From positions 10,318 to 74,317 of the forward strand of contig CAZADR010000002.1 in assembly GCA_964484005.1 (NCBI GenBank): a stretch of DNA of 64,000 nucleotides. Reading direction: 5' to 3'. The translations under genes and the position numbers were made by a program. Below the pieces are notes generated by a model. It saw nothing but the letters and a program-made list of their open reading frames with translations, had not been told where the DNA came from and searched no databases. Shown piece by piece: positions 1 through 64,000 of the stretch. Positions within the stretch are counted from its first letter, which is position 1. Each line of letters starts with the position of its first letter. The DNA is from an uncultured Candidatus Saccharibacteria bacterium. Its GTDB lineage: Bacteria > Patescibacteriota > Minisyncoccia > Phycocordibacterales > UBA9973.

Positions 1-90
1 TGTTTTTACAAAAAGAAACAGCCTGGACTAGCTGTTTTCTTGGTTTTCTATCTTCGTGATGTTTAAAATATTTTTTCCAATTCATTAAAT

Positions 91-537
91 TTAACAAAAA
101 ATAAATCTTACCTCGTCGGATAGGATTTTTCCTGCCCTAAAATCATCCTGAAGTCCTTTTGGCATAATACGGATGTCGTCAGTGGGGCTTATCCAAACTA
201 TCTCGGCAATTTCGTGTGCATGGGTTCTGGGTAAACTTTCCATGTTTTTATATTCTTGTGAATTTTTTATTTCAAAAAAGAATTCTATGGATTGTTTTTC
301 GTCTGTGTCTATAAAATTATTTACATAAAGCAACCTGCCAATTTCTGGCTTGATTCCCAATTCTTCCATTACTTCTCGTTCCAAGCATTCTTTTATGTCC
401 TCTTTGTGTTCTAGGTGTCCGCCTGGTAATGCACAAAAACTCGTATCGTGCGGATGCTTTACTCCCAACAACTTACCGCCGTTTAAAATAATAGCCCTAA
501 CTCGAGCTCTTAAAAAGAATTTTTTGTCTTGTTCCAT
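91..537 (-). CDS. NUDIX hydrolase
   Basis: Nudix box GGHLEHKEDIKECLEREVMEELGI (GX5EX7REUXEEXGU pattern) in the 148-aa ORF. Confidence 0.8.
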   Translation of the reverse strand: MEQDKKFFLRARVRAIILNGGKLLGVKHPHDTSFCALPGGHLEHKEDIKECLEREVMEELGIKPEIGRLLYVNNFIDTDEKQSIEFFFEIKNSQEYKNMESLPRTHAHEIAEIVWISPTDDIRIMPKGLQDDFRAGKILSDEVRFIFC

Positions 538-561
538 AAATTGATTATATCAGTTTATTTT

Positions 562-2211
562 TTAAACCGCCTTGAATTCTACGAAGAAGGTGGAGCCTTT
601 GTCGGCGCCTTCGGACTCTACCCAGACTTTGCCTCCATGTGTTTCCACTATTAGCTTTACTGTGTAGAGCCCGTAGCCGGTGCTGTCCACATTTACTTTT
701 ACGGAGTCTTTACCTCGTCCACCTTCGGTAAATAGATTCTTTTTATCTTCTTCGGTGATGCCTACTCCAGTATCTTTGATTATGAGCCTTATCTTTCCGT
801 CTCCGTCTTCGAGATTTACAGATATTTTCCCTGCGGGAGTGTACTTGATAGAGTTTTCAATTAAATTATTTACCACTTCTTTGAGCCAAATAGAGTCTCC
901 CAAAAGATTGTAGCCCCCTTCTTTTATTTCAGATTCTAACTGCAAACCTTTTCTTTCAATAGAAACTTTTTTGTCAGAGATGGATTGCTCTACGAGGTCT
1001 CTAAAATTTAAGATTTTCATGTCATATTTAATGAGACCTTTTTCCATATTGGCGGCATTTAACACCAGGTCGACAGTTTCTATGCCCATATTATCAGAAT
1101 CCAAACCTTGTTCCGCATACTTTTTTACTTCAGGACTTATCTCACCAAAGGTTCCATCCAATAGTCCCGCAAAGATATATTTTGAGCGAGTAAATGAACC
1201 CTTCACTTTGTGGGTGACTAGGTGCACGAGGTTTTCTCTTTGTTTAATCAAGTCTTCCAAATCTAGGTTTAATTTCGCCAATTGTTCCTTCTGCTCTATT
1301 TCTTTTTTGACAGATTTAATTAAGAAGAAACCGAAAATTATTGAAGCAATAAAAGTTATGCCAGTTAATACTATATTAATAAATACTTTGACAAACAAGA
1401 ACTGGGAGCCAATAAGTAATACGAGTCCCCAAACCAAGGCCTGGGTGGCGATAAGTTTTACATTAAAGGCTTTATATTTAACAATTAAATAAGCGAGAAA
1501 ACCAACAAAGATAGGCATTCCAAAAAGACCAAATTGAGCAATGGTCCAGTTGTCTGTTAGACTCCCAATAATATTGCCATATGCGAGGCTTAGTAAAAAT
1601 AAAACTATGCCCAGGGTTATATTAAAAATTTGTCTTCTGTCTTCCTTGTTTGCTTTGAAGTATTTTTCAAAAGCAAAAATTAAAATCCATAGTACATAAA
1701 GAATTTCAATTCCATATCCATAAAGAGTGAGTGGTCCCTCTGTAACCTCTCTATAGCAGTTACTCAAGTCAAATTCAACCAAAGCTAATTTTGTTGATGC
1801 AAAAAAGAGTGTGGGTAAAAGAAAAACAGCTATACTCATTTTCTGAATCAGACTGGTGTCTTTTTTATTAATAAATACGTAGATAAAGTAAACACATGCA
1901 GCATAAATTATTGGTTCAATAATTACCAACAGGGACCAAAAGAACATTTGAAAATCAGGTTTTTCGTTTGCCCATAAAACTAAATCAGCAAAAGCCCATA
2001 ATGAAAAAGTGGTAGTTATAAAAAATAAAATCCTGTTGAGTAATGCTTTTTTGTCTTTTAGAAAAATGATTAAACCTATTAAAAAAGATGGTATTAGGGC
2101 AAAAAGGTGGGAATAAAATATAAGTGGATCAAAAACATTATTAGAAAAAATAAAAAACCTTGCTGTATCCCATTGGCATATTTCTATAAAAGATTGAATT
2201 GATGTTTCCAT
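562..2211 (-). CDS. Membrane-bound sensor histidine kinase (multi-TM N-terminus, HisKA/HATPase_c C-terminus)
   Basis: The N-terminal half is very hydrophobic with several TM helices. The C-terminus has ATP-lid motifs (DTGVGI, GGRGKD, GYGLYTV) and ends ..THGGKVWVESEG. No adjacent response regulator was seen. Confidence 0.8.
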   Translation of the reverse strand: METSIQSFIEICQWDTARFFIFSNNVFDPLIFYSHLFALIPSFLIGLIIFLKDKKALLNRILFFITTTFSLWAFADLVLWANEKPDFQMFFWSLLVIIEPIIYAACVYFIYVFINKKDTSLIQKMSIAVFLLPTLFFASTKLALVEFDLSNCYREVTEGPLTLYGYGIEILYVLWILIFAFEKYFKANKEDRRQIFNITLGIVLFLLSLAYGNIIGSLTDNWTIAQFGLFGMPIFVGFLAYLIVKYKAFNVKLIATQALVWGLVLLIGSQFLFVKVFINIVLTGITFIASIIFGFFLIKSVKKEIEQKEQLAKLNLDLEDLIKQRENLVHLVTHKVKGSFTRSKYIFAGLLDGTFGEISPEVKKYAEQGLDSDNMGIETVDLVLNAANMEKGLIKYDMKILNFRDLVEQSISDKKVSIERKGLQLESEIKEGGYNLLGDSIWLKEVVNNLIENSIKYTPAGKISVNLEDGDGKIRLIIKDTGVGITEEDKKNLFTEGGRGKDSVKVNVDSTGYGLYTVKLIVETHGGKVWVESEGADKGSTFFVEFKAV

Positions 2212-2352
2212 AATTATTCTTCAAGTAGAGAATTGTTAAACATTTCTTCGTCCGTAAAAATATCAAAATCTTTTTTTATAACAAAAGTGTAATATGAAAA
2301 AACTATTGATAAAAATACTAAAACAAAAAAAACTATTATAAATACTTTTGAT

Positions 2353-2841
2353 TTAATTTCCATTTTCTTTCACGTGTTTTTGATAAATTTTTTGGAAAAA
2401 CTTCGGAACATAAGGCATATACTTATTATAAACCCCTTTTTTCAAAAACTGAATTGATTTTATAACTTTTCTGCAATTTTTACTACCACAATTGCATTTT
2501 TTATCCAATTGCCAAAATTTGTCTTCTTCAGTTATTGAATAATCAATTAATATCTCGTCTCCTTTTTTTATATCTTTTATAGCTGTTATTGTCTTAGATC
2601 CTTTTATTCCTACATTGGGGGCGCATGAATGATTTAGATAATTAAAGGGTGGCTCTGGGTCTATCCATTTATTTTTTCCACAACCAATCCAGTTGGGACC
2701 AAAAGCAGAAGTTTTCTTATCAACAACTTTCCAATTTACGATTTTACCTTTTATGAAAGAAACTATTTCACCCTTTTTTATATCTTGAGCTGCGAAAATT
2801 CCTTTTCCGTGCAGTTTGCTTTTTCCGATGTATATTTTCAT
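2353..2841 (-). CDS. SET-domain protein (putative protein lysine methyltransferase)
   Basis: Motif NHSCAPN (SET NHSCxPN) followed by a Cys-rich post-SET-like CNCGSKNC; the product is 162 aa. Confidence 0.7.
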   Translation of the reverse strand: MKIYIGKSKLHGKGIFAAQDIKKGEIVSFIKGKIVNWKVVDKKTSAFGPNWIGCGKNKWIDPEPPFNYLNHSCAPNVGIKGSKTITAIKDIKKGDEILIDYSITEEDKFWQLDKKCNCGSKNCRKVIKSIQFLKKGVYNKYMPYVPKFFQKIYQKHVKENGN

Positions 2842-2844
2842 AAA

Positions 2845-3474
2845 TTAATCATGCTTTATGAGAAAGCTGACATCTTTCATTATACCTCTTTTCTTGAAAA
2901 GAAGTATAAGAATTATTATTAAATCAGAAACTAACATATAAATAGGGTAGACAAGGATTGCAAAAGTAAACCTTTCTACAGCAAACATGTTTAAGCTGTC
3001 TGCAAGCCCAGTACCAAACCAAGCCCAAAAATCTTCTCCTTCTGGGCGAAGATATGATTTTTTGATTGTTGGAATTATTGCAAAAGAATCTATGGCAAGG
3101 TTTGTGACGAGAGCAATCACAGGATTGTTGAATATAATCCAAAGAAGTACGCTTGCGAATGCTCCAAAAAGACAAAGTAGGTCAGTTTTATCCTCTAAAC
3201 TTCCTTCTCCATATTTTATAGAAAGAATTGCTATGCTTAATGGACCCAAGAATTCAACATAGGGAACCCAAATAGTATTTTCAGCTCCAGAAAAATGATA
3301 ACTTAAAGCCATTACCAAACCCATAAAAGACCAAATCCACCAAGTGGCTCTGTTTGGTTTAGTATTGCCCTTTATTATTGAAATTATATAAACGATGTAG
3401 GCTAAAAAGGCGATGATGCCTGCGATGAGTCCCAGAACAACCCTTATGTCTGTAAAATCAAGATTGAATATCAC
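2845..3474 (-). CDS. Hypothetical integral membrane protein
   Basis: 209-aa ORF with several hydrophobic helices; no motif recognised. Confidence 0.45.
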   Translation of the reverse strand: MIFNLDFTDIRVVLGLIAGIIAFLAYIVYIISIIKGNTKPNRATWWIWSFMGLVMALSYHFSGAENTIWVPYVEFLGPLSIAILSIKYGEGSLEDKTDLLCLFGAFASVLLWIIFNNPVIALVTNLAIDSFAIIPTIKKSYLRPEGEDFWAWFGTGLADSLNMFAVERFTFAILVYPIYMLVSDLIIILILLFKKRGIMKDVSFLIKHD

Positions 3475-3513
3475 TGTGATATTGTAACATATTTTGATAA
3501 TTTAACAGTAAAA

Positions 3514-3622
3514 CCTTGCTTTTTAGGTTTGTTTGTGGTATACTTCCAACAAATAGCAGTTCTCTGACTTTTCAATATTCACAAAACAAACGCAACACAA
3601 AAAACATCCAAAGGAGGATGCC
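3514..3622 (+). promoter_or_regulatory. Conserved promoter plus 5-prime leader, copy A (TTGCTT-N17-TGgTATACT, long UTR ending AAGGAGGATGCCATG)
   Basis: -35 TTGCTT at 3516-3521, 17-bp spacer, extended -10 TGGTATACT at 3536-3544, SD AGGAGG 7 nt before the ATG at 3623. Near-identical copies lie at 32370-32477 and 34445-34562. Confidence 0.6.
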
Positions 3623-4405
3623 ATGAGAAAGTATTTTGTTTTCTTTGTAGTTTCACTTCTTCTGGTGGCATTCTCGATGAATGCCGACCGCCGTCGCCCC
3701 GTGCGAATCGGCTCGTCAGACTCGGTGGAGGCAATCATTGCCGTCATCTATCTGGACAAGGATGGACTTCTTGTTCAGGAAGGTGATCCTTGGCATTATT
3801 GCTGGGTGTCAATGCAGTCGATGAGGCCGTTGACCTCGGGTACGACCTTCACCTACTCGGTGCAAAAACCTGGTGCAAATGAAGGTGATTTCACCTTCAT
3901 CAGATCCAACACGGTTCAACTGCATGAGGCAGGGTTTTACACTTCGTCCAGAATATATTTCAAGGACGGGTTCTATGATACCCTTTCTGACGGAAACCGT
4001 CAGGATTGGTTGCCTGGGATCGCTGTGTTCAGGGCGGAGATCCAACCTCTCAAAGGGGTGAAGACTTCGGTCATCCATAAAATACCGGTTCGTCTCGATG
4101 AACTCAGGGTGCCTCTTGGGCCCTTACAGCAGGCCATCGTCTCAGTAGATGGTAGAAGTGTCATGCTTCTGGGAGTTTTTTCAACACCTCCTTCTGCAAT
4201 GCTTTTTCATTTTTACTCCGATGGTACATGGATGAGTAATCCCGTTGGAGTCTCTCAAAACCAGTTTGTGGTTCCAGGTGGGATGTATGGTCATGGATCT
4301 CCACTGACAGTGATGTCGGGATATCCAGATGCAGAGTGCTCTACTGTGCAGGTGGACATTCCGGATACCTCCAAGAATAAGTTGTTTCGTGAAGAAGTTG
4401 AATAG
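3623..4405 (+). CDS. Secreted hypothetical protein, GC-rich, paralog of 34563..35255
   Basis: Signal peptide MRKYFVFFVVSLLLVAFSMNA followed by DRRRPVR. Shares its N-terminus and C-terminal motif (C-S/Q-T-x-Q-V-DIP) with 34563..35255. GC content is clearly above the surroundings. Confidence 0.65.
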   Translation: MRKYFVFFVVSLLLVAFSMNADRRRPVRIGSSDSVEAIIAVIYLDKDGLLVQEGDPWHYCWVSMQSMRPLTSGTTFTYSVQKPGANEGDFTFIRSNTVQLHEAGFYTSSRIYFKDGFYDTLSDGNRQDWLPGIAVFRAEIQPLKGVKTSVIHKIPVRLDELRVPLGPLQQAIVSVDGRSVMLLGVFSTPPSAMLFHFYSDGTWMSNPVGVSQNQFVVPGGMYGHGSPLTVMSGYPDAECSTVQVDIPDTSKNKLFREEVE

Positions 4406-4428
4406 AACCGAAAGGTTCGAAGATAAAC

Positions 4429-4458
4429 CAGCCCCGCGCAAGCGCGGGGCTTTTTTAT
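4429..4458 (+). terminator. Rho-independent terminator
   Basis: GCCCCGCGC-AAGC-GCGGGGC stem followed by TTTTTTATTT. Confidence 0.7.
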
Positions 4459-4517
4459 TTCTAAATTTCTCATTTTATATATTCTGTGGATAACTTTTTT
4501 TTACTTGTTTTTTTATT

Positions 4518-7370
4518 TTGTTGTATAATTTACAGCATATGATAACTACATTAAAAAGCAGGTTTTTATTATTAATATTTGTTTTTTCTTTTGTAACTTT
4601 TTTAGGAATTTCCGACAAGGCCAACGCTATGGTTGATTCTAGTGGAAATATTTTTTGTGCTAGAGAAAGTTATTGGGAATTAAACAAGACGGGTGCTGTT
4701 ACTGGAACTGGAGATGAGGGGAGTGGTTATACTACTTTAGTGCCACTACATTCTTCTTCGGATACTAGCTATGATACTATTAGCCCTTTTACGGCTGGCG
4801 CCACTCTCACATATCATCGTCGCTGGGTTGGGACTGAGCCAATATCACCAAGTACTTGGAATAGTTCTTGGACTACAGAAACCTGTACCACGGGTCCACT
4901 AGATGGAAATAAATGCTCTGTGAGTGTCAGTGGTGGTTTTTACCTTAATCCCGCATACAGCGGTGGAGGTCAGGCATATGATATTTATGGTGAGCCTGCA
5001 TGTATAGAAGATGGATATGCTGGTGTTGCTTATAGTTCACCAAATAGGATAAGTGCAGGATATACTGTAAATGCAACTGTTTCCGGGGTTGGGGGATCAC
5101 CTACACCTCTTTCTCAGTCAGTAGCTGCTAACGGCACCACAAAATTTACCTTAACTCCAAGTTCTTCTTATATTGTAAATAAAGATGATGTTACTAAAAA
5201 TTCTACTGGTTGTAATTTAGGAAACGAGGCAACCGCATGGTCTGGAAACGAGTACACTACTGGTACGATTAATGCTAATTGTACTTACACTTTTTCTTTT
5301 ACAGCTATTCCTGCTGTTACTGCTTCTTGTTCCGTCTCAAGTCCGGTGGCATCTGGGGTAAATCCAAGCATTACTTTTACCACAAATTCAAGTTCAAACA
5401 ATTGTTATGTTCGTAACGACAATATTGCCTTTGGTTTTTCTCCTCAACCTGGAACAGGAGTTTCTTCTTCCGGAACAGTCTATCAGCCTGGAGTTCAGAC
5501 AGCGGGCTCTCACCAAGGCTCAATATATTGTCAAAATTCAGCCAATACAGCAAATAGTGGCTGGCAATATTGTCCGTATACAGTGAGTGCACCAGCTATT
5601 CCCGCTACTCCCACAGGTCTTACCGCTACAGCAAGCTCCTGTGGAACTGGAACGATAAATGTATCTTGGAGTGCATCTGCTGGTGCAACAAGTTACACCC
5701 TTAAAGATGGAGCTACTGTTATTTATTCTGGAGCTTCTACTTCTTATTCTCATATTGGTCTAGTTGCAGGTTCTAGTCATAGTTACACTGTTTCTGCTTC
5801 AAACGCTGCGGGTTCATCAGCATATTCAGCTGCTGTTTCAAGAACTGCTCCAGCAGCTTGTGCTCCAACCGACGCTTGTGGTAATGGTAGTAGCTCTTTT
5901 CCTAGATTAACTGAACCGACAACTAATCCAACTGCTTGTAATCCAGGAGTGTATGCAAACTCTCCAGCTGATACCACCACCTTGGGCGCTCAAGCTTGGA
6001 ATTGGTCTTGTGGCACGGTCACTTCCTGTTCTGCTCCCAAATATGGCTGTAGAGTAACGACTGACTCAAATTATAGTCTTCCTCAATATGGACCAACTGG
6101 ACCAAACAACAATTATGGTTGCGCTGGTACTTGTGCAAACGGGGGAACAGATTATTCTACCTGTACACCTCCAGTTGGTATGTCTGGAACCTTGACCACT
6201 CCTAGCTGTACGATTGCTTCCGGGTCCAGCACTTGTACCACGACTGTCTCTTGGACAGTAACTAATCCTGTAGTAGTCGGCGGCTCTTCAGTCACTTCTT
6301 CATATCCTAGTGCTGGTACAGTCGTCGCTCCTCCAGTCAGTACTGGAACTGCAGATTCAGGTACAAAAACAGGTGTAACTATTCCATATAGTTCCAGGAC
6401 TTTCTATCTTTACAACAACAATGTTCAATTAAATACAGGCACAGCTAACGCTACCTGCGCTACAGGTTCAGCCTGGAACGGAACCATCTGTTATACAGCA
6501 CCCGCTCTTCCTGATTTGACAGCCGCTTCTACTACTCCTTCTACTGCTGTAAAAAATGAAGCCAAAACTTTTTCTTCAATCGTTACAAACATTGGAGCTG
6601 CAGATACTGGTGCATCTTTCTCAAACTTCTTTCAAGTGTGTAATGTAGGAGGAGGATGTGCAACTCCAACAGATCTAGCTCCTACTACCATGACAGCTTT
6701 GGCTGGTGGAGCGACCGGTACGGCCACCAAAGATTACACCTTTACCTCTGTCGGAACATTTTCTGTTCGAGCTTGTGCAGACAAGACAAACTCTGCTTCT
6801 CTTGGTGTAATTAACGAAGGGACCATGGAAGGCAACAACTGTGGAAATTGGGCTAATGTTACTGTTTCCGATACCCCAACTCCACCTTCCAATGAAGCCC
6901 CCGTCATCACCATCTGGGCTACTCCAACTTCTGGTACCGTGAATATTGTCAAACCTACTATTCTCTGGAGTGTCGACAATGATCCGACATCTTGTGCGGC
7001 AAGTGAAGACTGGTTAGGTAGTCGAAATTACAGTGGAGCTCAAACTCAAGAACCAGCCTTAAATCAAATTAAAACTTACCGTTACACATTAATCTGCTCC
7101 AATGCTTATGGTAGTGATGAAGCTACTGCTACGGTCGCAGTGTCTGGAACTGCCTCTGGAGTAAGTATTAGTGTAAATCCTACCTCCATCTATGCTGGAG
7201 ATTCAGCCACTCTCACTTGGTCAGGCGCAGGAGCTTGTACTTATAACTTTGATACTGGTTCTAATATTGTAACTCCAAATACGACCACTACTTACACTCT
7301 TACTTGTGATGGTGTATCTTCTAGTGCTACATTGATAGTGAAGAAGAAACCGATATTTATTGAGGATTAG
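4518..7370 (+). CDS. Large secreted Cys/Thr/Ser/Gly-rich surface protein (likely start 4539, MITTLKSRFLLL signal peptide)
   Basis: Signal peptide, low-complexity T/S/G/C-rich composition, and an extended -10 TGTTGTATAAT upstream. The C-terminal ~460 aa are identical to the product of 35386..38112. Confidence 0.7.
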   Translation: MLYNLQHMITTLKSRFLLLIFVFSFVTFLGISDKANAMVDSSGNIFCARESYWELNKTGAVTGTGDEGSGYTTLVPLHSSSDTSYDTISPFTAGATLTYHRRWVGTEPISPSTWNSSWTTETCTTGPLDGNKCSVSVSGGFYLNPAYSGGGQAYDIYGEPACIEDGYAGVAYSSPNRISAGYTVNATVSGVGGSPTPLSQSVAANGTTKFTLTPSSSYIVNKDDVTKNSTGCNLGNEATAWSGNEYTTGTINANCTYTFSFTAIPAVTASCSVSSPVASGVNPSITFTTNSSSNNCYVRNDNIAFGFSPQPGTGVSSSGTVYQPGVQTAGSHQGSIYCQNSANTANSGWQYCPYTVSAPAIPATPTGLTATASSCGTGTINVSWSASAGATSYTLKDGATVIYSGASTSYSHIGLVAGSSHSYTVSASNAAGSSAYSAAVSRTAPAACAPTDACGNGSSSFPRLTEPTTNPTACNPGVYANSPADTTTLGAQAWNWSCGTVTSCSAPKYGCRVTTDSNYSLPQYGPTGPNNNYGCAGTCANGGTDYSTCTPPVGMSGTLTTPSCTIASGSSTCTTTVSWTVTNPVVVGGSSVTSSYPSAGTVVAPPVSTGTADSGTKTGVTIPYSSRTFYLYNNNVQLNTGTANATCATGSAWNGTICYTAPALPDLTAASTTPSTAVKNEAKTFSSIVTNIGAADTGASFSNFFQVCNVGGGCATPTDLAPTTMTALAGGATGTATKDYTFTSVGTFSVRACADKTNSASLGVINEGTMEGNNCGNWANVTVSDTPTPPSNEAPVITIWATPTSGTVNIVKPTILWSVDNDPTSCAASEDWLGSRNYSGAQTQEPALNQIKTYRYTLICSNAYGSDEATATVAVSGTASGVSISVNPTSIYAGDSATLTWSGAGACTYNFDTGSNIVTPNTTTTYTLTCDGVSSSATLIVKKKPIFIED

Positions 7371-7378
7371 AAGGTTTG
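5988..7378. repeat. 1.39-kb segment identical to 36730..38120 (offset 30742)
   Basis: Protein sequences are identical from GAQAWNWSCGTV to the C-terminal IFIED. The shadow ORFs 6734..6979 and 37476..37721 are identical, and DNA identity ends right after the stop codons (gattagaag). Confidence 0.85.
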
Positions 7379-7457
7379 TTTTGAATTTAATAAATTAAAA
7401 AACCTATTTTATAACCCTAAGATAGGTTTTTTTATAGTTTATTGTTAAACTTTAAGT

Positions 7458-8030
7458 ATGATACTAGAGACCAAAAGGTTGATATTAAGAAAGCCCCAAA
7501 AGAGTGACTGGAAAGACTTAGTGGAGGGAGTGGGGGAGTATGATGTCGCCAAGATGCTTTTGATGGTGCCTCATCCTTACGGGAAAAAAGATGCAGATAC
7601 TTATATAAAAACTGTAATAAAAAGATGGGCACAAAAGGTTCAAAATGACTATACTTTTTTTATTGAGTTGAAATCCGAGAAAAAAGTTATTGGAGCTATT
7701 GGAATCCACAGAATAAACATTTTTTCTGGAACTGGAACGACGGGCTCCTGGATTAATAAAAAATATTGGAGAAATGGTTATATGACCGAGGTCAAAATTG
7801 TGTTAAATGATTTTGCCTTTAATAAATTAAAATTAAGAAGATTGAATTCAGAAGTTTTTGCTGGAAATAAAGCCTCAAACGCCACTCAGTCAAAAATGGG
7901 GTATAAGCTCGAGGGAACAATGAGAAAAGCCGCGAGGTGCAAAGCATCAGGCGAAATTCATGATGAAAATACCTATGGTTTATTAAAAGAAGATTGGAAG
8001 AGGGCCAGAGCTAAGATTGTTAAAAAATAG
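7458..8030 (+). CDS. GNAT family N-acetyltransferase (RimJ/RimL-like)
   Basis: N-terminus MILETKRLILRKPQKSDWKDL and overall GNAT-like pattern; 190 aa. Confidence 0.65.
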   Translation: MILETKRLILRKPQKSDWKDLVEGVGEYDVAKMLLMVPHPYGKKDADTYIKTVIKRWAQKVQNDYTFFIELKSEKKVIGAIGIHRINIFSGTGTTGSWINKKYWRNGYMTEVKIVLNDFAFNKLKLRRLNSEVFAGNKASNATQSKMGYKLEGTMRKAARCKASGEIHDENTYGLLKEDWKRARAKIVKK

Positions 8031-8035
8031 TTTTT

Positions 8036-8473
8036 ATGGAAACAAAGTTAAATGAAATAGGAAATGAATTTAAATGCCCCGTGGCCATTGTCGTGAAAGA
8101 GGGGAAAATATTGACTGGGCATCGTCATTATACAAAAGATAAATGGAAGGAAATTTCTGTTTGGACTATACCAGGCGGTAGGTGTGATTCTGGTGAAACT
8201 TTAAGGCAAGCTCTCACCAGAGAGATACAAGAAGAAGTAGGAATCACGGAATTTGAAATAGTAGATTTTATAGGAGAAGCACCAGGGGCAAAAGAGGGGG
8301 ACAGTGTGCCTATGTTTTTCTGTACGACAGAGCAAGATTTTATACTAATGGAACCAGAAAAGTTTTCTGAATGGAAATGGGTAACAAAAGATGAATACAT
8401 AAATGAGGACAAATACAGTGGTTTTAATCCTGTGGTAAAAAATTTGATTGTGGAATATCTAAAAAATCTATGA
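8036..8473 (+). CDS. NUDIX hydrolase
   Basis: Nudix box GGRCDSGETLRQALTREIQEEVGI. Confidence 0.75.
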   Translation: METKLNEIGNEFKCPVAIVVKEGKILTGHRHYTKDKWKEISVWTIPGGRCDSGETLRQALTREIQEEVGITEFEIVDFIGEAPGAKEGDSVPMFFCTTEQDFILMEPEKFSEWKWVTKDEYINEDKYSGFNPVVKNLIVEYLKNL

Positions 8474-8499
8474 AAAAGTGGGTATTTTTGAAATAAAAA

Positions 8500-9006
8500 A
8501 TGAGCAAAGAAAATTTAAATAAAATACTTATAGTTGGAGATATGGGAAGAGGAAAGTCCACTCTTGCAGAGAAACTTTCTAAAAAATTGGGGATACCGTA
8601 TTATTCTACTGACGATTTTTACTATGAGATAAAATTCTCAAAAGTACGAGATAGGCCAGAAAGTATTGAAAAAATACTAGAAGTTTACAAAACAGATAAA
8701 TGGATTGTTGAGGGTACGACTAAACGTCTTATTGAAAATGGTTTGCACTCCGCAGATTTAATTATTCATCTTCAGCATAAAAATATACCGACGCAGTGGG
8801 TGATTCTTTTTAAAAGATATTTGGGAAGAGAAAATGAAACAATCTTTGGATTATTTGGTCTTATGAAACATTCTTTGTTTAAAAAATATAAAATTGGTTA
8901 TAGAAAAGGTAAAGAAACACCCACAGAGACTATTGAGCCACATAAACATAAAGTAGTTAAGCTTTCTTCTTTTAAAGAAATAGATAAATTTATGGATTCA
9001 TTGTAA
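8500..9006 (+). CDS. P-loop NTPase / small-molecule kinase-like protein
   Basis: Walker A GDMGRGKST near the N-terminus; 168 aa, adenylate-kinase/topology-modulation-like. Confidence 0.5.
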   Translation: MSKENLNKILIVGDMGRGKSTLAEKLSKKLGIPYYSTDDFYYEIKFSKVRDRPESIEKILEVYKTDKWIVEGTTKRLIENGLHSADLIIHLQHKNIPTQWVILFKRYLGRENETIFGLFGLMKHSLFKKYKIGYRKGKETPTETIEPHKHKVVKLSSFKEIDKFMDSL

Positions 9007-9011
9007 ATTTT

Positions 9012-9899
9012 ATGGAAATTAAAAAAAGAAAATTTTTGAGTAAAATACACAAAGAATTTCCAGACTTAAGGTGGAAGAATGCAGAACATAATGTAGAGGG
9101 GTGGGATCATTATGTAATTATTTTAGATGATAAATATGTTTTTCGTTTTCCTCGAGCAAAAAAATATTTAAAGAAATTAAAAAATGAAATTCTTTTACTT
9201 AAGTATTTAAAAGACAAAGTTGAAGTTTCTATTCCCGAGTATACCTATATTGCAAAAGATAAGAGCTTTGCAGGATATTCTTTGATTCCGGGAATACAGC
9301 TAAAGAGGAAAGTATTTAAAACTATACCAAACAAAACGAGGAATCTTCTCGCCAAACAAATTGCAGATTTTCTTTCTTCTTTACATAAAACATCACATAA
9401 AGTTGCCAAACAGTACGGCGTTAAGAGTATAAAAACACAGAAACAATATAGAGAACTGGTGGTAAATACAAGTAAATATATTTTTCCTAGAATTTCTAAA
9501 AAAGAGCAGCTTCTTATTAATGATTATCTAAAAGAATTTAAGAATTATTTAAAGTTTCCCAAAAAAGTTTTTACCCACAATGATTTTTACTCCAAGCATA
9601 TTCTTTTGGGAAAAAACAAAAAATATATTTCAGGGATTATAGATTTTTCTGACAGAAAGATAGACGACCCCGCCCGAGATTTTAGTGAACTTTGGGATTA
9701 TGGAGAAAAATTCACGCTAGAAGTGTATAAAAATTATAAAGGCCACAAAGACAAAGATTTTTTAAAACGATCAATGCTGTATTATAAAAGAATCCCTCTT
9801 TGGACGATGATTTCTCCATTTCAGGGTGGTCGTGGTAAGTTTAAAAAAGGATATAAAGCATTTAAGCTGTTATTTAATAGTAAAAATAAGCTGGTATAA
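9012..9899 (+). CDS. Aminoglycoside/choline-kinase-type phosphotransferase (APH-like)
   Basis: Catalytic-loop-like HNDFYSKHILL and IIDFSD (DFG-like) motifs; 295 aa. Confidence 0.6.
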   Translation: MEIKKRKFLSKIHKEFPDLRWKNAEHNVEGWDHYVIILDDKYVFRFPRAKKYLKKLKNEILLLKYLKDKVEVSIPEYTYIAKDKSFAGYSLIPGIQLKRKVFKTIPNKTRNLLAKQIADFLSSLHKTSHKVAKQYGVKSIKTQKQYRELVVNTSKYIFPRISKKEQLLINDYLKEFKNYLKFPKKVFTHNDFYSKHILLGKNKKYISGIIDFSDRKIDDPARDFSELWDYGEKFTLEVYKNYKGHKDKDFLKRSMLYYKRIPLWTMISPFQGGRGKFKKGYKAFKLLFNSKNKLV

Positions 9900-9906
9900 T
9901 ACAGTA

Positions 9907-10383
9907 ATGATCATTTTTCTTAATGGCTCAATAAATGCAGGGAAAAGTACAGTTGCTAAAATATTAGCAACAAAACTTTTGAATACTGCTTTGGTAGAAA
10001 TTGATTCTTTAAGGGAAATGATTGACTGGATACCCATAGACCAGGCTGTGCCGATAAACCTGGAAAATGCTATTTCGGTAATAAAGAATTTTATAAAAAG
10101 AAATTTAAATGTAATTGTCCCATATCCTTTATCTCAAGATAATTATGATTATGTTGCAGGAGAACTAAAAGACATTAATACTAAAGTTTTCTTTTTTACC
10201 CTTGCTCCAAAACTCGAAGCGATACTAGGAAATAGGGGAGAAAGAGAGTTGGGCAAAAATGAGAGTGAAAGAATTAAGCATCATTATGATGTTGGTATCC
10301 ACAACCCATCTTTTGGGGAAATTATTGATAATACTAATCAAACCCCAGAAGAAACAGCGAAAGAAATATTAAAAAATCTATGA
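9907..10383 (+). CDS. P-loop kinase (chloramphenicol-phosphotransferase-like / AAA family)
   Basis: Walker A NGSINAGKSTVAKIL. The start is chosen at the in-frame ATG at 9907 (MIIFLNGS) rather than the track start at 9826, which overlaps the upstream gene. Confidence 0.55.
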   Translation: MIIFLNGSINAGKSTVAKILATKLLNTALVEIDSLREMIDWIPIDQAVPINLENAISVIKNFIKRNLNVIVPYPLSQDNYDYVAGELKDINTKVFFFTLAPKLEAILGNRGERELGKNESERIKHHYDVGIHNPSFGEIIDNTNQTPEETAKEILKNL

Positions 10384-11417
10384 AAAATACGATAGAAGCG
10401 AGTAGAAACATATTAATATTAACAGACGATAGAAACCAATTTTATAGCTCTTCAAAAGAATATGGAGGTAGCATGAATACATCTATAATTTTGAAAGAAC
10501 TTGAAAATTTTGGATATAAAGTGACAATTAAGGGTTTTTCAGAAATTTTCTCTAATGATGATAGTTATAAAAATTATTTTGTATTATATCAATCTACCGA
10601 GGACCCAGATCTTAGATATAAAGACTACGTAGAAGATGTAATCTTAGGTCTAAAAATTTCTGGAGCATACTTAATACCATCTTTTGAATATTTTAGAGCA
10701 CATCACAACAAAGTGTTTATGGAAATTTATAGGTTGCGAGCAAATTATGATAAATCTATCATGTCGTGGCATTTTGGAACATTTGAAGAATTAACTAAAA
10801 CTAAATGTAATTTTACATATCCTGTTGTTATTAAACCATCAGCGGGATCAAAAAGTAAAGATATTTCGCTTGCTCAGAATAAAAAGGAGTTGTTGGCTGC
10901 AGCCTTTAAAATTTCCAGAAGTTTTACCCTTGTAAATACACTAAGAGCAGTTAAAGCCTTTTTACATTTTAAAAACTATAACCCTATCTCAAATAATAGA
11001 AAAAAATTTATTGTTCAGGAATTTGTAAGTGGTTTGTCTGGTGATTACAAGGTATTAATATATGGAGATAAATACTATGTCGTAAGGAGAGAGAATCGGC
11101 CAGGTGATTTCAGGGCAAGTGGTAGTGGACTTTTTACCTTTTTAGATGTGGCATTGGATGACTTATTGAATTATGCTGAATCTGTTTTTACAAAATCAGA
11201 TACTCCTTTTTTGGGTATAGACATTGGTATTCGTGATGGTCGTTTTTTTCTTCTAGAATTTCAGTTTATGGTTATGGGAAGCGGTGCACTAGAAAGGTCG
11301 AGTGCTTATTTCAGAAAAATTGATAATAAGTGGCAAGTTATACGTGAAAAGTCTATACTAGAGAAGGTGTTTGCAGAGAGCGTGTATCTTTATATTAATA
11401 ATTTAAATAAAAAATAA
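10380..11417 (+). CDS. ATP-grasp domain protein
   Basis: YPVVIKPSAGSKSKDI and QEFVSGLSGDYKVLIYGDKYYVVRRE are typical ATP-grasp motifs. Confidence 0.6.
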   Translation: MKNTIEASRNILILTDDRNQFYSSSKEYGGSMNTSIILKELENFGYKVTIKGFSEIFSNDDSYKNYFVLYQSTEDPDLRYKDYVEDVILGLKISGAYLIPSFEYFRAHHNKVFMEIYRLRANYDKSIMSWHFGTFEELTKTKCNFTYPVVIKPSAGSKSKDISLAQNKKELLAAAFKISRSFTLVNTLRAVKAFLHFKNYNPISNNRKKFIVQEFVSGLSGDYKVLIYGDKYYVVRRENRPGDFRASGSGLFTFLDVALDDLLNYAESVFTKSDTPFLGIDIGIRDGRFFLLEFQFMVMGSGALERSSAYFRKIDNKWQVIREKSILEKVFAESVYLYINNLNKK

Positions 11418-12077
11418 ATGCCACCACTTGAAGATATATTTATAATAAGACATGGAGAATCTGACGAGGATGTTAATCCTGAAATGAAGGGGATGATTCA
11501 TAATTCCGAAATGGCTCTAACCCCAAAAGGTATTGAGCAAGCCCATGAAGTGGCTGAAAAATTAAAGGGTGAAATTGTGAATTTTGATGAAGTTACCTTT
11601 TATGTTTCTCCATACAAAAGAGCACAACAGACAGCTAAAATAATTTTAGATACATTAAAAAATGATAAGATAAAAATGATAACTGAGCCTTCAATAAGAA
11701 GCTTAAATTGGGGCGATACAACAACGGAAAATTTAAAGGAAAGAGAACAAGAGAGGTATAAAGTTGGTGTTTTGCATTATAATTTTCCAAATGGAGATAG
11801 GTCACCAGAATATGTTGAAAATATTTATGATTTTGTTTATAGAATAATTAAAGAAAAGCACATAGATAATGATAAAAAAGAGTGTGTTGTTATTGTTGGG
11901 CATGGATTTTCATTAAGAATAATTGTAAAAGCTTTTACTGAAATGAGTGATGATGATTTTAAGTGGATAAAAAATCCACCCAATACACATGTGGCTAGGA
12001 TATACTTTGATCCACAAAAAAATAATTTCTACATGAGAGAGCCTTTACCAGTTCGTGACCCAAGTCAGGTTGAATAA
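11418..12077 (+). CDS. Histidine phosphatase superfamily (phosphoglycerate-mutase-like) protein
   Basis: IFIIRHGESDED (RHGE signature), SPYKRAQQTA and VGHGFSL motifs. Confidence 0.75.
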   Translation: MPPLEDIFIIRHGESDEDVNPEMKGMIHNSEMALTPKGIEQAHEVAEKLKGEIVNFDEVTFYVSPYKRAQQTAKIILDTLKNDKIKMITEPSIRSLNWGDTTTENLKEREQERYKVGVLHYNFPNGDRSPEYVENIYDFVYRIIKEKHIDNDKKECVVIVGHGFSLRIIVKAFTEMSDDDFKWIKNPPNTHVARIYFDPQKNNFYMREPLPVRDPSQVE

Positions 12078-12084
12078 TAGATTT

Positions 12085-12636
12085 ATGATCAAATACTTAA
12101 AGATTATAAAAAATTTTAATATTTTTCCAAATAGTAAAATTAAAAAACCTAAAAAATATATTGAAAGACAGACGGTTAGAGCAATAGCTCTTAATAAAAA
12201 AGGAGAGATAGCTTTAGTTACAAATCCTATTCATAACTTATATTCATTTCCGGGTGGTGGAGCAGAGAGCGACAACCTAGAAAATGAAATTATAAGAGAA
12301 TGCGCTGAAGAGATAAGTCAAGAAGTAGTTGTTGTTAAGAAAATTGGAAAAATTAAGGAATACCGAGATAGAGAGTCAAAAAAATACATCACAACTTGTT
12401 TTGAGGTGAAAGCAATTAAAAAAATTAAAAAAGATTTTAGAACAGAAAGCGAGATTAAAAATGGACTTAATGTTGTTTGGTTTAATGTTGATGAAGCAAA
12501 AAAAATATTTGAAAAACAAGTAAAAAAAATTGAAGAAGGAAAAATTAATTTTTATAATACAGCTTTTAATATTGTAAGAGATCTAGAGTTTTTGAATGAG
12601 TATTTAAATATTAATGAAAATAATACACAAAAATAA
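12085..12636 (+). CDS. NUDIX hydrolase
   Basis: Nudix box GGGAESDNLENEIIRECAEEISQE. The start is set at the ATG at 12085, just after the upstream stop. Confidence 0.7.
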   Translation: MIKYLKIIKNFNIFPNSKIKKPKKYIERQTVRAIALNKKGEIALVTNPIHNLYSFPGGGAESDNLENEIIRECAEEISQEVVVVKKIGKIKEYRDRESKKYITTCFEVKAIKKIKKDFRTESEIKNGLNVVWFNVDEAKKIFEKQVKKIEEGKINFYNTAFNIVRDLEFLNEYLNINENNTQK

Positions 12637-12646
12637 GGTAAAACTC

Positions 12647-13063
12647 ATGAAAAAATTCTACTCGGTTATTGTTAATAGTCTCATTGTAAATAATGAAGGT
12701 AAAGTATTGATTGCACAAAGAAGCCCTGAAGAAGGGCACGAGGGAGGAAGATGGAGTATTCCTGGTGGAAAAGTAGAGTCAAACGGTCAAGAGCATGATG
12801 TTTTATTAAAAAATATTAAAAAAGAGATTTTAGAAGAAGTGGGAGTTGAAATATTTGATGACATTTCCCTAGTCCACGATAATACATTTACCAGAAGCAA
12901 TGGGGATGATGTTTTGGCTTTAGTTTTTAAATGTAAATATAAATCCGGAGAAGCGAAATCATTAGAAGATACGACAGATGTAAAATGGATAGGAAAAGAG
13001 GAAATTGATAGCTATCAATTTCCTCCTAATGTGAGAGAGTATGTATTAAAGGGGTTTAGTTAA
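12647..13063 (+). CDS. NUDIX hydrolase
   Basis: Nudix box GGKVESNGQEHDVLLKNIKKEILEEVGV. An alternative start is 12614. Confidence 0.7.
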   Translation: MKKFYSVIVNSLIVNNEGKVLIAQRSPEEGHEGGRWSIPGGKVESNGQEHDVLLKNIKKEILEEVGVEIFDDISLVHDNTFTRSNGDDVLALVFKCKYKSGEAKSLEDTTDVKWIGKEEIDSYQFPPNVREYVLKGFS

Positions 13064-13635
13064 TTTTTCTGATTCTCAAAAATTTTGTTGATACTCTCTG
13101 GTCCGGTATAAAGTACGGTTCTTAAATTTGGATATTTTTCAAAATTTAAATCTGCAAATCTTTTTTCTTTGTCATCCACAAAAATAACTTCATCGTCCTT
13201 AAATTGTTCACAGATATTCTCTACTGGACCCTTTTTTGTATCTAAAACAGTAAAAATTTGAGTAAAAAGTGGCCCAAGTCCGGTTCTTTCTACTTTTCCA
13301 AGCTGGTATTCTTTTACGCCGTGGGTAACCATATAGCAATCTTTTACCTCTAATTTTTTGATTTGATCAATCAGTTCGTTATTAACAAAATTTTTACATT
13401 CTCCCATTATTTTCTCGGAAAGTTCTTCTTTGCTTATGGAAGTTATATTTTCACCTTTTAAGACCGAGGCGACTAGACCAGGGAGGGTCCAACCTTTTTC
13501 TGTCTCAATTTTATAGTATTTTTTTACCGTATCATAATCTACCCCAACTTCCTCGAAACACGCATACATGTGTTTTTTAAATTTCTCTGTATTAAAAAAT
13601 AAAACATCGTCAAAATCAAAAATATATTTTGTCAT
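13060..13635 (-). CDS. HAD-superfamily hydrolase
   Basis: N-terminal DxD motif FDFDDVLF; 191 aa. Confidence 0.55.
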   Translation of the reverse strand: MTKYIFDFDDVLFFNTEKFKKHMYACFEEVGVDYDTVKKYYKIETEKGWTLPGLVASVLKGENITSISKEELSEKIMGECKNFVNNELIDQIKKLEVKDCYMVTHGVKEYQLGKVERTGLGPLFTQIFTVLDTKKGPVENICEQFKDDEVIFVDDKEKRFADLNFEKYPNLRTVLYTGPESINKIFENQKN

Positions 13636-13639
13636 ATAG

Positions 13640-14437
13640 TTATCTTTTTAATTTTTCTAAAATTAGGTCGGAATTCGAATTTTCCTTAATTTCTGTATCC
13701 ACCAGAAGAGCTGGTTTTCTCTCTCTGTCCTCGATAGGCCGTTCTCTTCCTTCATTAAAAGCTGTCAGTATTTTTTCTTTTTCATGCGGTTCAAAAGTGT
13801 TACCAGTAAATCCTTTTGAATTTCTTAAGTAAACAAAAAATTTATTGAATAATTCCACTTCGTTCAATAGCGTTTTAAGTGTTGTTTCTATGTTTCTATA
13901 TGCTTCATCATGGCTACTTTTTTTAGTATATCGAGCAGAAATACCCAACTTCTTTAATTCTTCATATCTATATTCTAAGCTTAGAAGAGAAAGTTCGTAG
14001 GGAGTAGAAAGCACAACAAGATTAATATTATAATCTTGCCCTTTTAGCATTTTTGCAGTTGAGAGAGGAGCTTCTTTTGTTCTCATTGTTCCTTCTACTA
14101 TCATATTTAAGCCACGAATAGCACACTCTTGAATTAAAGATTCAATCCAAAAATTACAAGCTGGTTGGGTCATGTCAGCAGCTTCTTGGTTGTTTTCTAT
14201 TAAATATGAATAATATTTTGGATGGTATGATCTTAGGTCATCTCCGTTTATAAAAACTGCGTTTGTGTTTAATTTCAATAATTCTCTAACTAGAGTACTC
14301 TTTCCACTGCCTGGTTGACCACCCAAAATAAAAGCATCTTTTACTATTTGGGGTGAGATGTTTCCAATTATTTGAGGGATTATTTTTTCTCTCAGAATAA
14401 TATTTATTTCTTCTTCTGATAGGTCAAATTTATTCAT
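13640..14437 (-). CDS. Zeta-toxin-family P-loop kinase
   Basis: Walker A LGGQPGSGKSTL, characteristic of zeta/PezT UDP-GlcNAc kinases; 265 aa. Confidence 0.6.
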   Translation of the reverse strand: MNKFDLSEEEINIILREKIIPQIIGNISPQIVKDAFILGGQPGSGKSTLVRELLKLNTNAVFINGDDLRSYHPKYYSYLIENNQEAADMTQPACNFWIESLIQECAIRGLNMIVEGTMRTKEAPLSTAKMLKGQDYNINLVVLSTPYELSLLSLEYRYEELKKLGISARYTKKSSHDEAYRNIETTLKTLLNEVELFNKFFVYLRNSKGFTGNTFEPHEKEKILTAFNEGRERPIEDRERKPALLVDTEIKENSNSDLILEKLKR

Positions 14438-14438
14438 A

Positions 14439-14630
14439 TTAACTTAAATTATCATTTATTTCTTTCAATGTTTTTATATTATCGACATAATCAAAATTGC
14501 CGTAATAAATTCGGTGACGCATCAAAGAAAGTTTTTCAATTAATTCTAAATTTTTAAAATATACAGCTTTAGCAAAAACTGTGTTTAGCATATTTAGTAA
14601 AACTTCTGTTTGTAAAGTATTGTCTGTCAT
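14439..14630 (-). CDS. Small hypothetical protein immediately upstream of zeta-like kinase (candidate antitoxin)
   Basis: 63-aa ORF ending 1 nt before the kinase start on the same strand. Confidence 0.35.
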   Translation of the reverse strand: MTDNTLQTEVLLNMLNTVFAKAVYFKNLELIEKLSLMRHRIYYGNFDYVDNIKTLKEINDNLS

Positions 14631-14637
14631 AATTTAT

Positions 14638-15825
14638 TTAACTTATCTTCTCTATCTTTTCCCAAGGCAAATTGTCTTTACCAAAGTGGCCGTAGGCGGA
14701 AGTTTGGGAGAAGATTGGTGCGCGGAGATTTAGTTTTTCGATAATTGCGAGAGGTTTGAAATCAAAATTCTTGCGAACTATTTCCGCCAAGTTTTCTCCT
14801 TTTTCATTTATGGCTTCTATCATTAGTGGCTCTGCCATACCGATAGCGTAAGCGACTGCTACAAGTACTTCTTTGCCGTAGCCGGAAGCGACTAAATTTT
14901 TAGCGACGAATCGCGCCATGTAGGCGCCAGAGCGGTCTACTTTGGTGGCGTCTTTACCAGAGAAACATCCGCCTCCATGTGGAATGAGTCCGCCATAAGT
15001 ATCTACCATTAATTTTCTACCAGTGAGGCCTGTGTCTGCCTCAAAGCCACCTTGGATAAATTGGCCAGTAGGGTTTACTAAAATTTTTACAGTTTTCTTT
15101 TCCTCCTCAGAGAGTAGGGGATAGATTATTTTTTCCGTGATTTCTTTTTTAATTTCTTCGTGGGCTACCTCCGCAGAATGCTGAGTGCTAACTAAAACAG
15201 TATTTAATTTCCCATCAGTATAAGTGACTTGAGTTTTGCCGTCTGGTCGAAGCCAGGGGATTGTCGGCAAAATATTTCCGTCAGGGAGAATATCCTCGCT
15301 CTCACCACGATAATTTTCTGCTGAAAATTCTCTCTGTCCGTCGTCGACACTCCTACCAAGGGTTCGCTCGAGGACATTCTCCCTTTTAGAATTTACTCGC
15401 ACTTCTTCAAGTCTCTTTGCGAGTTTGTGGGCGAGGACGATGCCTTTTGGTAAAAATTCTGGAGTCTCGTCTGTGGCAAAGCCGTACATTATTCCTTGGT
15501 CTCCGGCTCCGCCGGTGTCCACTCCCATGGCGATGTCGGGGGATTGGTTTACTATGTGTGAGACAATTTCCAATTCATCCGTGTAGCCTATATTTTTATA
15601 AATTTCACGAGCTATTTTCTCGTGGTCTACTTTACCCGTAGAAGTGACTTCACCTCCTATTACTAGCTTGCCGTGCCCGCCGAAAGTCTCTACGGCTACT
15701 CGGCTCTTTGAATCTATTTTTAAATAAGCATCTAGGATGGCGTCTGAAATCTGATCACAAATTTTGTCTGGATGGCCAGAGGTAACGCTTTCAACAGTGT
15801 AATTGTTGTTGTGTTTGTAAAACAT
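14638..15825 (-). CDS. metK: S-adenosylmethionine synthetase
   Basis: GHPDKICDQISDAILDA, GGGCFSGKDATKVDRSGAY and other MetK motifs; 395 aa. Confidence 0.9.
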   Translation of the reverse strand: MFYKHNNNYTVESVTSGHPDKICDQISDAILDAYLKIDSKSRVAVETFGGHGKLVIGGEVTSTGKVDHEKIAREIYKNIGYTDELEIVSHIVNQSPDIAMGVDTGGAGDQGIMYGFATDETPEFLPKGIVLAHKLAKRLEEVRVNSKRENVLERTLGRSVDDGQREFSAENYRGESEDILPDGNILPTIPWLRPDGKTQVTYTDGKLNTVLVSTQHSAEVAHEEIKKEITEKIIYPLLSEEEKKTVKILVNPTGQFIQGGFEADTGLTGRKLMVDTYGGLIPHGGGCFSGKDATKVDRSGAYMARFVAKNLVASGYGKEVLVAVAYAIGMAEPLMIEAINEKGENLAEIVRKNFDFKPLAIIEKLNLRAPIFSQTSAYGHFGKDNLPWEKIEKIS

Positions 15826-15858
15826 AGATTATCTTAATTTTGATTATACTACAAAAAT

Positions 15859-16380
15859 TTAATTATTTTCAACCAGTTTTTTTACTTTTACCAACCTCTC
15901 TTCGGGTGAACCGACAACTTCAATAAATGGAATCTCGTGCTTTTTAAAAATATCTCTGACTTTCTTGTCTATAGCTTGTTGGAATTCTTTATCAGTTGTC
16001 CTCACTCCATCATCTTCGATTTCAAATTGACCACTAGGTAAATACAAAACCAAATCATAATTGTTGAATCTTGGTACTAGTGTTTCTGTGGCGAATTCAA
16101 TCAAAGAAGATTCTTCGGAAAATAAGTGGTGTATATAAGCAAGGAGGTCTATAGAGGAGCGATCCGCTACCCATTTGCCTTCCGTGTTTTCGAGCTCAAT
16201 TTGTTTTTCAATTAGCCAAAGCTCTGTCTCTGTCGTAGCAGTCTCATCAAGAGCATACCCCGCTTCTTTTGCGAGGCGTGCTGCTTCGGGCAGGATTTCA
16301 AAGTCTGGGTATTCTTTATTTATTTGTTCGGCCAAGGTGGTCTTGCCTACTCCTTGAGCTCCGGTGATTACGATTTTCAT
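15859..16380 (-). CDS. P-loop NTPase (AAA-family kinase-like)
   Basis: Walker A GAQGVGKTTLAEQ; 173 aa. Confidence 0.5.
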   Translation of the reverse strand: MKIVITGAQGVGKTTLAEQINKEYPDFEILPEAARLAKEAGYALDETATTETELWLIEKQIELENTEGKWVADRSSIDLLAYIHHLFSEESSLIEFATETLVPRFNNYDLVLYLPSGQFEIEDDGVRTTDKEFQQAIDKKVRDIFKKHEIPFIEVVGSPEERLVKVKKLVENN

Positions 16381-16404
16381 AAAAGTTTCATAATTATTTT
16401 GTAA

Positions 16405-17664
16405 CTATTTAGTTCCATCTCGCCAACCAGCCATATATTTTTTTTGAGTTTCTGTGAGTTTATCTATGGTTGTGCCTAGGCTGTGTAACTTTAGGGTGGC
16501 TATCTTTCTATCTAAAATTTCTGGCAAGACATGTACGGCGTTTGAGAGCTTCCCTTTATTTTTTAAAATATATTCTGCTGCTAAAGCTTGATTGGCAAAG
16601 CTCATGTCCATCACCGAGGCAGGGTGCCCCTCTGCACTACCGAGATTTACGAGTCTGCCACCAGCGAGCACAAAGATAGTTTTTCCATTCTTCATGGTAT
16701 AGGCCTCTACAAAGTCTCGCAAAGTTTTTTTGTTTTTCGTCATTTTTTGAAGTGAAACTAAATCAATCTCTACATCAAAGTGTCCAGAGTTTGAAATAAC
16801 ACAACCATCTTTTATATTGTGAAACGTTTCACTTCCGACGACACTTGTGTTTCCTGTGACGGTACAGATAAAGTCTGCAATTTTTGCCGCATCCGTCATC
16901 GGCATCACCCTGAAGCCATCTAGGAGCGCCTCGATGGCTTTGATTGAATCTATTTCTGTGACTATAACATTTGCCCCCATGCCTCGGGCCCGCATCGCTA
17001 GGCCTTTACCACACCACCCATAACCAGCGACTACAAAGACAGAGCCCGCAATTAATTTATTGGTAGCACGAATTATTCCGTCCAAAGTAGATTGTCCTGT
17101 GCCGTAGCGGTTGTCGAAAAAGTGCTTTGTCATAGAATCATTTACTGCGACGACGGGGAAGAGAAGTGTGCCTTCTTTTTCCATAGATTTTAATCTAGAG
17201 ACTCCGGTGGTGGTCTCTTCTGTGCCACCGATTATTTTTTGTATTTGATTTTGTTTCTTAGTGTGAAGTTCCCCCACAAGGTCTGCGCCATCATCCATGG
17301 TCATGCTTGGATTCATATCCAACACATTGTGCAAGTGCTCAAAATATTCTTTTTTACTTTCTCCCTTTTTTGCGAAGACTGGAATACCAAAATTTTTCAC
17401 CAAGGCTGCCGCCACATCATCTTGAGTGGAGAGAGGGTTTGAGGCACAGAGACCGACAGTGGCCCCGCCCTCTTTGAGGGCGATCATAAGGTTTGCCGTC
17501 TCGGCAGTAACATGTAAGCAGGCTCCGATGGTGACCCCCTTGAAAGGCTTTGATTTTTTAAAGTCGGCCGAGATGCCGGAGAGGACAGGCATATCTCGTT
17601 TGGCCCACTCTATCTTAATCAGGCCCTTTGGAGCTAGATTTATATCTTTTATGTTATGTTTCAT
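16405..17664 (-). CDS. ahcY: Adenosylhomocysteinase
   Basis: NAD-binding GYGWCGKGLAMRARGMGANVIVTEIDSIKA and overall SAH hydrolase architecture; 419 aa. Confidence 0.9.
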   Translation of the reverse strand: MKHNIKDINLAPKGLIKIEWAKRDMPVLSGISADFKKSKPFKGVTIGACLHVTAETANLMIALKEGGATVGLCASNPLSTQDDVAAALVKNFGIPVFAKKGESKKEYFEHLHNVLDMNPSMTMDDGADLVGELHTKKQNQIQKIIGGTEETTTGVSRLKSMEKEGTLLFPVVAVNDSMTKHFFDNRYGTGQSTLDGIIRATNKLIAGSVFVVAGYGWCGKGLAMRARGMGANVIVTEIDSIKAIEALLDGFRVMPMTDAAKIADFICTVTGNTSVVGSETFHNIKDGCVISNSGHFDVEIDLVSLQKMTKNKKTLRDFVEAYTMKNGKTIFVLAGGRLVNLGSAEGHPASVMDMSFANQALAAEYILKNKGKLSNAVHVLPEILDRKIATLKLHSLGTTIDKLTETQKKYMAGWRDGTK

Positions 17665-17928
17665 GTTTCTATCTTAACATAAAAATCTAGATACTTGCCT
17701 CTAAAAATTAACATGGTATTATAATTCAAAATCAATGAGTGAAACGAATATGATTTTCTTTACCCTGTGAAATATTTTGAGTACAAAAAGAACATTTGTA
17801 TAAAATAGGTAAAAGAAGACCATTGAGCTATAATAATGGGTATATAAATTAAATTATTAGATTAAAAGACAAATGTTATTTCACGGGGTGGCGATTTATA
17901 TAGTCGCTTCGCTCCCTATAAATCAACC

Positions 17929-18285
17929 ATGTTAGACAAGAAAAAAATTAAAGAAAAATTAGAAAAAGAAAGAGACGATTTACTAGAACAAATGAAAGGC
18001 ATGGGCAAGCTTAATGCCGAGACAGGTGAATGGGAAACAATTCCAGAAGAAATTGATTTTCCAGAGTCAGATGAAAATGACAAAGCCGACAGGTTTGAAG
18101 ACTTTGAAGCTAGGAGCTCTATGATGCGAACCTTGGAGCCAAGATTAAAAAATATTTTGAAAGCACTCAAAGGACTCAGTCGAGATTCTTTTGGTAAATG
18201 TGAAGTTTGCAAAAAAGATATTGAGATGACCCGTCTAGAGGCAAACCCTGCAGCTCGAACCTGTAAGAAGCACTTAGAAGAATAA
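17929..18285 (+). CDS. DksA/TraR-family zinc-finger-like protein
   Basis: Coiled-coil N-terminus and C-terminal CEVC...TCKKH zinc-finger-like motif. Confidence 0.45.
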   Translation: MLDKKKIKEKLEKERDDLLEQMKGMGKLNAETGEWETIPEEIDFPESDENDKADRFEDFEARSSMMRTLEPRLKNILKALKGLSRDSFGKCEVCKKDIEMTRLEANPAARTCKKHLEE

Positions 18286-18291
18286 CCTAAG

Positions 18292-19842
18292 GTGGCATTT
18301 GCAAAAGTATACTCCGCGCAAGTAAGCTTACTCTCGGGAGCTATAGTAACTATCGAAGTAGACCTGTCCAGAGGACTGCATTCTTTTAGTGTCGTCGGAC
18401 TGCCTGATAAAGCGGTGGACGAATCGAAAGACAGAGTGAGTGGAGCGATAAAAAATTCTGGTTTTCAATCTCCTAAAGCCAAGAACCAAAAAATAATAGT
18501 ATCACTTTCACCGGCCGACTTAAAAAAAGAGGGGCCGTTTTTTGATTTAGCTATTGCTCTTTCTTATATGTTGGCGGCGGGGGATATAAAATTTGATTCG
18601 GAAAAGAAAATATTTTTAGGGGAACTCGGACTAGATGGCACACTACGGAGGATTCGTGGAGCTTTACCACTCGCCCAAGAAGCCAAGCGAATGGGATTTG
18701 AAGAAATATATTTACCAAAAGAAAATGCGGTGGAGGCGGCTTTGGTGGAAGGTATAAAAATATTTGGTGCTGAAAGCTTGAAAGAGGTGGTTGAACACAT
18801 AGATGAAGGCAAAAAAGAATTACAAAAACAATTAAATAAAATTTTAATTCAACCTCAGACAAAAATAAATTATAAAAAAGAAATAGCTCGGACGGACTTT
18901 GCAGATATTCGTGGACAAGAAGGTGCCAAGCGCGGGCTCGAGATAGCTGCGGCCGGCGGACACAATATCGCCATGTATGGTCCACCGGGTACAGGCAAGA
19001 CGATGCTCGCTAGAGCTTTCTCTCAGCTCTTACCAGATTTAAGTATTGAAGAAGTTTTAGAAATCACTGGCATACATTCTGTAGCGGGAAGCACTAGGGG
19101 GGAGCTCGTTTGCTTTTCTCCTTTTCGTGCTCCGCACCACACTGCTTCTTATGTTTCTATTATTGGTGGAGGAACTTTTCCAAAACCGGGAGAAGTGACT
19201 CTCGCGCACAGGGGAGTGCTTTTTCTAGATGAGTTTCCTGAATTTGAAAAAAGAGTCATCGAATCTTTGCGTCAGCCACTCGAAGACAACATTGTCTCTA
19301 TCTCTCGCGCCAAAGGCACGGCTGTGTTTCCTTCAAATTTTATTTTAGTAGCAGCAATGAATCCTTGTCCATGTGGAAACTCTGGCAACAAACAAAAAGC
19401 CTGCATCTGTAAACCTTCAGATCTAGATAGATATAAGAGAAAGCTTTCTGGGCCGATTGTGGACCGTATTGATCTCTGGGTCTCTGTCGGAAATGTGGAT
19501 TACAAGAAACTCGGGGGAGAGGGCACTGGTGAAAAAAGTGAAAAGATAAAAGAGAGGGTGACAAGGGCGCGAGAAATTCAAAAAGATAGATTTAAAAAAT
19601 TTGAAAAAGATATCAAGACGAATAGTGAAATGAATGTAAAAGATTTGGGCACCATGGTGATACTCGATGGAAAAGTAAGGGACTTACTCGATGACAGCGC
19701 TGAACGACTTTCCTTGTCTGCGAGAGCATATCATCGAGTCTTAAAGATAGCTCGCACTATTGCCGACCTAGAAAACTCTCCAAACGTAGAAGCACATCAT
19801 ATCCTAGAAGCTATACAATATAGGCCGAAAGTGAATCAGTAA
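18292..19842 (+). CDS. comM: YifB/ComM-family Mg-chelatase-like AAA+ ATPase (GTG start)
   Basis: GPPGTGKTMLARAF Walker A, LFLDEFPEF Walker B, plus Lon-like N-terminal and C-terminal domains. Confidence 0.85.
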   Translation: MAFAKVYSAQVSLLSGAIVTIEVDLSRGLHSFSVVGLPDKAVDESKDRVSGAIKNSGFQSPKAKNQKIIVSLSPADLKKEGPFFDLAIALSYMLAAGDIKFDSEKKIFLGELGLDGTLRRIRGALPLAQEAKRMGFEEIYLPKENAVEAALVEGIKIFGAESLKEVVEHIDEGKKELQKQLNKILIQPQTKINYKKEIARTDFADIRGQEGAKRGLEIAAAGGHNIAMYGPPGTGKTMLARAFSQLLPDLSIEEVLEITGIHSVAGSTRGELVCFSPFRAPHHTASYVSIIGGGTFPKPGEVTLAHRGVLFLDEFPEFEKRVIESLRQPLEDNIVSISRAKGTAVFPSNFILVAAMNPCPCGNSGNKQKACICKPSDLDRYKRKLSGPIVDRIDLWVSVGNVDYKKLGGEGTGEKSEKIKERVTRAREIQKDRFKKFEKDIKTNSEMNVKDLGTMVILDGKVRDLLDDSAERLSLSARAYHRVLKIARTIADLENSPNVEAHHILEAIQYRPKVNQ

Positions 19843-19847
19843 GTTAT

Positions 19848-20163
19848 CCCCCACACCTTTCATTTTATAACTTCAGATCATATTATTTTTTATGTATTAT
19901 TTATATATTCTAAAAAGCCTTAAAGACGAAAAATTATATGTTGGTTCGACCAATGATCTGAAGCGAAGACTTTCGGAACACAACAATGGACTTAATCGTT
20001 CAACAAAAGCAAGGCGTCCATTTGAACTTAGATATTATGAAGCTTGTACTAATGAAAGTGATGCCCGAACTAGAGAATATAACCTCAAGAAAGATGGAAA
20101 AGCACTTGGGCAGCTTAAAAGACGAATTTCCGAAAGTCTTAAATAAAATAAAAGGTGTGGGGG
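19848..20163. mobile_element. Miniature GIY-YIG element: 13-bp terminal inverted repeats CCCCCACACCTTT / AAAGGTGTGGGGG flanked by direct TTAT
   Basis: IRs at 19848-19860 and 20151-20163 enclose the 84-aa GIY-YIG ORF. A near-identical copy lies at 32023-32340. Confidence 0.5.
19892..20146 (+). CDS. Small GIY-YIG nuclease-family protein
   Basis: YLYIL..LYVGSTNDLKRRLSEHN matches the GIY-YIG (URI) domain; 84 aa. Confidence 0.75.
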   Translation: MYYLYILKSLKDEKLYVGSTNDLKRRLSEHNNGLNRSTKARRPFELRYYEACTNESDARTREYNLKKDGKALGQLKRRISESLK

Positions 20164-20181
20164 TTATCCACAGAAGGGTTG

Positions 20182-20211
20182 TTGACAGGTGAACGCTCGT
20201 TCACTTATACT
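20182..20211 (+). promoter_or_regulatory. Sigma-70-like promoter with embedded Cheo-type LexA box GAACgctcGTTC
   Basis: TTGACA (20182-20187), perfect palindrome GTGAACGCTCGTTCAC (20189-20204), then TATACT (20206-20211); it lies upstream of the DUF465-like ORF and lexA. Confidence 0.6.
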
Positions 20212-20276
20212 ATATACATAGCCAAGTCGGGCTAGATTAGTAAAACTAAATAAGAAGCATTACGCTTCGCAAATCA

Positions 20277-20477
20277 ATGTCACAATCACAATATCTAAAA
20301 ATGTTAGAAAGGGAGATACAAAAGATTAATAAAAAAATTGATCTTAAGATTCTCCAAGGTGAGAAATATATCAAAGAGGCGAGAGAGCACAAACTCCTCT
20401 TAAAGAAGGTCCGCTATCATACTAGGAGAAACTTCTTTAGCAAATTTTTCCCAACTTTCACAAAATTTTCTTTCTAA
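20277..20477 (+). CDS. Small coiled-coil protein (DUF465/YdcH-like)
   Basis: 66 aa; MLEREIQKINKKIDLKIL..EAREHKLLLKK pattern. Lies immediately upstream of lexA. Confidence 0.35.
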   Translation: MSQSQYLKMLEREIQKINKKIDLKILQGEKYIKEAREHKLLLKKVRYHTRRNFFSKFFPTFTKFSF

Positions 20478-20480
20478 AAC

Positions 20481-21059
20481 ATGCAGACTATTTACCAGAC
20501 AAAACTAGAATCTTTCTACGGGCAAAATAAAAGGATGCCTTCTTATACAGAGATGATGAAGCTCTTTGGTTTTAAATCCAAGAATGCCGTATTTAGAGTC
20601 GTAGAAAAACTCGTTGATGCAGGGTTTGTGACAAAAGATTATTTAGGCCGACTTGTTCCCTCTGAATCTTTTACTGAGAATGCTGCGAGTGTACCCATGC
20701 TAGGTTTTGTGACTGCTGGGTTCCCAGCTACCGTAGAAGAAGAGCTAGCTGATACTGTAAACCTCGATGATCTTTTAATAAAAAATAAACCTCTTACATA
20801 CATGCTCGAAGTAGATGGGGACTCTATGATAGATGCGCACATAGAAAAGGGCGACATGGTACTCGTAGAAAAGACAAACAGTGCCAAAGACGGAGACATC
20901 ATTATAGCTGAGGTAGACGGAGAGTTTACCATGAAGTATTTCAAAAAAAGTGGAAATAAAGTTTGGCTCGAACCCGCAAACAAAAAATATCAACCAATAT
21001 ACCCCGCGCACTCTTTAAATATAAATGCAGTCGTAAAAGCTGTAATAAGGAGATACTAA
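20481..21059 (+). CDS. lexA: LexA repressor (S24 peptidase family)
   Basis: N-terminal wHTH, Ala-Gly cleavage region VTAGFP, S24 catalytic GDSM and a Lys in the VLVEK motif. Confidence 0.85.
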   Translation: MQTIYQTKLESFYGQNKRMPSYTEMMKLFGFKSKNAVFRVVEKLVDAGFVTKDYLGRLVPSESFTENAASVPMLGFVTAGFPATVEEELADTVNLDDLLIKNKPLTYMLEVDGDSMIDAHIEKGDMVLVEKTNSAKDGDIIIAEVDGEFTMKYFKKSGNKVWLEPANKKYQPIYPAHSLNINAVVKAVIRRY

Positions 21060-21187
21060 AAATAAATTTTTTTCTCAGTATAATCTTATATCAGCACACA
21101 TAATTTTTTGCTAAAAATTTGCTCTGCTCGGCTACCCGCCTGCGCAAGGCTTCTCTAAGATTACACTTTCAACAAAATTTCTTCTAA

Positions 21188-21226
21188 AATAAAAAATCCC
21201 CACTGAAGGGGATTTTTTATTTTTTA
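21188..21226. terminator. Bidirectional rho-independent terminator between lexA and hup
   Basis: AAAAAATCCCC-ACTGAA-GGGGATTTTTTATTTTTT. Confidence 0.7.
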
Positions 21227-21239
21227 TCTCGAGATAAAA

Positions 21240-21512
21240 TTACGCAACCATATCTTTCAAACCTTTTGCAGGTCGGAATTTTGGAACTCTTTTTGCAGCT
21301 ACTTTGACTTGTTCTCCAGTCTTTGGATTGCGAGCCATGCGAGCAGCACGAGATTTTACGGAAAAGATTCCGAAGCCGGCGATTGAAACTTCACCTCCTT
21401 TTTTCAAAGTCTGGATGATAGCATCAAACATTCCGTCTACGATTTCTTCAGCTTGTACTTTTGTACCACCTAGTTTTCCGTGTACCCATTCAGCTAATGC
21501 TTGTTTATTCAT
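21240..21512 (-). CDS. hup: HU family DNA-binding protein
   Basis: GFGIFSVKSRAARMARNPKTGEQVKVAAKRVPKFRPAKGLKD is the classic HU arm; 90 aa. Confidence 0.9.
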   Translation of the reverse strand: MNKQALAEWVHGKLGGTKVQAEEIVDGMFDAIIQTLKKGGEVSIAGFGIFSVKSRAARMARNPKTGEQVKVAAKRVPKFRPAKGLKDMVA

Positions 21513-21635
21513 ATTTTTTTTAAATTATTTTTTATAATTCTTTCGACCTGCCTCGCTTTAGCGTGGCTAGTTGTCCTTATAATTACTACCAATGTAGCCT
21601 CTATCCATTATATATCAAGGGTTTTTTAAGGCAAG

Positions 21636-23162
21636 CTATCTAGCGTATTCGATAATTCGAGTTTCTCGTATCATTGTCACCTTTATTTCTCCTGGATATT
21701 TGAGTTCTTGCTCAATTTTTATAGCAATATCTCGAGCCATAAGCTTGGCTTCGGCATCAGAAATCTTTTCAGGGGTGACAAAGATGCGTATTTCACGTCC
21801 AGCTTGCAGGGCATAAGACTTTTCGACAGCAGGGAAGCCGTTTACTAGGGCTTCTAGCTCTTGTAGGCGTTTTAAGTAGTTCTCTACTGAGTCTCGGCGG
21901 GCACCTGGGCGGCCTCCAGATATAGCATCTGCAGTCTGAACAATGATGGATTCTATGGTTTCATAAGGGTAGTCCTCGTGGTGAGATTTCATTGCGGTGA
22001 CGATGCGTTCGTCAGCCCCAAATTTTTGCAAAATGCGCATTCCTATCTCAATGTGGGTACCTTGTACTTCGTGGTCTAGGGCTTTACCTATGTCGTGAAC
22101 GAGGGCTCCTGCTTTGGCTATAGCTACATCTGCACCCAATTCTTCGGCTATCATTCCAGCGATGTGAGACATCTCTATTGAGTGCTGAAGAACATTTTGT
22201 CCATAACTGGTTCGGAAATACAATCTTCCGATGATTGCTACTATGCGAGGATCAAAGTTGAAGATTCCACACTCGTAGACAGCTTGTTCTCCCTTTTCTT
22301 TGATTATCTTGTTTATTTCTTCTTTGGCTTTTTCTACCAATTCTTCAATCTTTGCAGGTTGAATGCGTCCATCTAGAATCAAGTTTTCCAAAGCAAGTCT
22401 TGCTACTTGTCTTCTGATTGGGTCGAAAGAAGAAATGACGATTGAGCCCGGTGTGTCATCCACGATGAGCTCTACTCCGGCTGCTCTCTCAAAGGCTCGG
22501 ATGTTTCTTCCTTCTTTTCCGATTATCTTTCCTTTGATTTCATTGTTAGGAATAGATACGACGGTGGTCATGAGCTCGGAGGCTGTACTAGAAGCTAAGC
22601 GTTGTATGGAGGTAGCCAAAATATCTTTAGCACGTCGGTCCAACTTTTCTTCATTACTATTTTCTAGTTTTTGTATCTTTACCAAGATGTCTTCCTCGTA
22701 TCTTTTTTCGACATCTCTCAAGAGCTCATTTTTTGCTTCTTCTGCAGTGAGCTTGGCAATTTTTTCTAATTCAAGAACTTTTTCTTCTTCAATTTTTACT
22801 ACCTTTTCCTGAATCTTTTTTATTTCTTCCACTTTGAGTTTGATATTTTCAACTTCTTTGTTTACCTCCACCTGACGCGCATCTAAAAACTCGTCTTTTT
22901 TGATGAGTCTTTTTTCTGTTTCTTTAAACTCTATTTCTTTCTCTTTTTCCTCTTCTCTTAGCTTTCCTAGTTTTTCTTCCGATATCTTTTTTGCTTCATC
23001 TAATATTCTTTGTGCTTCTTCCTTGGCCCCCACCATCATCTGCTTGATGTCTATCTCAATAGACCTTCTCTTTCCAAGCGCGACGATAAGTCGGAGATAG
23101 TATCCGATACCTACGCCTAAAAGGAGTACTCCGACTCCGATTAAAATTATTATTATACTCAT
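21636..23162 (-). CDS. rny: Ribonuclease Y
   Basis: N-terminal TM helix, coiled coil, KH domain (GKIIGKEGRNIRAFE) and HD domain (HSIEMSHIAGMIAEELG..HDIGK). Confidence 0.9.
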   Translation of the reverse strand: MSIIIILIGVGVLLLGVGIGYYLRLIVALGKRRSIEIDIKQMMVGAKEEAQRILDEAKKISEEKLGKLREEEKEKEIEFKETEKRLIKKDEFLDARQVEVNKEVENIKLKVEEIKKIQEKVVKIEEEKVLELEKIAKLTAEEAKNELLRDVEKRYEEDILVKIQKLENSNEEKLDRRAKDILATSIQRLASSTASELMTTVVSIPNNEIKGKIIGKEGRNIRAFERAAGVELIVDDTPGSIVISSFDPIRRQVARLALENLILDGRIQPAKIEELVEKAKEEINKIIKEKGEQAVYECGIFNFDPRIVAIIGRLYFRTSYGQNVLQHSIEMSHIAGMIAEELGADVAIAKAGALVHDIGKALDHEVQGTHIEIGMRILQKFGADERIVTAMKSHHEDYPYETIESIIVQTADAISGGRPGARRDSVENYLKRLQELEALVNGFPAVEKSYALQAGREIRIFVTPEKISDAEAKLMARDIAIKIEQELKYPGEIKVTMIRETRIIEYAR

Positions 23163-23371
23163 AAGCTTGTGTCAGCTTACAAGAACAAGCCACTATATTT
23201 GCTGTTTTTCTTTCCTAAAACTTAAGATTTGAAAAATTTCCTTTAAACATTTCATAATATATGGGATATTCCTGTGAACCAGACTTTAAATTAAGAAAAT
23301 AAATTTGTAAATTTCAACATCTAAAGTATAACAGAAAGAAATTTTTCTGTCTAGGGCGACTCGCGGTGGGG

Positions 23372-23977
23372 TTATTCTTCCTTTTTTGGGCCTGGGTTTT
23401 TGGACTTTGTGACTATTTCGTCTACAATTCCGTATTTCTTGGCTTCATCTGCATCCATAAAGAAGTCTCTCTCTACGTCTTTTTCTATTTGAGGTAAAGA
23501 TTTGCCAGTGTTTTTAGCTAAAAGTTTATTTAAATTATCTCTAGTTTTTAAGATATGCTTTGCTGTGATGGCGATATCTGTGGCTTGACCTTCTACTCCA
23601 CCCAAAGGTTGATGTATCATCACTTCAGCATTTGGTAAAATAAATCTCTTTCCCTTTTTTCCTGCAGATAAGATAATTGCAGCACCCGAAGCAGCTAAGC
23701 CAACACAAAAAGTGGCTATGTCTGGGCGGACATGATTCATGGTATCTACTATGGCCATAGTAGAGGTGACTGAGCCACCAGGGGAGTTTACATAAAGATA
23801 AACATCTTTTTTAGCATCTTCAGACTCCAAAAAGAGAAGCTGGGCGATGACAATGTTTGCAGTGTGGTCATCTATTGGGCCACCTAGGAATATAATTCGT
23901 TCGCGTAAAAGACGAGAATAAATATCGTAAGCTCTTTCTCCAAACTGACTTTTCTCAATAACTGTTGGTATTAACAT
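23372..23977 (-). CDS. clpP: ATP-dependent Clp protease proteolytic subunit
   Basis: GLAASGAA (catalytic Ser), MIHQP (His), and overall ClpP pattern; 201 aa. Confidence 0.9.
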
Positions 23978-24023
23978 AATAGTATTATATTCTTGATTTT
24001 CAGCTTTTTCAAGCTGAGAAAAA

Positions 24024-25109
24024 CTATTGAGTTTCCAAGAATTGGAAGATTTTTTCGTTAGTTAGAACATTTTCTGCATGCATGCGGGCTCGCTCGGGGT
24101 CTGCATCTTTGTAATGTTCCAATATTGCAGCTACCTCAGTAGCTACTTGTTCGTCATCGGCTTTAATATTTTCAACTTTTGCTATCTCGTTTAAGATAAG
24201 CGCTAGTTTTGCTTTCTTTTCTGCGTCATTTCTAAATTCTTTTCTTAAATCTTCAACTTTTTTGTTTATGTGTTTTAAGTAATCTTCAAAATTTAGACCC
24301 ATTGCGGTGATATCTGCTTCCATTTTGTATAAGATTTTGTCTAGCTCTACTTCAATTAAGATTTCAGGAACTTCGACTTCACTTTCATCGATTATTTTTT
24401 CGATTATTTTTAATCGGGTTTTTTCTTTCACTTGATTTCCTTTTTCTAGTTTAATATTTTCTTTTAGTTTTTCTCTAAAATCAGCTACATCTTTGAAGGG
24501 CCCGAGAGCTTGCACAAAATCATCATTGAATTCTGGGAGCTCTGGTTTTATTTCTTCTCCTGTCTCTTCGGCAGGCAGGTCTTTGTGTTCTTCGCCCTCC
24601 TTGTGTTCATGTGGCTCTGCCATGTGTATTTTGGGTGCACGAGATTTGCGGATATCCATTATAGTATTTTCAACATCTTCTTCGGATACAGTTGTATCCT
24701 TTTCAGCTTCAGTAAGTTTTGAGATTATTTTTTTTGCTGTTTCTTTATAGACAGGAAGTTTTATTTCAGGCAAGACAGCTGTTTTTATTTTGAATCCGAG
24801 GGGATTGTTGCGAGCCAGCTTAGTGATAGCAATTTCTGGTCGGCTGATAGCGTCAATTTTTTCATCTTCAAGAATTTTAGGGTAATGCTCGTTGATAGCC
24901 AATTGAGTCATTTCTTCTAAAATGCTGATTTCTGGTACTTTTGAGAGTAAAACACTTTCTGGTACTTTACCTTTTCTAAAACCATCCAATTCTACATTCT
25001 CTCCAATTTTCTTTAATGCTTTTGCAAAGTAAGTTTCAAAAACCTCAGAATCTATTTCTCCTTCGATTTCCACCTCACTTTTAGGTAATTTTTTTACTGT
25101 TATTTTCAT
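24024..25109 (-). CDS. tig: Trigger factor (short form)
   Basis: [21 protein letters not shown]-terminal ribosome-binding domain and C-terminal chaperone arm; 361 aa. Confidence 0.75.
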
Positions 25110-25218
25110 CCCGGTACTTAAATTTTAATTAATAATCTTCATCTTTATGTCCTATAATCAAAAATTTACTACGGGACACGTAGATTTTCAGTTTATATTT
25201 ATTTGGGTTCTTTGTCAA

Positions 25219-25262
25219 AAGCCCCTCCGGCGTTTCCGCAGGAGGGGCTTTTGTTCTTTTAT
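25219..25262. terminator. Rho-independent terminator hairpin
   Basis: AAAAGCCCCTCC-GGCGTTTCCGCA-GGAGGGGCTTTTGTTCTTTT. Confidence 0.6.
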
Positions 25263-25274
25263 AGAGAGTTGTAT

Positions 25275-25493
25275 TTACTCTATAGTATTTACATCTACAC
25301 CTATATCAGTTTCTAGTGTGTTTAAATCCTGATCAAGTGCTTCTACTCCGTTTTCATCTTCAGTAGTGAGAACATCAACAGGTTCTTCTACGTTAACCTT
25401 TGATTGCCAAGCATATATACCACCAATGATAAGGATGATGACTATGATTACCAACCCTATGAATGCTCCATTTGATTTTTTTTCTGGTTCCAT
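25275..25493 (-). CDS. Small single-pass membrane protein
   Basis: 72 aa with TM helix FIGLVIIVIILIIGGIYAW; sits upstream of the acidic secreted protein. Confidence 0.35.
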   Translation of the reverse strand: MEPEKKSNGAFIGLVIIVIILIIGGIYAWQSKVNVEEPVDVLTTEDENGVEALDQDLNTLETDIGVDVNTIE

Positions 25494-25513
25494 ATTTTTT
25501 TAGTTAATAGCTA

Positions 25514-26374
25514 TTAATTGTTGTTGTCATCACTTTCATCGTCATTGTCATCTTCTGTAGTATTTTTGAGATCTTCAAGCATGGCTTTGATCTCTTCTCT
25601 TAGAGATTTTACTGCATCCTTTAATGATTTGTGTGCTTCTACTATCAAGGTTTGAGTCTCTTGAGCCAAAGTCCTTAGTTTTGTTTTATCTTCTAAGGTA
25701 AGTTTCTCAATAGAAATAGCTAACAATGTGTTTATTTCAGCAATTTTTGTTTTAGCACTTTCTAGTTTTGTCTCTGCTGTGTTTACAAAAGCCTCAGCTT
25801 CTGTGGTGTCTACTCCCTTTGCATCTAGCTTAGTTATTTGTGCCTCGATTTTATCTTTGAAGCCGTTCATTCTTTCTACTGCGGCATCAAACCTTTCCAA
25901 AGCTTTTTCTCTACCTACTATTCTATCTTCTTTTATTTTTGCTTGAGCTGCATCTTTCTCTGTTTTAATTTTTTCTCTCAAAGCTTCCATTTTTTGCTTT
26001 GCCTCTTCACGAACAGCTTCTATTTGTTTCTTTATTTCTTCTCTCTTTGCCTCAAATATTCTTTTTTGCTCTTCTCTTTGAGCTTTTTCTAAAGAGGTTT
26101 CTTCGCTGTCATCGTCACTATCTTCATCTTCATCACTATCATCATTTAGATCTTCATCACTATCGTCATCAAGGTCTTCGTCTTCATCTTCGTCTAAATC
26201 TTCATCATTATCATCATCTCCAGACAAAGAATCGTTATCATCATTGTCATCGTCTGATGATTCGATTTTTACATCGTCAGATGAATCATCGTTACCTTCT
26301 CTTGCTTGAACCATTCTGTTTCCCAAGAAAAGTATCATCAGGAAAATCACAAACAATCCTAAATATTTTTTCAT
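25514..26374 (-). CDS. Secreted highly acidic (D/E-rich) coiled-coil protein
   Basis: Signal peptide, roughly 80 aa of Asp/Glu/Ser low-complexity sequence, then a Lys/Glu coiled coil; the DNA at 26100-26290 is an imperfect GA(T/C)-rich repeat. Confidence 0.5.
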   Translation of the reverse strand: MKKYLGLFVIFLMILFLGNRMVQAREGNDDSSDDVKIESSDDDNDDNDSLSGDDDNDEDLDEDEDEDLDDDSDEDLNDDSDEDEDSDDDSEETSLEKAQREEQKRIFEAKREEIKKQIEAVREEAKQKMEALREKIKTEKDAAQAKIKEDRIVGREKALERFDAAVERMNGFKDKIEAQITKLDAKGVDTTEAEAFVNTAETKLESAKTKIAEINTLLAISIEKLTLEDKTKLRTLAQETQTLIVEAHKSLKDAVKSLREEIKAMLEDLKNTTEDDNDDESDDNNN

Positions 26375-26443
26375 ATCTTTTTTATTTCGCTTATTTAAGC
26401 GAGTTATTAAATTAATAATACAACTTATAAACCGACAAGTGTA

Positions 26444-28456
26444 TTATACCAAAAAAGCAACCAAAAGTAATGCAACAATGTTGAGAATCTTTATCATTGG
26501 GTTTATGGCTGGTCCCGCTGTGTCTTTATAGGGGTCTCCTACGGTATCCCCAGTAACTGCAGCCTTATGGGCATCAGAGCCTTTGCCTCCGTGATTACCT
26601 TGTTCTATGTGTTTTTTAGCATTATCCCAAGCACCTCCTCCGGATGTCATTGAAATAGCTACGAACAAACCTGTAATGATGGAGCCAAGAAGTAGCCCTC
26701 CCAAGACCACCAAGCCGTTTTCTTTTCCAAAAGCTAAAATTACCAAGATTGGAGCGAGTACGGGAATCAAAGCGGGAAGAATCATTTGTTTGATTGCAGC
26801 TCCGGTGATGATAGACACAGCTTTTGCATAATCAGGCTTTGCGGTGCCTTCCATAATTCCTTTTATTTCTCTAAATTGTCGGCGAATTTCTTCTACGACT
26901 TCTCCTGCTGTTTTTCCAACTGCTTCCATGCAAAGTGCAGCAAAATAATATGGCAAGAGTCCTCCCAAGAAGAGACCAACGATGACATAAGGATCACTCA
27001 AATCAAAAGCAATACTTTTTCCAGCCTTAGCAATTTCTTCGGTATAAGAAGCAAAGAGGACGAGCGCAGCGAGTCCTGCGGAGCCGATAGCGTAACCTTT
27101 AGTGACGGCTTTGGTGGTATTTCCAACAGCGTCTAATGGATCAGTGATGTCTCGTACAGCTTGAGGAAGCTCTGCCATTTCGGCGATACCTCCTGCATTA
27201 TCTGTAATAGGTCCATAGGCATCTATCGCTACTATTATTCCAGTCATTGAAAGCATAGACATAGCTGCGACAGCGATACCATAAAGTCCGCCGTATTCAT
27301 AACTAATTAAAATTCCAAGCACAATCGTGATAAGAGGAAGAGCGGTAGACTTCATTGATATCGCCAAACCTTGAATTACATTTGTGCCGTGTCCAGAGAC
27401 TGAAGCAAGAGCAATAGATTTTACGGGAGCGTATTTTGTAGAAGTAAAATATTCGGTGATGACTACGAGGGCTCCGGTGACAAAAAGTCCGACAAGAGAA
27501 CAAATAAATAAATCCATCACTTCATATTTTCCATTTCCTTCCATCAATATCTTTGTGACAGGGTAGAAGAGGGCTCCAGCGATGACGCCAGAAGCAATAA
27601 GTCCTTTGTAGAGAGCGCCCATTATATTTTTCTCTTTTCCTAAACGAACAAACCAAGTACCGATGATGGATGCAAAGATTGCCATACCACCGATGACGAG
27701 GGGATAAATAACTGCATTTTCAAATCTAGTAAAAAGAAGAGAGCCGAGGAGCATAGTAGCTACTGAGGTGACAGCATAAGTTTCAAATAAATCTGCTGCC
27801 ATACCTGCGCAGTCTCCCACATTGTCTCCCACATTGTCTGCGATAACTCCAGGATTTCTTGGGTCGTCTTCGGGGATTCCAGCTTCGAGTTTACCTACTA
27901 AATCTGCTCCGACATCGGCTGCTTTGGTAAAGATTCCTCCACCGAGTCTAGCGAAAACAGAAATGAGAGATGCTCCAAATCCGAGCCCGATGAGAGCAGT
28001 CACATCTTTGGTGATTGCATAAAAAGCTGTGACCCCAAGGAGAGCGAGGCCGACTACGAGAAGTCCGGTAACTGTTCCTCCTTGAAAAGCGAGAGACAGT
28101 GCTTCGTTGATTCCTTTTCTAGCAGCTTCAGTGGTTCGGACGTTGGCGCGGACAGAGACATTCATGCCGATATATCCAGCAAGAGCAGAGAAAACTGCTC
28201 CAACCAAGAAACCAAAAGCCATAGTCCAGCCTAGTTTTTCAACCATACCGATAATTAGAAAAAGAACCAAAGCTATAATGCCGATTGTTTTGTATTGTTT
28301 ATTTAAATAAGCACTTGCACCGTCTTGGATAGCTTTGGCTATCTCTTGCATGCGAGCATTGCCTGGGCTTTTCTTTAAGATAGATTTTGCTAAAAACAAA
28401 CCATAAAAAATAGCTACAAAAGAACTTACGATTGCAAACAATAAAAATGAATTCAT
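26444..28456 (-). CDS. hppA: Membrane-bound proton/sodium-translocating pyrophosphatase
   Basis: [40 protein letters not shown] motifs; 670 aa polytopic. Confidence 0.9.
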
Positions 28457-28495
28457 AAATGATTTTTAACGAACATTGTGAGTATAAAAATCTTT

Positions 28496-28558
28496 ACCCC
28501 GTTAAATATAAAATCTTTAGATTTTTAATTTTGCTTTGCAAAATTTATTTAATGGGGT
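28496..28558. repeat. Short palindromic element (ACCCCGTTAAATA ... TATTTAATGGGGT)
   Basis: 13-bp imperfect inverted repeat around a 36-bp spacer that contains AATCTTTAGATTT; member of a family (see 17752-17889, 29830-29894, 29945-30231). Confidence 0.5.
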
Positions 28559-28602
28559 TAGTAAAATATATTCGCTATGCTCATTATTGTTACTAATAAT
28601 TT

Positions 28603-29793
28603 TTATTCTTCTTTGACCTCTACTTTTTCTCCATCAGTGCTGGCTACTTCTTTGCCATCACCTTTGATATCTATTCTCCATCCTGTCAATTTTGCAGCGA
28701 GACGAACATTTTGTCCACCCTTGCCGATAGCGAGAGAGAGCTGGTCATTGCCTACTTCTACTGTCGCTTTGTGTTCTTTTTCATCTATTTCAATTGAAAC
28801 AACTTTGGCCGGAGAAAGAGAATTTGATACAAAGACTTTTGGGTCTTCGGACCAAGGAATTATATCTATTTTTTCACCTGAAAGTTCTCCAGTAATAGTA
28901 TTTACTCTGGTTCCTTTTTGTCCAACACAAGAACCCACCGCATCGATGTGTTCATCGTTTGAAAAAACGGCTATCTTTGAACGAGCGCCCGCTTCGCGAG
29001 CGACTGATTTTATTTCCACAACTTCGCTCTCTATCTCAGGAGCTTCCATTGCAAAAAGTTTCTCTATAAATTTTGGATGAGTGCGTGAAAGACGCAAGTT
29101 TATTCCTCTTGGTGTGTCTTCTACGCTGTAGAGATATGCGCGGATACGCTGACTGCGTTGCCAATATTCTCCTGGAATTTGTTCTTCGGCAGGGAGGATA
29201 CCGGTAGCTCTGTTGAAATCAACATAAATATTTCCGCGTTCTACTTTTTGTACGATTCCAGAAATAATTTCGCCTTCTTTGGTTCCATATTCATCTATGA
29301 TAGAAGTGCGTTCTGCTTCACGAATCTTTTGGATGATGACTTGCTTTGCAGTCTGAGCGGCGATGCGTCCATAATCGTCTTTGGCTTCAAGAGGAAAAAT
29401 GATTTCATCATTGAGCTCTGCCCCCTTTTTTATTTTTTTTGCGTCTTCTAAAAGAATGTGATGTTCGGGGTTGAAGTGCACGCGTTCATCGCCATCATCT
29501 TTGATAGAGTATTCCACTTCTTTTATGTTTTTTTTGTGACCGACAGTTTCTTCTTCAACAGGTTCATCCATGATAGCGATACTTTCATCTACCACAATTT
29601 TTACCTGATAGAAATCTGTCGCACCGGTTTCCATATCAAATTTTGAACGGATTATTTGTCCTTTCTTGCCGTAATCTTTTTTGTAAGCGGCCGCCATGGC
29701 TTGTTCGATGGCTTCCAATATTTTTTCTTTTGGTATTTTTCTCTCTTCTTCTAGTTGCTCTAGTGCTGATTTGAATGTTTTTATATCTAACAT
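28603..29793 (-). CDS. nusA: Transcription termination/antitermination factor NusA
   Basis: MLDIKTFKSALEQLEEERKIPKEKILEAIEQA N-terminus, S1 and two KH domains; 396 aa. Confidence 0.85.
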   Translation of the reverse strand: MLDIKTFKSALEQLEEERKIPKEKILEAIEQAMAAAYKKDYGKKGQIIRSKFDMETGATDFYQVKIVVDESIAIMDEPVEEETVGHKKNIKEVEYSIKDDGDERVHFNPEHHILLEDAKKIKKGAELNDEIIFPLEAKDDYGRIAAQTAKQVIIQKIREAERTSIIDEYGTKEGEIISGIVQKVERGNIYVDFNRATGILPAEEQIPGEYWQRSQRIRAYLYSVEDTPRGINLRLSRTHPKFIEKLFAMEAPEIESEVVEIKSVAREAGARSKIAVFSNDEHIDAVGSCVGQKGTRVNTITGELSGEKIDIIPWSEDPKVFVSNSLSPAKVVSIEIDEKEHKATVEVGNDQLSLAIGKGGQNVRLAAKLTGWRIDIKGDGKEVASTDGEKVEVKEE

Positions 29794-29829
29794 AATGATT
29801 TTTAAGGAATGTAATGACTATAAAAATCA

Positions 29830-29894
29830 TTACCCTGTGAAATGAAATCTTTCAGATTTCAGCTTTTTCGAAGAAAAAGTTATTTCACTGGGGT
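29830..29894. repeat. Short palindromic element (TACCCTGTGAAAT ... ATTTCACTGGGG) with internal hairpin
   Basis: Terminal IRs of 11-12 bp with an inner AGCTTTTTCGAAGAAAAAGT hairpin; same family as 28496-28558 and 17752-17889. Confidence 0.5.
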
Positions 29895-29942
29895 TGTAAA
29901 CTTACAACCACTTCTCTTGTTAATTAATTTATAAACAAATTA

Positions 29943-30221
29943 TTACCCTGTTAAATATGATTTGAGCCGATTTCGCAAAAACTGTTTTCCGTATGTTGTC
30001 TTTAGATATTCTTCACGATGCATTGCATCATGTTTATCTAAACAAGCTTCGGAATAAATCAGTTCTAATGGCCTTCGATCTTTTGTTGAACTAACTTGAC
30101 CTTTGCAATGTTGCTCAAATCTAGATTTCAAATCATTCGTATATCCGACATATAGTTTTTTGTCTTTTTGGGACTTTAAAACATATATGTAGTAAAACTT
30201 TTTTATTTGATTTGAAATCAT
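29943..30221 (-). CDS. Small GIY-YIG nuclease-family protein
   Basis: YYIYVLKS..KLYVGYTNDLKSRFEQH is a GIY-YIG domain; 92 aa; divergent paralog of 19892..20146. Confidence 0.7.
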   Translation of the reverse strand: MISNQIKKFYYIYVLKSQKDKKLYVGYTNDLKSRFEQHCKGQVSSTKDRRPLELIYSEACLDKHDAMHREEYLKTTYGKQFLRNRLKSYLTG

Positions 30222-30231
30222 TTAACAGGGT
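29945..30231. mobile_element. Miniature GIY-YIG element with 12-bp terminal IRs ACCCTGTTAAAT / ATTTAACAGGGT
   Basis: IRs at 29945-29956 and 30220-30231 exactly bracket the 92-aa GIY-YIG ORF; the IR sequence is related to the ORF-less palindromic elements nearby. Confidence 0.5.
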
Positions 30232-30520
30232 TTAAAAAAATATAATCGCTTTGCTTCTTATTTTTTTAAAAATAAAAGCCCTGTTTCTGACAGGACTCAT
30301 ATATAAGGAGCATAGCACAAAGCTTGTTTTAATGCAATGGACTAGGTTTGACAAAAAGGGGAAAGTATTGCTAAGATGTGTATAACAAGGGTTCCTTAAC
30401 AACTAACCCCCAAGTCCTATTGATTTTATTGTCTTTTGGGTCAATAAAGTTAAATGAAAGTTCTGGATGAACTTTCAACCTAAGATACAATAGAAAATAT
30501 GGGCAAGAAAGGAGGTAGTT

Positions 30521-30724
30521 ATGACTGAAAAGCATTGGGTGAATGAAGACCATTACCGCACCGTCTCAAGTGACGGCAAGACATCTTACCTCTTCAAGGA
30601 CGACGGAGGATCCTTCTTCACCGATACGTGCGTGGAAGTCACAGACCATCACAGTGATGGGACGACCGATGCGTACGAACCCGACAACTCCCTTTTCAGC
30701 GATGGAAAGGGAGATCACAAGTAG
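30521..30724 (+). CDS. Small acidic hypothetical protein, GC-rich
   Basis: 67-aa ORF with AGGAGG SD 6 nt upstream, a TTGACA-N18-TAAGAT promoter about 150 nt upstream, and a terminator hairpin at 30755-30790; GC is clearly above the local background. Confidence 0.4.
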   Translation: MTEKHWVNEDHYRTVSSDGKTSYLFKDDGGSFFTDTCVEVTDHHSDGTTDAYEPDNSLFSDGKGDHK

Positions 30725-30793
30725 TAGGCTTTCGGAAGATGGCCTACACATAAAGGTGGTTCATTCGTGAGCCACCTTTATTTTTATTAAACT

Positions 30794-31342
30794 TCAGAAG
30801 TTGTAAACATAAAGTTTTTTATTTTTTTGCCAATTAGGTAATCCTGTTTCTAAAATCTTATCAGGTTTTCTTTTTGAAAATTCAAAATCGCAAGAAACAA
30901 CTCTTGAGCCAACTTTTAATTCTTTTTCAAATTTAGGAAGAAGTTTATCCATAGCTTCTGGAAAAAGATATAAAAAAATATGAGAAGCTTCAGAAATATT
31001 AGTTTTATAAAAATTTCCATATAAGATATAAATATTTTTTGAAGAATTTAACAGTTTTTTTATTTTTGCAAGCATAAATGGAAAAGGGGAAATTTCAACG
31101 CCAATACAGGAGATATTGGGATTTGATTTTAATGCTTCTAAAAGAACTCGCCCGTCTCCACACCCTAGGTCATAGAGAGTACTATCCTCTTTTAATTCTA
31201 GTGCTGAAACAATTTTATTTAAAACCTCTTTTCGTACAGGTACAAATGGTATTAGTGAAAAAAGTGGAGTGATAAGGAAAAGGAGGGCAGAAAGAAAAAT
31301 TAAAAGCAACAGAAAGAGCAATAAGTAAGATAAAATTATCAT
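30794..31342 (-). CDS. Class I SAM-dependent methyltransferase with N-terminal TM anchor
   Basis: Motif I LYDLGCGDGRVLLEA; hydrophobic N-terminus. Confidence 0.6.
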   Translation of the reverse strand: MIILSYLLLFLLLLIFLSALLFLITPLFSLIPFVPVRKEVLNKIVSALELKEDSTLYDLGCGDGRVLLEALKSNPNISCIGVEISPFPFMLAKIKKLLNSSKNIYILYGNFYKTNISEASHIFLYLFPEAMDKLLPKFEKELKVGSRVVSCDFEFSKRKPDKILETGLPNWQKNKKLYVYNF

Positions 31343-31372
31343 AAAAGCATAATAACATATTTTTGTTTGTTT

Positions 31373-31606
31373 CTAACGAGAAATCCAGGTATTTGTCGGA
31401 ATACCAGATTGTAATATTATACCTTTCATTGTTCTTGGCTTAATAGACAAACTACCGTGCCTGGGAACACAAACTTGTTTCATGATTTTATTTATATGAC
31501 CCACATAATAGTAGTGACTTCCTTTTATATAATTTAAACGAAAGTTGTGTTCTTTTAGAAAAGTTTCTACATCTCTAAATGTCCAATTGAGAATACCTCT
31601 TGGCAT
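31373..31606 (-). CDS. hicA: HicA-family mRNA interferase toxin
   Basis: FLKEHNFRLNYIKGSHYYY...VPRHG..L...MKGIILQSGI matches the HicA pattern (KGSH motif); 77 aa. Confidence 0.6.
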   Translation of the reverse strand: MPRGILNWTFRDVETFLKEHNFRLNYIKGSHYYYVGHINKIMKQVCVPRHGSLSIKPRTMKGIILQSGIPTNTWISR

Positions 31607-31612
31607 ATGTTG

Positions 31613-31939
31613 TTATATATTAACGACTCCATAATATCGTATTTCATCATATGGAGATTTGATAGGCTTCTTGCTCTCTATCAATTTTTTCCAAAGCTTT
31701 TCGTATTCTTCGTCTGCTTTTTGATTTAAAGGTGAAACTCGAGAACCTTTTATTTTAGCTTGAGATTCTACATAACCTTGAATAGCTTCCAATAGATTAT
31801 TTTGTGCGACATAAGCATCATCGGAAGATTCTACAATATTAAATTCCAGAGCCACAGCATACCATGTGTCTTTTTCTCTAAAAACTATAGTTCTAACTGA
31901 GCCTTTTTGTATTGTATTCATACAATGACATGGTACCAC
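31613..31939 (-). CDS. hicB: HicB-like antitoxin (UPF0150 fold); probable start at internal Met (31921)
   Basis: FREKDTWYAVALEFNIVESSDDAYVAQNNLLEAIQGYVE resembles the HicB N-domain; ends 7 nt before hicA. Confidence 0.45.
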   Translation of the reverse strand: MVPCHCMNTIQKGSVRTIVFREKDTWYAVALEFNIVESSDDAYVAQNNLLEAIQGYVESQAKIKGSRVSPLNQKADEEYEKLWKKLIESKKPIKSPYDEIRYYGVVNI

Positions 31940-32022
31940 ATAAATATTTTAAATGCTAAATATGCTTGTTCAAATACAAAAATTACCCCCAAACCCCATA
32001 TTTTGCTGGTTTTAAAGGTTAT

Positions 32023-32340
32023 CCCCCACACCTTTCGTTTTATACCCTTAAATCATATAATGGCTGTTATGTATTACATGTATGTTCTAAAAAGTCTTAA
32101 AGATGAGAAATTATATATTGGTTCTACTGATGATTTAAGGCGAAGACTTTCGGAACACAACAAGGGACTTAATCGTTCAACTAAAGCAAGACGTCCATTT
32201 GAACTTCGTTACTATGAGGCTTGTGCTGACGAACGTGATGCTAGAACAAGGGAATATAATTTAAAAAAAGATGGAAAAGCGCTTGGGCAACTTAAACGAA
32301 GAATCTCCGAAAGTCTTAAATAAAACAAAAGGTGTGGGGG
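32023..32340. mobile_element. Miniature GIY-YIG element (second copy of 19848..20163 type)
   Basis: IR CCCCCACACCTTT at 32023-32035 and AAAGGTGTGGGGG at 32328-32340, both with TTAT immediately outside; encloses a near-identical GIY-YIG ORF. Confidence 0.5.
32060..32323 (+). CDS. Small GIY-YIG nuclease-family protein
   Basis: Product nearly identical to 19892..20146 (MYYMYVLKSLKDEKLYIGSTDDLRRRLSEHN...); the track ORF 31907 start is too early and the real start is 32060 or 32069. Confidence 0.7.
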   Translation: MAVMYYMYVLKSLKDEKLYIGSTDDLRRRLSEHNKGLNRSTKARRPFELRYYEACADERDARTREYNLKKDGKALGQLKRRISESLK

Positions 32341-32369
32341 TTATTCACAGGATGTTCACAGTTCACTTG

Positions 32370-32477
32370 CCTTGCTTTTTGAGTTTATTTGTGGTATACT
32401 TTAGGTGATAGAGTAGCTCTTCGACAACTTTTCACTAAACAAACAATAAACAAAAATGACATTCAAAGGAGGATGCC
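32370..32477 (+). promoter_or_regulatory. Conserved promoter plus 5-prime leader, copy B
   Basis: TTGCTT (32372-32377), 17-bp spacer, TGGTATACT (32392-32400), leader ending AAAGGAGGATGCCATG at the rSAM start. Confidence 0.6.
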
Positions 32478-33575
32478 ATGAAAGTTGTTCCGACCACTGC
32501 TTGGCTAACAGTAAATAGATCCTGCAATTTTCGTTGTAGCTGGTGTTACGCAAAAAGTGATGTATTTGACAACAAAGATACATTAACAATGGAGCTCGCA
32601 TTAAGACTCCTGACAATTATTAAAGAAATGGGAATCAGTCACATTACATTGATTGGTGGTGAGCCCACGCTTTGGAAATATTTAATGGATTTTAATACCA
32701 ATTGTCGTGAAATGGGTATTAAATCCTCGTTGGTAACAAATGCTTATCGTTTTGGTGATGATAATTTTTGGAGTCAGTATATCAAAAACCCGAACGACAA
32801 AGTAAGTGTTTCCCTTAAGGCTTTTGATAATAAGTCAGCAATGGAATTTGTCGGAATAAATAACTTTGAATTAATGACAACTGGAATAAAGAGAGCCATT
32901 TCCGAGTTTAATAGTGGGGTTTCTTTTCTTTGTAATTCATTTGCTAATGGTAACCTAATGTCATTGGCGAGAGTTGCTCACGAATGTGGAGCTCGTAGCA
33001 TAGCTATTAGTCCGTGCACACCATCTTTTTCCAAAGAAGGTGTCGATATTGTGGGGATGCTTGAATCAGGAGAATTAGTTGCAAGTTTCACCTCTGAATA
33101 CGAAGAGATGAGTAATCTTTTTGGAAATAGATTAACTTTTGCAATAAAAACTCCGCTATGTATTTGGCCGCGGAATTTTATTGAAAAGCTGATAACAAGA
33201 AAACAGCTACGAGCAACATGCCAACTCCAACATCGATCAGGGATTATATTTGATCCAAAGGGTCAAGTGTCAGCTTGTAATAGTTTAGCCAATTTTCCGA
33301 TTGGAATAATTGACAAAAACTACAATAATGCTGAATCCCTGATTCAAATTTTGAATAGTGATAATGTGGTTAGAGTTTATAATCACATTAATTCTTATCC
33401 TTCGGAAGTCTGTATTAATTGCCCCGACAACTCAATTTGTCGTGGCGGTTGTCCTTTAATGTGGTCAGTCTATGACCCTAAAAAACATATTCCAGGTTGG
33501 AATATGGGAGAAAAACAGAAAGGAGGTGATAAAAATGGACAAGCTGCTGGAGCTCATCTCGGTAACCGGGATTGA
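32478..33575 (+). CDS. Radical SAM enzyme with C-terminal SPASM domain (candidate peptide maturase)
   Basis: CNFRCSWCY (CX3CX2C) at residues 16-24 and C-terminal CINCPDNSICRGGCP (CX2CX5CX3C SPASM signature); 365 aa. Confidence 0.8.
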   Translation: MKVVPTTAWLTVNRSCNFRCSWCYAKSDVFDNKDTLTMELALRLLTIIKEMGISHITLIGGEPTLWKYLMDFNTNCREMGIKSSLVTNAYRFGDDNFWSQYIKNPNDKVSVSLKAFDNKSAMEFVGINNFELMTTGIKRAISEFNSGVSFLCNSFANGNLMSLARVAHECGARSIAISPCTPSFSKEGVDIVGMLESGELVASFTSEYEEMSNLFGNRLTFAIKTPLCIWPRNFIEKLITRKQLRATCQLQHRSGIIFDPKGQVSACNSLANFPIGIIDKNYNNAESLIQILNSDNVVRVYNHINSYPSEVCINCPDNSICRGGCPLMWSVYDPKKHIPGWNMGEKQKGGDKNGQAAGAHLGNRD

Positions 33576-33687
33576 GAGATCCGACGTGGGTCGCGAGTTG
33601 TTTTTGTATTCAGGAGACTGTGATTGTTCTCCTGATACAGATGACTGCTCAAACCCCAACGACTGCGACTGCGACTGCGCGCCGTAA
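33535..33687 (+). CDS. 50-aa Cys/Asp-rich peptide (candidate RiPP precursor, SCIFF/ranthipeptide-like)
   Basis: ATG at 33535 preceded by AGGAGGTGA; overlaps the rSAM 3-prime end by 41 nt. Product MDKLLELISVTGIERSDVGRELFLYSGDCDCSPDTDDCSNPNDCDCDCAP has 6 Cys, all in the last 23 residues, each adjacent to Asp. GC-rich. Confidence 0.55.
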   Translation: MDKLLELISVTGIERSDVGRELFLYSGDCDCSPDTDDCSNPNDCDCDCAP

Positions 33688-33738
33688 GTAGAATCGTCCC
33701 CCATAACAACTTATCGTTATGGGGGACATTTATATAAA

Positions 33739-34380
33739 ATGAATAAAATAAAATTTTCAATTAAATATTCAAAAGAACTTGAGATTCAACGGGTTTTGTC
33801 TACTAAGAAAAAACTTAAATGGTATTTTGATAATGGTTATAATTTAAACAATTCGGCTTTACCTAAATATATAAGCATAAAAGAATTGGATAAAGCTCCC
33901 AAGGGTGAGCTAATTAAATACATAAATGAAGAATATACTCCAAAGCTTTTTCAATTAAACAAAAAAGAAATCAGTTTTCTTTTACCAGATTACTTGAATA
34001 AATTAGAAGATTATTTTTCTAAAATAAACGTAAAACCAATTTTAAACATAAGAATCATACTCACAAAATACGGAACTGCTGGAAGTTATATTGTTCCAAA
34101 TATTATTGTGATTAATGTTTCAAATTTTTTTAGTATTGGATTAATAAGAAATATTTTACATGAAATAATTCATTTGCATATTCAAGATTTAATAAATAAA
34201 TATGAAATAAAACAATGGGAGAAAGAAATAATCGTCGATAGTGTTTTTGAAAAGTTTTCAGCTTCTCTTTTTAAGAGACAAAATTATCCAATAAATGCAT
34301 TTGAAATTCAAAAAATCTTTAATGAAAGTTATCCAAATATTGAGTTAATTATTTCAAGAATTTTAAAAATAAGACTGTAA
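33739..34380 (+). CDS. Hypothetical protein with HExxH motif (candidate metallopeptidase)
   Basis: NILHEIIHLH contains HEIIH; 213 aa; directly downstream of the peptide ORF. Confidence 0.4.
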   Translation: MNKIKFSIKYSKELEIQRVLSTKKKLKWYFDNGYNLNNSALPKYISIKELDKAPKGELIKYINEEYTPKLFQLNKKEISFLLPDYLNKLEDYFSKINVKPILNIRIILTKYGTAGSYIVPNIIVINVSNFFSIGLIRNILHEIIHLHIQDLINKYEIKQWEKEIIVDSVFEKFSASLFKRQNYPINAFEIQKIFNESYPNIELIISRILKIRL

Positions 34381-34444
34381 GTATATTCTCCTAAAAACTT
34401 AAAAAATCAAGGTTTTTCAGGCTTTTCCGCCAGCTATACACACT

Positions 34445-34562
34445 TTGCTTGACTTGCTTTTTGAGTTTGTTTGTGGTATATTTACCCCAAAGAAGCACAG
34501 TTCTCTGACTTTTCAATATTCACTAAACGAACACAACACAAATTCATCCGAAGGAGGATGCC
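34445..34562 (+). promoter_or_regulatory. Conserved promoter plus 5-prime leader, copy C
   Basis: TTGCTT (34454-34459), 17-bp spacer, TGGTATATT (34474-34482); CAGTTCTCTGACTTTTCAATATTCAC..AAC.CAACAC block shared with copy A; ends GAAGGAGGATGCCATG. Confidence 0.6.
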
Positions 34563-35255
34563 ATGCGCAAATTCGTAATGTATTTTCTTGTCGCAGTATT
34601 TCTGTGCTCGGCATTCTCTCTGAGTGCCGACAGACGACGTCCCGCGCGTAGCGGAATGCAACCGACATTTCTCACCAAGCAGACTTCTCTGTCTGTGGTG
34701 GGACCCAACGAGAAAGGGGAATACAGTGCGCCTTTTGTGGCCTGGTTCCCGGTTTCAAATGGAACAACGGTAAGTAGTTATACCGTGGATGTTAATGGTA
34801 ACAAAACTCCAATTGTGGGCGCGTCTTTCACTGTCACCGCGGAAAATGCCGATCACGGTTGGGCAATGCAACTCTGGGGACCTTTTACTGGCGGATATGC
34901 GCCAATTCCCACGAGTAGTGGTATTGTTGCTTTCCGCGTGGAATTCACGGGAAATTTCCAGACTTACAGTGTCAACGCAAGGGTTCCGGATGGAACACGT
35001 GCTACTGCTGTGGTAGATGTCTACCCCGACGGGAAGCTCTTCCTCAAGCAGTCTTACGCTGTTCTTCCGGTCGCTAGCCTCAACGGTCGAGGCCATCCTG
35101 TGGTAAATGGTTGGATCACTCCGACTCAGTATTATACTGGATCGGATGTGGTTGTTGCTGTTTGCTCCGGATTTCCGGACTCGCAGTGTCAGACCCAGGT
35201 GGTCGACATTCCGGCTCCTCAGACCAACGCAGGAAAAACGTTTAGTTTCGAATAA
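34563..35255 (+). CDS. Secreted hypothetical protein, GC-rich, paralog of 3623..4405
   Basis: Signal peptide MRKFVMYFLVAVFLCSAFSLSA followed by DRRRPAR; C-terminal GFPDSQCQTQVVDIPAP matches GYPDAECSTVQVDIPDT of the paralog. Confidence 0.65.
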   Translation: MRKFVMYFLVAVFLCSAFSLSADRRRPARSGMQPTFLTKQTSLSVVGPNEKGEYSAPFVAWFPVSNGTTVSSYTVDVNGNKTPIVGASFTVTAENADHGWAMQLWGPFTGGYAPIPTSSGIVAFRVEFTGNFQTYSVNARVPDGTRATAVVDVYPDGKLFLKQSYAVLPVASLNGRGHPVVNGWITPTQYYTGSDVVVAVCSGFPDSQCQTQVVDIPAPQTNAGKTFSFE

Positions 35256-35290
35256 GAAGTCAAACTCGAATCGGTAAAACGATTCATAAC

Positions 35291-35320
35291 TTGCCCCGCA
35301 CTTGTGCGGGGCTTTTTTAT
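35291..35320 (+). terminator. Rho-independent terminator
   Basis: GCCCCGCA-CTTG-TGCGGGGC followed by TTTTTTATTT; homologous to the 4429-4458 terminator. Confidence 0.7.
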
Positions 35321-35385
35321 TTGTAAACATTTTGTGTTGATAACTTTCTTCACTTACTTTTTATTTTGCTGTATAATTAAAATCT

Positions 35386-38112
35386 ATGAAATCTATTATA
35401 AAAGGCAGATTTTTATTATTAATTTTTGTTTTATCATTTTTATCATTATTTGGTTTCTCTAGTCAGGCTCAGGCATTGACCATGGCACCAGATTTTAGTG
35501 TGACTTCTTTTACTTTATCTGCAGATCAAAACACTATTACTTTTACAGCAGATGGAAATTCTGGATATTTATATTCTAGTTGTGGTGCTGATGTTTTAGA
35601 GCCTCATTATGAAGGTGGTCCTTATACTTATACTCCTTATGCTATGTCTAGCGGAACTATTTCTGCAGGTTCTGTCTCAGGGACAATATCTTCTGGGGAA
35701 ATTGCAAAGTTAACTAATGGACAAACGGGCACACCTTGCGATGACCCAGCCAGGTCTTCCCCAACAGGCAATGTTGTTCCCGGTACTCCAGGAACTTTTA
35801 CAGTAACAAACAAAACCCTTAATGTTTCTAGTTTGGCCAATGGTTCATACACTCTTTCTGTTTCACTTTGTGCGACTGCCGGAGTATGTAGTGTTGCTAC
35901 TAGGGCTTTTACTATAAATAATAGAGTAACTAGTTTTAATGTTACAGCAACTGCCGGTACTGGTGGTTCCGTTTCTTCTCCTTGTTCTGTGGCGAGCGGA
36001 AATACTTCCGCAACATGTAGTAATATTAATGCTTTGTCTGGGTATTCTTTAACTCAAGCTGTAGAATTTACTCCTTCTAATTGTGCCACTGGGGGCTCTT
36101 TTTCTGGAAATGCATATACTACAGGAAATGTTAATGTTAATAATTGTAATGTAAAATTTAACTTTGCTCCTGTAGGCACAGTTTCCGGCTATCATGACGG
36201 AGCTTCAGGCACAGTTGCTTCTACTTCCTGTAACGCAAATGGCTGGGCAGCTTTTTCAACACTACCAGGAACAGACTTAACAATAGGAATAATAAGTGAT
36301 GGGGTAGCAGTGTACTATGGTCCTGCTGGGGAGTATAGAGGAGACCTGACAGGACAGTGCACAAGTGGAACTTGTGCATATAATGTGGACTTGAGTAGTC
36401 GTATTTCTTCTGGAGTAAATCACTCAATCACTGTTCAAGCTCAAAATCCTAATACTTCGGCTTGGGTGACTCTAGGTGGAAGTCCAAAGACATTAAATTG
36501 TACAGCAGTACCTCCACCACCTTGTGGAAATGGTGCCAATAATCCTCCAACTTGTACTACCTGTACTTCACCCCTTGTTTGGAACGGTAGCTCGTGTGTA
36601 GCACCTTCAACCGATGCTTGTGGTACTTATAGCGGTATTACCCCTAGACTCACTGAACCAACCACAAATCCTACTGCATGTAACCCAGGCACATATGCAA
36701 ACTCTCCAGCGGACACCGCTACTCTCGGTGCTCAAGCTTGGAATTGGTCTTGTGGCACGGTCACTTCCTGTTCTGCTCCCAAATATGGCTGTAGAGTAAC
36801 GACTGACTCAAATTATAGTCTTCCTCAATATGGACCAACTGGACCAAACAACAATTATGGTTGCGCTGGTACTTGTGCAAACGGGGGAACAGATTATTCT
36901 ACCTGTACACCTCCAGTTGGTATGTCTGGAACCTTGACCACTCCTAGCTGTACGATTGCTTCCGGGTCCAGCACTTGTACCACGACTGTCTCTTGGACAG
37001 TAACTAATCCTGTAGTAGTCGGCGGCTCTTCAGTCACTTCTTCATATCCTAGTGCTGGTACAGTCGTCGCTCCTCCAGTCAGTACTGGAACTGCAGATTC
37101 AGGTACAAAAACAGGTGTAACTATTCCATATAGTTCCAGGACTTTCTATCTTTACAACAACAATGTTCAATTAAATACAGGCACAGCTAACGCTACCTGC
37201 GCTACAGGTTCAGCCTGGAACGGAACCATCTGTTATACAGCACCCGCTCTTCCTGATTTGACAGCCGCTTCTACTACTCCTTCTACTGCTGTAAAAAATG
37301 AAGCCAAAACTTTTTCTTCAATCGTTACAAACATTGGAGCTGCAGATACTGGTGCATCTTTCTCAAACTTCTTTCAAGTGTGTAATGTAGGAGGAGGATG
37401 TGCAACTCCAACAGATCTAGCTCCTACTACCATGACAGCTTTGGCTGGTGGAGCGACCGGTACGGCCACCAAAGATTACACCTTTACCTCTGTCGGAACA
37501 TTTTCTGTTCGAGCTTGTGCAGACAAGACAAACTCTGCTTCTCTTGGTGTAATTAACGAAGGGACCATGGAAGGCAACAACTGTGGAAATTGGGCTAATG
37601 TTACTGTTTCCGATACCCCAACTCCACCTTCCAATGAAGCCCCCGTCATCACCATCTGGGCTACTCCAACTTCTGGTACCGTGAATATTGTCAAACCTAC
37701 TATTCTCTGGAGTGTCGACAATGATCCGACATCTTGTGCGGCAAGTGAAGACTGGTTAGGTAGTCGAAATTACAGTGGAGCTCAAACTCAAGAACCAGCC
37801 TTAAATCAAATTAAAACTTACCGTTACACATTAATCTGCTCCAATGCTTATGGTAGTGATGAAGCTACTGCTACGGTCGCAGTGTCTGGAACTGCCTCTG
37901 GAGTAAGTATTAGTGTAAATCCTACCTCCATCTATGCTGGAGATTCAGCCACTCTCACTTGGTCAGGCGCAGGAGCTTGTACTTATAACTTTGATACTGG
38001 TTCTAATATTGTAACTCCAAATACGACCACTACTTACACTCTTACTTGTGATGGTGTATCTTCTAGTGCTACATTGATAGTGAAGAAGAAACCGATATTT
38101 ATTGAGGATTAG
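35386..38112 (+). CDS. Large secreted Cys/Thr/Ser/Gly-rich surface protein (paralog of 4518..7370)
   Basis: Signal peptide MKSIIKGRFLLLIFVLSFLSLFGFSSQAQA, divergent N-terminal ~450 aa, C-terminal ~460 aa identical to the paralog; extended -10 TGCTGTATAAT upstream. Confidence 0.7.
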   Translation: MKSIIKGRFLLLIFVLSFLSLFGFSSQAQALTMAPDFSVTSFTLSADQNTITFTADGNSGYLYSSCGADVLEPHYEGGPYTYTPYAMSSGTISAGSVSGTISSGEIAKLTNGQTGTPCDDPARSSPTGNVVPGTPGTFTVTNKTLNVSSLANGSYTLSVSLCATAGVCSVATRAFTINNRVTSFNVTATAGTGGSVSSPCSVASGNTSATCSNINALSGYSLTQAVEFTPSNCATGGSFSGNAYTTGNVNVNNCNVKFNFAPVGTVSGYHDGASGTVASTSCNANGWAAFSTLPGTDLTIGIISDGVAVYYGPAGEYRGDLTGQCTSGTCAYNVDLSSRISSGVNHSITVQAQNPNTSAWVTLGGSPKTLNCTAVPPPPCGNGANNPPTCTTCTSPLVWNGSSCVAPSTDACGTYSGITPRLTEPTTNPTACNPGTYANSPADTATLGAQAWNWSCGTVTSCSAPKYGCRVTTDSNYSLPQYGPTGPNNNYGCAGTCANGGTDYSTCTPPVGMSGTLTTPSCTIASGSSTCTTTVSWTVTNPVVVGGSSVTSSYPSAGTVVAPPVSTGTADSGTKTGVTIPYSSRTFYLYNNNVQLNTGTANATCATGSAWNGTICYTAPALPDLTAASTTPSTAVKNEAKTFSSIVTNIGAADTGASFSNFFQVCNVGGGCATPTDLAPTTMTALAGGATGTATKDYTFTSVGTFSVRACADKTNSASLGVINEGTMEGNNCGNWANVTVSDTPTPPSNEAPVITIWATPTSGTVNIVKPTILWSVDNDPTSCAASEDWLGSRNYSGAQTQEPALNQIKTYRYTLICSNAYGSDEATATVAVSGTASGVSISVNPTSIYAGDSATLTWSGAGACTYNFDTGSNIVTPNTTTTYTLTCDGVSSSATLIVKKKPIFIED

Positions 38113-38120
38113 AAGTAAAT
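36730..38120. repeat. 1.39-kb segment identical to 5988..7378
   Basis: See 5988..7378; identity stops immediately after the shared stop codon. Confidence 0.85.
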
Positions 38121-38190
38121 AAAAAAAGTTTTTACAAAAAATCCCCACCACAATTAACATTGGTGGGGATTTTTTGGTATACTATATGTA

Positions 38191-39951
38191 ATGCAAATAA
38201 ACGAAGAACAGCTAAAGAAGTCTATTTTAGAATCTGGTCTCGTCTCTAAAACAGATTTTGAAGAAGCGCTAAAAAAAGCTGAAGAAAAAAAACAAAAAGT
38301 TGGAAATATTTTAATTTCTGAAGGAAAAATATCAGAAACAGACCTAAAACAAATGGAAGCTTTTGTTTTGGGTATTCCTTTCATTAATCTAAATAATGAA
38401 AAGATAGATGCCGCTGTTCTTTCATTGATTCCTGAGCCAATCGCCCGAAATGACAATATTGTCGCTTACAAAAAGACAGACAACAGTCTAGAAGTGGCAA
38501 TGCTCGATGTGGATGATTTGCCAGTTATTGATTTTATAAAAAAACGTTCTGGTTTAAAAATTTTACCTCGTTTGACAGATACTTCTTCCATCAAATCTGT
38601 GCTCGTCCAATATCGCCAGAGCCTAAAGGCGGAATTTCAAGATATCATTAAAAAAGAATCCGATTCGTTGGGGGATTCAATCGACGAAGAGGGAGATAAG
38701 CCTCACGAAAAATCGGAAAATGAATTGAAAGAAATGGCAGAAGATTTGCCAGTGGTAAAGATAGTAGATTCTCTTGTCTTTCATGCTATTTTACAAAATG
38801 CTTCAGACATCCATATCGAGCCAGGGGAGAAAAACCTCACCGTGCGTTACCGTATCGACGGTATCTTGCACGATGCGATGGTGCTCGATAAAAATGCTGG
38901 TCTTGGTATCACTGCGCGTATAAAAGTTTTGACCAATTTAAAACTTGATGAAAAAAGATTGCCCCAAGATGGTAGATTTAAAATAGAACAAAATGGAGAA
39001 AAGATTTCTTTTCGTGTTTCCACCTTGCCTACTTTCTTTGGAGAAAAAACAGTTATCAGAATCTTGAAAGAAAATTCTCACGGTTTTTCTTTGGAGACCC
39101 TTGGTTTTCACGGAGAAGGACTTGAGCTTATACATAACTCAATGAAATTAAAAACAGGTATGGTGCTTGCTACTGGTCCGACTGGAAGTGGAAAGACAAC
39201 GACCCTTTATACCATGTTAGATATTTTAAATAGACCTGAAGTAAATATTTCTACCGTTGAAGATCCGATAGAATATCAAATGCCGAGAGTAAACCAGACT
39301 CAAGTTAAACCAGAAATTGGATTAACTTTTGCCAATGGACTTCGTTCTCTCCTCCGACAAGATCCAGATATCGTGATGGTGGGGGAGATTCGTGACGGAG
39401 AGACGGCAGGTCTCGCCATTAATGCTTCTCTCACAGGGCACTTGGTATTGTCTACTATCCATACCAACTCAGCCGCAGGTGCCATCCCTAGACTTATAGA
39501 TATGGGAGTAGAGCCTTTTCTTATTACCGCTACCGTCAAGACAATCATTGCCCAGAGGCTCGTTCGTCGTCTTACTGAAAAAAAAGAAAAATATTTTTTA
39601 TCATCAGCTGAGATAAAAAATCTTGGAAAAATTGTAGACATAGACAGAGTGCTTACTTTCTTAAAAACAGAAAAAATAATATCAGATGACAGTACAATTG
39701 AAAAAATTCCGTTTTATAAAGCGATAAAAAATGGTGAATTTGAAGATGGGTATTCCGGTCGCATAGGTATGCATGAAGTATTAAAGGTAACATCATCTAT
39801 TAGAGAAATGATTTTAAAAGGAAGTTCTCAGGACGAGGTAGAGGCACAGGCTAAAAAAGAAGGGATGCTCACCATGCTCGAAGATGGAGTATTTCAATCC
39901 GTTTTAGGGGTGACGACACTAGAAGAAGTGTTTCGTGTGGTTTCTGAATAA
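38191..39951 (+). CDS. pilB: Type IV pilus assembly ATPase PilB / GspE family
   Basis: GspE N-terminal domain, Walker A GPTGSGKTTTLYTML, Asp box and His box regions; 586 aa. Confidence 0.85.
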   Translation: MQINEEQLKKSILESGLVSKTDFEEALKKAEEKKQKVGNILISEGKISETDLKQMEAFVLGIPFINLNNEKIDAAVLSLIPEPIARNDNIVAYKKTDNSLEVAMLDVDDLPVIDFIKKRSGLKILPRLTDTSSIKSVLVQYRQSLKAEFQDIIKKESDSLGDSIDEEGDKPHEKSENELKEMAEDLPVVKIVDSLVFHAILQNASDIHIEPGEKNLTVRYRIDGILHDAMVLDKNAGLGITARIKVLTNLKLDEKRLPQDGRFKIEQNGEKISFRVSTLPTFFGEKTVIRILKENSHGFSLETLGFHGEGLELIHNSMKLKTGMVLATGPTGSGKTTTLYTMLDILNRPEVNISTVEDPIEYQMPRVNQTQVKPEIGLTFANGLRSLLRQDPDIVMVGEIRDGETAGLAINASLTGHLVLSTIHTNSAAGAIPRLIDMGVEPFLITATVKTIIAQRLVRRLTEKKEKYFLSSAEIKNLGKIVDIDRVLTFLKTEKIISDDSTIEKIPFYKAIKNGEFEDGYSGRIGMHEVLKVTSSIREMILKGSSQDEVEAQAKKEGMLTMLEDGVFQSVLGVTTLEEVFRVVSE

Positions 39952-39958
39952 AATTAAT

Positions 39959-41179
39959 ATGCTTTTTTTATACAAAGCAAAATCAAAAACAGGAGAGATA
40001 ACTGAGGGGGAGCAAGAATCCCTTGATCGTTTTTCTTTAAATAAAGATCTCAAATCTCGTGGATTTACTCCTTTGTCGATTGTTGAAAAAAATAAAACTT
40101 TTGGTGGTAATTTTTCTATAAATTTTTCTAATATTTTTTCAAAAGTAAAGATTTCTGAACAAATTATTTTTACTAAAAATTTGAGCGGAATGATAAAAGC
40201 AGGTCTTTCCCTCAGTCGCGCTTTGTCAGTTTTGAGAAAACAAACAAAAAACCAGAAACTAAATGATATATTTTTATCTATTTCAAATGACATAAATGCA
40301 GGGGCGACTTTTTCTTCTGCTTTAGCAAAGTTTCCCGAAGTTTTTTCCAAATTATTTATATCGATGGTCAGAGCTGGTGAAGAGTCTGGAAATCTAGCTG
40401 GTTCCTTGTCTGATATAGCTTTAAACTTAGAAAAAGCAAACTCTTTAACAAAAAAAATAAAAGGAGCACTCATCTATCCAGGGGTCATAATGTCTGCTAT
40501 GGTGGTCATCGGAGTTTTGATGTTTGCTTTTGTGGTTCCTACCTTGGCAAATACTTTCAAAGAGCTCGGTGTCACACTGCCTCTCTCTACCAGAGCCCTT
40601 ATCTTTTTCGGTAACTTTTTTTCCAATCATCTCATTTTGACTTTTGCGATTATCTTATCTATTGCCTTTGGTTTCTTTATGCTTTTTCGTTCAAAATTTA
40701 TGGCAAAATATATCGATTTTGTACTTATGAAAATTCCAGTTATCGGAACCATGGCGAGAGAGTTAAATACTGCTCGTACAGCGAGAACCATCTCATCTCT
40801 TTTGTTGTCTGGGGTTTCTATTACTCGTGCAGTGGAAATCACCGAGGATGTCGTACAAAATATTTACTATAAAAAAGTTTTAAAGGAAGCTAGAATAGCG
40901 ATAGAAAAAGGAGCTCCGTTTTCTGAAGCTTTTGAGAAAAATACCAATCTTTACCCAGTGATGATGTCTGAGATGGTTCAGGTTGGAGAGGAGACAGGGA
41001 AACTTTCCGACATGTTGCTCCAAATTGCTCTTTTTTACGAAGAGGAAATTGAAAATAAAACAAGAAATCTTTCGACCATTATCGAACCAATATTGATGAT
41101 ATTTATTGGTTCAGGTGTTGGGTTTTTTGCCATCTCCATGATTTCTCCACTTTATTCAATATTAGGAAGCATTGGTTAA
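39959..41179 (+). CDS. pilC: Type IV pilus platform protein PilC / GspF family
   Basis: Two GspF repeats and polytopic membrane segments; the start is taken at the ATG at 39959, just after the pilB stop. Confidence 0.8.
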   Translation: MLFLYKAKSKTGEITEGEQESLDRFSLNKDLKSRGFTPLSIVEKNKTFGGNFSINFSNIFSKVKISEQIIFTKNLSGMIKAGLSLSRALSVLRKQTKNQKLNDIFLSISNDINAGATFSSALAKFPEVFSKLFISMVRAGEESGNLAGSLSDIALNLEKANSLTKKIKGALIYPGVIMSAMVVIGVLMFAFVVPTLANTFKELGVTLPLSTRALIFFGNFFSNHLILTFAIILSIAFGFFMLFRSKFMAKYIDFVLMKIPVIGTMARELNTARTARTISSLLLSGVSITRAVEITEDVVQNIYYKKVLKEARIAIEKGAPFSEAFEKNTNLYPVMMSEMVQVGEETGKLSDMLLQIALFYEEEIENKTRNLSTIIEPILMIFIGSGVGFFAISMISPLYSILGSIG

Positions 41180-41181
41180 TA

Positions 41182-41649
41182 ATGAAAAATTTTTATCAAA
41201 AAGGAATAACTATTTTTGAATTATTGATAGTTTTTGCTATTTTAGGAGCCATCTTAGCTGTTACTATTCCACAATTTTCAAAAATTAGAGAATTACAAGT
41301 TGTAAAATCAGCCGTGCAAGAGGTTTTGTCATCTATTGATAGGGCTAGGTCAGACTCTCTTTCTTCCTTAGATTCTTCCGAATATGGTGTGCATTTAGAG
41401 TCCGATAAGATTATAATTTTTAAAGGAATGATTTTTTCTGAAGGAGCAGGCGATAATGAAATCATAAGTATCACTTCTCCCGCGACAGTCTCCAATGTTA
41501 CTTTTGGTGGGGTCAGCGCTTCTTCTGGAGATGTTTATTTCAATCGTCTTTCGGGTTCACCTAGCAAGACAGGAACTATCACTATTTCTTCTCCAAATTA
41601 TTCAAAAATAATAACAATCTTAGCTACGGGTGTCGCAAGTGTGAATTAA
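41182..41649 (+). CDS. Prepilin-type (type IV pilin / pseudopilin) protein
   Basis: N-terminus MKNFYQKG|ITIFELLIVFAIL has a class III signal with Gly at -1 and Glu at +5. Confidence 0.7.
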   Translation: MKNFYQKGITIFELLIVFAILGAILAVTIPQFSKIRELQVVKSAVQEVLSSIDRARSDSLSSLDSSEYGVHLESDKIIIFKGMIFSEGAGDNEIISITSPATVSNVTFGGVSASSGDVYFNRLSGSPSKTGTITISSPNYSKIITILATGVASVN

Positions 41650-41652
41650 ATT

Positions 41653-42189
41653 ATGAGATTTTTTCTAAAAAATAAAAAAAGTGGCTTTACCCCCACACCT
41701 TTTGGAAAAAAAGGTGTGAGCCTACAAAGTAGGCGGGGGTTTATGGCAGTTGAGATATTGGTGGCTGTGTCAATCATCACAGCTTCTGTTTTAGCCATGA
41801 TGGCAGTCTCTCAAAAATCAGTTTTTATTTCTAGGCAGTCTTTTCATTCTGCACAAGCAGCATTCTTGTTAGAAGAGGGAGCAGAGGCAATCAGAATATT
41901 TAGAGATGATGCATGGACCAATATTTCTAGTCTTACTCCATCCACAGATTATTATCCAACTTTTTCTGGTGGGACATGGGTTTTGAGTAGTACACCAAAC
42001 ACAGTTGGTATTTTTACTCGTACTGTCAGTATCGCCAGCGTAAATCGCGACGATACCTCAAAAGATATTTCAGAAGTGGGCACAGATGATATAGACACTA
42101 AGCTGATCACTGTTACAGTATCTTGGCCGGAGGGAGGGGTGACGGTCACTAAAACATTACAGTTTTACATAATGAATATTTTCTCATAA
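41653..42189 (+). CDS. Prepilin-type protein with unusually long leader
   Basis: ...SRRG|FMAVEILVAVSII: G at -1, E at +5, preceded by about 28 residues; the real start may be a downstream codon. Confidence 0.55.
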   Translation: MRFFLKNKKSGFTPTPFGKKGVSLQSRRGFMAVEILVAVSIITASVLAMMAVSQKSVFISRQSFHSAQAAFLLEEGAEAIRIFRDDAWTNISSLTPSTDYYPTFSGGTWVLSSTPNTVGIFTRTVSIASVNRDDTSKDISEVGTDDIDTKLITVTVSWPEGGVTVTKTLQFYIMNIFS

Positions 42190-42193
42190 GAAT

Positions 42194-42700
42194 ATGAAAA
42201 AATTTTTTAAAAACAAAAAAAGAAAACAGGGCTACGCCATCTTAGAACTTCTTTTTTATATTACACTTTTTTCTATCCTTTCATTTGTATTAATCAATGC
42301 AATGATAATAATGTCTAAATCTTTTAAACAAACTGTTATCCAGACCGAGTTGATGCAGACGGGAAATCTTCTAGAAAGAATAAGTAGAGAGATAAGGGGG
42401 GCTTATGGAATAAACACTATCAGTGTAAATAGTTTGATATTGAATACCAAAGATGATGCTGATGTAAATAAAACAGTACAGTTTTTAATTTCAGGTTCAG
42501 ATTTGCAATTTTTAGAAAATGGAGTTTTGGTGGGCAACTTAAATACGCCAGATTTGCAGGTTATCGCACTTTCTTTTACGGATATAACCACCGCACAGGG
42601 CAAAGCAATCAAGGTATTTTTAACTGTAAAATCTGTAAATGATACTTCGGGTCGCACAGAAGATTTCTATAACACAGTTGTATTGCGGGGTGGTTATTAA
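42194..42700 (+). CDS. Prepilin-type protein
   Basis: MKKFFKNKKRKQG|YAILELLFYITLF has a prepilin cleavage motif with Glu at +5. Confidence 0.65.
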   Translation: MKKFFKNKKRKQGYAILELLFYITLFSILSFVLINAMIIMSKSFKQTVIQTELMQTGNLLERISREIRGAYGINTISVNSLILNTKDDADVNKTVQFLISGSDLQFLENGVLVGNLNTPDLQVIALSFTDITTAQGKAIKVFLTVKSVNDTSGRTEDFYNTVVLRGGY

Positions 42701-42714
42701 ATTATATTTTATAA

Positions 42715-43977
42715 ATGAAAAAACAAAAAGAAAGAAAAATAAATAAACAAAAAGGAGCAGCTATGTTGATATCAGTAGTATTTTTTCTTTTTATTTCTCT
42801 GGCGATAGTTTCTGGACTCGTTTCTCCGGCGGTGAGAGAATTTAAAATTTCGAGTGACTTGATAAGGTCTCGCCAAAGCTTGTTTTTATCTGAGTCAGGA
42901 ATAGAGGATGCATATTTTAGATTAAAAACAGCGAAACCAATCGCTTCTATTACTTATTTAACCCTTGGAGGAAATACTGCCACTACTACCATAACTGACT
43001 CTGGTTATAATGAAAAAACAATCAATACATTAGGAGATGTTTCTTCTAGGCAAAGAGTAAATAAAGTAGTGCTTTCTACTGGTACAGGAGTTTCTTTTAG
43101 TTATGGGGTGCAGGCGGGACTCGGGGGTTTTACTATTGGTAATGCGACAATAAATGGAAATGTTTATTCAAATGGAACAATAGAAGGGGCGAATGGCGCG
43201 ATCATAACTGGCTCTGCTTTTTCTGCAGGAGCTTCTGGGCTTATAGATAATATCGATGTCGGCCAGTCGGGAACAGGAGATGCCAGAGCCCACGTTGTTA
43301 CAAATTCTAACATTACAGGCAATCTATATTGTCAAAGTGGAACAGGGAACAATAAAGCATGTGACACATCACAAGCAGATCCTGCCACCACCAGTATGCC
43401 GATTACGGAAGCCATGTTTGATAAATGGAAAGCCGACGCAGAATTGGGTGGAATTATAACTGGAGATTTGACCATATCAACACCTTCGATTCTCGGTCCT
43501 AAAAAAATTACAGGCAATTTAGCCATAAATAGTGACGTTGTTATTTCTGGTACTCTTTATGTAGTAGGAAACATCACTACAAACAATGGAGCCCAGGTTT
43601 CTTTGGATAGTTCTTATGGCCCTACAGGCGGTATCATAGTGACCGATGGGCGTGTCACTCTTTCTAATAATGTAAATTTTGCTGGTTCTGGAAGTGAGGG
43701 TTCTTATGTTCTGTTAGCTACGACGAGCCCTTGTCCATCTGGATGCTCTGGTTTAAATGCTTTGGAGATTTTAAATAATGTGGGGGCCATCCTAGTAAGT
43801 GCGCAATACGGCACAGTGCACTTGAACAACAATGTTGCCTTAAATGAAGTGGTAGGTAATAGAATAATTGTAGATAACAGTGCTGAAGTTACCTATGTTT
43901 CTGGTTTGGCTAGCACTCTTTTTACCTCTGGGCCTTCTGGTGGATGGAGCATAAAGTCTTGGAAAGAGGTCAAATGA
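42715..43977 (+). CDS. Membrane-anchored Gly/Thr/Asn-rich protein, probable pilus-associated component
   Basis: N-terminal TM helix then repetitive G/T/N/S-rich sequence suggestive of beta-helix; last gene of the pilus cluster. Confidence 0.4.
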   Translation: MKKQKERKINKQKGAAMLISVVFFLFISLAIVSGLVSPAVREFKISSDLIRSRQSLFLSESGIEDAYFRLKTAKPIASITYLTLGGNTATTTITDSGYNEKTINTLGDVSSRQRVNKVVLSTGTGVSFSYGVQAGLGGFTIGNATINGNVYSNGTIEGANGAIITGSAFSAGASGLIDNIDVGQSGTGDARAHVVTNSNITGNLYCQSGTGNNKACDTSQADPATTSMPITEAMFDKWKADAELGGIITGDLTISTPSILGPKKITGNLAINSDVVISGTLYVVGNITTNNGAQVSLDSSYGPTGGIIVTDGRVTLSNNVNFAGSGSEGSYVLLATTSPCPSGCSGLNALEILNNVGAILVSAQYGTVHLNNNVALNEVVGNRIIVDNSAEVTYVSGLASTLFTSGPSGGWSIKSWKEVK

Positions 43978-43998
43978 GTTGTGTTATACTGAATTGAT

Positions 43999-44766
43999 AT
44001 GCAAAAGAAGAAAATAATAATCGGAAATTGGAAAATGAATCCGCTTACATTAAAAGAGGCGGAAAAATTATTTATTAATATAGCAAAAAATATTTCTGCT
44101 ATTAAAAAAACAGAAATTGTAATTTGTCCTCCTTTTTTGTATTTAGAAAAACTAAAAAAATTATCTAAGAAAATAATACTAGGAGCTCAGGATGGATTTT
44201 GGGGAGATGTGGGTGCTTTTACTGGAGAAGTTTCAAGTTCAATGCTTTACGAGGTGGGAGCTAGGTATGTGATATTGGGGCATTCAGAAAGGCGAGCTCT
44301 CGGAGAAAATAACGAGGTTATCAATAAAAAAATAAAGTCTTCTCTCGGAGTAGGCCTTCGTCCTGTTTTATGTGTGGGTGAAAATGTTCGAGATGCTGAC
44401 CATGGTTATTTTAATTTTGTTAAAACTCAACTAGAAGAATGCTTGGCGGGTATTCAAAGAGCTAGTATTTCAAAAATAATAATTGCGTATGAACCAGTCT
44501 GGGCTATCTCTACTACCAAAGACCGCAAAGATGCGACTCCCGAGGATTCAAAAGAAATGGTTATTTTTATTCGTAAAGTTCTTTCAGATAAATTTGGGCC
44601 TGAAGTTTCTAATATGAGAATAATATATGGAGGTTCTGTAAATACAAAAGACGCTCTTGGTTTTTTGAAAGAAGGAGGTGTAGATGGTTTGCTTCCAGGT
44701 CGTAGCTCTTTAGATGCAAAAAAGTTTTCAGAAATTGTAAAAATATGCGAAACATTAAATCAGTAA
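43999..44766 (+). CDS. tpiA: Triosephosphate isomerase
   Basis: IIGNWKMN, GHSERR, AYEPVWAIST motifs. Confidence 0.9.
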   Translation: MQKKKIIIGNWKMNPLTLKEAEKLFINIAKNISAIKKTEIVICPPFLYLEKLKKLSKKIILGAQDGFWGDVGAFTGEVSSSMLYEVGARYVILGHSERRALGENNEVINKKIKSSLGVGLRPVLCVGENVRDADHGYFNFVKTQLEECLAGIQRASISKIIIAYEPVWAISTTKDRKDATPEDSKEMVIFIRKVLSDKFGPEVSNMRIIYGGSVNTKDALGFLKEGGVDGLLPGRSSLDAKKFSEIVKICETLNQ

Positions 44767-45821
44767 CATCTATTAGTAAAAACTTAAAAGGTAAGACGGT
44801 GTTAGTTCGGGTAGATTTTAATGTTCCTATTAAAAATGGAAAGGTGGAGGATGATTTTAGGATAGTTAAAGCATTGCCGACTATTAATTTTCTACAAAAA
44901 AAGGGTGCAAAAATAATCTTATTTACTCATTTAGGTGAAGATGGTAGTGCTAGTCTGGAACCTGTAATAAAACACTTTTTTAGAATTTCAAAGTTATCAA
45001 AAAAAGATGTATCTTTTTTTGATAATATAAGAAAGTTTGGAGGAGAAATGAAAGATGATCAAGCTTTTGCAAAAAAGATTGCAAAAATGGGAGATTTTTA
45101 TGTGAACGAAGGATTTTCAGTTTCTCACAGGAAACATGCTTCGATAATCTCTGTTCCCAAATACTTGCCTAGTTTTGCTGGTTTTCAATTTGAAAAAGAA
45201 ATAAAAAATTTGTCTCATGCCTTAAATAAAACTCAACATCCATTTTTATTTATTTTGGGAGGCATAAAGTTTTCTACTAAGATGCCTTTAATTAAAAAAT
45301 ATTTAAAATTAGCAGACAGTGTTTTTGTCGGAGGAGCCTTGGCAAACGATTTTCTAAAAGCCAAGGGTTTTGAAGTCGGTAAATCTGTTTTGAGTATTGA
45401 GAATTACAACTTAAAAGAGATTATAAAAAATAAAAAATTAATATTACCTGATGATGTATTTGTAAAATCTGGCAATAGGTTGATAAACAGAAAAGTAAAT
45501 GAGATAGAAAAAAATGAAGAAATTTTAGATGTTGGAAATAAAACTGTAAAAAGATTGATATCTTTAATATCAAAATCAAAAATTATTCTTTGGAATGGAC
45601 CACTGGGTAAATACGAGGCTGGTGGAGCAGTTTCTACTAAAAAAATATTAAAGACGATTGCTTCTGCGAGAGTAGAAAGTATAATCGGCGGGGGAGACAC
45701 GGTGGCTATGATTTCTAAAATGAAGATGGAAAAAAAGTTTTCTTTTGTTTCTACTGGTGGTGGAGCTACCTTGGACTTTCTGGTTGATGGCACTCTTCCA
45801 GGCATTAAAGCTTTGGAATAG
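44745..45821 (+). CDS. pgk: Phosphoglycerate kinase
   Basis: RVDFNVP N-terminal motif, GGGDT and GGGA motifs near the C-terminus; 358 aa. Confidence 0.85.
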   Translation: MRNIKSVTSISKNLKGKTVLVRVDFNVPIKNGKVEDDFRIVKALPTINFLQKKGAKIILFTHLGEDGSASLEPVIKHFFRISKLSKKDVSFFDNIRKFGGEMKDDQAFAKKIAKMGDFYVNEGFSVSHRKHASIISVPKYLPSFAGFQFEKEIKNLSHALNKTQHPFLFILGGIKFSTKMPLIKKYLKLADSVFVGGALANDFLKAKGFEVGKSVLSIENYNLKEIIKNKKLILPDDVFVKSGNRLINRKVNEIEKNEEILDVGNKTVKRLISLISKSKIILWNGPLGKYEAGGAVSTKKILKTIASARVESIIGGGDTVAMISKMKMEKKFSFVSTGGGATLDFLVDGTLPGIKALE

Positions 45822-45925
45822 TTTTATTTTTTAATCTTTTTGACACAAATACATTTTTAATGTATGGTGTGGTGGGTTAACTGTTCACCAAAATACCAAC
45901 TGCGAAAACCGAAAGGAGAAAACGC

Positions 45926-46582
45926 ATGGACAAGCAAACAGGGAAACTCATCGCCCGCATAGCCGAGAATTTACCAGAAATGAGTGGAGTGGCTATGCAA
46001 GATTGGATAGATGACCCACTAGGGCTTCAAAAGTTTCTTTTGGGTCTTAAGTCCAAAAACACCAAGGTTACTCTTATCCAAAAAGCTAGTGAGGACACTG
46101 ATCTTACTGATCTTCTTGGACTCAGTAAAAAGAGCCACCTTGATTTCATGATTAATATAGATCGCGCATCTCTTAGGTTGAGCTATCCTAGAAGTAAGAA
46201 AAGACTCCTGAATCCTGAACTTGAGTTCCTTGGCCCCAGGGAATACAATCTTCAAAAAGAGGTGAAGCCCTGGTTCCATCTTAAGCAGGAAAATACAGCG
46301 GTCCCGGGGCATGAAATCTACTCCAGGTTACAAATAGATGGTCTCTTGGGTCGCTCTCTTGGTTTGATTGACCTTGCGGCCATCTTGGCCAAAGGGAACG
46401 ATGTTCATCACGAGCTTTATCGGGAGATAGCAGTGTTTGCCTGGAAGTCAGCAATCGAAGATCGGTTGGGTCGCAGATATGCGCCTGGTCTTTTCTGGAG
46501 CGGAGAAAGGCTCATCATAGACTGGAGGATCTTTGATCATAGTTGGGGGGTGGGAAGCCCCGCGCTTATTTTTAAAGAGTAA
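45926..46582 (+). CDS. Hypothetical protein, moderately GC-rich
   Basis: 218-aa ORF with GGAGAAAAC SD and a TTGACA-N17-TATGGT promoter at 45869-45897; strong terminator follows. Confidence 0.45.
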   Translation: MDKQTGKLIARIAENLPEMSGVAMQDWIDDPLGLQKFLLGLKSKNTKVTLIQKASEDTDLTDLLGLSKKSHLDFMINIDRASLRLSYPRSKKRLLNPELEFLGPREYNLQKEVKPWFHLKQENTAVPGHEIYSRLQIDGLLGRSLGLIDLAAILAKGNDVHHELYREIAVFAWKSAIEDRLGRRYAPGLFWSGERLIIDWRIFDHSWGVGSPALIFKE

Positions 46583-46593
46583 CATCAACACAA

Positions 46594-46632
46594 TAGCCGG
46601 CACGAGAGATCTCGTGCCGGCTATTTAATTTT
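46594..46632. terminator. Bidirectional rho-independent terminator (13-bp GC-rich stem)
   Basis: TAGCCGGCACGAG-AGAT-CTCGTGCCGGCTA followed by TTTAATTTT; lies between convergent genes. Confidence 0.75.
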
Positions 46633-47023
46633 ACAAAGCTCCTAAGATTTTTTTTAATACTTCTTTTTCTTCTCCATTTTCGTATGTCTTGGTGGGTAAG
46701 TTTGGAAAACGAATAGCATGATATCTAGGAATTAAGTGAATGTGAAAATGAGGTACTTCATTTCCAACCACAGATTCTTGGACATAATCACAACCCAGGG
46801 CTTTTTTGAGAGTTATCATCATCTTTTTTGTTAGTTTGAATATTTCTGAAATAGTCTCATCATCAGCTTCTTGCATCCAGACAATGTGCTTTTTGGGGAT
46901 GATTATCAGGTGTCCATCTGAAACTGGTTTGATATCAAGAAAAACTAGAAATTTTTCGTCTTCATATATATTATCGCTAGGTATTTCTTTTTTTACAATT
47001 TTACAAAAAATACAATCGTCCAT
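46631..47023 (-). CDS. HIT-family (histidine triad) hydrolase
   Basis: HFHIHLIP histidine triad motif; 130 aa. Confidence 0.8.
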   Translation of the reverse strand: MDDCIFCKIVKKEIPSDNIYEDEKFLVFLDIKPVSDGHLIIIPKKHIVWMQEADDETISEIFKLTKKMMITLKKALGCDYVQESVVGNEVPHFHIHLIPRYHAIRFPNLPTKTYENGEEKEVLKKILGAL

Positions 47024-47060
47024 GCGAAAGATTATATCAAAATATGCTAAAATCTGCTAT

Positions 47061-48722
47061 ATGCAAAAATACGGTGAGTTATTGGGTGCACTTCTGAAAA
47101 AGAGGGGAATCACAGATTCGGAAGAAGCTGATATTTTTTTGAACCCAGACTATGAAAAGGGTTTACACGACCCTTTTTTAATGAGGGACATGGAAAAAGC
47201 CTGTGTGCGTATATTTGAGGCTATAGATGCCAAAGAAAAGATAGTAATTTATGCAGATTATGATTGTGATGGTATTCCGGGGGCTGTAATTTTAAATGAT
47301 TTATTTAAATTATTGGAGTATAAAAATTATGAGGTTTATATTCCTCAAAGAAATAGTGAGGGTTATGGATTAAATCTTGAGGCAATAAAACAGTTTGCAG
47401 GTAGAGGTGTAAAACTTTTGATAACCATAGATTTGGGTATTACGGCGGTGGCTGAAGTAGCCCAGGCCGAAGTAGATGGAATAGATGTGATAATTACAGA
47501 TCACCACATACCGCACGAAGTATTGCCTCGTGCTTATGCTATCTTAAATCCTAAAGTAGATGATTATCCAGAAAAGATGCTCTGTGGAGCAGGAGTGATG
47601 TTTAAACTCGTGCAAGGTTTTATAAAAAAATATGGAGAATATTTTAAGATTATAAATGGTAAAGAAAAGTGGATGCTAGACATGGCAGGACTCGCTACTT
47701 TGTCTGATATGGTTCCTCTAACTGGTGAAAATAGAGTGTTGGCATATTTTGGAATGAAGGTTTTACGAAAATCTCCTCGTCCTGGATTACAAAAACTTTT
47801 GGCCAAGATGAAAATTGATCAAAGGTATTTGTCGGAAGATGATATTGGTTTTATGGTTACCCCAAGGCTAAACGCTGCTTCACGCATGGATGATCCGATG
47901 CGTGCTTACGAACTTCTTTCTACAAGTGATGAGATAGAGGCAGACACTCTAGCGGAGCATCTGTCTAAAATAAATGATGAAAGGAAAACCATTGTGACGG
48001 GCATTATGCGAGAAGTAAATAAAAAATTTAGTGAAAATTCTGTGCATATGCAAAAAGAAGTAATTGTAATTGGAAATCCAAAATGGAAAGTAGGTATTTT
48101 GGGGTTGGTGGCAGGAAAAATTTCAGATGAATACAAAAAACCTGTTTTTGTTTGGGGAAAGGATGAAAATGATTTAATCAAAGGTTCTTGTCGGAGCGAT
48201 GGTTCGGTTTCGGTAGTAGAATTAATGACTGAAACTAAAGATTCTTTTCTAGAGTTTGGTGGCCATGAATTGGCTGGAGGATTTACTGTTCATAATGAAA
48301 AGATTCATTTTCTAGAAGATGAGTTGTCTCTTTCTTTTCATAAAGTAAAAAGAGACAAAAAAGAAGTTGAAATAAATTATGATGTTAAATCAGACTTAAA
48401 GGTTGTAAACATGAAAAATTGGAAGGAAATAGAGAAAATGGCTCCTTTTGGCTTGGGTAATCCAAAGCCAGTTTTTCTTTTTGAAAATGTAAAAATAGAA
48501 AAAATAAAAAAATTTGGCAAAAATGGTTCCGGTGAACATTTGGAAATAACTTTTTCTGACATAAACAACAACAAAGCTACCGCTATTTCTTTCTTTTCAA
48601 ATCATGAATCTTTTGATGTTCCAATTTTAGAAGATAAAAAAGTTAATTTGTTGGGAGTTTTTGATCTCTCTAGATTTAGGGGCAGGGCTGAGCTTCGATT
48701 GAGAATTGTTGGTATAATATAA
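47061..48722 (+). CDS. recJ: Single-stranded-DNA-specific exonuclease RecJ
   Basis: DHH motifs (ADYDCDGI, ITDHH) and DHHA1 domain. The start is set at 47061 (MQKYGELL); the track ORF from 46806 overlaps the HIT gene. Confidence 0.8.
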   Translation: MQKYGELLGALLKKRGITDSEEADIFLNPDYEKGLHDPFLMRDMEKACVRIFEAIDAKEKIVIYADYDCDGIPGAVILNDLFKLLEYKNYEVYIPQRNSEGYGLNLEAIKQFAGRGVKLLITIDLGITAVAEVAQAEVDGIDVIITDHHIPHEVLPRAYAILNPKVDDYPEKMLCGAGVMFKLVQGFIKKYGEYFKIINGKEKWMLDMAGLATLSDMVPLTGENRVLAYFGMKVLRKSPRPGLQKLLAKMKIDQRYLSEDDIGFMVTPRLNAASRMDDPMRAYELLSTSDEIEADTLAEHLSKINDERKTIVTGIMREVNKKFSENSVHMQKEVIVIGNPKWKVGILGLVAGKISDEYKKPVFVWGKDENDLIKGSCRSDGSVSVVELMTETKDSFLEFGGHELAGGFTVHNEKIHFLEDELSLSFHKVKRDKKEVEINYDVKSDLKVVNMKNWKEIEKMAPFGLGNPKPVFLFENVKIEKIKKFGKNGSGEHLEITFSDINNNKATAISFFSNHESFDVPILEDKKVNLLGVFDLSRFRGRAELRLRIVGII

Positions 48723-48727
48723 ACACA

Positions 48728-49198
48728 ATGAAAGAAGTCGTAAAAATATATACAGATGGTGCGGCTCGGGGCAATCCTGGGAGGGCGGGTTGGGGTGCTG
48801 TTTTTTTAATGGGCAAAAAAGTTGTTGAGCTTGGTGGAAGGAGTGATCATGCTACCAACAATCAAATGGAACTTACGGGGCCTATTGAAGCCTTAAAACA
48901 TCTTAAAAAACTTTCCCCTCCTCCTGGAGGAGGGGAAGTGACGATTGTGTCAGATTCTAAGTATGTCATTTTGGGAATAACAGAATGGATTTTTAATTGG
49001 CAAAAAAATAATTGGCGTAATGCTGCCAAGAAACCAGTCTTGAATCGTGAGCTTTGGGAAGAGCTGTACAAGCTTACAGAGGAATTGAAGCCTAAGTGGG
49101 AATATGTAAAAGGACACAATGGTGATAAATGGAACGAAAGAGCGGATGAGATAGCTACGAGTTTCGCTGATGGTACGGACATAGACTTAAAAAAATAA
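48728..49198 (+). CDS. rnhA: Ribonuclease HI
   Basis: IYTDGAARGNPGRAGWG, SDSKYV, HNGDKWNERADEIA. Confidence 0.85.
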   Translation: MKEVVKIYTDGAARGNPGRAGWGAVFLMGKKVVELGGRSDHATNNQMELTGPIEALKHLKKLSPPPGGGEVTIVSDSKYVILGITEWIFNWQKNNWRNAAKKPVLNRELWEELYKLTEELKPKWEYVKGHNGDKWNERADEIATSFADGTDIDLKK

Positions 49199-49218
49199 AA
49201 GTCTGTTATACTTCTCTC

Positions 49219-50739
49219 GTGCGTGATAAAGTTTTTTATATACTTTGTTTTGGTTTTTTATTAGGAGTGCTTTTGCGCTCTTTTGTTTTTGTAAATAATT
49301 ATTATGTTATTTTGTTCGCCGTAATTTCCATTGCGGTTTTTTTGTTTTTTATTTTTGTTTCACGAAATAATTGGGGAATTTTGTTTTGTGTTTTATTTAT
49401 TGCTTTTAGTTTTGGCATTTTTAGGTTTCACAGTGTTGATGCAGTCAACCCTACATTTTTTGAATCTAATGTTGGTAAAAAGGTTTCTTTGTTGGGACAA
49501 ATAATAGATGAACCTAATATTAAAGAAAATAATCAACAGTTAACAGTATTTGTAACTTCTAGAGGTTGGACATCGGGCTCCCTTGATGTCCAACCTCTTT
49601 TCACAAAAGTTCTGGTTTCTGCTGGTTTTGATGATGACTATAAATATGGTGATGCTGTAAAAATTGAGGGTGTTTTAAAGAAACCAGAAAACTTTACAAC
49701 TGACACAGGCAAAGAATTTGATTATATAAATTATTTACGAAAAGATGGAATATTATATGTGATGAGTTATCCCAAGATTGAGATTGTTTCTTCGGGTAAC
49801 GGAAACAAATTACAAAGTATTTTGTTTTTGGCCAAAGAGAAATTTTTAGAAAAAATAAACTTCTCAATAAATTCACCAGAGAATTTATTGATGGGTGGTC
49901 TCATCCTTGGAGAAAAGTCTTCTTTTGGTGAGGAGCTTCGAGAAAGCTTTGTGAATACAGGGACGATACATATAGTAGCTCTTTCTGGTTATAACGTGAC
50001 GATTATAGCTGAGTGGATTATGAAATTATTTTCTTTTTTACCTATAAATTTTGCAATTGGAACTGGAGTTTTTGCTATTATTTTATTTGTCCTAATGACA
50101 GGAGGGAGCTCTACTGCAATCAGGGCGGGGACTATGGCAATACTCGCACTGGTAGCTCGCGCGACCGGTAGAAATTATGATGTTGCGCGGGCGCTTATCC
50201 TCACTGCTCTTGTCATGGTCTTCATTAACCCATTTCTGTTGGTTTTTGATGTTTCTTTTCAGCTTTCTTTTATTGCGACAATAGCAGTGATATTTTTCGC
50301 TCCTAGAATTGAAAAATATTTTTTATGGGTACCAGACAAGTTTGGATTGAGAGATATCGTCTCTGTGACTAGTGCTGCTTATTTTTTTGTTTTTCCTTTT
50401 ATTCTTTATAAAATGGGAAATTTTTCTCTAGTGGCACTCCCAGCAAATATTTTAGTGCTTCCTTTTATTCCTATTACTATGTTGCTTGGATTTTTGACTG
50501 GTTTCGTGGGGCTCTTTTCATACACCCTCGCGATACCCCTTGGTTATTTTTCTTATTTTTTATTACATTATGAGTTAGGTGTGATAGGTTTTTTAGCCGA
50601 TATTCCTTTTGCTGTTTTTTCTTTTCCAAACTTTCCACTTTTTCTCGCACTTTTAACTTATGCCTATTTTATTTATAGACTGTTTGGTAGAAACATAAAG
50701 AGATTTTTTCAATTTGAAAAAGTTATTGAGCCTCTATAA
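49219..50739 (+). CDS. comEC: ComEC/Rec2 DNA-uptake channel, membrane (competence) domain
   Basis: Polytopic protein with the ComEC competence motif region IHIVALSGYNVTII; 506 aa; lacks the MBL domain, which is encoded separately at 51380..52135. Confidence 0.7.
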   Translation: MRDKVFYILCFGFLLGVLLRSFVFVNNYYVILFAVISIAVFLFFIFVSRNNWGILFCVLFIAFSFGIFRFHSVDAVNPTFFESNVGKKVSLLGQIIDEPNIKENNQQLTVFVTSRGWTSGSLDVQPLFTKVLVSAGFDDDYKYGDAVKIEGVLKKPENFTTDTGKEFDYINYLRKDGILYVMSYPKIEIVSSGNGNKLQSILFLAKEKFLEKINFSINSPENLLMGGLILGEKSSFGEELRESFVNTGTIHIVALSGYNVTIIAEWIMKLFSFLPINFAIGTGVFAIILFVLMTGGSSTAIRAGTMAILALVARATGRNYDVARALILTALVMVFINPFLLVFDVSFQLSFIATIAVIFFAPRIEKYFLWVPDKFGLRDIVSVTSAAYFFVFPFILYKMGNFSLVALPANILVLPFIPITMLLGFLTGFVGLFSYTLAIPLGYFSYFLLHYELGVIGFLADIPFAVFSFPNFPLFLALLTYAYFIYRLFGRNIKRFFQFEKVIEPL

Positions 50740-51316
50740 AATTGTTTTCAACAACTTCCCAGTTTAGGTTTTCAAAAAATGCTTCAATATATTTTTTCTT
50801 TTCGGATGTAGGGTAATCATACACATAGGCGTGTTCCCACATATCTAGGGCCAGTATCCATTTTACGCCATTTAGTTGTCCCATGTGTTGTTCGTCTACC
50901 CAGATATGTAATATTTGCTCTCTTTTTTTATCATAAGCCAACACAGCCCAGCCTATTCCACGAGTCATGGCTAGTATCTTAAAAGCATCGAGCCACGCTT
51001 CGAAAGTACCACACTCTGTTTCTATGGCCTTTTTTAATTTTGAATTTTCAGGTAATTTTTTTGCCCCTTCTTCTAGTGATTTGAAATAATATTCATGATT
51101 TTTAACACCATTAAATTCGAAACCATATCTTCTATGCAACTCTCCAATGACATACATATTCTTTTCTGGTTCGAGCATATACTCTTCTAATTTTTCAAAT
51201 ATCAAATTTGCATTTTTTACATATCCAGCGTAAAGCTTTAAATGTTCTTCGATATTTTTTTCAGATATCCCTTTTAGTGGACCAATATTAAATTTTACTT
51301 CTTCAAATTTTTTCAT
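50723..51316 (-). CDS. Fe/Mn superoxide dismutase family protein
   Basis: FNGVKNHEYYF and DMWEHAYVYDY motifs provide metal ligands His, Asp and His; 197 aa; the N-terminal His pair is only partly conserved. Confidence 0.6.
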   Translation of the reverse strand: MKKFEEVKFNIGPLKGISEKNIEEHLKLYAGYVKNANLIFEKLEEYMLEPEKNMYVIGELHRRYGFEFNGVKNHEYYFKSLEEGAKKLPENSKLKKAIETECGTFEAWLDAFKILAMTRGIGWAVLAYDKKREQILHIWVDEQHMGQLNGVKWILALDMWEHAYVYDYPTSEKKKYIEAFFENLNWEVVENNFIEAQ

Positions 51317-51379
51317 AATTTTTTATTTTTCCTAGGCATTCTGCCAAGGATAGGTTAATTTATATGTTAACATTATAAC

Positions 51380-52135
51380 ATGCCCGCACAAAGCAGAAAG
51401 TATGGCCTTTTGTTATTTACATTTTTGCTGTTATTGGTAAATATTTTTCTTTTTCTTTTAGACTGGGAAAACTCTCATCGACAGCTTACTTTTGCCGTAC
51501 TGGATGTCGGCCAGGGTGACGCTCTTTTCATAGAATCTCCCACTGGAATACAAGTATTGTTTGATGCTGGGCCTGCTCGAAAGGTTTTAGGTCCACTCAT
51601 GAGGGTGATGTCTCCTTTTGATAGAACCATAGACGCAGTATTTATTACTAATCCAGACGCAGATCACATCGGTGGATTTTTGGATGTATTAAAAAATTAT
51701 AAAGTGGGGATGGTTCTCGAACCTGGAACTTTGACTGACACTAAGACATATCAAAATTTAAAAAAAGAAATTAATATTAAAAATATTCCGAATATTTTAG
51801 CTAAAAAAGGCATGAGGTTGGATATGGGAGGTGGTGTATTTATAGATATTTTATTTCCAGACAGGGATGTGTCTTTGTGGTCTACTAATGACGGTTCTCT
51901 TGTGGCGCGTTTGGTTTATGGGGAAACTTCAATAATGCTTACTGGTGATACAACTAGTAAAACTGAAAGAATAATTTTAGAACAGAATAAAGAAAATCAA
52001 TTTGTTAGTACTGTTTTAAAGGTTGCCCATCACGGCTCCAGGTCTTCTTCATCTGTTTCTTTTGTGGAAAAAGTTTCTCCAGTTTATGCCTTAATTTCAA
52101 ATGGAAAAGAAAATAAATATGGGCACCCCCACTGA
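51380..52135 (+). CDS. ComEC C-terminal metallo-beta-lactamase domain protein (interrupted by in-frame TGA at 52136)
   Basis: LDVGQGDALFIESP, NPDADHIGG, VAHHGS motifs. After ..YGHPH a TGA is followed in frame by ETLDTLSRFGAQILRTDLLGTVIM, which matches the usual ComEC C-terminal tail. Confidence 0.65.
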   Translation: MPAQSRKYGLLLFTFLLLLVNIFLFLLDWENSHRQLTFAVLDVGQGDALFIESPTGIQVLFDAGPARKVLGPLMRVMSPFDRTIDAVFITNPDADHIGGFLDVLKNYKVGMVLEPGTLTDTKTYQNLKKEINIKNIPNILAKKGMRLDMGGGVFIDILFPDRDVSLWSTNDGSLVARLVYGETSIMLTGDTTSKTERIILEQNKENQFVSTVLKVAHHGSRSSSSVSFVEKVSPVYALISNGKENKYGHPH

Positions 52136-52227
52136 GAAACATTAGATACATTGTCTCGTTTTGGGGCTCAAATTCTCCGTACTGACCTACTTGGCACTGT
52201 AATTATGAAGTGTGATAGAATGGAAAC

Positions 52228-53472
52228 ATGCGTGATAAAAAAATAGAAAAACTAATAAAAGGGGAGGAGCAGAGGCAAAGAGAAGGATTGGAACTTATTC
52301 CATCTGAGAATTATGTTTCAGAAGATGTGCTGAAGGCCAATGGTTCTGTATTTACAAATAAGTATTCAGAAGGGTACCCTGGGCGCAGATATTACGGCGG
52401 GCAGGATTTTACAGACCAAGTAGAGAGATTAGCCATCGAGCGTGTTTGTAAATTATTTAAATGTAAATATGCAAATGTTCAACCGCACTCTGGGGCGCCC
52501 GCAAATTTGGCTGTTTATGCTGCTTTACTTGAACCAGGGGATACTGTACTCGGCATGGATTTATCTCATGGTGGGCACCTCACTCACGGACATCCGATGA
52601 CTCTTCCGGCCAAGATTTATAAATTTGTCACCTACAAGATGAAAGATCCTGAAACGGGAGAAATTGATTATGAAGACATGCGCAAAGTTGCACTTCAGTA
52701 TAAACCAAAATTAATTATTGCAGGATTTTCTGCTTACTCACGCACCTTGAATTACAAAAAATTTGTTGAGATTGCCAGAGAAGTCAGTGCTGTCACCATG
52801 GCAGATATGGCACATATTGCAGGCCTCATCGCAGCTGGTGCTCTTCGTAATCCCTTTGATGATGGTTTTGATATTATTACTTCCACCACCCACAAGACTC
52901 TTCGTGGACCACGCGGAGGAATAATTTTGACTCGCGAAAGTGAAGAAATCGCTAAAAAAATTGATAAGTCTATTTTCCCGGGCATCCAAGGTGGACCACA
53001 TATGCATACGATAGCTGGGAAGGCTGTAGCTTTTGGTGAAGCAATGACTCCAAAATTTAAAAAATATGCCAAGCAAATTTTGAAAAATGCGAAGGCAATG
53101 GAAAAAGTATTTCACAAAAATAACATTCGTATGATTGGCGGTGGTACAGACAATCACCTTATTTTGGCAGATGTTTTCGGCTCTCTCGGAGTCACAGGCA
53201 AAGAAGCACAGAGCGTGCTCGACGAAGTCGGTATTACTTTAAATATGAACTCCATCGCTGGGGACACCAGAAAGCCTTTAGACCCTTCAGGTATTCGTTT
53301 TGGTACTCCAGCTATCACTACCCGTGGATTTAAGGAAAAAGAATGTGCTTATGTGGCAGAGCTCATGTTGAAAGTTTTGAGAAACAAAGACGATAAAAAA
53401 ATAAAAGAAGTAGTGCACAAAGAAATTAAAAAATTAGCTAAGAAATTTCCAATACCAAAGAAATTTGTATAA
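52228..53472 (+). CDS. glyA: Serine hydroxymethyltransferase
   Basis: HGGHLTHG and TTHKTLRGPRGG (PLP lysine region); 414 aa. Confidence 0.9.
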   Translation: MRDKKIEKLIKGEEQRQREGLELIPSENYVSEDVLKANGSVFTNKYSEGYPGRRYYGGQDFTDQVERLAIERVCKLFKCKYANVQPHSGAPANLAVYAALLEPGDTVLGMDLSHGGHLTHGHPMTLPAKIYKFVTYKMKDPETGEIDYEDMRKVALQYKPKLIIAGFSAYSRTLNYKKFVEIAREVSAVTMADMAHIAGLIAAGALRNPFDDGFDIITSTTHKTLRGPRGGIILTRESEEIAKKIDKSIFPGIQGGPHMHTIAGKAVAFGEAMTPKFKKYAKQILKNAKAMEKVFHKNNIRMIGGGTDNHLILADVFGSLGVTGKEAQSVLDEVGITLNMNSIAGDTRKPLDPSGIRFGTPAITTRGFKEKECAYVAELMLKVLRNKDDKKIKEVVHKEIKKLAKKFPIPKKFV

Positions 53473-53484
53473 AAATTAAAAATC

Positions 53485-54165
53485 ATGAATTTAAAAAATA
53501 AAGTTGTGGTTATTACTGGATCTACGGGCGGACTCGGAAAAGCTCTAGCTTCAGAGTTTATCAGTGAACAGGCCAAAGTTATTATAAACGGACATTCTGT
53601 GAAACAACTTCATAAAGTAAGTGAAGAGATAGGAGCATTGTCCTGTGTCGGTGATGTGACAAAAGAAACTGACATGCAAAAGCTTGCGAATTTTGCTGTA
53701 AAGAAATTTGGGAAAATAGATATTTGGATAAATAATGCGGGCGCCAATATGCCTCATTCGACTATTGAAAAAATTGATTCTAGGTTGGCCCATAGGGTTA
53801 TGGAAGTTAATTTTTTTGGAACTTTCTTTGGTTCTCGCTCAGTGATTAAACATATGAAGAAACAGAAATATGGAACTATTGTAAATGTAGTTTCTGTAAG
53901 GTCTCTCGTTCCGAGTCCTATTTCAATAGTTTATTCTTCAAGTAAATGGGCGGTACGAGGACTTACAGAAGTGTTGCGTATGATTCTTAAACCTGACCAT
54001 ATTTCTGTAATAGCTGTGCATCCGGCTGGTATGAAAACAAATTTATTCGGCAAAATTAAGCCAGAAGGATATAAAAATTATATGGAGCCTTCTTTTGCTG
54101 CTAAAAAAATAGTTCAGAATTTAAAACTTTCAAAACCCAAAGAAGAGTTAATTGTAAAAAAATAA
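53485..54165 (+). CDS. Short-chain dehydrogenase/reductase (SDR)
   Basis: TGSTGGLGKA Rossmann motif and YSSSK catalytic YxxxK. Confidence 0.75.
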   Translation: MNLKNKVVVITGSTGGLGKALASEFISEQAKVIINGHSVKQLHKVSEEIGALSCVGDVTKETDMQKLANFAVKKFGKIDIWINNAGANMPHSTIEKIDSRLAHRVMEVNFFGTFFGSRSVIKHMKKQKYGTIVNVVSVRSLVPSPISIVYSSSKWAVRGLTEVLRMILKPDHISVIAVHPAGMKTNLFGKIKPEGYKNYMEPSFAAKKIVQNLKLSKPKEELIVKK

Positions 54166-54170
54166 ATAAT

Positions 54171-54866
54171 ATGGCAAAAAAAGGAAAGCTCATAGTAATA
54201 GACGGCACAGACGGGAGTGGAAAGGCGACTCAGGTTGCTCTTTTGGCAAAAAAATTAACGCATGAAGGAAAAAAAGTAAAAATAGTCGATTTTCCTGAAT
54301 ACTACAAGAATTTCTTTGGAGAATTTATCGGGCATTGTTTGAGTGAGCAGTATTATAATTTTATAAAAGTGCATCCCAAGATTGCTTCTGTCCTGTACGC
54401 GGCAGATCGTTTTGAGTCTAGTGCTGAGATCAAAAATTGGTTGAAAGATGGTTATATTGTTATTGCCAATCGTTATGTTTCAGCCAACCAGATTCACCAA
54501 GGGGGAAAAATTAAAAATGCGAAAAAAAGAAATGATTTTATAAAATGGCTAAATAAGATGGAATATGAAGTTTTTGGTATTTCCAAACCAGATATTACTC
54601 TATATTTAAGCTTACCGATAAACATTGTGTTGCAACTGTTAAAAAAACGAGATAGTAGTAAAATGAGAAGAGCTTACTTAAAAAAGAAAAAAGATGTGCA
54701 TGAGGCAGATGTTGATTTCTTGATCAATTCTAGGAAGAGCGCACTTTGGCTGGTAAAAGAAGTTCCAAATTTTATTAAAATAGATTGCGCACCAAAGGGA
54801 GAGATCTTGTCTCGTGAAGAGATTCATAAAATGGTTTTTGAAAAAACAAAGAAGATTATTAAATAA
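54171..54866 (+). CDS. tmk: Thymidylate kinase-like
   Basis: IVIDGTDGSGKATQ P-loop and DRF motif (AADRFES). Confidence 0.7.
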   Translation: MAKKGKLIVIDGTDGSGKATQVALLAKKLTHEGKKVKIVDFPEYYKNFFGEFIGHCLSEQYYNFIKVHPKIASVLYAADRFESSAEIKNWLKDGYIVIANRYVSANQIHQGGKIKNAKKRNDFIKWLNKMEYEVFGISKPDITLYLSLPINIVLQLLKKRDSSKMRRAYLKKKKDVHEADVDFLINSRKSALWLVKEVPNFIKIDCAPKGEILSREEIHKMVFEKTKKIIK

Positions 54867-54877
54867 TTTTTAAAAAT

Positions 54878-55210
54878 ATGGAATTAAATGAATACCAAGA
54901 GAAAGCATTAACTACGGCTCTTTATCCAGAAAAATATAAAGTTATTTATGCGGCCATGGGTCTAGGCAACGAGGCAGGAGAAGTGATGGGGAAAATAAAA
55001 AAGTGGCTGAGGGGTGATGACGGGGAAGGAGCGATGAGCGAAGAGCGCAAGGAGGCGTTAAAAGGAGAGCTTGGAGATGTGCTGTGGTATTTGGCAATTT
55101 TAGCTCATGACTTAGATCTTTCTCTTGAGGATGTTGCCAAGGAGAACATAAATAAATTACAATCTAGAAAAGAAAGAGGAACTCTAAAAGGAGATGGGGA
55201 TGTAAGATAA
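54878..55210 (+). CDS. MazG-like nucleotide pyrophosphohydrolase domain protein
   Basis: LGNEAGEVMGK...ELGDVLWYLAILA is the EExxE-type MazG pattern. Confidence 0.6.
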   Translation: MELNEYQEKALTTALYPEKYKVIYAAMGLGNEAGEVMGKIKKWLRGDDGEGAMSEERKEALKGELGDVLWYLAILAHDLDLSLEDVAKENINKLQSRKERGTLKGDGDVR

Positions 55211-55214
55211 ATTC

Positions 55215-56942
55215 ATGGAACAAGAAATAAAAAAATTAATAAATGACGCATTAAAGAATCTAAGCATAGAAGTCAGCACTATTTCTCTGGAGCATCCAGA
55301 GGATTTAAAGAATGGTGATTACTCTACAAACATTGCTTTAGCTATCGCCAAAAGTATCGAAAGAAATCCAATAGAGCTAGCCGAAAAAATAATAGAGCAA
55401 ATCTTAAGATTGAATGTGGATAAAAATATTGAGAGGGTAGAGTTGGCGGGCCCAGGATTTATAAACTTTTATCTTTCTCGACAATTTTTTAGTAAAAGCA
55501 TAGAAGAAATTTTAAGTCAGGCAAACAACGTCGGCAAGAATGACACATACGCTGATAAAAAGATAATGGTTGAATATACGGATCCAAATCCCTTTAAGCC
55601 TTTTCATATTGGGCACCTGATGACCAATGCTATCGGTGAGTCCATCGCTAGGATATTAGAACATTCTGGGGCGGTGGTCTCTCGAGCAAATTATCAAGGA
55701 GATGTGGGGCTACATGTGGCCAAAGCTATCTGGGGTCTTTTAAATAATGAGAAATTACAAAGTAAATCTGGTTCGCACAATCTACAGGCGACAAATATAG
55801 GGCTAGCATATTCTCATGGCGCAGGTATGTATGAGGTAGATGAAAATATAAAAAAAGAAATAGATGAAATAAATAAAAAAGTATATGCTAGAAATGATGA
55901 CAAAAAAGACAACAAGATAAATGAAATATATGAGTGGGGGTTCAAGGTGACCATGGAAGCTTTTGAAGATTTGTATAAAATGCTTGGTACAAAGTTTGAT
56001 TATTATTTCTTGGAGAGTGTTATGGCAGAGGCTGGGAGGGAAATAGTGGAAGCCAACATAGAAAAGGTATTTGAAAAGTCTGATGGCGCAGTGGTTTTTA
56101 AGGCTGAAAAATATGATCCAAAGCTTCATACGAGAGTTTTTATTACTTCACAAGGACTACCTACCTATGAGACCAAAGAGCTCGGCCTAGCCGAGGAGAA
56201 GTTTAAGACAGAACCAAACATGGATTTGTCTATTACTATTACAGCCAATGAGCAAGCAGACTACATGAGAGTGGTAGCTAAAGCTCTTTCTTTGATTCAT
56301 CCAGAATATGAAAATAAAATGAGGCACATTACTCACGGCATGATGCGTTTTGCTGAAGGTAAGATGAGCTCCAGAAAAGGAAATGTTATTACTGGTGAGT
56401 CATTGTTAAACGATGTTCGGGATTCTATTTTAGAAAAGATGACTGACCGAGATTTCTCAAATGTTGAGAGAGAAAAGATAGCCTCTGATGTAGGAGTAGC
56501 AGCGATAAAATATTCTATTTTAAAACAATCTATCGGTGGAGATATAATGTTTGATTTTGAAAAATCGATTTCTTTTGATGGTGATTCTGGTCCCTACCTT
56601 CAATATTCTTATGCTCGAGCAAATTCCATTTTAGATAAATCTCAAAAAGAAAACATTTTGCCAGATTTTGAGATTTTACCCGAAGAAACTTTTGAAGTAG
56701 AAAAATTACTGTATAAGTTCGGAGAGGTTGTAGAGAGGGCGTCTTCAAAATACGAGATACATCACATTGCAAATTATTTGATAGAAGTAGCCCGTGCCTA
56801 CAATAGCTTTTACGGAAATATGGTGATTGTAAACAAAGAAGATAAAACTTCAGCCTATAAAGTAGCCCTAACTTATGCTTTTTCTTTTGTGATGAAAACG
56901 GGCTTACACCTTTTGGGTATTGAGGCTCCAGCAAAGATGTAG
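55215..56942 (+). CDS. argS: Arginine--tRNA ligase
   Basis: N-terminal Arg_tRNA_synt_N, HIGH-type PFHIGHLMTNAIG, C-terminal DALR anticodon domain ending in Met. Confidence 0.85.
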   Translation: MEQEIKKLINDALKNLSIEVSTISLEHPEDLKNGDYSTNIALAIAKSIERNPIELAEKIIEQILRLNVDKNIERVELAGPGFINFYLSRQFFSKSIEEILSQANNVGKNDTYADKKIMVEYTDPNPFKPFHIGHLMTNAIGESIARILEHSGAVVSRANYQGDVGLHVAKAIWGLLNNEKLQSKSGSHNLQATNIGLAYSHGAGMYEVDENIKKEIDEINKKVYARNDDKKDNKINEIYEWGFKVTMEAFEDLYKMLGTKFDYYFLESVMAEAGREIVEANIEKVFEKSDGAVVFKAEKYDPKLHTRVFITSQGLPTYETKELGLAEEKFKTEPNMDLSITITANEQADYMRVVAKALSLIHPEYENKMRHITHGMMRFAEGKMSSRKGNVITGESLLNDVRDSILEKMTDRDFSNVEREKIASDVGVAAIKYSILKQSIGGDIMFDFEKSISFDGDSGPYLQYSYARANSILDKSQKENILPDFEILPEETFEVEKLLYKFGEVVERASSKYEIHHIANYLIEVARAYNSFYGNMVIVNKEDKTSAYKVALTYAFSFVMKTGLHLLGIEAPAKM

Positions 56943-56989
56943 AAAGTTTTACACCTTGCCCTGTTTACTTTTATTTAATAGCTGTCTAC

Positions 56990-57266
56990 TATTGTAAGTA
57001 GAAGAGTGTTCCCAACCCTAACCTGCAAGGAAAGGAAGGACTAAACAATGATGCAGATGAGGTACAGCCCACTTTCTCGTCGTATCAGGTTGTTTTGGTT
57101 GAGGAGGAACAAAGTTCACCTGATGTTGCGTCAAAATTCTGTATCCATCTGCGTCAGACGAGCTGCGGTTTATTTCATGCCTCAGCGCGGCTAGATATCT
57201 CCACAGGTTTGCAGGCACACCTCAAAGTGCCTGCTTTTTATTCCAACAGTATGTTATATTTTATAT
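56990..57266 (+). promoter_or_regulatory. GC-rich structured leader with intrinsic terminator (57211-57242) immediately upstream of ileS - candidate attenuator/riboswitch
   Basis: About 270 nt with GC well above background and multiple local palindromes; terminator GCAGGCAC-ACCTCAAA-GTGCCTGC + TTTTTATT ends 25 nt before the ileS ATG. Confidence 0.4.
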
Positions 57267-60200
57267 ATGGAAGAAAAGGATAATAACAAATCAGAAGCAG
57301 CTCTCCGAGAAGAGCGTATTTTAGACTTTTGGCGCGAAAATAAAACTTTTGAGAAGACCTTAACGAAAGAGGCACCTGGTGGGCATTATGTTTTTTATGA
57401 TGGTCCGCCTTTTGCTACAGGACAAATTCACTATGGGCATATTTTAGGTAGTACGGTAAAAGATGTAATAGGAAGATATAAAACCATGCAAGGTTTTTAT
57501 GTACCTCGAAAATGGGGTTGGGATTGTCATGGCTTACCAATTGAAAATATTGTTGAAAAAGAATTAGGTATTGCTGGGCATGTAGAGATTGAAAAATACG
57601 GTATTGATAAATTTGTGGAATATGCACGCAGTAAGGTTCTGCAATATGACAAGGACTGGGAGAAGGGAATTGAGCGTATCGGACGCTGGGTGGATTTTCG
57701 TGGCCAGTATAAAACGATGGACAACACTTTTATCGAGTCTGTTTGGTGGGCATTGTCGGAGTTAAACAAAAAGAAACTTATCTATGAGGGGGTGAGAGTT
57801 CTCGCTTATTGTGCTCGTTGTGAGACACCGATTGCTAATTCTGAAATCGCGATGGACAACAGTTACAAAGATATTTCTGATATTTCTGTTTATGTAAAAT
57901 TTGAGTTAGAAGGAGAACCTGGTACTTATTTGCTTGCTTGGACGACGACCCCTTGGACATTACCAGGCAATACAGCCATCGCCATCAATCAAGATATTGT
58001 TTATATAAAAGTAAAAGTAGCAGAAGATGTTTTAATTCTTGCCAAAGAAACGGTGCAAAATGTTTTGAAAGATAAAGAGTATTTGGTGTTGGGCGAAATA
58101 AAAGGAGCAGACTTAATTGGCAAAACATATAAACCGGTTTTCCCATATTATAAAAATTCTGAATCTGCCAAGAATGAAAATATTTGGAAAGTTTGGCACG
58201 CAGACTTTGTCACCCTAGAAAAGGGAACAGGTATTGCTCACGAAGCTCCTGCTTTTGGTGAAGATGATATGAACTTGGCAAAACAAAATAATATTCCTTG
58301 GATAATCCATGTAGACGAAACAGGAAAATTTAAGTCTGAGATTGTGGATTTTGCTGGCATGCAGGTAAAACCAAAAGGTATTGAAAAAGATGACCACCAG
58401 AAAGCAGACATAGAAGTTATAAAATATCTGGCAAAAAATAATTTACTTTTTGCTAAAGAAAAGATAATTCACTCATATCCACACTGTATGCGCTGTGATA
58501 CGCCGATTATATATTATGCATTACCTTCTTATTTTATAAATATTCAGGAAGTAAAAAAAGATATAATCAAAAAATCACATAGTATAAATTGGATACCTTC
58601 ACACTTAAAAGAGGGACGGTTTAAAAATATAGTAGAGAATGCACCGGATTGGAACATATCTAGGAATCGTTATTGGGCGAGCCCTCTTCCAATTTGGAAA
58701 TGTGAAAATTGTAAAGAAAAAACTTTTGTTAATTCTTTAGAAGATTTAAAGTCAAAAGTAAAAAATTCTGGCAATCAGTATTTTGTTGCTCGTCATGGAC
58801 AAGCTGACAGTAATGCGGGAATGTATATTGATTCAAAATCAAAACAATCAAACAAATTAACCGAAAAAGGGAAAGAAGAGGTAAGAGAAAGTGTGCAAAA
58901 AATAAAAGGTACAAATTTTGATTATGTTTTCTGTTCACCAATGCTTCGCACCAAAGAAACTGCAAAAATAATAGCTGAAAATTTAAAGATGGATATAGGT
59001 CAAATTGTTTTTGATGAACGCCTGGTTGAATTTCAGGTGGGAGACTTAGATGGAAAAAGTATAGAAGAATACTTTAAATATATCGAAACTATTCCAGATT
59101 ATTTTTCAACTCCACTCCCTGGAGGGGAGAGTAGGCTTGCTGTACACAAGCGTATGGGAGATTTTATTTATGAGTTGGAAAAGAAATATTCTGATAAAAA
59201 AATATTAATAATCTCTCACGGAGATCCGATATTAGCACTCTTTTTGTTGAGCGAAGGGTATACAAAAGAAAAAATAAAAGAACAGGAAAAAAACTTCCCA
59301 TATTTTAAAACAGGAGAAATAAGAGAGCTTTCTTTTGTGCCTCTTCCACACAATAAAGACTATGAGTTGGATTTACATCGTCCATATATTGATGACATAC
59401 CACTTGTGTGCGAGTGTGGCAGTCACTTGGTGCGTATACCTGAAGTATTAGATTGCTGGTTTGAATCTGGCTCCATGCCTTTTGCTCAAGATCATTTTCC
59501 TTTTGAAAATAAGGAGTGGCAAAAGAATAATTTTCCTGCAGGTTTTGTGGCTGAATATATCGCTCAGACTAGAACTTGGTTTTATTATACCCATGTTGTA
59601 TCTACAATTCTTTTCGATTACACCCCATTCAAAAATATAGTAACCACTGGTACCTTGAGAGCGGAAGATGGAGAAAAAATGTCTAAATCCAAACAGAATT
59701 ATCCTGATCCTTGGAAATTTATAGATAAATATGGGGCAGACGCCTTGCGCCTTTACTTGATGTCTTCTACTTTAATGAAAGGGGAAGATTCAAATTTTTC
59801 AGAGAAAGCTGTGCAGGATATCGCTAGTAAGATTATTGGGCGTTTGTTTAATGTGTTTGCCTTTTATGAATTATACAGAGATAAAGAAATAGAGACAGAT
59901 GAAGTGCCAAAAAGTGAAAATATTCTCGACAAATGGATTTTATTGCGTTTTTATAAAACTCTTGAAGAAACTTCTAAAGGTATGGAGTTATACGATATGG
60001 TAGAAGCTACCCGTCCAATCGATGCATTGGTCAACGATCTTTCCACTTGGTATCTTCGCCGTTCTCGTGAACGAATCAAAGATGGAGACGCAGAGGCAAA
60101 ACAAACTTTGTATTTTATTTTAAAAACCTTAGCAAAAATGCTTGCTCCATTTGCACCATTTTCCGCGGAAGATATATGGCTAAAATTAAAAAATGAAAAT

Positions 60201-60773
60201 GATGAAGAAAGTGTGCACCTGACTAGTTGGCCAGAAGTTCATAAATCTTTCTTGGACACTATTTTGGGAAGGACAGTCCTTCACGGAGATAAAGAAATAA
60301 TAGAAAATATGGAAAAAGTTCGAAATATTGTAACTTTGGGCCTCGAATCAAGACAAAAAGCTGGGATAAAAGTTCGCCAGCCACTCGCCAAGTTGGAAGT
60401 AAAAAATCTTGAGCTTGGAGATGAGCTTGTGGAGCTCATAAAAGATGAAATAAATGTAAAAGAAATTCTTGAAAATAAAAACATTGAAGGAGAAGTTTTG
60501 CTTGATGTAAAAATTGATGATGAATTAAAGATAGAGGGGGATTATCGAGAGCTCGCTAGGGCATTGCAGGATATGAGAAAGAAAATCGGCCTTACTCCGA
60601 GTGATGTTATTTCAATTACTTTTGAAACAAGTGAAATAGGTAAGAATTTAATTCAAAAATTTGAAGTTGATATGAAAAAAACCGTACTAGCTTCCAAAAT
60701 AGAATTTGCAGGCAATGATGGCGAAGAAATAAAAATAGACAGTTTTATCTTCAAGGTAAAAATTCTAAAATAA
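57267..60773 (+). CDS. ileS: Isoleucine--tRNA ligase with inserted histidine-phosphatase-like domain
   Basis: HYGHIL (HIGH), KMSKS, editing and anticodon domains. About 200 extra aa between the CENC and CECG zinc-knuckle halves carry VARHGQADSN, CSPMLRTKETA and ISHGDPI (histidine phosphatase branch-1 signatures). Total 1168 aa. Confidence 0.85.
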   Translation: MEEKDNNKSEAALREERILDFWRENKTFEKTLTKEAPGGHYVFYDGPPFATGQIHYGHILGSTVKDVIGRYKTMQGFYVPRKWGWDCHGLPIENIVEKELGIAGHVEIEKYGIDKFVEYARSKVLQYDKDWEKGIERIGRWVDFRGQYKTMDNTFIESVWWALSELNKKKLIYEGVRVLAYCARCETPIANSEIAMDNSYKDISDISVYVKFELEGEPGTYLLAWTTTPWTLPGNTAIAINQDIVYIKVKVAEDVLILAKETVQNVLKDKEYLVLGEIKGADLIGKTYKPVFPYYKNSESAKNENIWKVWHADFVTLEKGTGIAHEAPAFGEDDMNLAKQNNIPWIIHVDETGKFKSEIVDFAGMQVKPKGIEKDDHQKADIEVIKYLAKNNLLFAKEKIIHSYPHCMRCDTPIIYYALPSYFINIQEVKKDIIKKSHSINWIPSHLKEGRFKNIVENAPDWNISRNRYWASPLPIWKCENCKEKTFVNSLEDLKSKVKNSGNQYFVARHGQADSNAGMYIDSKSKQSNKLTEKGKEEVRESVQKIKGTNFDYVFCSPMLRTKETAKIIAENLKMDIGQIVFDERLVEFQVGDLDGKSIEEYFKYIETIPDYFSTPLPGGESRLAVHKRMGDFIYELEKKYSDKKILIISHGDPILALFLLSEGYTKEKIKEQEKNFPYFKTGEIRELSFVPLPHNKDYELDLHRPYIDDIPLVCECGSHLVRIPEVLDCWFESGSMPFAQDHFPFENKEWQKNNFPAGFVAEYIAQTRTWFYYTHVVSTILFDYTPFKNIVTTGTLRAEDGEKMSKSKQNYPDPWKFIDKYGADALRLYLMSSTLMKGEDSNFSEKAVQDIASKIIGRLFNVFAFYELYRDKEIETDEVPKSENILDKWILLRFYKTLEETSKGMELYDMVEATRPIDALVNDLSTWYLRRSRERIKDGDAEAKQTLYFILKTLAKMLAPFAPFSAEDIWLKLKNENDEESVHLTSWPEVHKSFLDTILGRTVLHGDKEIIENMEKVRNIVTLGLESRQKAGIKVRQPLAKLEVKNLELGDELVELIKDEINVKEILENKNIEGEVLLDVKIDDELKIEGDYRELARALQDMRKKIGLTPSDVISITFETSEIGKNLIQKFEVDMKKTVLASKIEFAGNDGEEIKIDSFIFKVKILK

Positions 60774-60851
60774 AATCGTTTTTACCCTTGCTTTTTTATA
60801 AAAAAGTGCGAAGATAAAAATGGAGTCAAAAATTGAATGGGAGGGGTTCTA

Positions 60852-61067
60852 ATGTTTGTTTGCGAAAAATGCAGTTGTGGTCTGGAAGATCGCGAGAAGT
60901 GCGCTAGCCTGATTCTTTTTGAAGCAGGTTATCGTTCCGACGCATACCCAGTGATACTGTCGGGAAAGGTAGCACGACAGCGACGTTTCGAGGAAAACAT
61001 CCTCCTGCTTCGCGATCTGCCTTCGCATGATCTGGTGATCATACCAGAAGCCACACCTGAAATCTAA
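60852..61067 (+). CDS. Small Cys-containing hypothetical protein, GC-rich
   Basis: GGGAGG SD 7 nt before the ATG at 60852; 71 aa beginning MFVCEKCSCG; GC content far above the surroundings. Confidence 0.35.
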   Translation: MFVCEKCSCGLEDREKCASLILFEAGYRSDAYPVILSGKVARQRRFEENILLLRDLPSHDLVIIPEATPEI

Positions 61068-61159
61068 GTCCGACACCCCCTGTCGGCAAACACCCGCTTG
61101 TAAGTTGCATTCTTTGCACCTACCGGCGGGTTTTCTTTTTATTATGATAAAATATAAGT

Positions 61160-61720
61160 ATGAAGAAAGTTTTTATAATTCATGGTTTTAATGGGGCTCC
61201 AAATGGAGCTTGGCGGCCTTGGCTATTGGGGGAACTATCAAAGAAAGATGTCTATGCTTGTGCTTTACTTATGCCTACTCCAGATAAACCTGAAAAAGAT
61301 GAGTGGGTAAAAACTATTAGTGATGCTGTCGGATTTCCAAGTGAAGAAACATTTTTAGTTGGTCACTCTCTCGGAGTACCAGCTGTCTTGCGTTATTTAG
61401 AGACCTTAAATAAAAACCAAAAGATTGGCGGAGCAGTCTTAGTTTCTGGGCCAATTTTTGAAATTAAAAAAGATGGGTACGAAAAAGTTAATACATTTTT
61501 AACCCCACCGTTTAATTTTGAGCATCTAAAAACTGTTTGCAAAAATTTTGCTGTTATTCACGGAGACGATGACAGGTCGGTTCCTTTTTCTGATGGAGAA
61601 TTTCTTTCAAAAAATCTTTCCTGTGAATTAATTCCTGTTCCAAAGGGAGGACATTTAAATGATAGTGCTGGCTGGAGGGAATTGCCGCAGCTTTTGGAAG
61701 TTTTAGAAAAAATGTTTTAA
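61160..61720 (+). CDS. Alpha/beta serine hydrolase (YdeN/RBBP9-like)
   Basis: FIIHGFNG and lipase box VGHSLG; 186 aa. Confidence 0.6.
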   Translation: MKKVFIIHGFNGAPNGAWRPWLLGELSKKDVYACALLMPTPDKPEKDEWVKTISDAVGFPSEETFLVGHSLGVPAVLRYLETLNKNQKIGGAVLVSGPIFEIKKDGYEKVNTFLTPPFNFEHLKTVCKNFAVIHGDDDRSVPFSDGEFLSKNLSCELIPVPKGGHLNDSAGWRELPQLLEVLEKMF

Positions 61721-61743
61721 TTTTAAATGAATCACATCTCTTC

Positions 61744-62244
61744 GTGGCCACGAAAATGTGTTATAATAGATTTATGAAACCAACAACTCTGGATTTCGTA
61801 ATAGCATTTTTGCTTTCTGCTCGTTCAACAAAAATATATAGAAAAATATTATGGTCAAGATTGCAAGACACACAAAAAGGTTTAAGTGTTAATGCCTTTA
61901 ATCAACATATTTACCGTTTACATAAAAGGGGGATTATAACAACAAAAGGGAATGTTGTTTATATTTGTCGAGAGAACCTTTTAAAATTCTCAATTAAAAA
62001 TAACTCAATAATAAAAAATATTTTTTCAAATAAAACAGAAAAAATATTAATATCTTTTGATATACCCGAAACAAAGAAAAAGATTAGGGATTGGCTCAGA
62101 AATCAAATAAAGTATTGGGATTTTGAAATGATTCATCAAAGCCTATGGCTTGGATACGGACCCTTTCCAAAAGAATTCAATGAGAGATTAAAGCAGCTTG
62201 GTGTGGATAAGAATATTAGAATTTTTAAAATTAAAAAAGTATAG
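61744..62244 (+). CDS. Hypothetical protein, possibly PaaX-like (winged helix plus Cas2/VapD-like C-terminal fold)
   Basis: Weak pattern match only (ISFDIPETKKKIRDWL..QSLWLG resembles the Cas2-like beta-alpha-beta core). Confidence 0.3.
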   Translation: MATKMCYNRFMKPTTLDFVIAFLLSARSTKIYRKILWSRLQDTQKGLSVNAFNQHIYRLHKRGIITTKGNVVYICRENLLKFSIKNNSIIKNIFSNKTEKILISFDIPETKKKIRDWLRNQIKYWDFEMIHQSLWLGYGPFPKEFNERLKQLGVDKNIRIFKIKKV

Positions 62245-62316
62245 ATAACAATCCATCGTGACCGCGAAAGAGTGTTATACTTAATAAGTAATAAAAAGGT
62301 GTGTTAAAATAAAGTT

Positions 62317-62958
62317 ATGAAAATAAAGAAGTTGGGACATTGTTGTCTAGTAATAGAAACAAAAGGCAAAAGGATTATGACAGATCCAGGCTCTTATACT
62401 GTTAATGAACAAGTAAAAGAAAAAAATATTGATTTAGTTTTAATCACACATGAACACCAGGATCATCTCCACGTTGAATCTTTGAAAGAAATTATAAAAA
62501 ATAATTTAAATGTTGTTGTAATTACAAATAATGGAGTAGGAAAATTACTAACTGAGGTAAATATTAAATACGAAATTTTAGAAAATAGTTTAAAAGAATT
62601 TTTAGGCGTAGAGATTGAAGCTTGTATTTGTAAGCATGAGGAAATTTATCAAGCTTTTAAGAATGTGCAGAATACTGGATATTTTATAGATAAAAGATTA
62701 TTTTATCCTGGAGATTCGTTTCAAAAGCCACTTAAGCCAGTTGAAATTTTAGCTCTGCCAGTCGCTGGTCCATGGGTTAGCATAAAAGATGCAATAAAAT
62801 ATGCAATTGATATTAAGCCCAAGGTATGTTTTCCCGTACATGATGGAATGATTCAAAAAGATAAAATGGGTCCTATCCATGGAGTATCAACTTTAATTTT
62901 ATCCGAAAACGGTATTAACTTTAGAATTTTAGAAGAAAACAAGGAAGAAGAATTTTAA
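62317..62958 (+). CDS. Metallo-beta-lactamase fold hydrolase
   Basis: LVLITHEHQDHL (HxHxDH) motif; 213 aa. Confidence 0.65.
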   Translation: MKIKKLGHCCLVIETKGKRIMTDPGSYTVNEQVKEKNIDLVLITHEHQDHLHVESLKEIIKNNLNVVVITNNGVGKLLTEVNIKYEILENSLKEFLGVEIEACICKHEEIYQAFKNVQNTGYFIDKRLFYPGDSFQKPLKPVEILALPVAGPWVSIKDAIKYAIDIKPKVCFPVHDGMIQKDKMGPIHGVSTLILSENGINFRILEENKEEEF

Positions 62959-63540
62959 ATGCATCACATTTACCACACAGAGGGGATAATATTGGGGAGT
63001 AAGAATTACGGTGAAACTGGAAAATATTATTCTATTTTTACTCGTGACTTGGGTATGGTTTACGCTTCGGCACAAGGTGTGCGCAAAATGTCTTCCAAAC
63101 TTCGTTTTGTTTTACAAGATTTTTCTTATATAAAAGTGGATCTTGTTCAAGGCAAAGATTTTTGGCGTATCACTAGCGCTTCCAAGACAAACTCTCTAGA
63201 ACAACTTTCTAAAAATTCAGGAACTTTTAAAGTTTTATCAAATGTAGCAAATTTGTTAAAAAGACTTTTGGCAGGGATAGAGCCCAACGAAGCTCTGTTT
63301 AGTGATTTATTAAACGGATTATTTATTTTAGAAAAAACAAAAGAAGGAGAAGACTTAGCAAACATAGAGGCGATTATTGTTTTGCGCATATTAAACAATT
63401 TGGGATATATCGGAGGTGACGAAAATATGCAAAACTTGGTCAAGTCTCCATTTGAAGATAATCTAATTTTTGAAGTTTCTAAATCAAGAAGAGAGGTTTT
63501 ACACCAAATAAATAAAGCCCTCAAGGAGACTCATTTGTAG
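62959..63540 (+). CDS. recO: DNA repair protein RecO (short form)
   Basis: HTEGIILGSKNYGETGKYYSIFTRDLGMVYASAQGVRK matches the RecO N-terminal OB-fold pattern; 193 aa. Confidence 0.55.
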   Translation: MHHIYHTEGIILGSKNYGETGKYYSIFTRDLGMVYASAQGVRKMSSKLRFVLQDFSYIKVDLVQGKDFWRITSASKTNSLEQLSKNSGTFKVLSNVANLLKRLLAGIEPNEALFSDLLNGLFILEKTKEGEDLANIEAIIVLRILNNLGYIGGDENMQNLVKSPFEDNLIFEVSKSRREVLHQINKALKETHL

Positions 63541-63600
63541 ATAAAATTAAAAGAAGCTACTTCTTTTAATTTTATTTTGATAAATGCTATAATTTCCAGA

Positions 63601-64000
63601 TGGCGCCAGATGATAGAAATAAGCTAAACAGACTCGAGGAATTGAAGGATAAACTTTTTAGAAAGAATTTTCAGACAACGATAGATCATCGGGATACTTT
63701 TTCTCGTGTTCACAGAAAAGAAGTCGTAGATTCTTGGGGTACAGAAGAAAAAGGAGAGGGAAACAATGCAGAGAAATTTTTTATGAAAACTTCAAGATTT
63801 AAAAAATTCTTTTTCTTTTCACTGGGTTTTTTCCTTTTAACTGCGATGTATGCAAGTTATGTTTTTTTTGCTGGTGGAAACACTGTTTCAAATGAAAATA
63901 TAGATATATCAATCTTAGGAAACAACTTTACTGCAGGAGGAGAAGAACTTCCGATTATTATTGGGATTACAAATAGAAACAATGCTTCTTTGGATTTGGT
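63601..64000 (+). CDS. Hypothetical membrane protein, 3-prime partial (runs off window end)
   Basis: Open frame from the ATG at 63601 (or 63784) to the window end; TM helix FFFFSLGFFLLTAMYASYVFF. Confidence 0.3.

Follow-up and report, generated by a model that had tools for sequence, protein, structure and literature searches.

In the vlp and vsp lipoprotein families of Mycoplasma, a conserved 5' expression region and signal peptide are followed by hypervariable mature parts. The capture, or recruitment, of a promoter by a moving gene island is a general phenomenon. In leaders controlled by CsrA/RsmA, such as that of B. subtilis hag, a GGA motif is held in the loop of a hairpin that overlaps the Shine–Dalgarno (SD) sequence. 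CPR genomes, in addition, often carry DGRs.

The locus described here resembles the first three of these systems, as well as the radical SAM (rSAM)/SPASM RiPP operons and the extended -10 promoters, in part only. Reading and alignment reveal a unit of ~110 bases, made up of a promoter, a long untranslated leader and a strong ribosome-binding site (RBS), which is present in three copies (A, B, and C) in the 64-kb window, that is, the whole stretch of DNA analysed. This cassette is a real, non-random and selectively maintained cis element of an ordinary kind, spread by duplication and capture. Its phylogenetic range is narrow, and it gives no sign of a novel RNA class or of a novel regulatory mechanism. 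The transcription start sites (TSS), promoter strength, high expression and co-expression discussed below are predictions made from the sequence.

Anatomy of the cassette

The original prediction had placed three copies of ~110 bp in the window, and all three are found at those positions, where chance predicts none:

3514..3625, + strand, cassette copy A: -35 TTGCTT at 3516-3521; extended -10 TGGTATACT at 3536-3544; predicted TSS at ~3551-3552; leader of ~71 nt; SD AAGGAGG at 3611-3617; ATG at 3623
32368..32480, + strand, cassette copy B: -35 at 32372-32377; TGGTATACT at 32392-32400; leader of ~70 nt, of a different allele class; SD at 32466-32472; ATG at 32478
34450..34565, + strand, cassette copy C: -35 at 34454-34459; TGGTATATT at 34474-34482; leader of ~73 nt; SD at 34551-34557; ATG at 34563

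On alignment, the common unit reads CTTGCTTTTT..G.TT.TTTGTGGTATA(C/T)TT, followed by a leader of ~70 nt and then by CAT(C/T)C(A/G)AAGGAGGATGCCATG. The 30-nt promoter pattern TTGCTTTTTNNGTTTNTTTGTGGTATAYTT has exactly three matches in the 64 kb (at 3516, 32372, and 34454), with 0.00 expected from 100 shuffles, and the 15-nt junction AAGGAGGATGCCATG likewise has exactly three at up to two mismatches (3611, 32466, and 34551), with 0.07 expected. Between them, A and C match the block CAGTTCTCTGACTTTTCAATATTCAC.AAAC.AAC.CAACAC exactly, and B matches it more loosely. An nhmmer profile built from six copies of the cassette finds no fourth copy in the window.

The promoter takes the form TTGCTT-N14-TGGTATACT, which is equivalent to TTGCTT-N17-TATACT, and the TGTGG that precedes the -10 hexamer makes it an extended -10 promoter (TRTGn). 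TGG is joined to TATACT in A and B, as well as in the related loci L008, L010, L011, and L026 introduced below, and to TATATT in C; the TG at -15/-14 is thus present throughout. The original description of the promoter stands as regards TTGCTT-N17 and the three copies; it is amended to an extended -10 element with TATACT, or with TATATT in C. The -10 hexamer agrees with the consensus at 5/6 positions and the weak -35 element, TTGCTT, at 3/6, with a spacing of 17 bp. It is because of this -35 element that a consensus scanner did not list the promoter.

The leader, whose length of 70–73 nt assumes a start ~7 nt after the -10 element, is poor in G (6–11%) and rich in A and C (64–73% together). 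At its end lies the SD AAGGAGG, whose GGAGG is separated from the ATG by 5 nt and which would pair over 6 nt or more with the 3' end of the 16S rRNA. Its duplex with ACCUCCUUA is worth -11.6 to -11.7 kcal/mol (-11.6 in A), which is among the four strongest of 54 genes.

A leadered minority among apparently leaderless genes

A strong SD is found in 5 of the 54 probable genes of the window: those behind the three cassette copies, the precursor peptide gene described below, and the gene at 45926. In ten genes, on the other hand, the motif TGnTANNNT stops exactly 6 nt short of the start codon, and in four more it stops 7–9 nt short; it seldom falls at other distances, so that the majority of transcription units here appear to lack a leader. 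L026, L009, and L012 show the same pattern, and in each of them the strongest SD of the locus again belongs to the small-protein gene. Judged by these signals, the leadered, SD-driven cassette is exceptional among genes that nearly all lack an SD and appear leaderless.

The window contains no rRNA. One study (PMC9297842) reports loss of the anti-SD only in a subgroup of Parcubacteria. Within the limited literature searched, no paper on leaderless versus SD usage in Saccharibacteria was found, and passages of a study of Saccharibacteria type IV pili (PMC11623550) contain no mention of the small/large gene pair described in the next section or of its leader.

The paralogous genes behind copies A and C

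Copies A and C precede the following features:

3623..4405, + strand, small secreted protein A: 260 aa; signal peptide, then ADRRRP; elevated GC3 of 0.50
4430..4451, + strand, intrinsic terminator after small gene A: hairpin and T-run, conserved with 35293-35312
4539..7370, + strand, large CARDB/PKD-like surface protein A: own promoter, with TATAAT ending at 4529, 9 nt before the ATG
34563..35255, + strand, small secreted protein C: 230 aa; GC3 of 0.48
35293..35312, + strand, intrinsic terminator after small gene C
35386..38112, + strand, large CARDB-like surface protein C: looks leaderless (TGTATAAT-N8-ATG)

The original prediction spoke of three unrelated operons. This holds for B only, as A and C are paralogous gene sets, each consisting of a small secreted protein, a terminator and a large CARDB-like protein. 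Small gene C heads a conserved locus of small gene, large CARDB protein, PilB, PilC and pilins; the PilB, PilC and pilin-like genes follow the large gene in C and not in A.

Conservation between A and C is mosaic. The cassettes are 83% identical, and identity in 60-nt windows is 60–82% over the leader and the signal-peptide region. The mature small proteins share 26% of their amino acids. At the terminator and where the large gene begins, identity is ~70%. The large proteins diverge over their N-terminal halves, and the final ~1375 nt of large gene A (~5996-7370) are 100% identical to 36738-38112. From this identical tract, gene conversion between A and C is clearly active.

The terminators after the small genes and the hairpin after the peptide gene delimit short transcription units. 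As a terminator stands directly after each small gene, the cassette in A and C most likely drives a monocistronic mRNA rather than the whole surface-protein/pilus operon.

The small-protein genes have a GC3 of 0.46–0.64, against 0.21–0.47 for their neighbors, in every lineage. Their family is tiny: clustering at 90% identity yields 8 clusters, and at 50% there are 29 representatives in a set of 1.84 billion proteins. The predicted structure of the small protein is a beta-sandwich of low confidence (pLDDT 62), for which a Foldseek search against the PDB returns generic Ig-like matches only (TM ~0.26), giving no lead on function. As for a DGR-type diversification of the small or large proteins, neither a reverse transcriptase nor a template/variable repeat pair was seen.

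The cassette in related genomes

The original prediction had called for a search for further copies in related genomes, and such copies are found. At the orthologous, C-type small-protein gene of L008, L010, and L011, whose products are 63–69% identical to C, the cassette stands in a locus that runs from NusA or a methyltransferase through the small gene, the large gene and PilB to PilC. L026, a 360-kb JGI contig, carries the orthologue of small protein A (62% aa identity), also with the cassette, in the synteny HK-SET-209aa...GNAT. All four keep the promoter and AAGGAGGATGCCATG. In the more distant L009 and L012-14 (51–57% aa identity), a diverged homologous version occupies the same position (nhmmer E ~1e-5), with the same architecture of TATGGTATACT, long leader and strong SD. 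Across paralogues and strains, the mature small protein is 26–69% identical in amino acids, and synonymous sites are saturated.

A scan of one genome per species with the promoter pattern recovered a contig (L007) of the Candidatus Saccharibacteria MAG ERP113451_co3_83 that is identical to copy C and comes from the same organism as the window; a match in an alphaproteobacterial MAG from the same scan is promoter-like by chance. With a looser pattern, metagenome contigs gave three promoter-only matches, the downstream sequence of which is unrelated; L026 was missed by this pattern because its spacer is 1 nt shorter. Viral contigs gave 0 matches to the cassette promoter, and pattern scans of a fragmentary public MAG (which holds copy C), JGI metagenomes and viral contigs yielded no further copies. 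In ~250 kb of related DNA, no copy was found ahead of any other gene; copies that precede something other than a small-protein gene are limited to B and to the identical duplicates of B that other contigs of the same organism carry (L001-L005).

Selection on the promoter and the RBS

Conservation within the cassette was tabulated over seven copies (A, B, C, L008, L010, L011, and L026):

Invariant columns, promoter: 25/34
Invariant columns, SD junction: 15/23
Invariant columns, leader body: 17/67

The neutral background is given by four-fold-degenerate sites of the flanking genes, which are mostly 45–67% identical between the window and L008, L010, or L026: 0.55–0.58 for NusA and PPase (L008), 0.47 for PilB (L010), and, against L026, 0.45–0.67 for HK, GNAT, the 209-aa protein and the methyltransferase, with 0.33 for SET, from 21 sites only. 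The small-protein genes' own four-fold sites reach 0.30–0.41. Upstream of the cassette, the 80 nt of A and L026 are 49% identical in a global alignment, which amounts to no detectable similarity. Against this background of ~50%, the promoter and the junction are largely invariant, and the promoter and RBS are therefore under purifying selection. The original claim of a shared cis-acting unit of promoter, 5' UTR and RBS is thus borne out, the unit being more conserved than neutral sites.

The leader body behaves differently. B is 85–94% identical to the other copies in the promoter and 77–95% in the junction, and only ~50% in the leader body. One class of leaders, {A, L011, C, L008}, is 75–90% identical internally, while L010, L026, and B each share only ~50% identity with the rest. 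On these alignments the leader body appears conserved only inside that one class, apart from two short blocks shared across allele classes: AGYTCnnYGA, close to the 5' end, and, midway along, TCAC(T/A)AAAC. The promoter spacer, in turn, is nearly invariant (16/17 between B and C).

Two comparisons mark recombination. L008 and L010 are 97–100% identical upstream of and through the promoter, and 48–61% in the leader; L011 joins an A-like leader and signal peptide (91–93%) to a C-like mature protein (67% aa). Together, they place recombination breakpoints within or beside the cassette.

Copy B and the capture of the cassette by a RiPP island

Copy B and its surroundings comprise:

32319..32367, + strand, upstream part of the B/C tandem duplication unit: includes GGTTATTCACAGG, common to the orthologous upstream regions of L008, L010, and L011
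32331-32345, within 32319..32367, right inverted repeat of a GIY-YIG element
32478..33575, + strand, radical SAM/SPASM peptide maturase: 365 aa
33535..33687, + strand, precursor peptide: 50 aa, Cys/Asp-rich (MDKLLELISVTGIERSDVGRELFLYSGDCDCSPDTDDCSNPNDCDCDCAP); own strong SD; overlaps the 3' end of the rSAM gene
33696..33727, + strand, strong hairpin after the precursor gene: 12 pairs; probable terminator or processing site
33739..34380, + strand, 213-aa protein, function not assigned: third gene of the island; adjoins rSAM orthologues in other genomes
34401..34449, + strand, upstream part of the duplication unit, copy C: diverged duplicate of 32319-32367 (71% over 83 nt)

The maturase matches PF04055 Radical_SAM with 59.7 bits and SPASM TIGR04085 with 33 bits (cut-off 27), and combines a CxxxCxxC motif and a SPASM domain with an adjacent Cys-rich precursor, as rSAM/SPASM RiPP systems do. 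It reaches no curated subfamily; the PapB-type ranthipeptide maturase model NF047865 scores 38.8 bits against a cut-off of 340. The precursor has a conserved leader motif, LISVTGI(E/Q)R, and homologous peptides in L021 and L019.

A direct-repeat search shows that a unit of ~165 bp is duplicated on either side of the island (32319-32480 and 34401-34565). Orthologues of the rSAM protein are found at 77% (L021/22), 75% (L015/16), 67% (L017/18), and 66% (L019/20) aa identity; the genes of these four lineages have unrelated, mostly shorter upstream regions and differing genomic neighbors. Conversely, no rSAM gene lies between the NusA or methyltransferase gene and the small gene in the orthologous loci of the relatives. 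As the rSAM orthologues have other upstream regions, B is a lineage-specific capture. From -75 to -38, the upstream sequence of B is 0.66–0.68 identical to that of L008, L010, and L011, and that of C 0.58. The simplest history is that the cassette is native to the small-protein gene, that the island of rSAM, peptide and 213-aa protein genes landed at the start codon, and that the ~165-bp unit was duplicated. Campbell-type integration via a cassette copy, or tandem duplication followed by gene replacement, are possible routes.

RNA structure in the leader

The original prediction had proposed an RNA element in the 70–80 nt UTR, an idea that the computational search does not sustain. Rfam gives 0 matches at the gathering score over the whole window, and at E<=1 over 32300-34600 it gives sub-threshold hits only, none of them in the leaders of B and C. 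Fold energies of all six close leaders are indistinguishable from dinucleotide shuffles (z from -0.8 to +0.6), the RNAalifold consensus is worth -0.05 kcal/mol, two pairs being predicted without any compensatory change, and the leader contains no ORF. All seven close copies can form a weak 5-bp hairpin, CAUYC-loop-GGAUG, which brackets the SD, and a one-sided C-to-U change in three of them keeps a G-U pair; the SD itself fixes the 3' arm. The energy required to open the RBS, compared with shuffled leaders and leaders of genome composition, is mixed, with A and L011 lower than random and B higher. Selection of the leader for an open RBS, as a candidate explanation, is set aside, as this test gave it no consistent sign.

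Competing explanations and the preferred reading

How the three copies came to share these signals can be read in several ways. That the 5' UTR holds a structured cis-regulatory RNA (riboswitch, thermometer or attenuator) is scarcely credible and already largely refuted: the SD-bracketing hairpin that 7/7 close copies can form, with its G-U pair kept in three, is weak and owes its 3' arm to the SD anyway, and it is set against the lack of any Rfam family, z-score signal, compensatory change or leader ORF, and against a leader with 6–11% G, which permits little structure and whose body is the least conserved segment. A true regulon, in which a trans-acting factor on the cassette co-regulates the RiPP operon and the two secreted-protein genes, deserves more attention, although we consider it unlikely. 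Such a factor might be a DNA-binding protein that recognizes the -35/-10 spacer or AGYTCnnYGA at +8..+20, or else an RNA-binding protein or sRNA that targets the A/C-rich leader. The seven copies differ very little in the spacer despite ~50% identity at four-fold sites, the blocks AGYTCnnYGA and TCACWAAAC are retained in leader classes that otherwise diverge (in part also in L009 and L012), and a long leader, exceptional in a mostly leaderless genome, would offer a platform for control. However, the copies have no palindrome or direct repeat in common, no candidate regulator is identified, no other gene in the ~250 kb of related DNA was found to carry a copy, and conservation of promoter plus RBS is equally expected of an unregulated strong cassette. 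A near-palindrome upstream of the -35 element in L008, L010, and L011, TTCACAGGGTGTGGA, was rejected as the common operator: A and C lack it, and B has only a degenerate form. Within the 64 kb, the regulon would have one non-paralogous target, the rSAM gene. Of the single regulon originally proposed, the shared signals therefore stand, and their presence before the rSAM operon and the two secreted-protein genes makes co-expression a reasonable inference; control by a specific factor is not supported, no common operator having been found. In a related and still less likely proposal, the few leadered SD transcripts (those of two abundant hypervariable secreted proteins beside the type IV pilus locus and of the RiPP operon) would form a separate translational class, with output controlled via the leader or the SD, for example by an RNA-binding factor on AGYTCnnYGA/TCACWAAAC or by shifts between 30S-dependent and 70S initiation; if true, it would couple peptide production to surface remodelling during episymbiosis.

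The 5' block of promoter, leader and signal peptide might be kept, along with conserved blocks downstream, mainly as homology for shuffling hypervariable segments of surface proteins between cassettes and strains, in the style of antigenic variation, with copy B as a by-product. The mosaic conservation of A and C, the hybrid L011 and the abrupt divergence of L008 and L010 within the leader all agree with this, but it does not explain why the rSAM operon has a near-unchanged promoter and junction around a diverged leader body; moreover, the invariant positions are not evenly spread, coinciding instead with promoter and RBS elements, and no silent cassettes or recombinase are found nearby. We regard it as very unlikely. 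A phase-variation switch finds no sign in copies A-C, where the longest runs are T5 and A6 and no flanking inverted repeats are seen; the systematic repeat search was of direct repeats only. It is least probable, together with the structured RNA, that the similarity is a neutral relic of recent duplication or gene conversion, without selective maintenance. Gene conversion between A and C is clearly active over ~1375 nt, and other promoter-proximal duplications exist (upstream of NusA and PPase, and in two identical 27-nt promoter regions of L026). Such a relic is already contradicted by the uneven divergence of B across promoter, junction and leader and by the conservation across genomes: the same promoter and junction are present in genomes with ~50% identity at four-fold sites, where the 80 nt upstream of the cassette in A and L026 have lost detectable similarity. 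Copies in four relatives likewise dispose of a pure recent duplication with no other copies, by which the original prediction could have been refuted.

The reading that we prefer, and hold to be probable, is that a high-output cassette native to a fast-evolving secreted protein was duplicated with A and C and co-opted by the RiPP island, the three units being transcribed and translated in parallel. The cassette would simply be a strong start for transcription plus translation: a sigma-70-type extended -10 promoter (TRTGn-TATACT, with a weak -35), an unstructured, A/C-rich and G-poor UTR of ~70 nt, and a near-perfect Shine–Dalgarno sequence, AAAGGAGG, 5 nt before the ATG. Its native site would be ahead of the small fast-evolving secreted protein (a beta-sandwich in a low-confidence model), the gene of which heads a surface-protein/type IV pilus locus in one Saccharibacteria clade. 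The number of copies would have two reasons: an old paralogy of the small/large gene set, represented by A and C, and the insertion of a mobile RiPP island of three genes precisely at the start codon that follows the ancestral copy. The ~165-bp tandem duplicate would keep the small gene expressed after this insertion. As the other mRNAs are nearly all leaderless and SD-less, the three cassette units would be co-expressed at a high level. Several observations fit the strong-expression model less well: a plain promoter does not need a nearly invariant spacer, which could be a protein-binding site; the AGYTCnnYGA and TCAC(T/A)AAAC blocks are left unexplained; the -35 element matches the consensus at 3/6 positions only; and the RBS-opening test gives no consistent sign of selection on the leader.

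If the preferred reading is correct, the family marked by the cassette is probably among the most strongly expressed in this uncultivated Saccharibacteria clade; it is a tiny, clade-restricted family of hypervariable secreted proteins that heads a pilus/surface-protein locus. The co-option of the same signals by the RiPP island yields a co-expression hypothesis that metatranscriptomes can test. More generally, the distinction between an SD-led minority and a leaderless majority would be useful for gene calling and for the design of expression tools in the Saccharibacteria, which are now genetically tractable.

Comparison with known systems

The likeness to CsrA/RsmA leaders lies in the AAGGA in the loop of a CAUCC-AAAGGA-GGAUG hairpin that overlaps the SD in all close copies. 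Here, however, the SD-proximal GGA cluster is the only one, with no second GGA upstream in the leaders of copies A-C, and the SD itself accounts for the motif equally well; csrA was not seen among the window genes scanned. In its TGTGG-TATACT, the cassette resembles the extended -10 sigma-70 promoters with the TRTGn -16 region of Gram-positive bacteria. Elsewhere in this genome the extended -10 element lies 6–9 nt before the start codon, whereas the cassette adds a leader of ~70 nt.

The cargo of copy B resembles the rSAM/SPASM RiPP operons (sactipeptide/ranthipeptide, e.g., PapB) in its rSAM and SPASM domains and in its adjacent precursor. This likeness, recognized here on sequence grounds, concerns the cargo gene and not the repeated cassette. 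With the Mycoplasma vlp and vsp families, A and C share a conserved promoter, UTR and signal peptide, a hypervariable mature protein and mosaic alleles; the present set differs in that it has two paralogues only, and in that one cassette copy drives an unrelated enzyme operon. Finally, as in other cases of promoter capture by a horizontally moving island, the island sits in a different context in each lineage, and a resident promoter, leader and RBS have been fused to it at the start codon. Two features are particular to this case: the island meets the cassette precisely at the ATG, and duplication of the resident cassette has left each of the two genes with a copy.

Initiation Mode and Duplicated Upstream Blocks

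Strong Shine-Dalgarno (SD) sequences are found in only 5 of the 54 genes of the window, and most of its first genes look leaderless. In 10 genes, the end of the extended -10 motif (TGnTANNNT) stands exactly 6 nt upstream of the start codon; in four further genes, the distance is 7–9 nt. Example regions are:
38175-38193
35369-35388
48712-48730
2845-3500, minus strand

The same leaderless pattern, with few strong SD sequences, is seen in three related loci (L026, L009, and L012). The only other leadered, SD-bearing gene of the window (45926-46582; 218 aa, no family) has an upstream region (45838-45928) with TTGACA-N17-TATGGT, an A/C-rich leader of ~45 nt, and GAAAGGAG; it is no copy of the promoter–leader cassette.

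The H+-PPase and NusA genes share a block immediately upstream of their start codons:
28457-28510, minus strand, H+-PPase
29794-29850, minus strand, NusA

This block (~55 nt, 82% identical), which contains a -10 (TATAGT/TATACT) and a leader lacking an SD, is a second duplicated promoter-proximal block; it is not shared by the PPase upstream region of the related locus L008. In L026, an identical 27-nt sequence, TCTTAGATTTGGTATAATCGGAACATG, lies upstream of two different genes, one Asp/Glu racemase-like and the other encoding a histidine phosphatase (~14078-14107 and ~15242-15271), and promoter duplication therefore seems to be common in this clade.

Inserted Genes and Probable Gene Conversion

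GIY-YIG and HicA/HicB-like genes lie at the following positions:
19843-20168, short GIY-YIG nuclease gene
32018-32345, short GIY-YIG nuclease gene
29943-30221, minus strand, short GIY-YIG nuclease gene
31373-31939, minus strand, HicA toxin gene and 108-aa HicB-like partner

The GIY-YIG genes are 86% identical to one another and have inverted repeats (GTTATCCCCCACACC ... GGTGTGGGGGTTATY) on either side, an arrangement resembling that of small mobile units. Motifs of the TGTGG(GGG)ATAAC type, which resemble DnaA boxes and are similar to the GIY-YIG repeats, occur upstream of the cassette in the relatives L009, L012, and L013. The HicA/HicB-like pair is located a short distance upstream of copy B (the cassette copy preceding the rSAM island), with a methyltransferase gene on one side and a GIY-YIG element on the other. 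The relative L011 lacks both genes, and its methyltransferase gene directly adjoins the cassette; the pair therefore belongs to the inserted material.

Over their 3' ~1375 nt (5996-7370 and 36738-38112), the two genes for large CARDB-like surface proteins are 100% identical, whereas their 5' halves are strongly divergent. This suggests that the paralogues recently underwent gene conversion; an assembly collapse is a possible alternative.

Coding Features

In every lineage examined, GC3 is 0.46–0.64 in the small secreted-protein genes (3623-4405, 34563-35255, and orthologues in L008, L010, L011, L012, and L009) versus 0.21–0.47 in their neighbors. Both G-ending and C-ending codons are enriched; the cause may be a codon bias linked to expression or a constraint of another kind.

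A His_Phos_1 (histidine-phosphatase) domain appears to be inserted into the following gene, where it occupies residues 506–669 between two tRNA-synt_1 stretches:
57267-60773, class I aminoacyl-tRNA synthetase, 1168 aa

Three rSAM islands encode precursor peptides:
33535-33687, window
1935-2087, L021
7203-7355, L019

All three peptides carry the motif (K)LLELISVTGI(E/Q)R at the N terminus, and their common core, GDCDCSPD.DDCSNPNDCD..., is rich in Cys and Asp. Across CPR phyla, the rSAM family of the islands is widespread, but it reached none of the curated RiPP subfamilies.

Follow-up and report, generated by a model that had tools for sequence, protein, structure and literature searches.

Two small genes of an AT-rich Saccharibacteria genome differ sharply in base composition from the genes around them, and the question that they raise is whether this composition records an import from elsewhere or a constraint acting in place. 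The genes, ORF-A (3623..4405, plus strand, 260 aa) and ORF-B (34563..35255, plus strand, 230 aa), were analyzed within the window, the 64,000-nucleotide stretch of DNA to which coordinates refer. Overall GC of the window was 36.7%, and approximately 60 ORFs provided a background of mean GC 0.361 (sd 0.055) and mean GC3 0.292 (sd 0.072). Against this background ORF-A (GC 0.485, GC3 0.506) and ORF-B (GC 0.512, GC3 0.485) took ranks 1 and 2 for both measures (z approximately +2.3 to +3.0) and were atypical at all three codon positions, with the elevation ending sharply at the boundaries of each ORF. A first-pass annotation of this DNA had called both genes far more GC-rich than their surroundings, citing the string atgccgaccgccgtcgccccgtgcgaatcggc (found at 3681-3712), and this was confirmed. 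GC in the window was patchy and further genes reached 0.43-0.46, so that ORF-A and ORF-B mark the upper end of a broad distribution rather than being lone outliers. The encoded proteins contain few K, I, E and N residues and many V, P, S, T and Q residues. Amino-acid composition combined with background codon use gave an expected GC of 0.413 for ORF-A and 0.440 for ORF-B; composition alone thus lifts the expectation from 0.36 to 0.41-0.44 and leaves +0.07 in both genes. About half of the GC excess is therefore due to amino-acid composition and about half is synonymous.

Both proteins carry N-termini that, read by eye, consist of a putative Sec signal peptide and a basic motif (MRKYFVFFVVSLLLVAFSMNA followed by DRRRPVR in ORF-A, MRKFVMYFLVAVFLCSAFSLSA followed by DRRRPAR in ORF-B), in agreement with the first-pass annotation. 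In ORF-A the predicted signal peptide spans residues 1-21 and the motif residues 22-28 (nt 3686-3706), which are predicted to be disordered; in ORF-B the corresponding residues are 1-22 and 23-29 (nt 34629-34649). Across the wider family the motif takes the form (Q)RRRAV, which is basic and contains no conserved aromatic residue. AlphaFold models (pLDDT 80 and 83, the latter for ORF-A; pTM 0.72 and 0.75) placed tandem Ig-like all-beta domains after a disordered segment of approximately 10-15 residues, with pLDDT below 50 at residues 21-31 of ORF-A and 21-36 of ORF-B. The C-terminus of ORF-A is conserved (...SGYPDAEC.T..VDIP), and that of ORF-B includes a Cys pair (C201, C209). Structural matches were Ig-like only, which assigns the modeled bodies to the Ig/FnIII-type all-beta sandwich class; Foldseek returned no match below E 1e-3, and the likeness was that of generic beta-sandwiches at 5-14% identity. 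The tandem Ig-like/FnIII resemblance to V. cholerae RbmA (4be5) and curli CsgC (2y2y) is of this generic kind and grounds no functional inference. Searches of Pfam-A, NCBIfam and PHROGs assigned zero families to either small protein.

ORF-A and ORF-B are anciently diverged paralogs within a small family of Saccharibacteria-type CPR bacteria. Their paralogy, already proposed from the sequence, was established by a full-length BLASTP alignment (26% identity, E 2e-11). Third-position identity between the paralogs was 0.26-0.32 vs a chance estimate of approximately 0.26 at such base composition, i.e., saturated, and synonymous sites were likewise saturated at the divergences among available family members. 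Identity by codon position followed the order pos2 > pos1 > pos3 in 21/21 pairwise comparisons, and this conservation, together with the confident AlphaFold models, identifies the ORFs as translated genes. The possibility raised at first pass that they are untranslated and lack conservation is contradicted by the same pattern. The family is lineage-specific (41 clusters among 1.84 billion representatives); a scan of a genome collection for more family loci recovered 2 loci, two metagenome scans for such loci found none, and neither phage/plasmid tblastn nor PHROG searches detected relatives of the small proteins.

Gene order around the family is conserved. The small gene invariably adjoins the gene of a giant surface protein of CARDB type (a weak, sub-threshold Pfam match) that is rich in Cys and in G, A, S and T, most often with NusA on one side and a type IV pilus cluster on the other, and the order NusA, small and large genes, PilB, PilC, pilins, TIM and PGK was retained down to the weakest member (E 2e-6). 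Orthologs of ORF-A (62-63% identity) occupy the syntenic loci L006 and L013, which share the A-type neighborhood; the B-type neighborhood is shared by L008, L009, L011, L016, L018 and the P0042 contig. In every B-type locus pilB is the second gene after ORF-B, yet ORF-B has its own promoter and terminator, and ORF-A is located away from pilus genes. The pilus cluster of the window (38191..43977, plus strand, assigned with Pfam) follows cassette B directly and includes PilB (T2SSE and MshEN), PilC (T2SSF), a pilin with an N-methylation motif and three more pilin-like genes; the same pilus-gene order was found in L008, L009, L016 and the P0042 contig. GIY-YIG mobile-type genes near cassette B are a genome-specific insertion, absent in L008 and L011.

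The two large partners (A, 4539..7370, plus strand, 943 aa, secreted, G+A+S+T fraction 0.49, 32 Cys; B, 35386..38112, plus strand, 908 aa) both end in the tail KKKPIFIED and, apart from the CARDB likeness, matched nothing in Pfam, NCBIfam or PHROGs. The C-terminal 500 aa of partner B are 99% identical to partner A, and over their final 1,383 nt the two genes agree at 100% of positions; the N-terminal half of partner B is divergent, and N-terminal modules are mosaic between genomes. Because of this mosaicism, co-variation of small-protein type with large-partner N-terminal type was considered and not supported. GC of the large genes was 0.43, with elevation at codon position 2 only (GC2 0.61) and GC3 of approximately 0.25-0.26, which marks it as an effect of amino-acid composition.

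Each small gene is organized as a separate expression unit. A promoter-like element of 29 nt precedes ORF-A at 3516..3544 (plus strand; TTGCTT-N17-TATACT with a TG extension, TGGTATACT) and recurs before ORF-B at 34454..34482 (plus strand); exactly 3 copies were present in the window vs 0 expected. The copy in cassette A was absent from the list of a consensus scanner because its -35 element matches at 3/6 positions only. The motif is kept in L006, L011 and L013, and the extended -10 also in L008, L009 and L019. The 5' leaders (3545..3622 and 34483..34562, both plus strand) are CA-rich and conserved in alignments of the three window copies with eight other loci. Each contains the box AGTTCTCTGAC (3558-3568 and 34499-34509), which a regulon search found in exact form in the two small-gene leaders only, and AGGAGG (3612-3617 and 34552-34557) at a spacing of N5 from the ATG. 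No significant folding was detected in the window leaders (z +0.29 for cassette A, -0.67 for cassette B). An intrinsic terminator follows ORF-A at 4430..4458 (plus strand; AGCCCCGCGC-AAGC-GCGGGGCT then TTTTTTATTT; 4430-4451 forms a 9 bp stem with 8 GC pairs before a T-run) and ORF-B at 35293..35322 (plus strand; 35293-35312, 8 bp, 7 GC pairs, T-run), and its position and form are kept in cassette B, L006, L011 and L013. The Shine-Dalgarno sites and GC-clamp terminators ascribed to both genes at first pass were thus located. The large genes have promoters of their own at 4500..4529 (TTTACT-18-TATAAT, 10/12 matches) and 35349..35377 (TTCACT-17-TATAAT), both on the plus strand; the motif TGTGGATAA before the former (4485-4493), considered as a DnaA-box-like element, was rejected, as it showed mild enrichment and no clustering. 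The promoter and leader module occurs a third time at 32372..32477 (plus strand), where it drives a radical SAM/SPASM gene of ordinary GC3 (0.29); a coding sequence behind a strong promoter is thus not necessarily GC-rich. The elements of the small-gene units suggest that these genes are probably highly expressed.

The synonymous half of the excess is a directional shift. Third positions of ORF-A and ORF-B had A3 of 0.17 vs a background of 0.35 and G3 of 0.26 vs 0.15, with T3 unchanged; A3 fell and G3 rose in 11/11 family genes, T3 being often unchanged and A3 falling much more than T3. Avoidance of A-ending codons was general (CAA, AAA, GTA, CCA), and the favored codons (CTG, TCG, CCG, CAG, AAG) are rare elsewhere in the window. 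As the first-pass annotation had proposed checking, homologs share the composition: every family member with DNA available had GC of 0.49-0.59 and GC3 of 0.47-0.71, the latter vs 0.23-0.45 in neighboring genes (L006, L008, L009/L010, L011, L013, L016, L019). The local GC backgrounds sampled were 0.37-0.62. GC3 of family genes was only weakly coupled to background GC3 (r = 0.35); in L020, the sole GC-rich contig sampled, the family gene was less GC-rich than its flank. MetK and AdoHcyase showed a different pattern, T to C, and the large partner had T3 of 0.50, unlike the small ORFs. Likely abundant products (HU, trigger factor, ClpP, TIM, PGK, pilin) are encoded with low GC3 (0.22-0.30), so the family bias is not the usual expression-linked codon pattern of this genome. 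A scan of the window for tRNA genes came back empty.

Predicted folding of the messages was compared with synonymous shuffles that preserve protein sequence and codon usage, so that any excess of structure derives from codon arrangement and not from usage alone. All family mRNAs (11/11) were more stable than their shuffles (MFE z -1.7 to -6.6; ORF-A -4.4 with global and -3.2 with local-block shuffles), the excess persisted when shuffling was confined to 30-codon blocks (family mean z -3.2), and ordinary control genes gave z of approximately -0.6 (sd 1.5; family vs all 30 controls, Mann-Whitney U p = 3.6e-4). The excess was also present in MetK (-4.0), in an unrelated ORF at 25514-26374 (-2.8 to -4.4) and in genes of a GC-rich island in L006 (-4.7 to -15), and the global synonymous-shuffle test was non-specific once GC-rich outlier controls were included; block shuffles gave the same outcome. 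A discrete RNA element within the coding sequence was rejected, as local z-profiles were out of register between members and structure was diffuse, and Rfam gave no match at gathering score anywhere in the window. Of the unusual constraint, for example on the RNA, that had been suggested at first pass, the constraint itself is supported as a general class, given the synonymous half of the excess and the over-structured family messages. The RNA reading is weakened by the diffuse structure, the lack of an Rfam match, the like behavior of other GC-rich outliers and the share of GC contributed by amino acids, and a specific RNA-level constraint as the cause is only moderately supported.

Several explanations of the composition place its origin in the DNA or in the protein. 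Acquisition of the genes, or of their common ancestor, from a GC-richer donor whose composition was retained had been put forward at first pass. It would suit a composition atypical at every codon position, the existence of other GC-rich, possibly imported patches (e.g., the L006 island at 17318-20511), the mobile-type genes beside cassette B and the L020 gene, which by lying below its flank suggests a composition independent of the host. Against this, synteny with NusA and the pilus cluster is kept to the limit of detection, the family is restricted to one lineage with no phage or plasmid relatives, and the promoter and leader are native and common to another gene. Moreover, GC3 is high in every member though third positions are saturated, which argues against donor composition, since that would have decayed, and the shift is strand-asymmetric, whereas import from a GC-rich source would depress A3 and T3 jointly. 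Horizontal origin was thus not borne out; high GC characterizes the family as a conserved property and does not record a recent transfer, which is largely refuted, and we regard acquisition from such a donor as very unlikely. It is quite unlikely that the excess is no more than a by-product of the residues that an extracellular, beta-rich protein uses. Composition does raise the expected GC, and the neighboring large gene is elevated purely through GC2, but that same gene combines GC-rich amino acids with a GC3 of 0.25, observed GC is 0.07 above expectation in both small genes, and their GC3 is 0.49-0.51 vs a window mean of 0.29. As a complete explanation the by-product account is refuted, and it stands as approximately half of the effect. 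A DNA-level bias at a surface-protein locus, whether GC-biased gene conversion, frequent recombination or another local mutational bias, appears improbable for different reasons. Gene conversion does act nearby, as the identical ends and mosaic N-terminal modules of the large genes attest, but GC3 is low (0.25) within the converted segment, and gene conversion was discarded on this ground as the source of the GC; the small genes, at 26% identity, cannot convert each other, biased conversion is strand-symmetric whereas A3 falls far more than T3, and the elevation is confined sharply to ORF boundaries.

Two further explanations bear on how the coding strand is read. An overlapping antisense gene could constrain the sequence, as B-type genes have hardly any stops in the antisense frame aligned with their codons (1-3 stops and 166 to 242 open codons in W_B, L008, L009 and L011). 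A-type genes, however, reach similar GC3 with 6-8 stops on the antisense strand, the shortfall in B-type genes is marginal (6 stops vs 12.6 expected from family codon use), A3 avoidance extends beyond TTA, CTA and TCA, and codon-position conservation fits the sense frame; an antisense ORF was rejected as the driver of GC on account of these stops and the marginal shortfall, and the idea is highly improbable. Selection at the level of translation, in which G/C-ending codons would tune elongation (slowed at locally rare codons to aid co-translational export and beta-sandwich folding, or matched to tRNAs or tRNA modification) rather than RNA stability, is considered unlikely. The shift is strand-specific and synonymous, the favored codons are scarce in the rest of the window, and the products are exported, as is probably that of a 50-aa precursor-like ORF with the same bias (33535-33687, GC3 0.65, A3 0.14), which adjoins a maturase gene of ordinary GC. 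Yet the large partner and the pilins, also exported, are biased oppositely (T3 0.44-0.50), an ORF at 45926-46582 with no signal peptide shows the same A-to-G pattern as the small genes, and codon arrangement adds structure beyond usage.

The reading that we favor, with confidence evenly divided, is that these are old lineage-specific secreted paralogs whose high GC is conserved across the family through selection on the mRNA, and whose products serve as accessory partners of an adhesin or pilus. In broader terms, long-term selection at the level of the mRNA or of translation would account for the synonymous bias. Selection would most likely act on the mRNA to maintain a compact, A-poor, stable message for an abundant surface component, transcribed from a unit whose promoter has an extended -10, whose CA-rich leader is unstructured, and which carries a perfect Shine-Dalgarno sequence and a strong terminator; the resulting shift from A-ending to G- or C-ending codons on the coding strand would have been maintained through complete third-position turnover. 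Sec export would yield a mature protein with a short disordered basic N-terminal segment followed by two Ig-like beta-sandwich domains. Gene neighborhood and modeled fold class suggest a binding role, in which the protein would most likely assist the adjacent adhesin, or the pilus, as an accessory partner and dock through its flexible N-terminal segment.

For Saccharibacteria and related CPR lineages, life means attachment to host bacteria, and binding to the host requires type IV pili (PMC11623550, PMC9894109). Most surface proteins that cooperate with these pili are uncharacterized, and the present family adds an unannotated secreted family that always occurs with a giant, variable, adhesin-like protein and whose main copy, the B type, heads a pilus locus of this sort. 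It is a concrete candidate for knockout or localization in cultivable strains; TM7x-type strains are amenable to allelic exchange (PMC11623550). It also offers a clean natural case of strand-specific synonymous composition held against mutational bias over long times, and a possible test case for what selects at synonymous positions when a genome is tiny and AT-rich. Neither the protein family nor the codon bias represents a new kind of mechanism. A further-reaching proposal, that an mRNA under strong lineage-wide selection (A-poor, approximately 50-59% GC regardless of genome GC, highly folded) and a docking protein together form a new Saccharibacteria host-attachment module, seems doubtful. 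If true, the message would have a role at the RNA level or an exceptionally long life in these ultra-small episymbionts, and the conserved basic N-terminal segment would dock the two-Ig-domain protein to the pilus or to the giant adhesin with the KKKPIFIED tail.

A first comparison is with TcpF and CofJ, the exoproteins of type IVb pili (TCP of Vibrio cholerae and CFA/III of ETEC), which have no mutual sequence or structural homology (PMC10120004, PMC6048534). As these two are unrelated to each other, missing homology is no argument against analogy. Like them, the small proteins are predicted to be Sec-exported non-pilins encoded with type IV pilus genes, with a disordered mature N-terminus before a beta-sandwich body; the disordered segment is shorter (approximately 10-15 residues vs approximately 24), and the critical aromatic residue of the TcpF/CofJ export signal is missing from the basic motif (RRRP/RRRAV). 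The small gene further differs in having its own promoter and terminator, in being paired with a giant surface protein instead of a minor pilin, and in having a second copy, ORF-A, far from pilus genes; unlike the TcpF/CofJ systems, the cluster genes scanned contained no secretin domain. To our knowledge, Saccharibacteria-type bacteria have no outer membrane, which would make pilus-mediated export unnecessary. A second comparison is with the units of abundant surface proteins, such as S-layer genes (e.g., Lactobacillus slpA) and the stable mRNAs of ompA type, in which a 5' hairpin is stabilizing. The small genes appear similar to these in being monocistronic, with a strong promoter, conserved leader, perfect Shine-Dalgarno sequence, strong terminator and exported product; they differ in a leader that is short and unstructured where the others carry the stabilizing hairpin, and no lattice-forming or cell-wall-anchoring domain was found in the small proteins. 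Finally, coding sequences selected for unusually high secondary structure, with more structure than in codon-preserving shuffles, are reported to be widespread across life (Gebert et al. 2019, PMC6544989), and the codon arrangement of this family likewise gives more predicted structure than its shuffles. Unlike those cases, the property is here kept family-wide, across 11 or more genomes, and goes together with a strand-asymmetric rise of GC3, likewise family-wide, in AT-rich genomes.

The two small secreted paralogs, ORF-A (3623-4405; 260 aa, GC 0.485, GC3 0.506) and ORF-B (34563-35255; 230 aa, GC 0.512, GC3 0.485), lie in a window with an overall GC of 36.7% and rank as the top two for both GC and GC3 (GC at codon position 3) among approximately 60 window ORFs (mean GC 0.361, sd 0.055; mean GC3 0.292, sd 0.072), a contrast to be read against the patchy GC of the window. 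GC also rises at both ORFs in a 500-nt profile, and the GC-rich string cited in the first-pass annotation was found in the window sequence, confirming its observation that both are far richer in GC than their flanks. Its description of the genes was likewise borne out: AGGAGG sites are present 5 nt 5' of both ATG codons, strong intrinsic terminators follow at 4430-4451 (ORF-A) and 35293-35312 (ORF-B), each N-terminus reads as a Sec signal peptide with DRRRPVR (ORF-A) or DRRRPAR (ORF-B) after it, and the proteins are paralogous (26% identity over full length, E 2e-11). The adjoining large genes, which encode giant surface proteins, are also raised in GC, via codon position 2 only (GC2 0.61, GC3 0.25).

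Each ORF is part of a duplicated cassette wider than the ORF itself, that runs from a conserved element resembling a promoter (TTGCTT-N17-TGgTATACT) through a CA-rich leader with the box AGTTCTCTGAC, the small ORF with its own terminator and a second promoter to the large gene, which encodes a secreted protein of 908-943 aa (G/A/S/T 0.49, 32-36 Cys, weak CARDB match). Three copies of the 29-nt promoter motif are present in the window, where none would be expected, and the third of them drives a radical SAM/SPASM gene. Directly 3' of cassette B are PilB, PilC and then four pilin-like genes, relative to which the small gene is a separate transcription unit. A perfect DnaA-box-like 9-mer (TGTGGATAA) at 4485-4493, just 5' of the large-gene promoter, is kept at the same position in related loci L011 and L013, with TTATCCACA there in L008 and L018; one-mismatch matches are only mildly enriched across the window (31 vs 19.5 expected), without clustering.

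The two large genes share 100% identity over their 3'-terminal 1,383 nt (5988-7370 and 36730-38112), with all differences confined to 5873-5987. The N-terminal halves, like the small genes, are divergent and old, and those of the large proteins are mosaic between genomes. This pattern points to large proteins built from variable N-terminal modules on a constant C-terminal stalk or anchor, the latter recently homogenized by gene conversion; the identical ends may also stem from assembly collapse. The C-terminus of all large partners is KKKPIFIE[D/N/E]-COOH (window 7344-7367 and 38086-38109; L006, L008, L009, L011 and L016), in L008 as the version KRQPDFIEN. Partners sharing this tail are only 40-58% identical, and it may serve as a C-terminal sorting or anchoring tag. 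Small proteins of the near clade carry a looser C-terminal tail, K..F(S/R).E.

A word-indexed search turned up 13 relatives of the small proteins, and profiles run exhaustively against 1.84 billion representatives gave 41 clusters. The family is lineage-specific, and none of these relatives received a Pfam, NCBIfam or PHROG assignment. B-type loci (L008, L009, L011/L012 and L018) have the order NusA, small, large, PilB, PilC, pilins, TIM, PGK; the large gene precedes the small one in L016 and on the contig of P0042, the weakest member (E 2e-6). A-type loci (L006 and L013) share the histidine-kinase, SET-domain and membrane-protein neighborhood of the window. The motif (Q)RRRAV.HPS after the signal peptide and the C-terminus ...SGYPDSEC.T..VDIP are family-wide. 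Codon-position identity decreased from position 2 to 1 to 3 in 21 of 21 pairs, indicating translation in the sense frame and countering the possibility that the ORFs are untranslated.

The raised GC is a property shared by the whole family. At every locus with DNA available, small genes have GC of 0.485-0.59 and GC3 of 0.47-0.71, against neighbor GC3 of 0.23-0.45; on one GC-rich contig (0.62) the small gene, at 0.55, is below its flank, and small-gene GC3 correlates weakly with background GC3 (r = 0.35). The first-pass annotation had proposed horizontal origin or unusual constraint, for example on the RNA, and of these constraint is upheld. Third-position identity between paralogs (0.26-0.32) is close to the approximately 0.26 estimated for chance at this base composition, so an imported composition would have decayed; given this, the conserved synteny and a search that found no phage or plasmid relatives of the small proteins, recent horizontal transfer was rejected. 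Gene conversion is an unlikely source of the bias, because the converted large-gene segment is itself low in GC3.

Amino-acid composition (low K, I, E and N; high V, P, S, T and Q) predicts GC of 0.413 and 0.440 for the two ORFs, and the remaining approximately 0.07 is synonymous. Compared with background, ORF-A/ORF-B have less A3 (0.17 vs 0.35) and more G3 (0.26 vs 0.15; base fractions at codon position 3), with C3 up and T3 unchanged in the small genes of the window. The shift has the same direction in 11 of 11 family genes and is strand-asymmetric, which favors selection at the level of the transcript or of translation over a DNA-level cause. The third-position patterns of the large partner (T3 0.50, G3 0.08) and pilins are unlike it, and MetK and AdoHcyase (14638-17664) differ in reaching GC3 of 0.41-0.44 by a T-to-C shift. 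A 218-aa ORF at 45926-46582, next in line after PGK where the pilus cluster ends, has GC 0.458, GC3 0.47 and an A-to-G third-position pattern like that of the small family. It is equipped with an SD of its own and, near 46596-46624, a strong hairpin resembling a terminator; it lacks a signal peptide and matched nothing in Pfam, NCBIfam or PHROG. An antisense gene was considered as the driver, since the codon-aligned antisense frame is nearly stop-free in B-type genes (166-242 codons; 34755-35330, minus strand; also L008, L009 and L011). It was rejected, as A-type genes have no such frame, the B-type stop deficit is marginal (6 observed vs 12.6 expected), A3 avoidance extends beyond TTA, CTA and TCA, and conservation fits the sense frame; we judge the open frame a by-product of A3-poor codon usage.

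Constraint on the RNA was assessed as folding stability (z, negative if more stable) against shuffles keeping protein and codon usage. All 11 family coding sequences fold more stably than their shuffles (z -1.7 to -6.6, mean -3.6), against a mean of -0.6 (sd 1.5, one at -4.4) for 14 ordinary genes and about -1 for ordinary genes in GC-matched controls; other GC-rich outlier genes are as extreme or more so (-5 to -15). The outcome held under a stricter shuffle in 30-codon blocks (family mean -3.2; ordinary genes -0.4 to -1.7; MetK -4.0, from -2.2 globally; GC-rich island genes of L006 -4.7 to -7.4). The excess structure is therefore real and family-wide, and is a property of GC-rich outlier genes in general. 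In the otherwise AT-rich L006 relative, a GC-rich block (17318-20511 and 7221-9269; tRNA-synt_1b, Glycos_transf_3 and ADH; GC3 0.47-0.58) reaches z of -15, so the test is not specific to the small-protein family. A 286-aa ORF of ordinary GC (0.35) adjoining the trigger factor gene (25514-26374, minus strand), with only a weak apolipoprotein-like (coiled-coil) match, scored -4.4 with global and -2.8 with block shuffles. There was no Rfam match; the small-gene leaders in the window are unstructured (z about 0), and distant relatives have a hairpin just 5' of the SD. A discrete embedded RNA was rejected, the excess being spread along the gene and unaligned between members.

The conserved extended -10 promoter, open leader, perfect SD and strong terminator suggest, as sequence signals, that the small gene would yield an abundant monocistronic message. 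High expression could then explain the GC richness, and a 50-aa precursor-like ORF behind the radical SAM gene (33535-33687; GC3 0.65, A3 0.14) fits such a link; against it, the radical SAM gene has the same promoter and leader and ordinary GC3 (0.29), and likely abundant housekeeping genes are low in GC3. This third promoter/leader module (32372-33727; radical SAM/SPASM gene 32478-33575) is an insertion specific to this genome, lying between cassette B and the NusA side, and its leader is closer to the L011 small-gene leader than to that of ORF-B. The 50-aa ORF is Cys/Asp-rich (MDKLLELISVTGIERSDVGRELFLYSGDCDCSPDTDDCSNPNDCDCDCAP), has a separate AAAGGAGG site and is followed by a hairpin of 12-15 bp; together with the radical SAM/SPASM gene it resembles a small gene cluster of RiPP type. 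Two approximately 86% identical copies of a gene segment of GIY-YIG nuclease type lie at 19843-20173 and 32018-32350, one immediately 5' of the insertion, with another GIY-YIG gene at about 29943-30221.

Unusually high coding-sequence structure under selection is a known phenomenon (PMC6544989), and the small gene is a new example of this known kind, combining selected synonymous composition with structure. The family-wide, strand-specific maintenance of GC and the pilus/adhesin link merit follow-up, on evidence that stops short of a new mechanism. That the small protein invariably has a giant and variable surface protein as its partner, and that it heads the pilus cluster, suggests that it assists in surface attachment. 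It would be a new, unannotated member of an already known kind, the Ig-fold secreted accessory proteins, and such a protein is not described in a study of Saccharibacteria pili (PMC11623550). By analogy, its nearest functional precedent would be TcpF/CofJ: these are encoded in type IVb pilus operons, are small and exported by the Sec route, and dock on the tip of the pilus through a disordered segment at the mature N-terminus (PMC10120004). The small protein shares with them a Sec signal peptide (by sequence), a predicted disordered N-terminal segment on the mature protein and a predicted beta-sandwich body; it lacks the critical aromatic in the N-terminal segment, and no secretin was found among the scanned genes of the locus. 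Its gene lies beside the pilus genes as a separate transcription unit. The small protein may work similarly to TcpF/CofJ without belonging to that group.

Follow-up and report, generated by a model that had tools for sequence, protein, structure and literature searches.

An Identical 1,386-nt 3' Half in Two Genes for Large Cys-Rich Modular Proteins of a CPR Bacterium Points to Recent Gene Conversion

The window analyzed here, i.e., the whole stretch of 64,000 nucleotides from an uncultured, ultra-small CPR (Patescibacteria) bacterium, carries two cassettes in direct orientation, 30,742 bp apart, each composed of a gene for a small secreted protein followed by a gene for a Cys-rich modular protein of about 900 aa. 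The two large genes have the same 3' half, and the explanation that we favor, with a probability of roughly 0.85, is recent interlocus gene conversion between two old paralogous cassettes. One cassette lies beside a GNAT acetyltransferase gene; the second immediately precedes a type IV pilus operon. Through recent non-reciprocal homologous recombination, the 3' half of one of the large genes would have been overwritten with that of its paralog. The converted tract would begin inside a conserved Cys-rich module, C1, and identity at the 3' side would run up to an old limit of paralogy, 3 nt past the stop codon. The event in the window would be one of a series, within a family in which the C-terminal "stalk" half would evolve in concert and the N-terminal half by swapping of modules.

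Results

Two Cassettes at Two Conserved Loci

Both cassettes have the same layout, i.e., a promoter and leader, the small gene, a terminator, a second promoter, the large gene and a final terminator. In cassette 1 the conserved promoter and leader (3514–3622, + strand) precede the gene for small secreted protein 1 (3623–4405, + strand; 260 aa), which had no match in Pfam or NCBIfam. Their counterparts in cassette 2 are at 34453–34562 and 34563–35255 (both + strand), the latter encoding small secreted protein 2 (230 aa). The promoter/leader segments were identified by self-BLASTN, at 74%–77% identity, and by alignment of the upstream regions; a third paralogous sequence of this type lies at 32370–32481, upstream of a radical-SAM gene. 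Terminator scans detected a hairpin at 4430–4451 (+ strand; also recorded as repeat D7), in the gap that separates small gene 1 from large gene 1, with a paralogous hairpin at 35293–35312. The promoter-like site of large gene 1 is at 4500–4529 (+ strand; paralog at 35349–35377), and each of the six loci compared retains such an element ahead of its large gene. By translation, large gene 1 (943 aa) occupies 4539–7370 and large gene 2 (908 aa) 35386–38112, both on the + strand; their products correspond to P0003, on an NCBI contig of 103,760 bp, and to P0001. The start of large gene 1 is most likely the ATG at 4539, in agreement with the 943 aa of P0003, rather than the TTG at 4518. Because a −10 element, TATAAT, ends 9 nt upstream of this ATG, the mRNA is probably leaderless.

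Locus 1 is defined by its downstream neighbor, a gene encoding a GNAT acetyltransferase (7458–8030, + strand; Pfam), whereas cassette 2 is followed directly by the type IV pilus operon (38191–43977, + strand), identified by Pfam matches to T2SSE/MshEN and by prepilin N-termini. This operon encodes a PilB-like ATPase, a PilC-like platform protein, three prepilin-like proteins and a 420-aa PilX-like protein. Between the large gene of cassette 2 and pilB there are a terminator and another, separate promoter. The terminator is a locus-specific hairpin (38135–38176, + strand), detected as a palindrome by self-BLASTN and in the alignment of 3' flanks. Relatives have retained it at their pilus locus, and it bears no relation to the sequence following gene 1. 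The arrangement of the pilus locus is the same in three contigs of relatives (L001, L008, and L009). In four genomes one cassette is directly upstream of pilB; the other cassette is not pilus-linked. The window also encodes ComEC, RecJ, and a ComM-like ATPase besides the type IV pilus genes, and small GIY-YIG nuclease genes are found nearby; recA lies outside the window. Rfam and tRNA scans of the window gave no match.

The product of large gene 1 consists, in order, of a Sec signal peptide, a unique N1 module, N2a, N3a, an fn3 domain, C1, an Ig-like module, a CARDB-like module and two further Ig-like modules, and it ends in the tail KKKPIFIED. That of large gene 2 begins with a signal peptide followed by N1A, N2b, N3b and a Cys linker, and then continues with the 460 C-terminal residues that it has in common with gene 1. 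A secretion signal followed by tandem domains of Ig-like, fn3 and CARDB type is the architecture of a modular β-sandwich adhesin. The Pfam matches of large gene 1 to CARDB and fn3 were weak, i.e., under the gathering cut-off, although the fn3 domain is backed by many homologs; as a homolog query, the N-terminal half of gene 1 returned mostly generic fn3 matches and added little. In a structure model of the shared half, the confidently modeled parts were tandem Ig-like β-sandwiches (pLDDT 80–93), comprising three modules predicted to resemble titin-like and adhesion-molecule Ig tandems. C1 modeled poorly on its own (pLDDT 46), and in a 500-aa model both C1 and the CARDB-like region remained below 50, so that no fold is claimed for them.

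No curated family was found for these proteins, with weak Pfam matches only and no NCBIfam match: up to E = 10, the tail motif, C1 and the small proteins were all without a matching NCBIfam model, and a search of NCBIfam for known anchor motifs was negative. C1 occurs in only 35 clusters among 1.84 billion representatives. The homologs, labeled Nomurabacteria, Paceibacterota and Minisyncoccia, share C1, "YLYNN" Ig-like, CARDB and Flg_new-type (PF18998) modules, as well as the C-terminal motif K-x-P-x-[FY]-x-E-[NQD]. The pair fn3+C1 is also present in P0012, whose N-terminus is pilin-like. Judged by their signal peptides, the types of their domains and the conserved order of genes, the large proteins may be surface adhesins, possibly with a link to the pilus, in which the N-terminal modules would provide binding specificity and the shared C-terminus a stalk or anchor.

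A Sharp-Edged Identical Tract within Diverged Homologous Sequence

Compared position by position at an offset of 30,742, nucleotides 5988–7373 and 36730–38115 (both + strand) are the same at all 1,386 positions; each copy comprises the last 460 codons of its large gene, the stop codon and 3 nt. An earlier note on this DNA had placed the ends at 7378 and 38120. The identity that it described is real, but these ends are 5 nt too far, since every position from 7374 to 7378 mismatches the second copy. As the note had stated, identity does stop abruptly just beyond the stop codons, in both copies 3 nt after their last positions (7370 and 38112). Its other observations hold as well: the last 460 aa of the two proteins match exactly (493 of 500 residues are identical when counted from the start of the shared module), and the embedded antisense ORFs are identical, a trivial result of the DNA identity.

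Self-BLASTN, which the note had proposed as a check, confirmed the repeat. Homology extends over 5863–7373 and 36605–38115, with 97.9% identity over 1,514 positions, and all 33 differences, which include all substitution types, fall in the first 125 nt of the alignment. This 5' flank (5863–5987, partner 36605–36729; both + strand), in which the note had seen 120 nt of homologous sequence full of silent differences, forms the start of C1, the first stretch where the two otherwise dissimilar large genes can be aligned, and we consider it to be old sequence that escaped conversion. Its longest identical run is 17 nt, and codon alignment showed that the changes are mostly silent (dS 1.2–1.35, dN 0.09–0.17; Nei-Gojobori). 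In the identical tract, by comparison, there were 0 changes in approximately 350 synonymous sites; at the divergence of the flank, 1,386 consecutive matches would have a probability of about 1e−178. Scattered mismatches within the tract, which the note had named as an observation that would speak against conversion, are absent. The pair thus contains a discrete tract with sharp edges inside diverged homologous sequence, as expected of interlocus gene conversion. Purifying selection at the codon level was also considered as a cause, but cannot yield 0 silent changes in 350 sites beside a dS of 1.3.

The two ends of the tract are to be read differently. The 5' junction, at codon 484 of gene 1 and codon 442 of gene 2, lies within C1. 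At the 3' side, alignment of the flanks revealed no homology between the copies beyond the stop codon plus 3 nt, so that a classical two-sided conversion cannot have ended there. The abrupt 3' end, which is also seen in the relative described below, marks the old boundary of the paralogous sequence, and conversion itself need not have stopped at it. Either the converted tract ended at an earlier point, where the copies had been the same beforehand, or only one side of it was involved in the event. A repeat search of the window detected no inverted repeats flanking the tract, and self-BLASTN detected no further partial copies of the large genes within the window. Insertion of a mobile element was rejected as an explanation, as the segment has no such repeats and no transposase was found among the ORFs scanned.

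Paralogs Are More Alike than Orthologs in the C-Terminal Half

The two loci were compared with those of a relative in JGI metagenome 3300044712, represented by contigs L001 (pilus locus) and L002 (GNAT locus, with the same GNAT neighbor). Both loci have the same neighbors as in the window and carry full-length members of the family with the same C-terminal architecture. For the small genes, paralogs shared 26%–32% aa identity, compared with 62%–66% for orthologs: small secreted protein 1 was 26% identical to its paralog and 62% to its ortholog in L002, while small secreted protein 2 was 66% identical to its ortholog in L001 and 26%–28% to paralogs. By this measure the small genes have diverged normally and can serve as an internal control for the duplication. 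Together with the promoter/leader segments (74%–77%), they are normally diverged neighbors, derived from the same duplication, of a tract that is not diverged.

The C-terminal halves of the large genes behaved in the opposite manner. They were 100% identical between the paralogs in the window and 85% identical between those of the relative, but 65%–78% identical between genomes. For C-terminal codons, dS was 0 between genes 1 and 2 and 0.51 between the relative's paralogs, whereas it was 1.1–1.5 for the same locus in the window and in the relative; L001 and L002 may not come from one genome, but the argument from dS holds either way. If they do, their contig ends suggest a spacing of about 29 kb. 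Computed along the alignment, nucleotide identity was 100% and 76%–98% within genomes and 34%–84% between them. Paralogs within a genome are therefore closer than orthologs between genomes, even though the duplication predates their split. Both copies in the window have a CARDB-like module at a point where the relatives (four of four) have a second "YLYNN" Ig-like module, and it is a shared derived module of the two copies. We interpret the C-terminal pattern as concerted evolution through interlocus gene conversion. A metagenome scan with the C-terminal alignment returned only distant relatives (36%–49% identity) and no further genome with the two loci.

Could both loci instead have taken up the same foreign C-terminal allele separately, by natural transformation? 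The ComEC, ComM-like ATPase, RecJ and type IV pili encoded in the window would be in keeping with this, as would the absence of the CARDB-like module from the four relatives and the N2 module of L009 (see below), which points to alleles from a third source. Such parallel replacement is nevertheless very improbable. It requires two separate events whose 5' junctions agree to the nucleotide, and no external sequence identical or nearly identical to the tract was found, the best non-self matches being P0006 (86% over 23% of the query) and P0002 (61% over the full length). A single import and a subsequent internal conversion would be simpler, and would be a variant of the explanation that we favor.

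A recent partial duplication, in which a fresh copy of the 1.39-kb 3' segment became attached to an unrelated gene without overwriting a homologous half, is highly improbable. It would account for the abrupt limits of identity on both sides and for N-terminal halves that are nearly unalignable (27%–53% nt identity). However, homology continues in frame through the 125 nt upstream, where silent sites are saturated; the signal peptides, promoters, terminators and upstream small genes are paralogous as well; and neither target-site duplications nor mobile-element genes flank the segment. The two loci of the relative, moreover, already hold full-length members with the same C-terminal architecture. 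The earlier note had proposed either recent gene conversion homogenizing the C-terminal module or segmental duplication. The former is supported by paralogs that resemble each other more than orthologs do, by the sharp 5' edge and by the normal divergence of the small gene; the latter is not, because full-length genes at the same two loci in the relative mean that the duplication is old.

The Repeat in Independent Assemblies

Perfect identity over 1.39 kb is also what would be expected from collapse of two distinct halves, or from polishing with reads that map to both, and the 103,760-bp contig of the window crosses a repeat that short reads cannot resolve. We looked up contigs of the same organism, using the neighboring genes and the shared 460-aa product, in assemblies made from several runs by three assemblers (MEGAHIT k141, SPAdes k55, and Logan k31). 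Exact look-up of the full-length products of genes 1 and 2 gave no match, although the protein collection contains both. All such contigs were 100% identical to the window, and the same small secreted protein 2 was found on ten contigs from independent assemblies; a scan of GTDB genomes yielded one contig of the same species and four distant ones.

The short-read assemblies break exactly k or k−1 bases inside all four borders of the repeat (k = 31, 55, and 141). Contigs entering gene 2 (L018–L022) end at 36759, 36784 or 36870 and those entering gene 1 at 6017 or 6128, which places their ends 30, 55 or 141 nt past 36730 and 5988. Other contigs begin exactly at 5988/36730. Among these, L027 runs through the repeat into the GNAT gene and L026/L040 into the gene for PilB, identical at 1386 of 1386 positions. 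Logan k31 exit contigs begin at 7344 and 38086, 30 nt before the end of the repeat (L041, for example, begins 30 nt before 38115). At k = 141, a single unbranched unitig with two entries and two exits implies two copies without assembled differences, although short-read graphs pop small bubbles, so that one or two real differences between the copies could hide in every assembly.

Two identical copies thus stand in the window, and independent assemblies likewise show both, one at each exit; the repeat is real in the reads. The breaks k or k−1 bases inside the borders and the recovery of the same sequence on both exits essentially exclude an assembly artefact, be it a 3' half that in reality belongs to a single gene or a pair of similar but distinct halves that an assembler or polisher merged or copied, and the full-length orthologs of both loci in relatives make it more implausible still; we regard it as extremely improbable. 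The earlier note had suggested that long reads might reveal a single copy; this objection, tested indirectly by means of the independent contigs, fails, and two copies are supported. The outcome is non-reciprocal, i.e., the same sequence stands in both copies and the donor was kept. All assemblies of the population have the same arrangement of the two loci.

N-Terminal Halves Are Mosaics with Recurrent Breakpoints in C1

According to the earlier note, the N-terminal 450 aa or so evolve freely. The N-terminal halves of the two large genes in the window do differ strongly and can hardly be aligned (27%–53% nt identity), but they are not simply free: they are mosaics of interchangeable modules, swapped between the two loci and between strains. 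For the types of the N2 and N3 modules, all four combinations occur. The pilus-locus gene of a sister strain, L009, is 95%–100% like that of the relative outside codon columns 298–530, and within these columns it is 98%–100% identical to the relative's GNAT-locus gene. From this alignment L009 represents an independent conversion event, with a breakpoint no more than 20 codons from the junction in the window. Its N2 module matches neither paralog of its sister strain, so that alleles from a third source do enter these genes. Three independent junctions, i.e., those in the window, in L009 and in the two internal C1 copies of P0007, lie within residues ~22–41 of C1; breakpoints recur in this one conserved Cys-rich module.

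Variation of module combinations between strains and loci, clustering of breakpoints in one module and the small GIY-YIG nuclease genes close by might suggest a dedicated diversification device (a diversity-generating retroelement, a shufflon/invertase or silent-cassette antigenic variation), but this is extremely improbable. The ORFs scanned included none for a reverse transcriptase, recombinase or invertase; the mismatches adjacent to the tract are of all types and not adenine-specific; and no inverted repeats surround it. Each copy is a whole gene equipped with a promoter and a terminator, so that neither is a silent donor, and a single arrangement is present in all assemblies of the population. 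In the window, reverse transcriptase, integrase and transposase were all absent from ORFs of at least 150 aa that were scanned or matched to annotated orthologs.

Discussion

The earlier note had called the pattern typical of variable surface-protein or adhesin families, and homogenization of one module combined with N-terminal mosaicism bears this out by analogy. The closest analogue appears to be the 3' segments of babA/babB and homA/homB of H. pylori. These are two (or three) expressed adhesin paralogs at fixed chromosomal loci, in which RecA-dependent interlocus gene conversion generates chimeric genes, the 3' segments are similar within rather than between strains, indicating concerted evolution, and the differences in binding reside in the 5' or middle parts (PMC3960876, a review that cites Pride & Blaser, 2002). 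There are differences from the system described here. The host is a CPR bacterium, probably monoderm; the proteins are unrelated, being strings of Cys-rich Ig-like, fn3 and CARDB modules rather than β-barrel outer-membrane proteins; the variable part consists of discrete interchangeable modules; each large gene is paired with a gene for a small secreted protein; and no phase-variable repeats were seen.

Non-reciprocal homologous recombination also moves segments of surface proteins in Neisseria pilE/pilS, Borrelia vlsE, and Mycoplasma genitalium MgPa/MgPar, and the silent-cassette system of Neisseria is linked to type IV pili. In those systems silent donors feed an expression locus, whereas in our case both partners are full-length genes, each having its own signal peptide, promoter-like site and terminator, and we found no promoterless or truncated donor cassettes, no array of silent donors and no special cis element in the window. 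The converted part, moreover, is the constant half, so that the visible event homogenizes rather than diversifies. Diversity-generating retroelements have repeats of about 100 nt that are mutated at A, compared with a perfect repeat of 1.39 kb. In tufA/tufB and the rRNA operons, dispersed paralogs are kept (nearly) identical by gene conversion while their flanks diverge, but there the whole gene is homogenized under selection for one function; here it is the 3' half alone, the 5' halves being kept different. The modules and tail motif of the window proteins are shared with other large Cys-rich multi-domain extracellular proteins of CPR/Patescibacteria. In our literature search we found no paper on this protein family or on gene conversion in CPR, nor any report of concerted evolution or module exchange between paralogs for CPR Cys-rich extracellular proteins.

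The mechanism of the proposed conversion would be of the RecA type. Crossover products may be unseen because of presumably essential genes (those for NusA, RNase Y, ClpP, trigger factor, and MetK) in the 30.7 kb that separate the copies. Conversion of this sort is a familiar route in the evolution of bacterial surface-protein families, and we regard the present case as real and fairly ordinary.

A bolder reading, which we consider doubtful, is that the two loci form a module-shuffling system for the host-attachment proteins of an episymbiotic CPR bacterium, with the highly conserved C1 as a recombination hinge at the DNA level. If so, the constant stalk or anchor half would recombine with interchangeable N-terminal binding modules, for which the other locus, pilin-like genes and transformed DNA would be the sources, and homogenization of the 3' half would be maintained because it supplies the homology needed for shuffling.

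One practical consequence follows from the contigs that we recovered, in which the perfect 1.39-kb repeat breaks short-read assemblies at four of four borders; such genes are therefore expected to be often truncated in, or missing from, metagenome-assembled genomes. CPR/Patescibacteria make up a large share of bacterial diversity and, according to PMC11623550, all cultivated members live attached to other microbes. Their large Cys-rich extracellular proteins are candidates for the recognition of hosts, a process that is still poorly understood in this group. Our results indicate that proteins of this kind can occur as small families of paralogs whose evolution resembles that of adhesins in well-studied pathogens, and the combination of a constant half kept uniform by gene conversion with a variable half built of exchangeable modules hints at which parts are likely to carry specificity.

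Results

An identical tract with diverged homology on one side

The two large secreted-protein genes, gene 1 at the GNAT locus (4539-7370, 943 aa) and gene 2 at the pilus locus (35386-38112, 908 aa), share a perfect repeat. Position-by-position comparison at an offset of 30,742 showed that 5988-7373 equals 36730-38115, i.e., 1,386 nt with no mismatch. The earlier note had placed the start correctly at 5988/36730, but its end at 7378 overshoots by 5 nt, since positions 7374-7378 all differ. With the last base of each stop codon at 7370 and 38112, identity extends 3 nt past the stop, in line with the claim that it ceases just after the stop codon. The self-BLASTN of the window proposed there recovered the repeat with a diverged upstream flank: homology reaches upstream to 5863/36605 (97.9% over 1,514 nt), and all 33 differences are confined to the first 125 nt. 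This 125-nt flank has a dS of 1.2-1.35 and a dN of 0.09-0.17, with no changes at ~350 synonymous sites downstream of the junction; at the divergence of the flank, the chance of 1,386 consecutive matches is ~1e-178. The sequences 3' of the two genes are unrelated and locus-specific.

The repeat is present in other assemblies of the same organism, in which the small gene beside copy 2 was found on ten contigs; the contigs compared also include those with the other small gene, the GNAT gene, PilB or the 460-aa shared product. Nearly all of those fetched were 100% identical to the window, the exceptions being a single mismatch in L032 and a 1-nt gap in L034, each at a position upstream of the large gene. 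Contigs entering from the pilus side ended at 36870 (MEGAHIT k141; L018, L020), 36784 (SPAdes k55; L007 = L021, GCA_964390475.1) and 36759 (Logan k31; L019, L022), and those entering from the GNAT side at 6128 (MEGAHIT k141; L028, L030) and 6017 (Logan k31; L029, L031), i.e., exactly 141, 55 or 30 nt inside the repeat. Exit contigs (Logan k31) begin 30 nt ahead of its end, at 7344 on the GNAT side (L037, L038) and 38086 on the pilus side (L041). MEGAHIT k141 contigs starting at 5988/36730 and running into PilB (L026/L040) or GNAT (L027, the same contig also being in Logan) cross all 1,386 nt with no differences. Two entries, two exits and one unbranched unitig, in several runs and at three k values, therefore reflect a true two-copy repeat rather than an assembly artefact. 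They mean that the repeat is genuine and that its borders lie at exactly these nucleotides; bubble popping could mask one or two differences between the copies.

An old duplication with concerted C-terminal halves

The duplicated unit is a two-gene cassette, with a small secreted-protein gene upstream of each large gene (3623-4405, 260 aa; 34563-35255, 230 aa; products 26% identical). Also paralogous are a promoter/leader (3514-3622 and 34453-34562; ~77% identical), a terminator (4430-4451 and 35293-35312) and a large-gene promoter (4490-4541 and 35340-35388). The ~110-nt promoter and A/C-rich leader, which precedes both small genes (3514-3626 and 34453-34565 with its terminal motif), ends in AAGGAGGATGCCATG and has no Rfam match; a third copy lies before a radical-SAM gene (32370-32481), and the leader is kept in relatives. 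The large-gene promoter contains the conserved element GTGTTGATAACTT...TGTATAAT, whose -10 part ends 9 nt ahead of each large gene's ATG (window, L001, L002, L008 and L009), and no Shine-Dalgarno sequence was found upstream of these ATGs. This suggests that the large-gene mRNAs may be leaderless, possibly with a shared operator.

Both loci, with the same neighbours, were found in a relative, JGI metagenome 3300044712 (pilus locus L001, protein P0002; GNAT locus L002, protein P0005), and two more pilus-locus genes came from other samples (L009/P0004 and L008/P0006). The small genes are 62-66% identical between orthologs and 26-32% between paralogs. They diverge as an old duplication should, whereas the C-terminal halves of the large genes do the opposite: nucleotide identity is 100% between the window paralogs (dS 0) and 76-98% between the relative's paralogs (85% overall, dS 0.51), compared with 34-84% between window and relative at the same locus (dS 1.1-1.5). 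Since the loci predate the split, yet paralogs have diverged less than orthologs, these sequence comparisons require conversion after the split, a conclusion that does not depend on L001 and L002 belonging to one genome. In both window copies a CARDB-like module lies where all four relatives have a second 'YLYNN' Ig-like module; a replacement in one copy was evidently passed to the other. Of the two origins that the earlier note had offered, conversion or segmental duplication, recent conversion stands and recent duplication does not, since both loci predate the split. The abrupt 3' end that it described is real but marks the edge of paralogy, the relative showing the same limit a few nt past the stop.

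Mosaic N-terminal halves

Alignment of six proteins gave the module order signal peptide, N1, N2 (type a or b), N3 (type a or b), N4 (fn3 or Cys linker), C1-C5 and tail. Because N2 and N3 are a and a in gene 1, b and b in gene 2, b and a in P0004, and a and b in P0006, all four combinations occur. The L009 pilus-locus gene is 95-100% identical in nucleotides to L001 in codon columns 0-200 and 530-806, and 98-100% identical to the L002 GNAT-locus gene in columns 298-530; columns 200-297 resemble neither. This shows that interlocus conversion reaches into the N-terminal half too, and that a third source has contributed. The downstream breakpoint of the L009 gene (columns 530-538) lies <20 codons from the window junction (column 549), both early in C1, and the two C1 copies of database protein P0007 are identical from 'YANSPADT' on and different before it, a third junction in the same stretch (at the protein level only). 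Thus, the N-terminal ~450 aa, thought at first to evolve freely, are indeed dissimilar but are module-shuffled rather than freely drifting.

At the pilus locus of L008 (409-1293) the small gene is of the GNAT type (44-45% identity with GNAT-type genes, 25-30% with pilus-type ones), and the N2 and fn3 modules of the large gene are likewise GNAT-type. Cassettes seem to be transferred from one locus to the other, whole or in large part.

Domains of the large proteins

Both large proteins have a Sec-type signal peptide and a high content of Cys, Thr, Ser and Gly. Pfam gave sub-threshold CARDB and fn3 matches and nothing more, and NCBIfam no match. When the shared 500 aa were modelled with AlphaFold, three beta-sandwich modules came out with confidence (pLDDT 80-93), and these match Ig tandems from titin and cell-adhesion molecules; no usable model was obtained for the CARDB-like region or the Cys-rich module C1, even with a dedicated alignment. 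The latter (~100 aa; 5872-6174 and 36610-36912; motifs PRLTEPT, AQAWNWSCG and PKYGC) matches no Pfam or NCBIfam model and is rare (35 clusters among 1.84 billion representatives). It is nevertheless conserved at 47-93% identity across proteins of very different architecture, with one to five copies in each.

The last nine codons (7344-7370 and 38086-38112) encode the tail KKKPIFIED, whose conserved form is K-K-K-P-I-F-I-E-[DN]. It fits K-x-P-x-[FY]-x-E-[NQD]-COOH, a motif common to many large secreted CPR proteins (P0007, P0014, P0021, P0022 and P0024 among them) and matched by no NCBIfam model; a second set of proteins terminates in ...SNEG/SKEQ. The motif may serve as a signal for sorting or anchoring that has yet to be characterised.

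Genomic setting

The window (36.7% G+C; no match in tRNA and Rfam scans) carries ordinary chromosomal genes: histidine kinase, SET-domain protein, GNAT, MetK, AdoHcyase, RNase Y, ClpP, trigger factor, H+-PPase, NusA, TIM, PGK, RecJ, ComEC, SHMT, ArgRS and IleRS. The organism is a CPR/Patescibacteria bacterium, because its closest named DNA relatives are 'Candidatus Nomurabacteria' genomes, its protein homologs carry the labels Paceibacterota, Minisyncoccia or Nomurabacteria, and the GTDB representative is deposited under 'uncultured Candidatus Saccharibacteria'. The IleRS-like gene (57267-60773, 1,168 aa) has a histidine-phosphatase (His_Phos_1) domain inserted at residues 506-669, splitting the catalytic domain into its two halves. 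Genes for a zeta-toxin-like kinase (13640-14437, minus strand), a ComM-like Mg-chelatase ATPase (18292-19842), a LexA-like S24 peptidase (20481-21059) and ComEC (49219-50739), with RecJ and the pilus operon, suggest that the organism may be capable of natural transformation and recombination.

Cassette 1 is flanked by SET-domain and histidine-kinase genes on one side and the GNAT gene on the other. Upstream of ~2554, L030 (1-1180; ERZ27247817, same population) departs from the window, encoding a SET-DegT/DnrJ/EryC1 fusion-like 372-aa product where the window has a SET protein of 162 aa, a strain-level difference beside cassette 1.

Between NusA and cassette 2 lies a ~4.5-kb island (~29900-34450), absent at the same place in L001, with genes for GIY-YIG, a methyltransferase, HicA/HicB-like proteins, a second GIY-YIG, a radical-SAM protein and a 213-aa ORF. 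In the relative, the methyltransferase segment (81% identical) is upstream of the GNAT-locus cassette (L002 4555-5527); the island therefore adjoins different cassette copies in the two genomes. The window has three GIY-YIG (URI-domain) nuclease genes (84-92 aa; 19843-20173, 32018-32350 and 29943-30221, minus strand), two of them in this variable island; two lie within a 330-nt repeat (copies 85% identical), and the third is inverted and ~69% identical.

Immediately downstream of cassette 2 is a type IV pilus operon (PilB, PilC and prepilin-like genes), and pilB adjoins one cassette in four genomes. P0012 (574 aa, outside the window) combines a pilin-like hydrophobic N-terminus with the fn3+C1 pair of gene 1 (77-85% identity), so modules are common to large and pilin-like proteins. 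A link of the large proteins to type IV pili is suggested by the pilB adjacency and the P0012 modules, although the large gene is set apart from pilB by a terminator and an independent promoter. One account mentions type IV pili in Patescibacteria as predicted to aid symbiotic interactions and under experimental test in Saccharibacteria (PMC11623550).

Discussion

The tract is best explained by recent homologous recombination between the two paralogs, of a non-reciprocal kind. It starts at the point where the otherwise dissimilar genes become homologous, and on the 3' side identity extends to the old edge of paralogy. Because homology ends at that border, classical two-sided conversion cannot have ended there; the tract may have stopped earlier, in already identical sequence, or the event may have been one-sided. 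The 30.7 kb between the direct repeats holds NusA, RNase Y, ClpP, trigger factor and MetK; deletion of this segment by crossover would probably be lethal, so that conversion products alone would be visible.

A silent-cassette system is rejected, both genes being complete, each with its own promoter. A diversity-generating retroelement (DGR) is likewise rejected: the window ORFs scanned yielded no reverse transcriptase, integrase, invertase or transposase, and the mismatches beside the tract are not adenine-specific. A repeat search of the window found no inverted repeats flanking the tract.

The pattern closely mirrors Helicobacter pylori babA/babB and homA/homB, where RecA-dependent conversion between fixed loci leaves 3' segments alike within a strain (concerted evolution) and other segments different (PMC3960876); the window genes likewise have homogenised 3' segments and a differing remainder. 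The phenomenon itself is thus of a known type, while our literature search found no report of it in this lineage or protein family.

The original proposal, recent conversion homogenising the C-terminal module, was essentially right, with 1,386 identical nt beside a flank of high dS and paralogs closer than orthologs. It needs refining on three points: the genes were duplicated long ago, the 3' border marks where paralogy stops, and the N-terminal halves undergo shuffling instead of drifting freely. The large proteins appear to be secreted, probably surface-exposed and adhesin-like. Their variable N-terminal modules would give specificity, and the shared C-terminal Ig-like string and tail would serve as a stalk or anchor.
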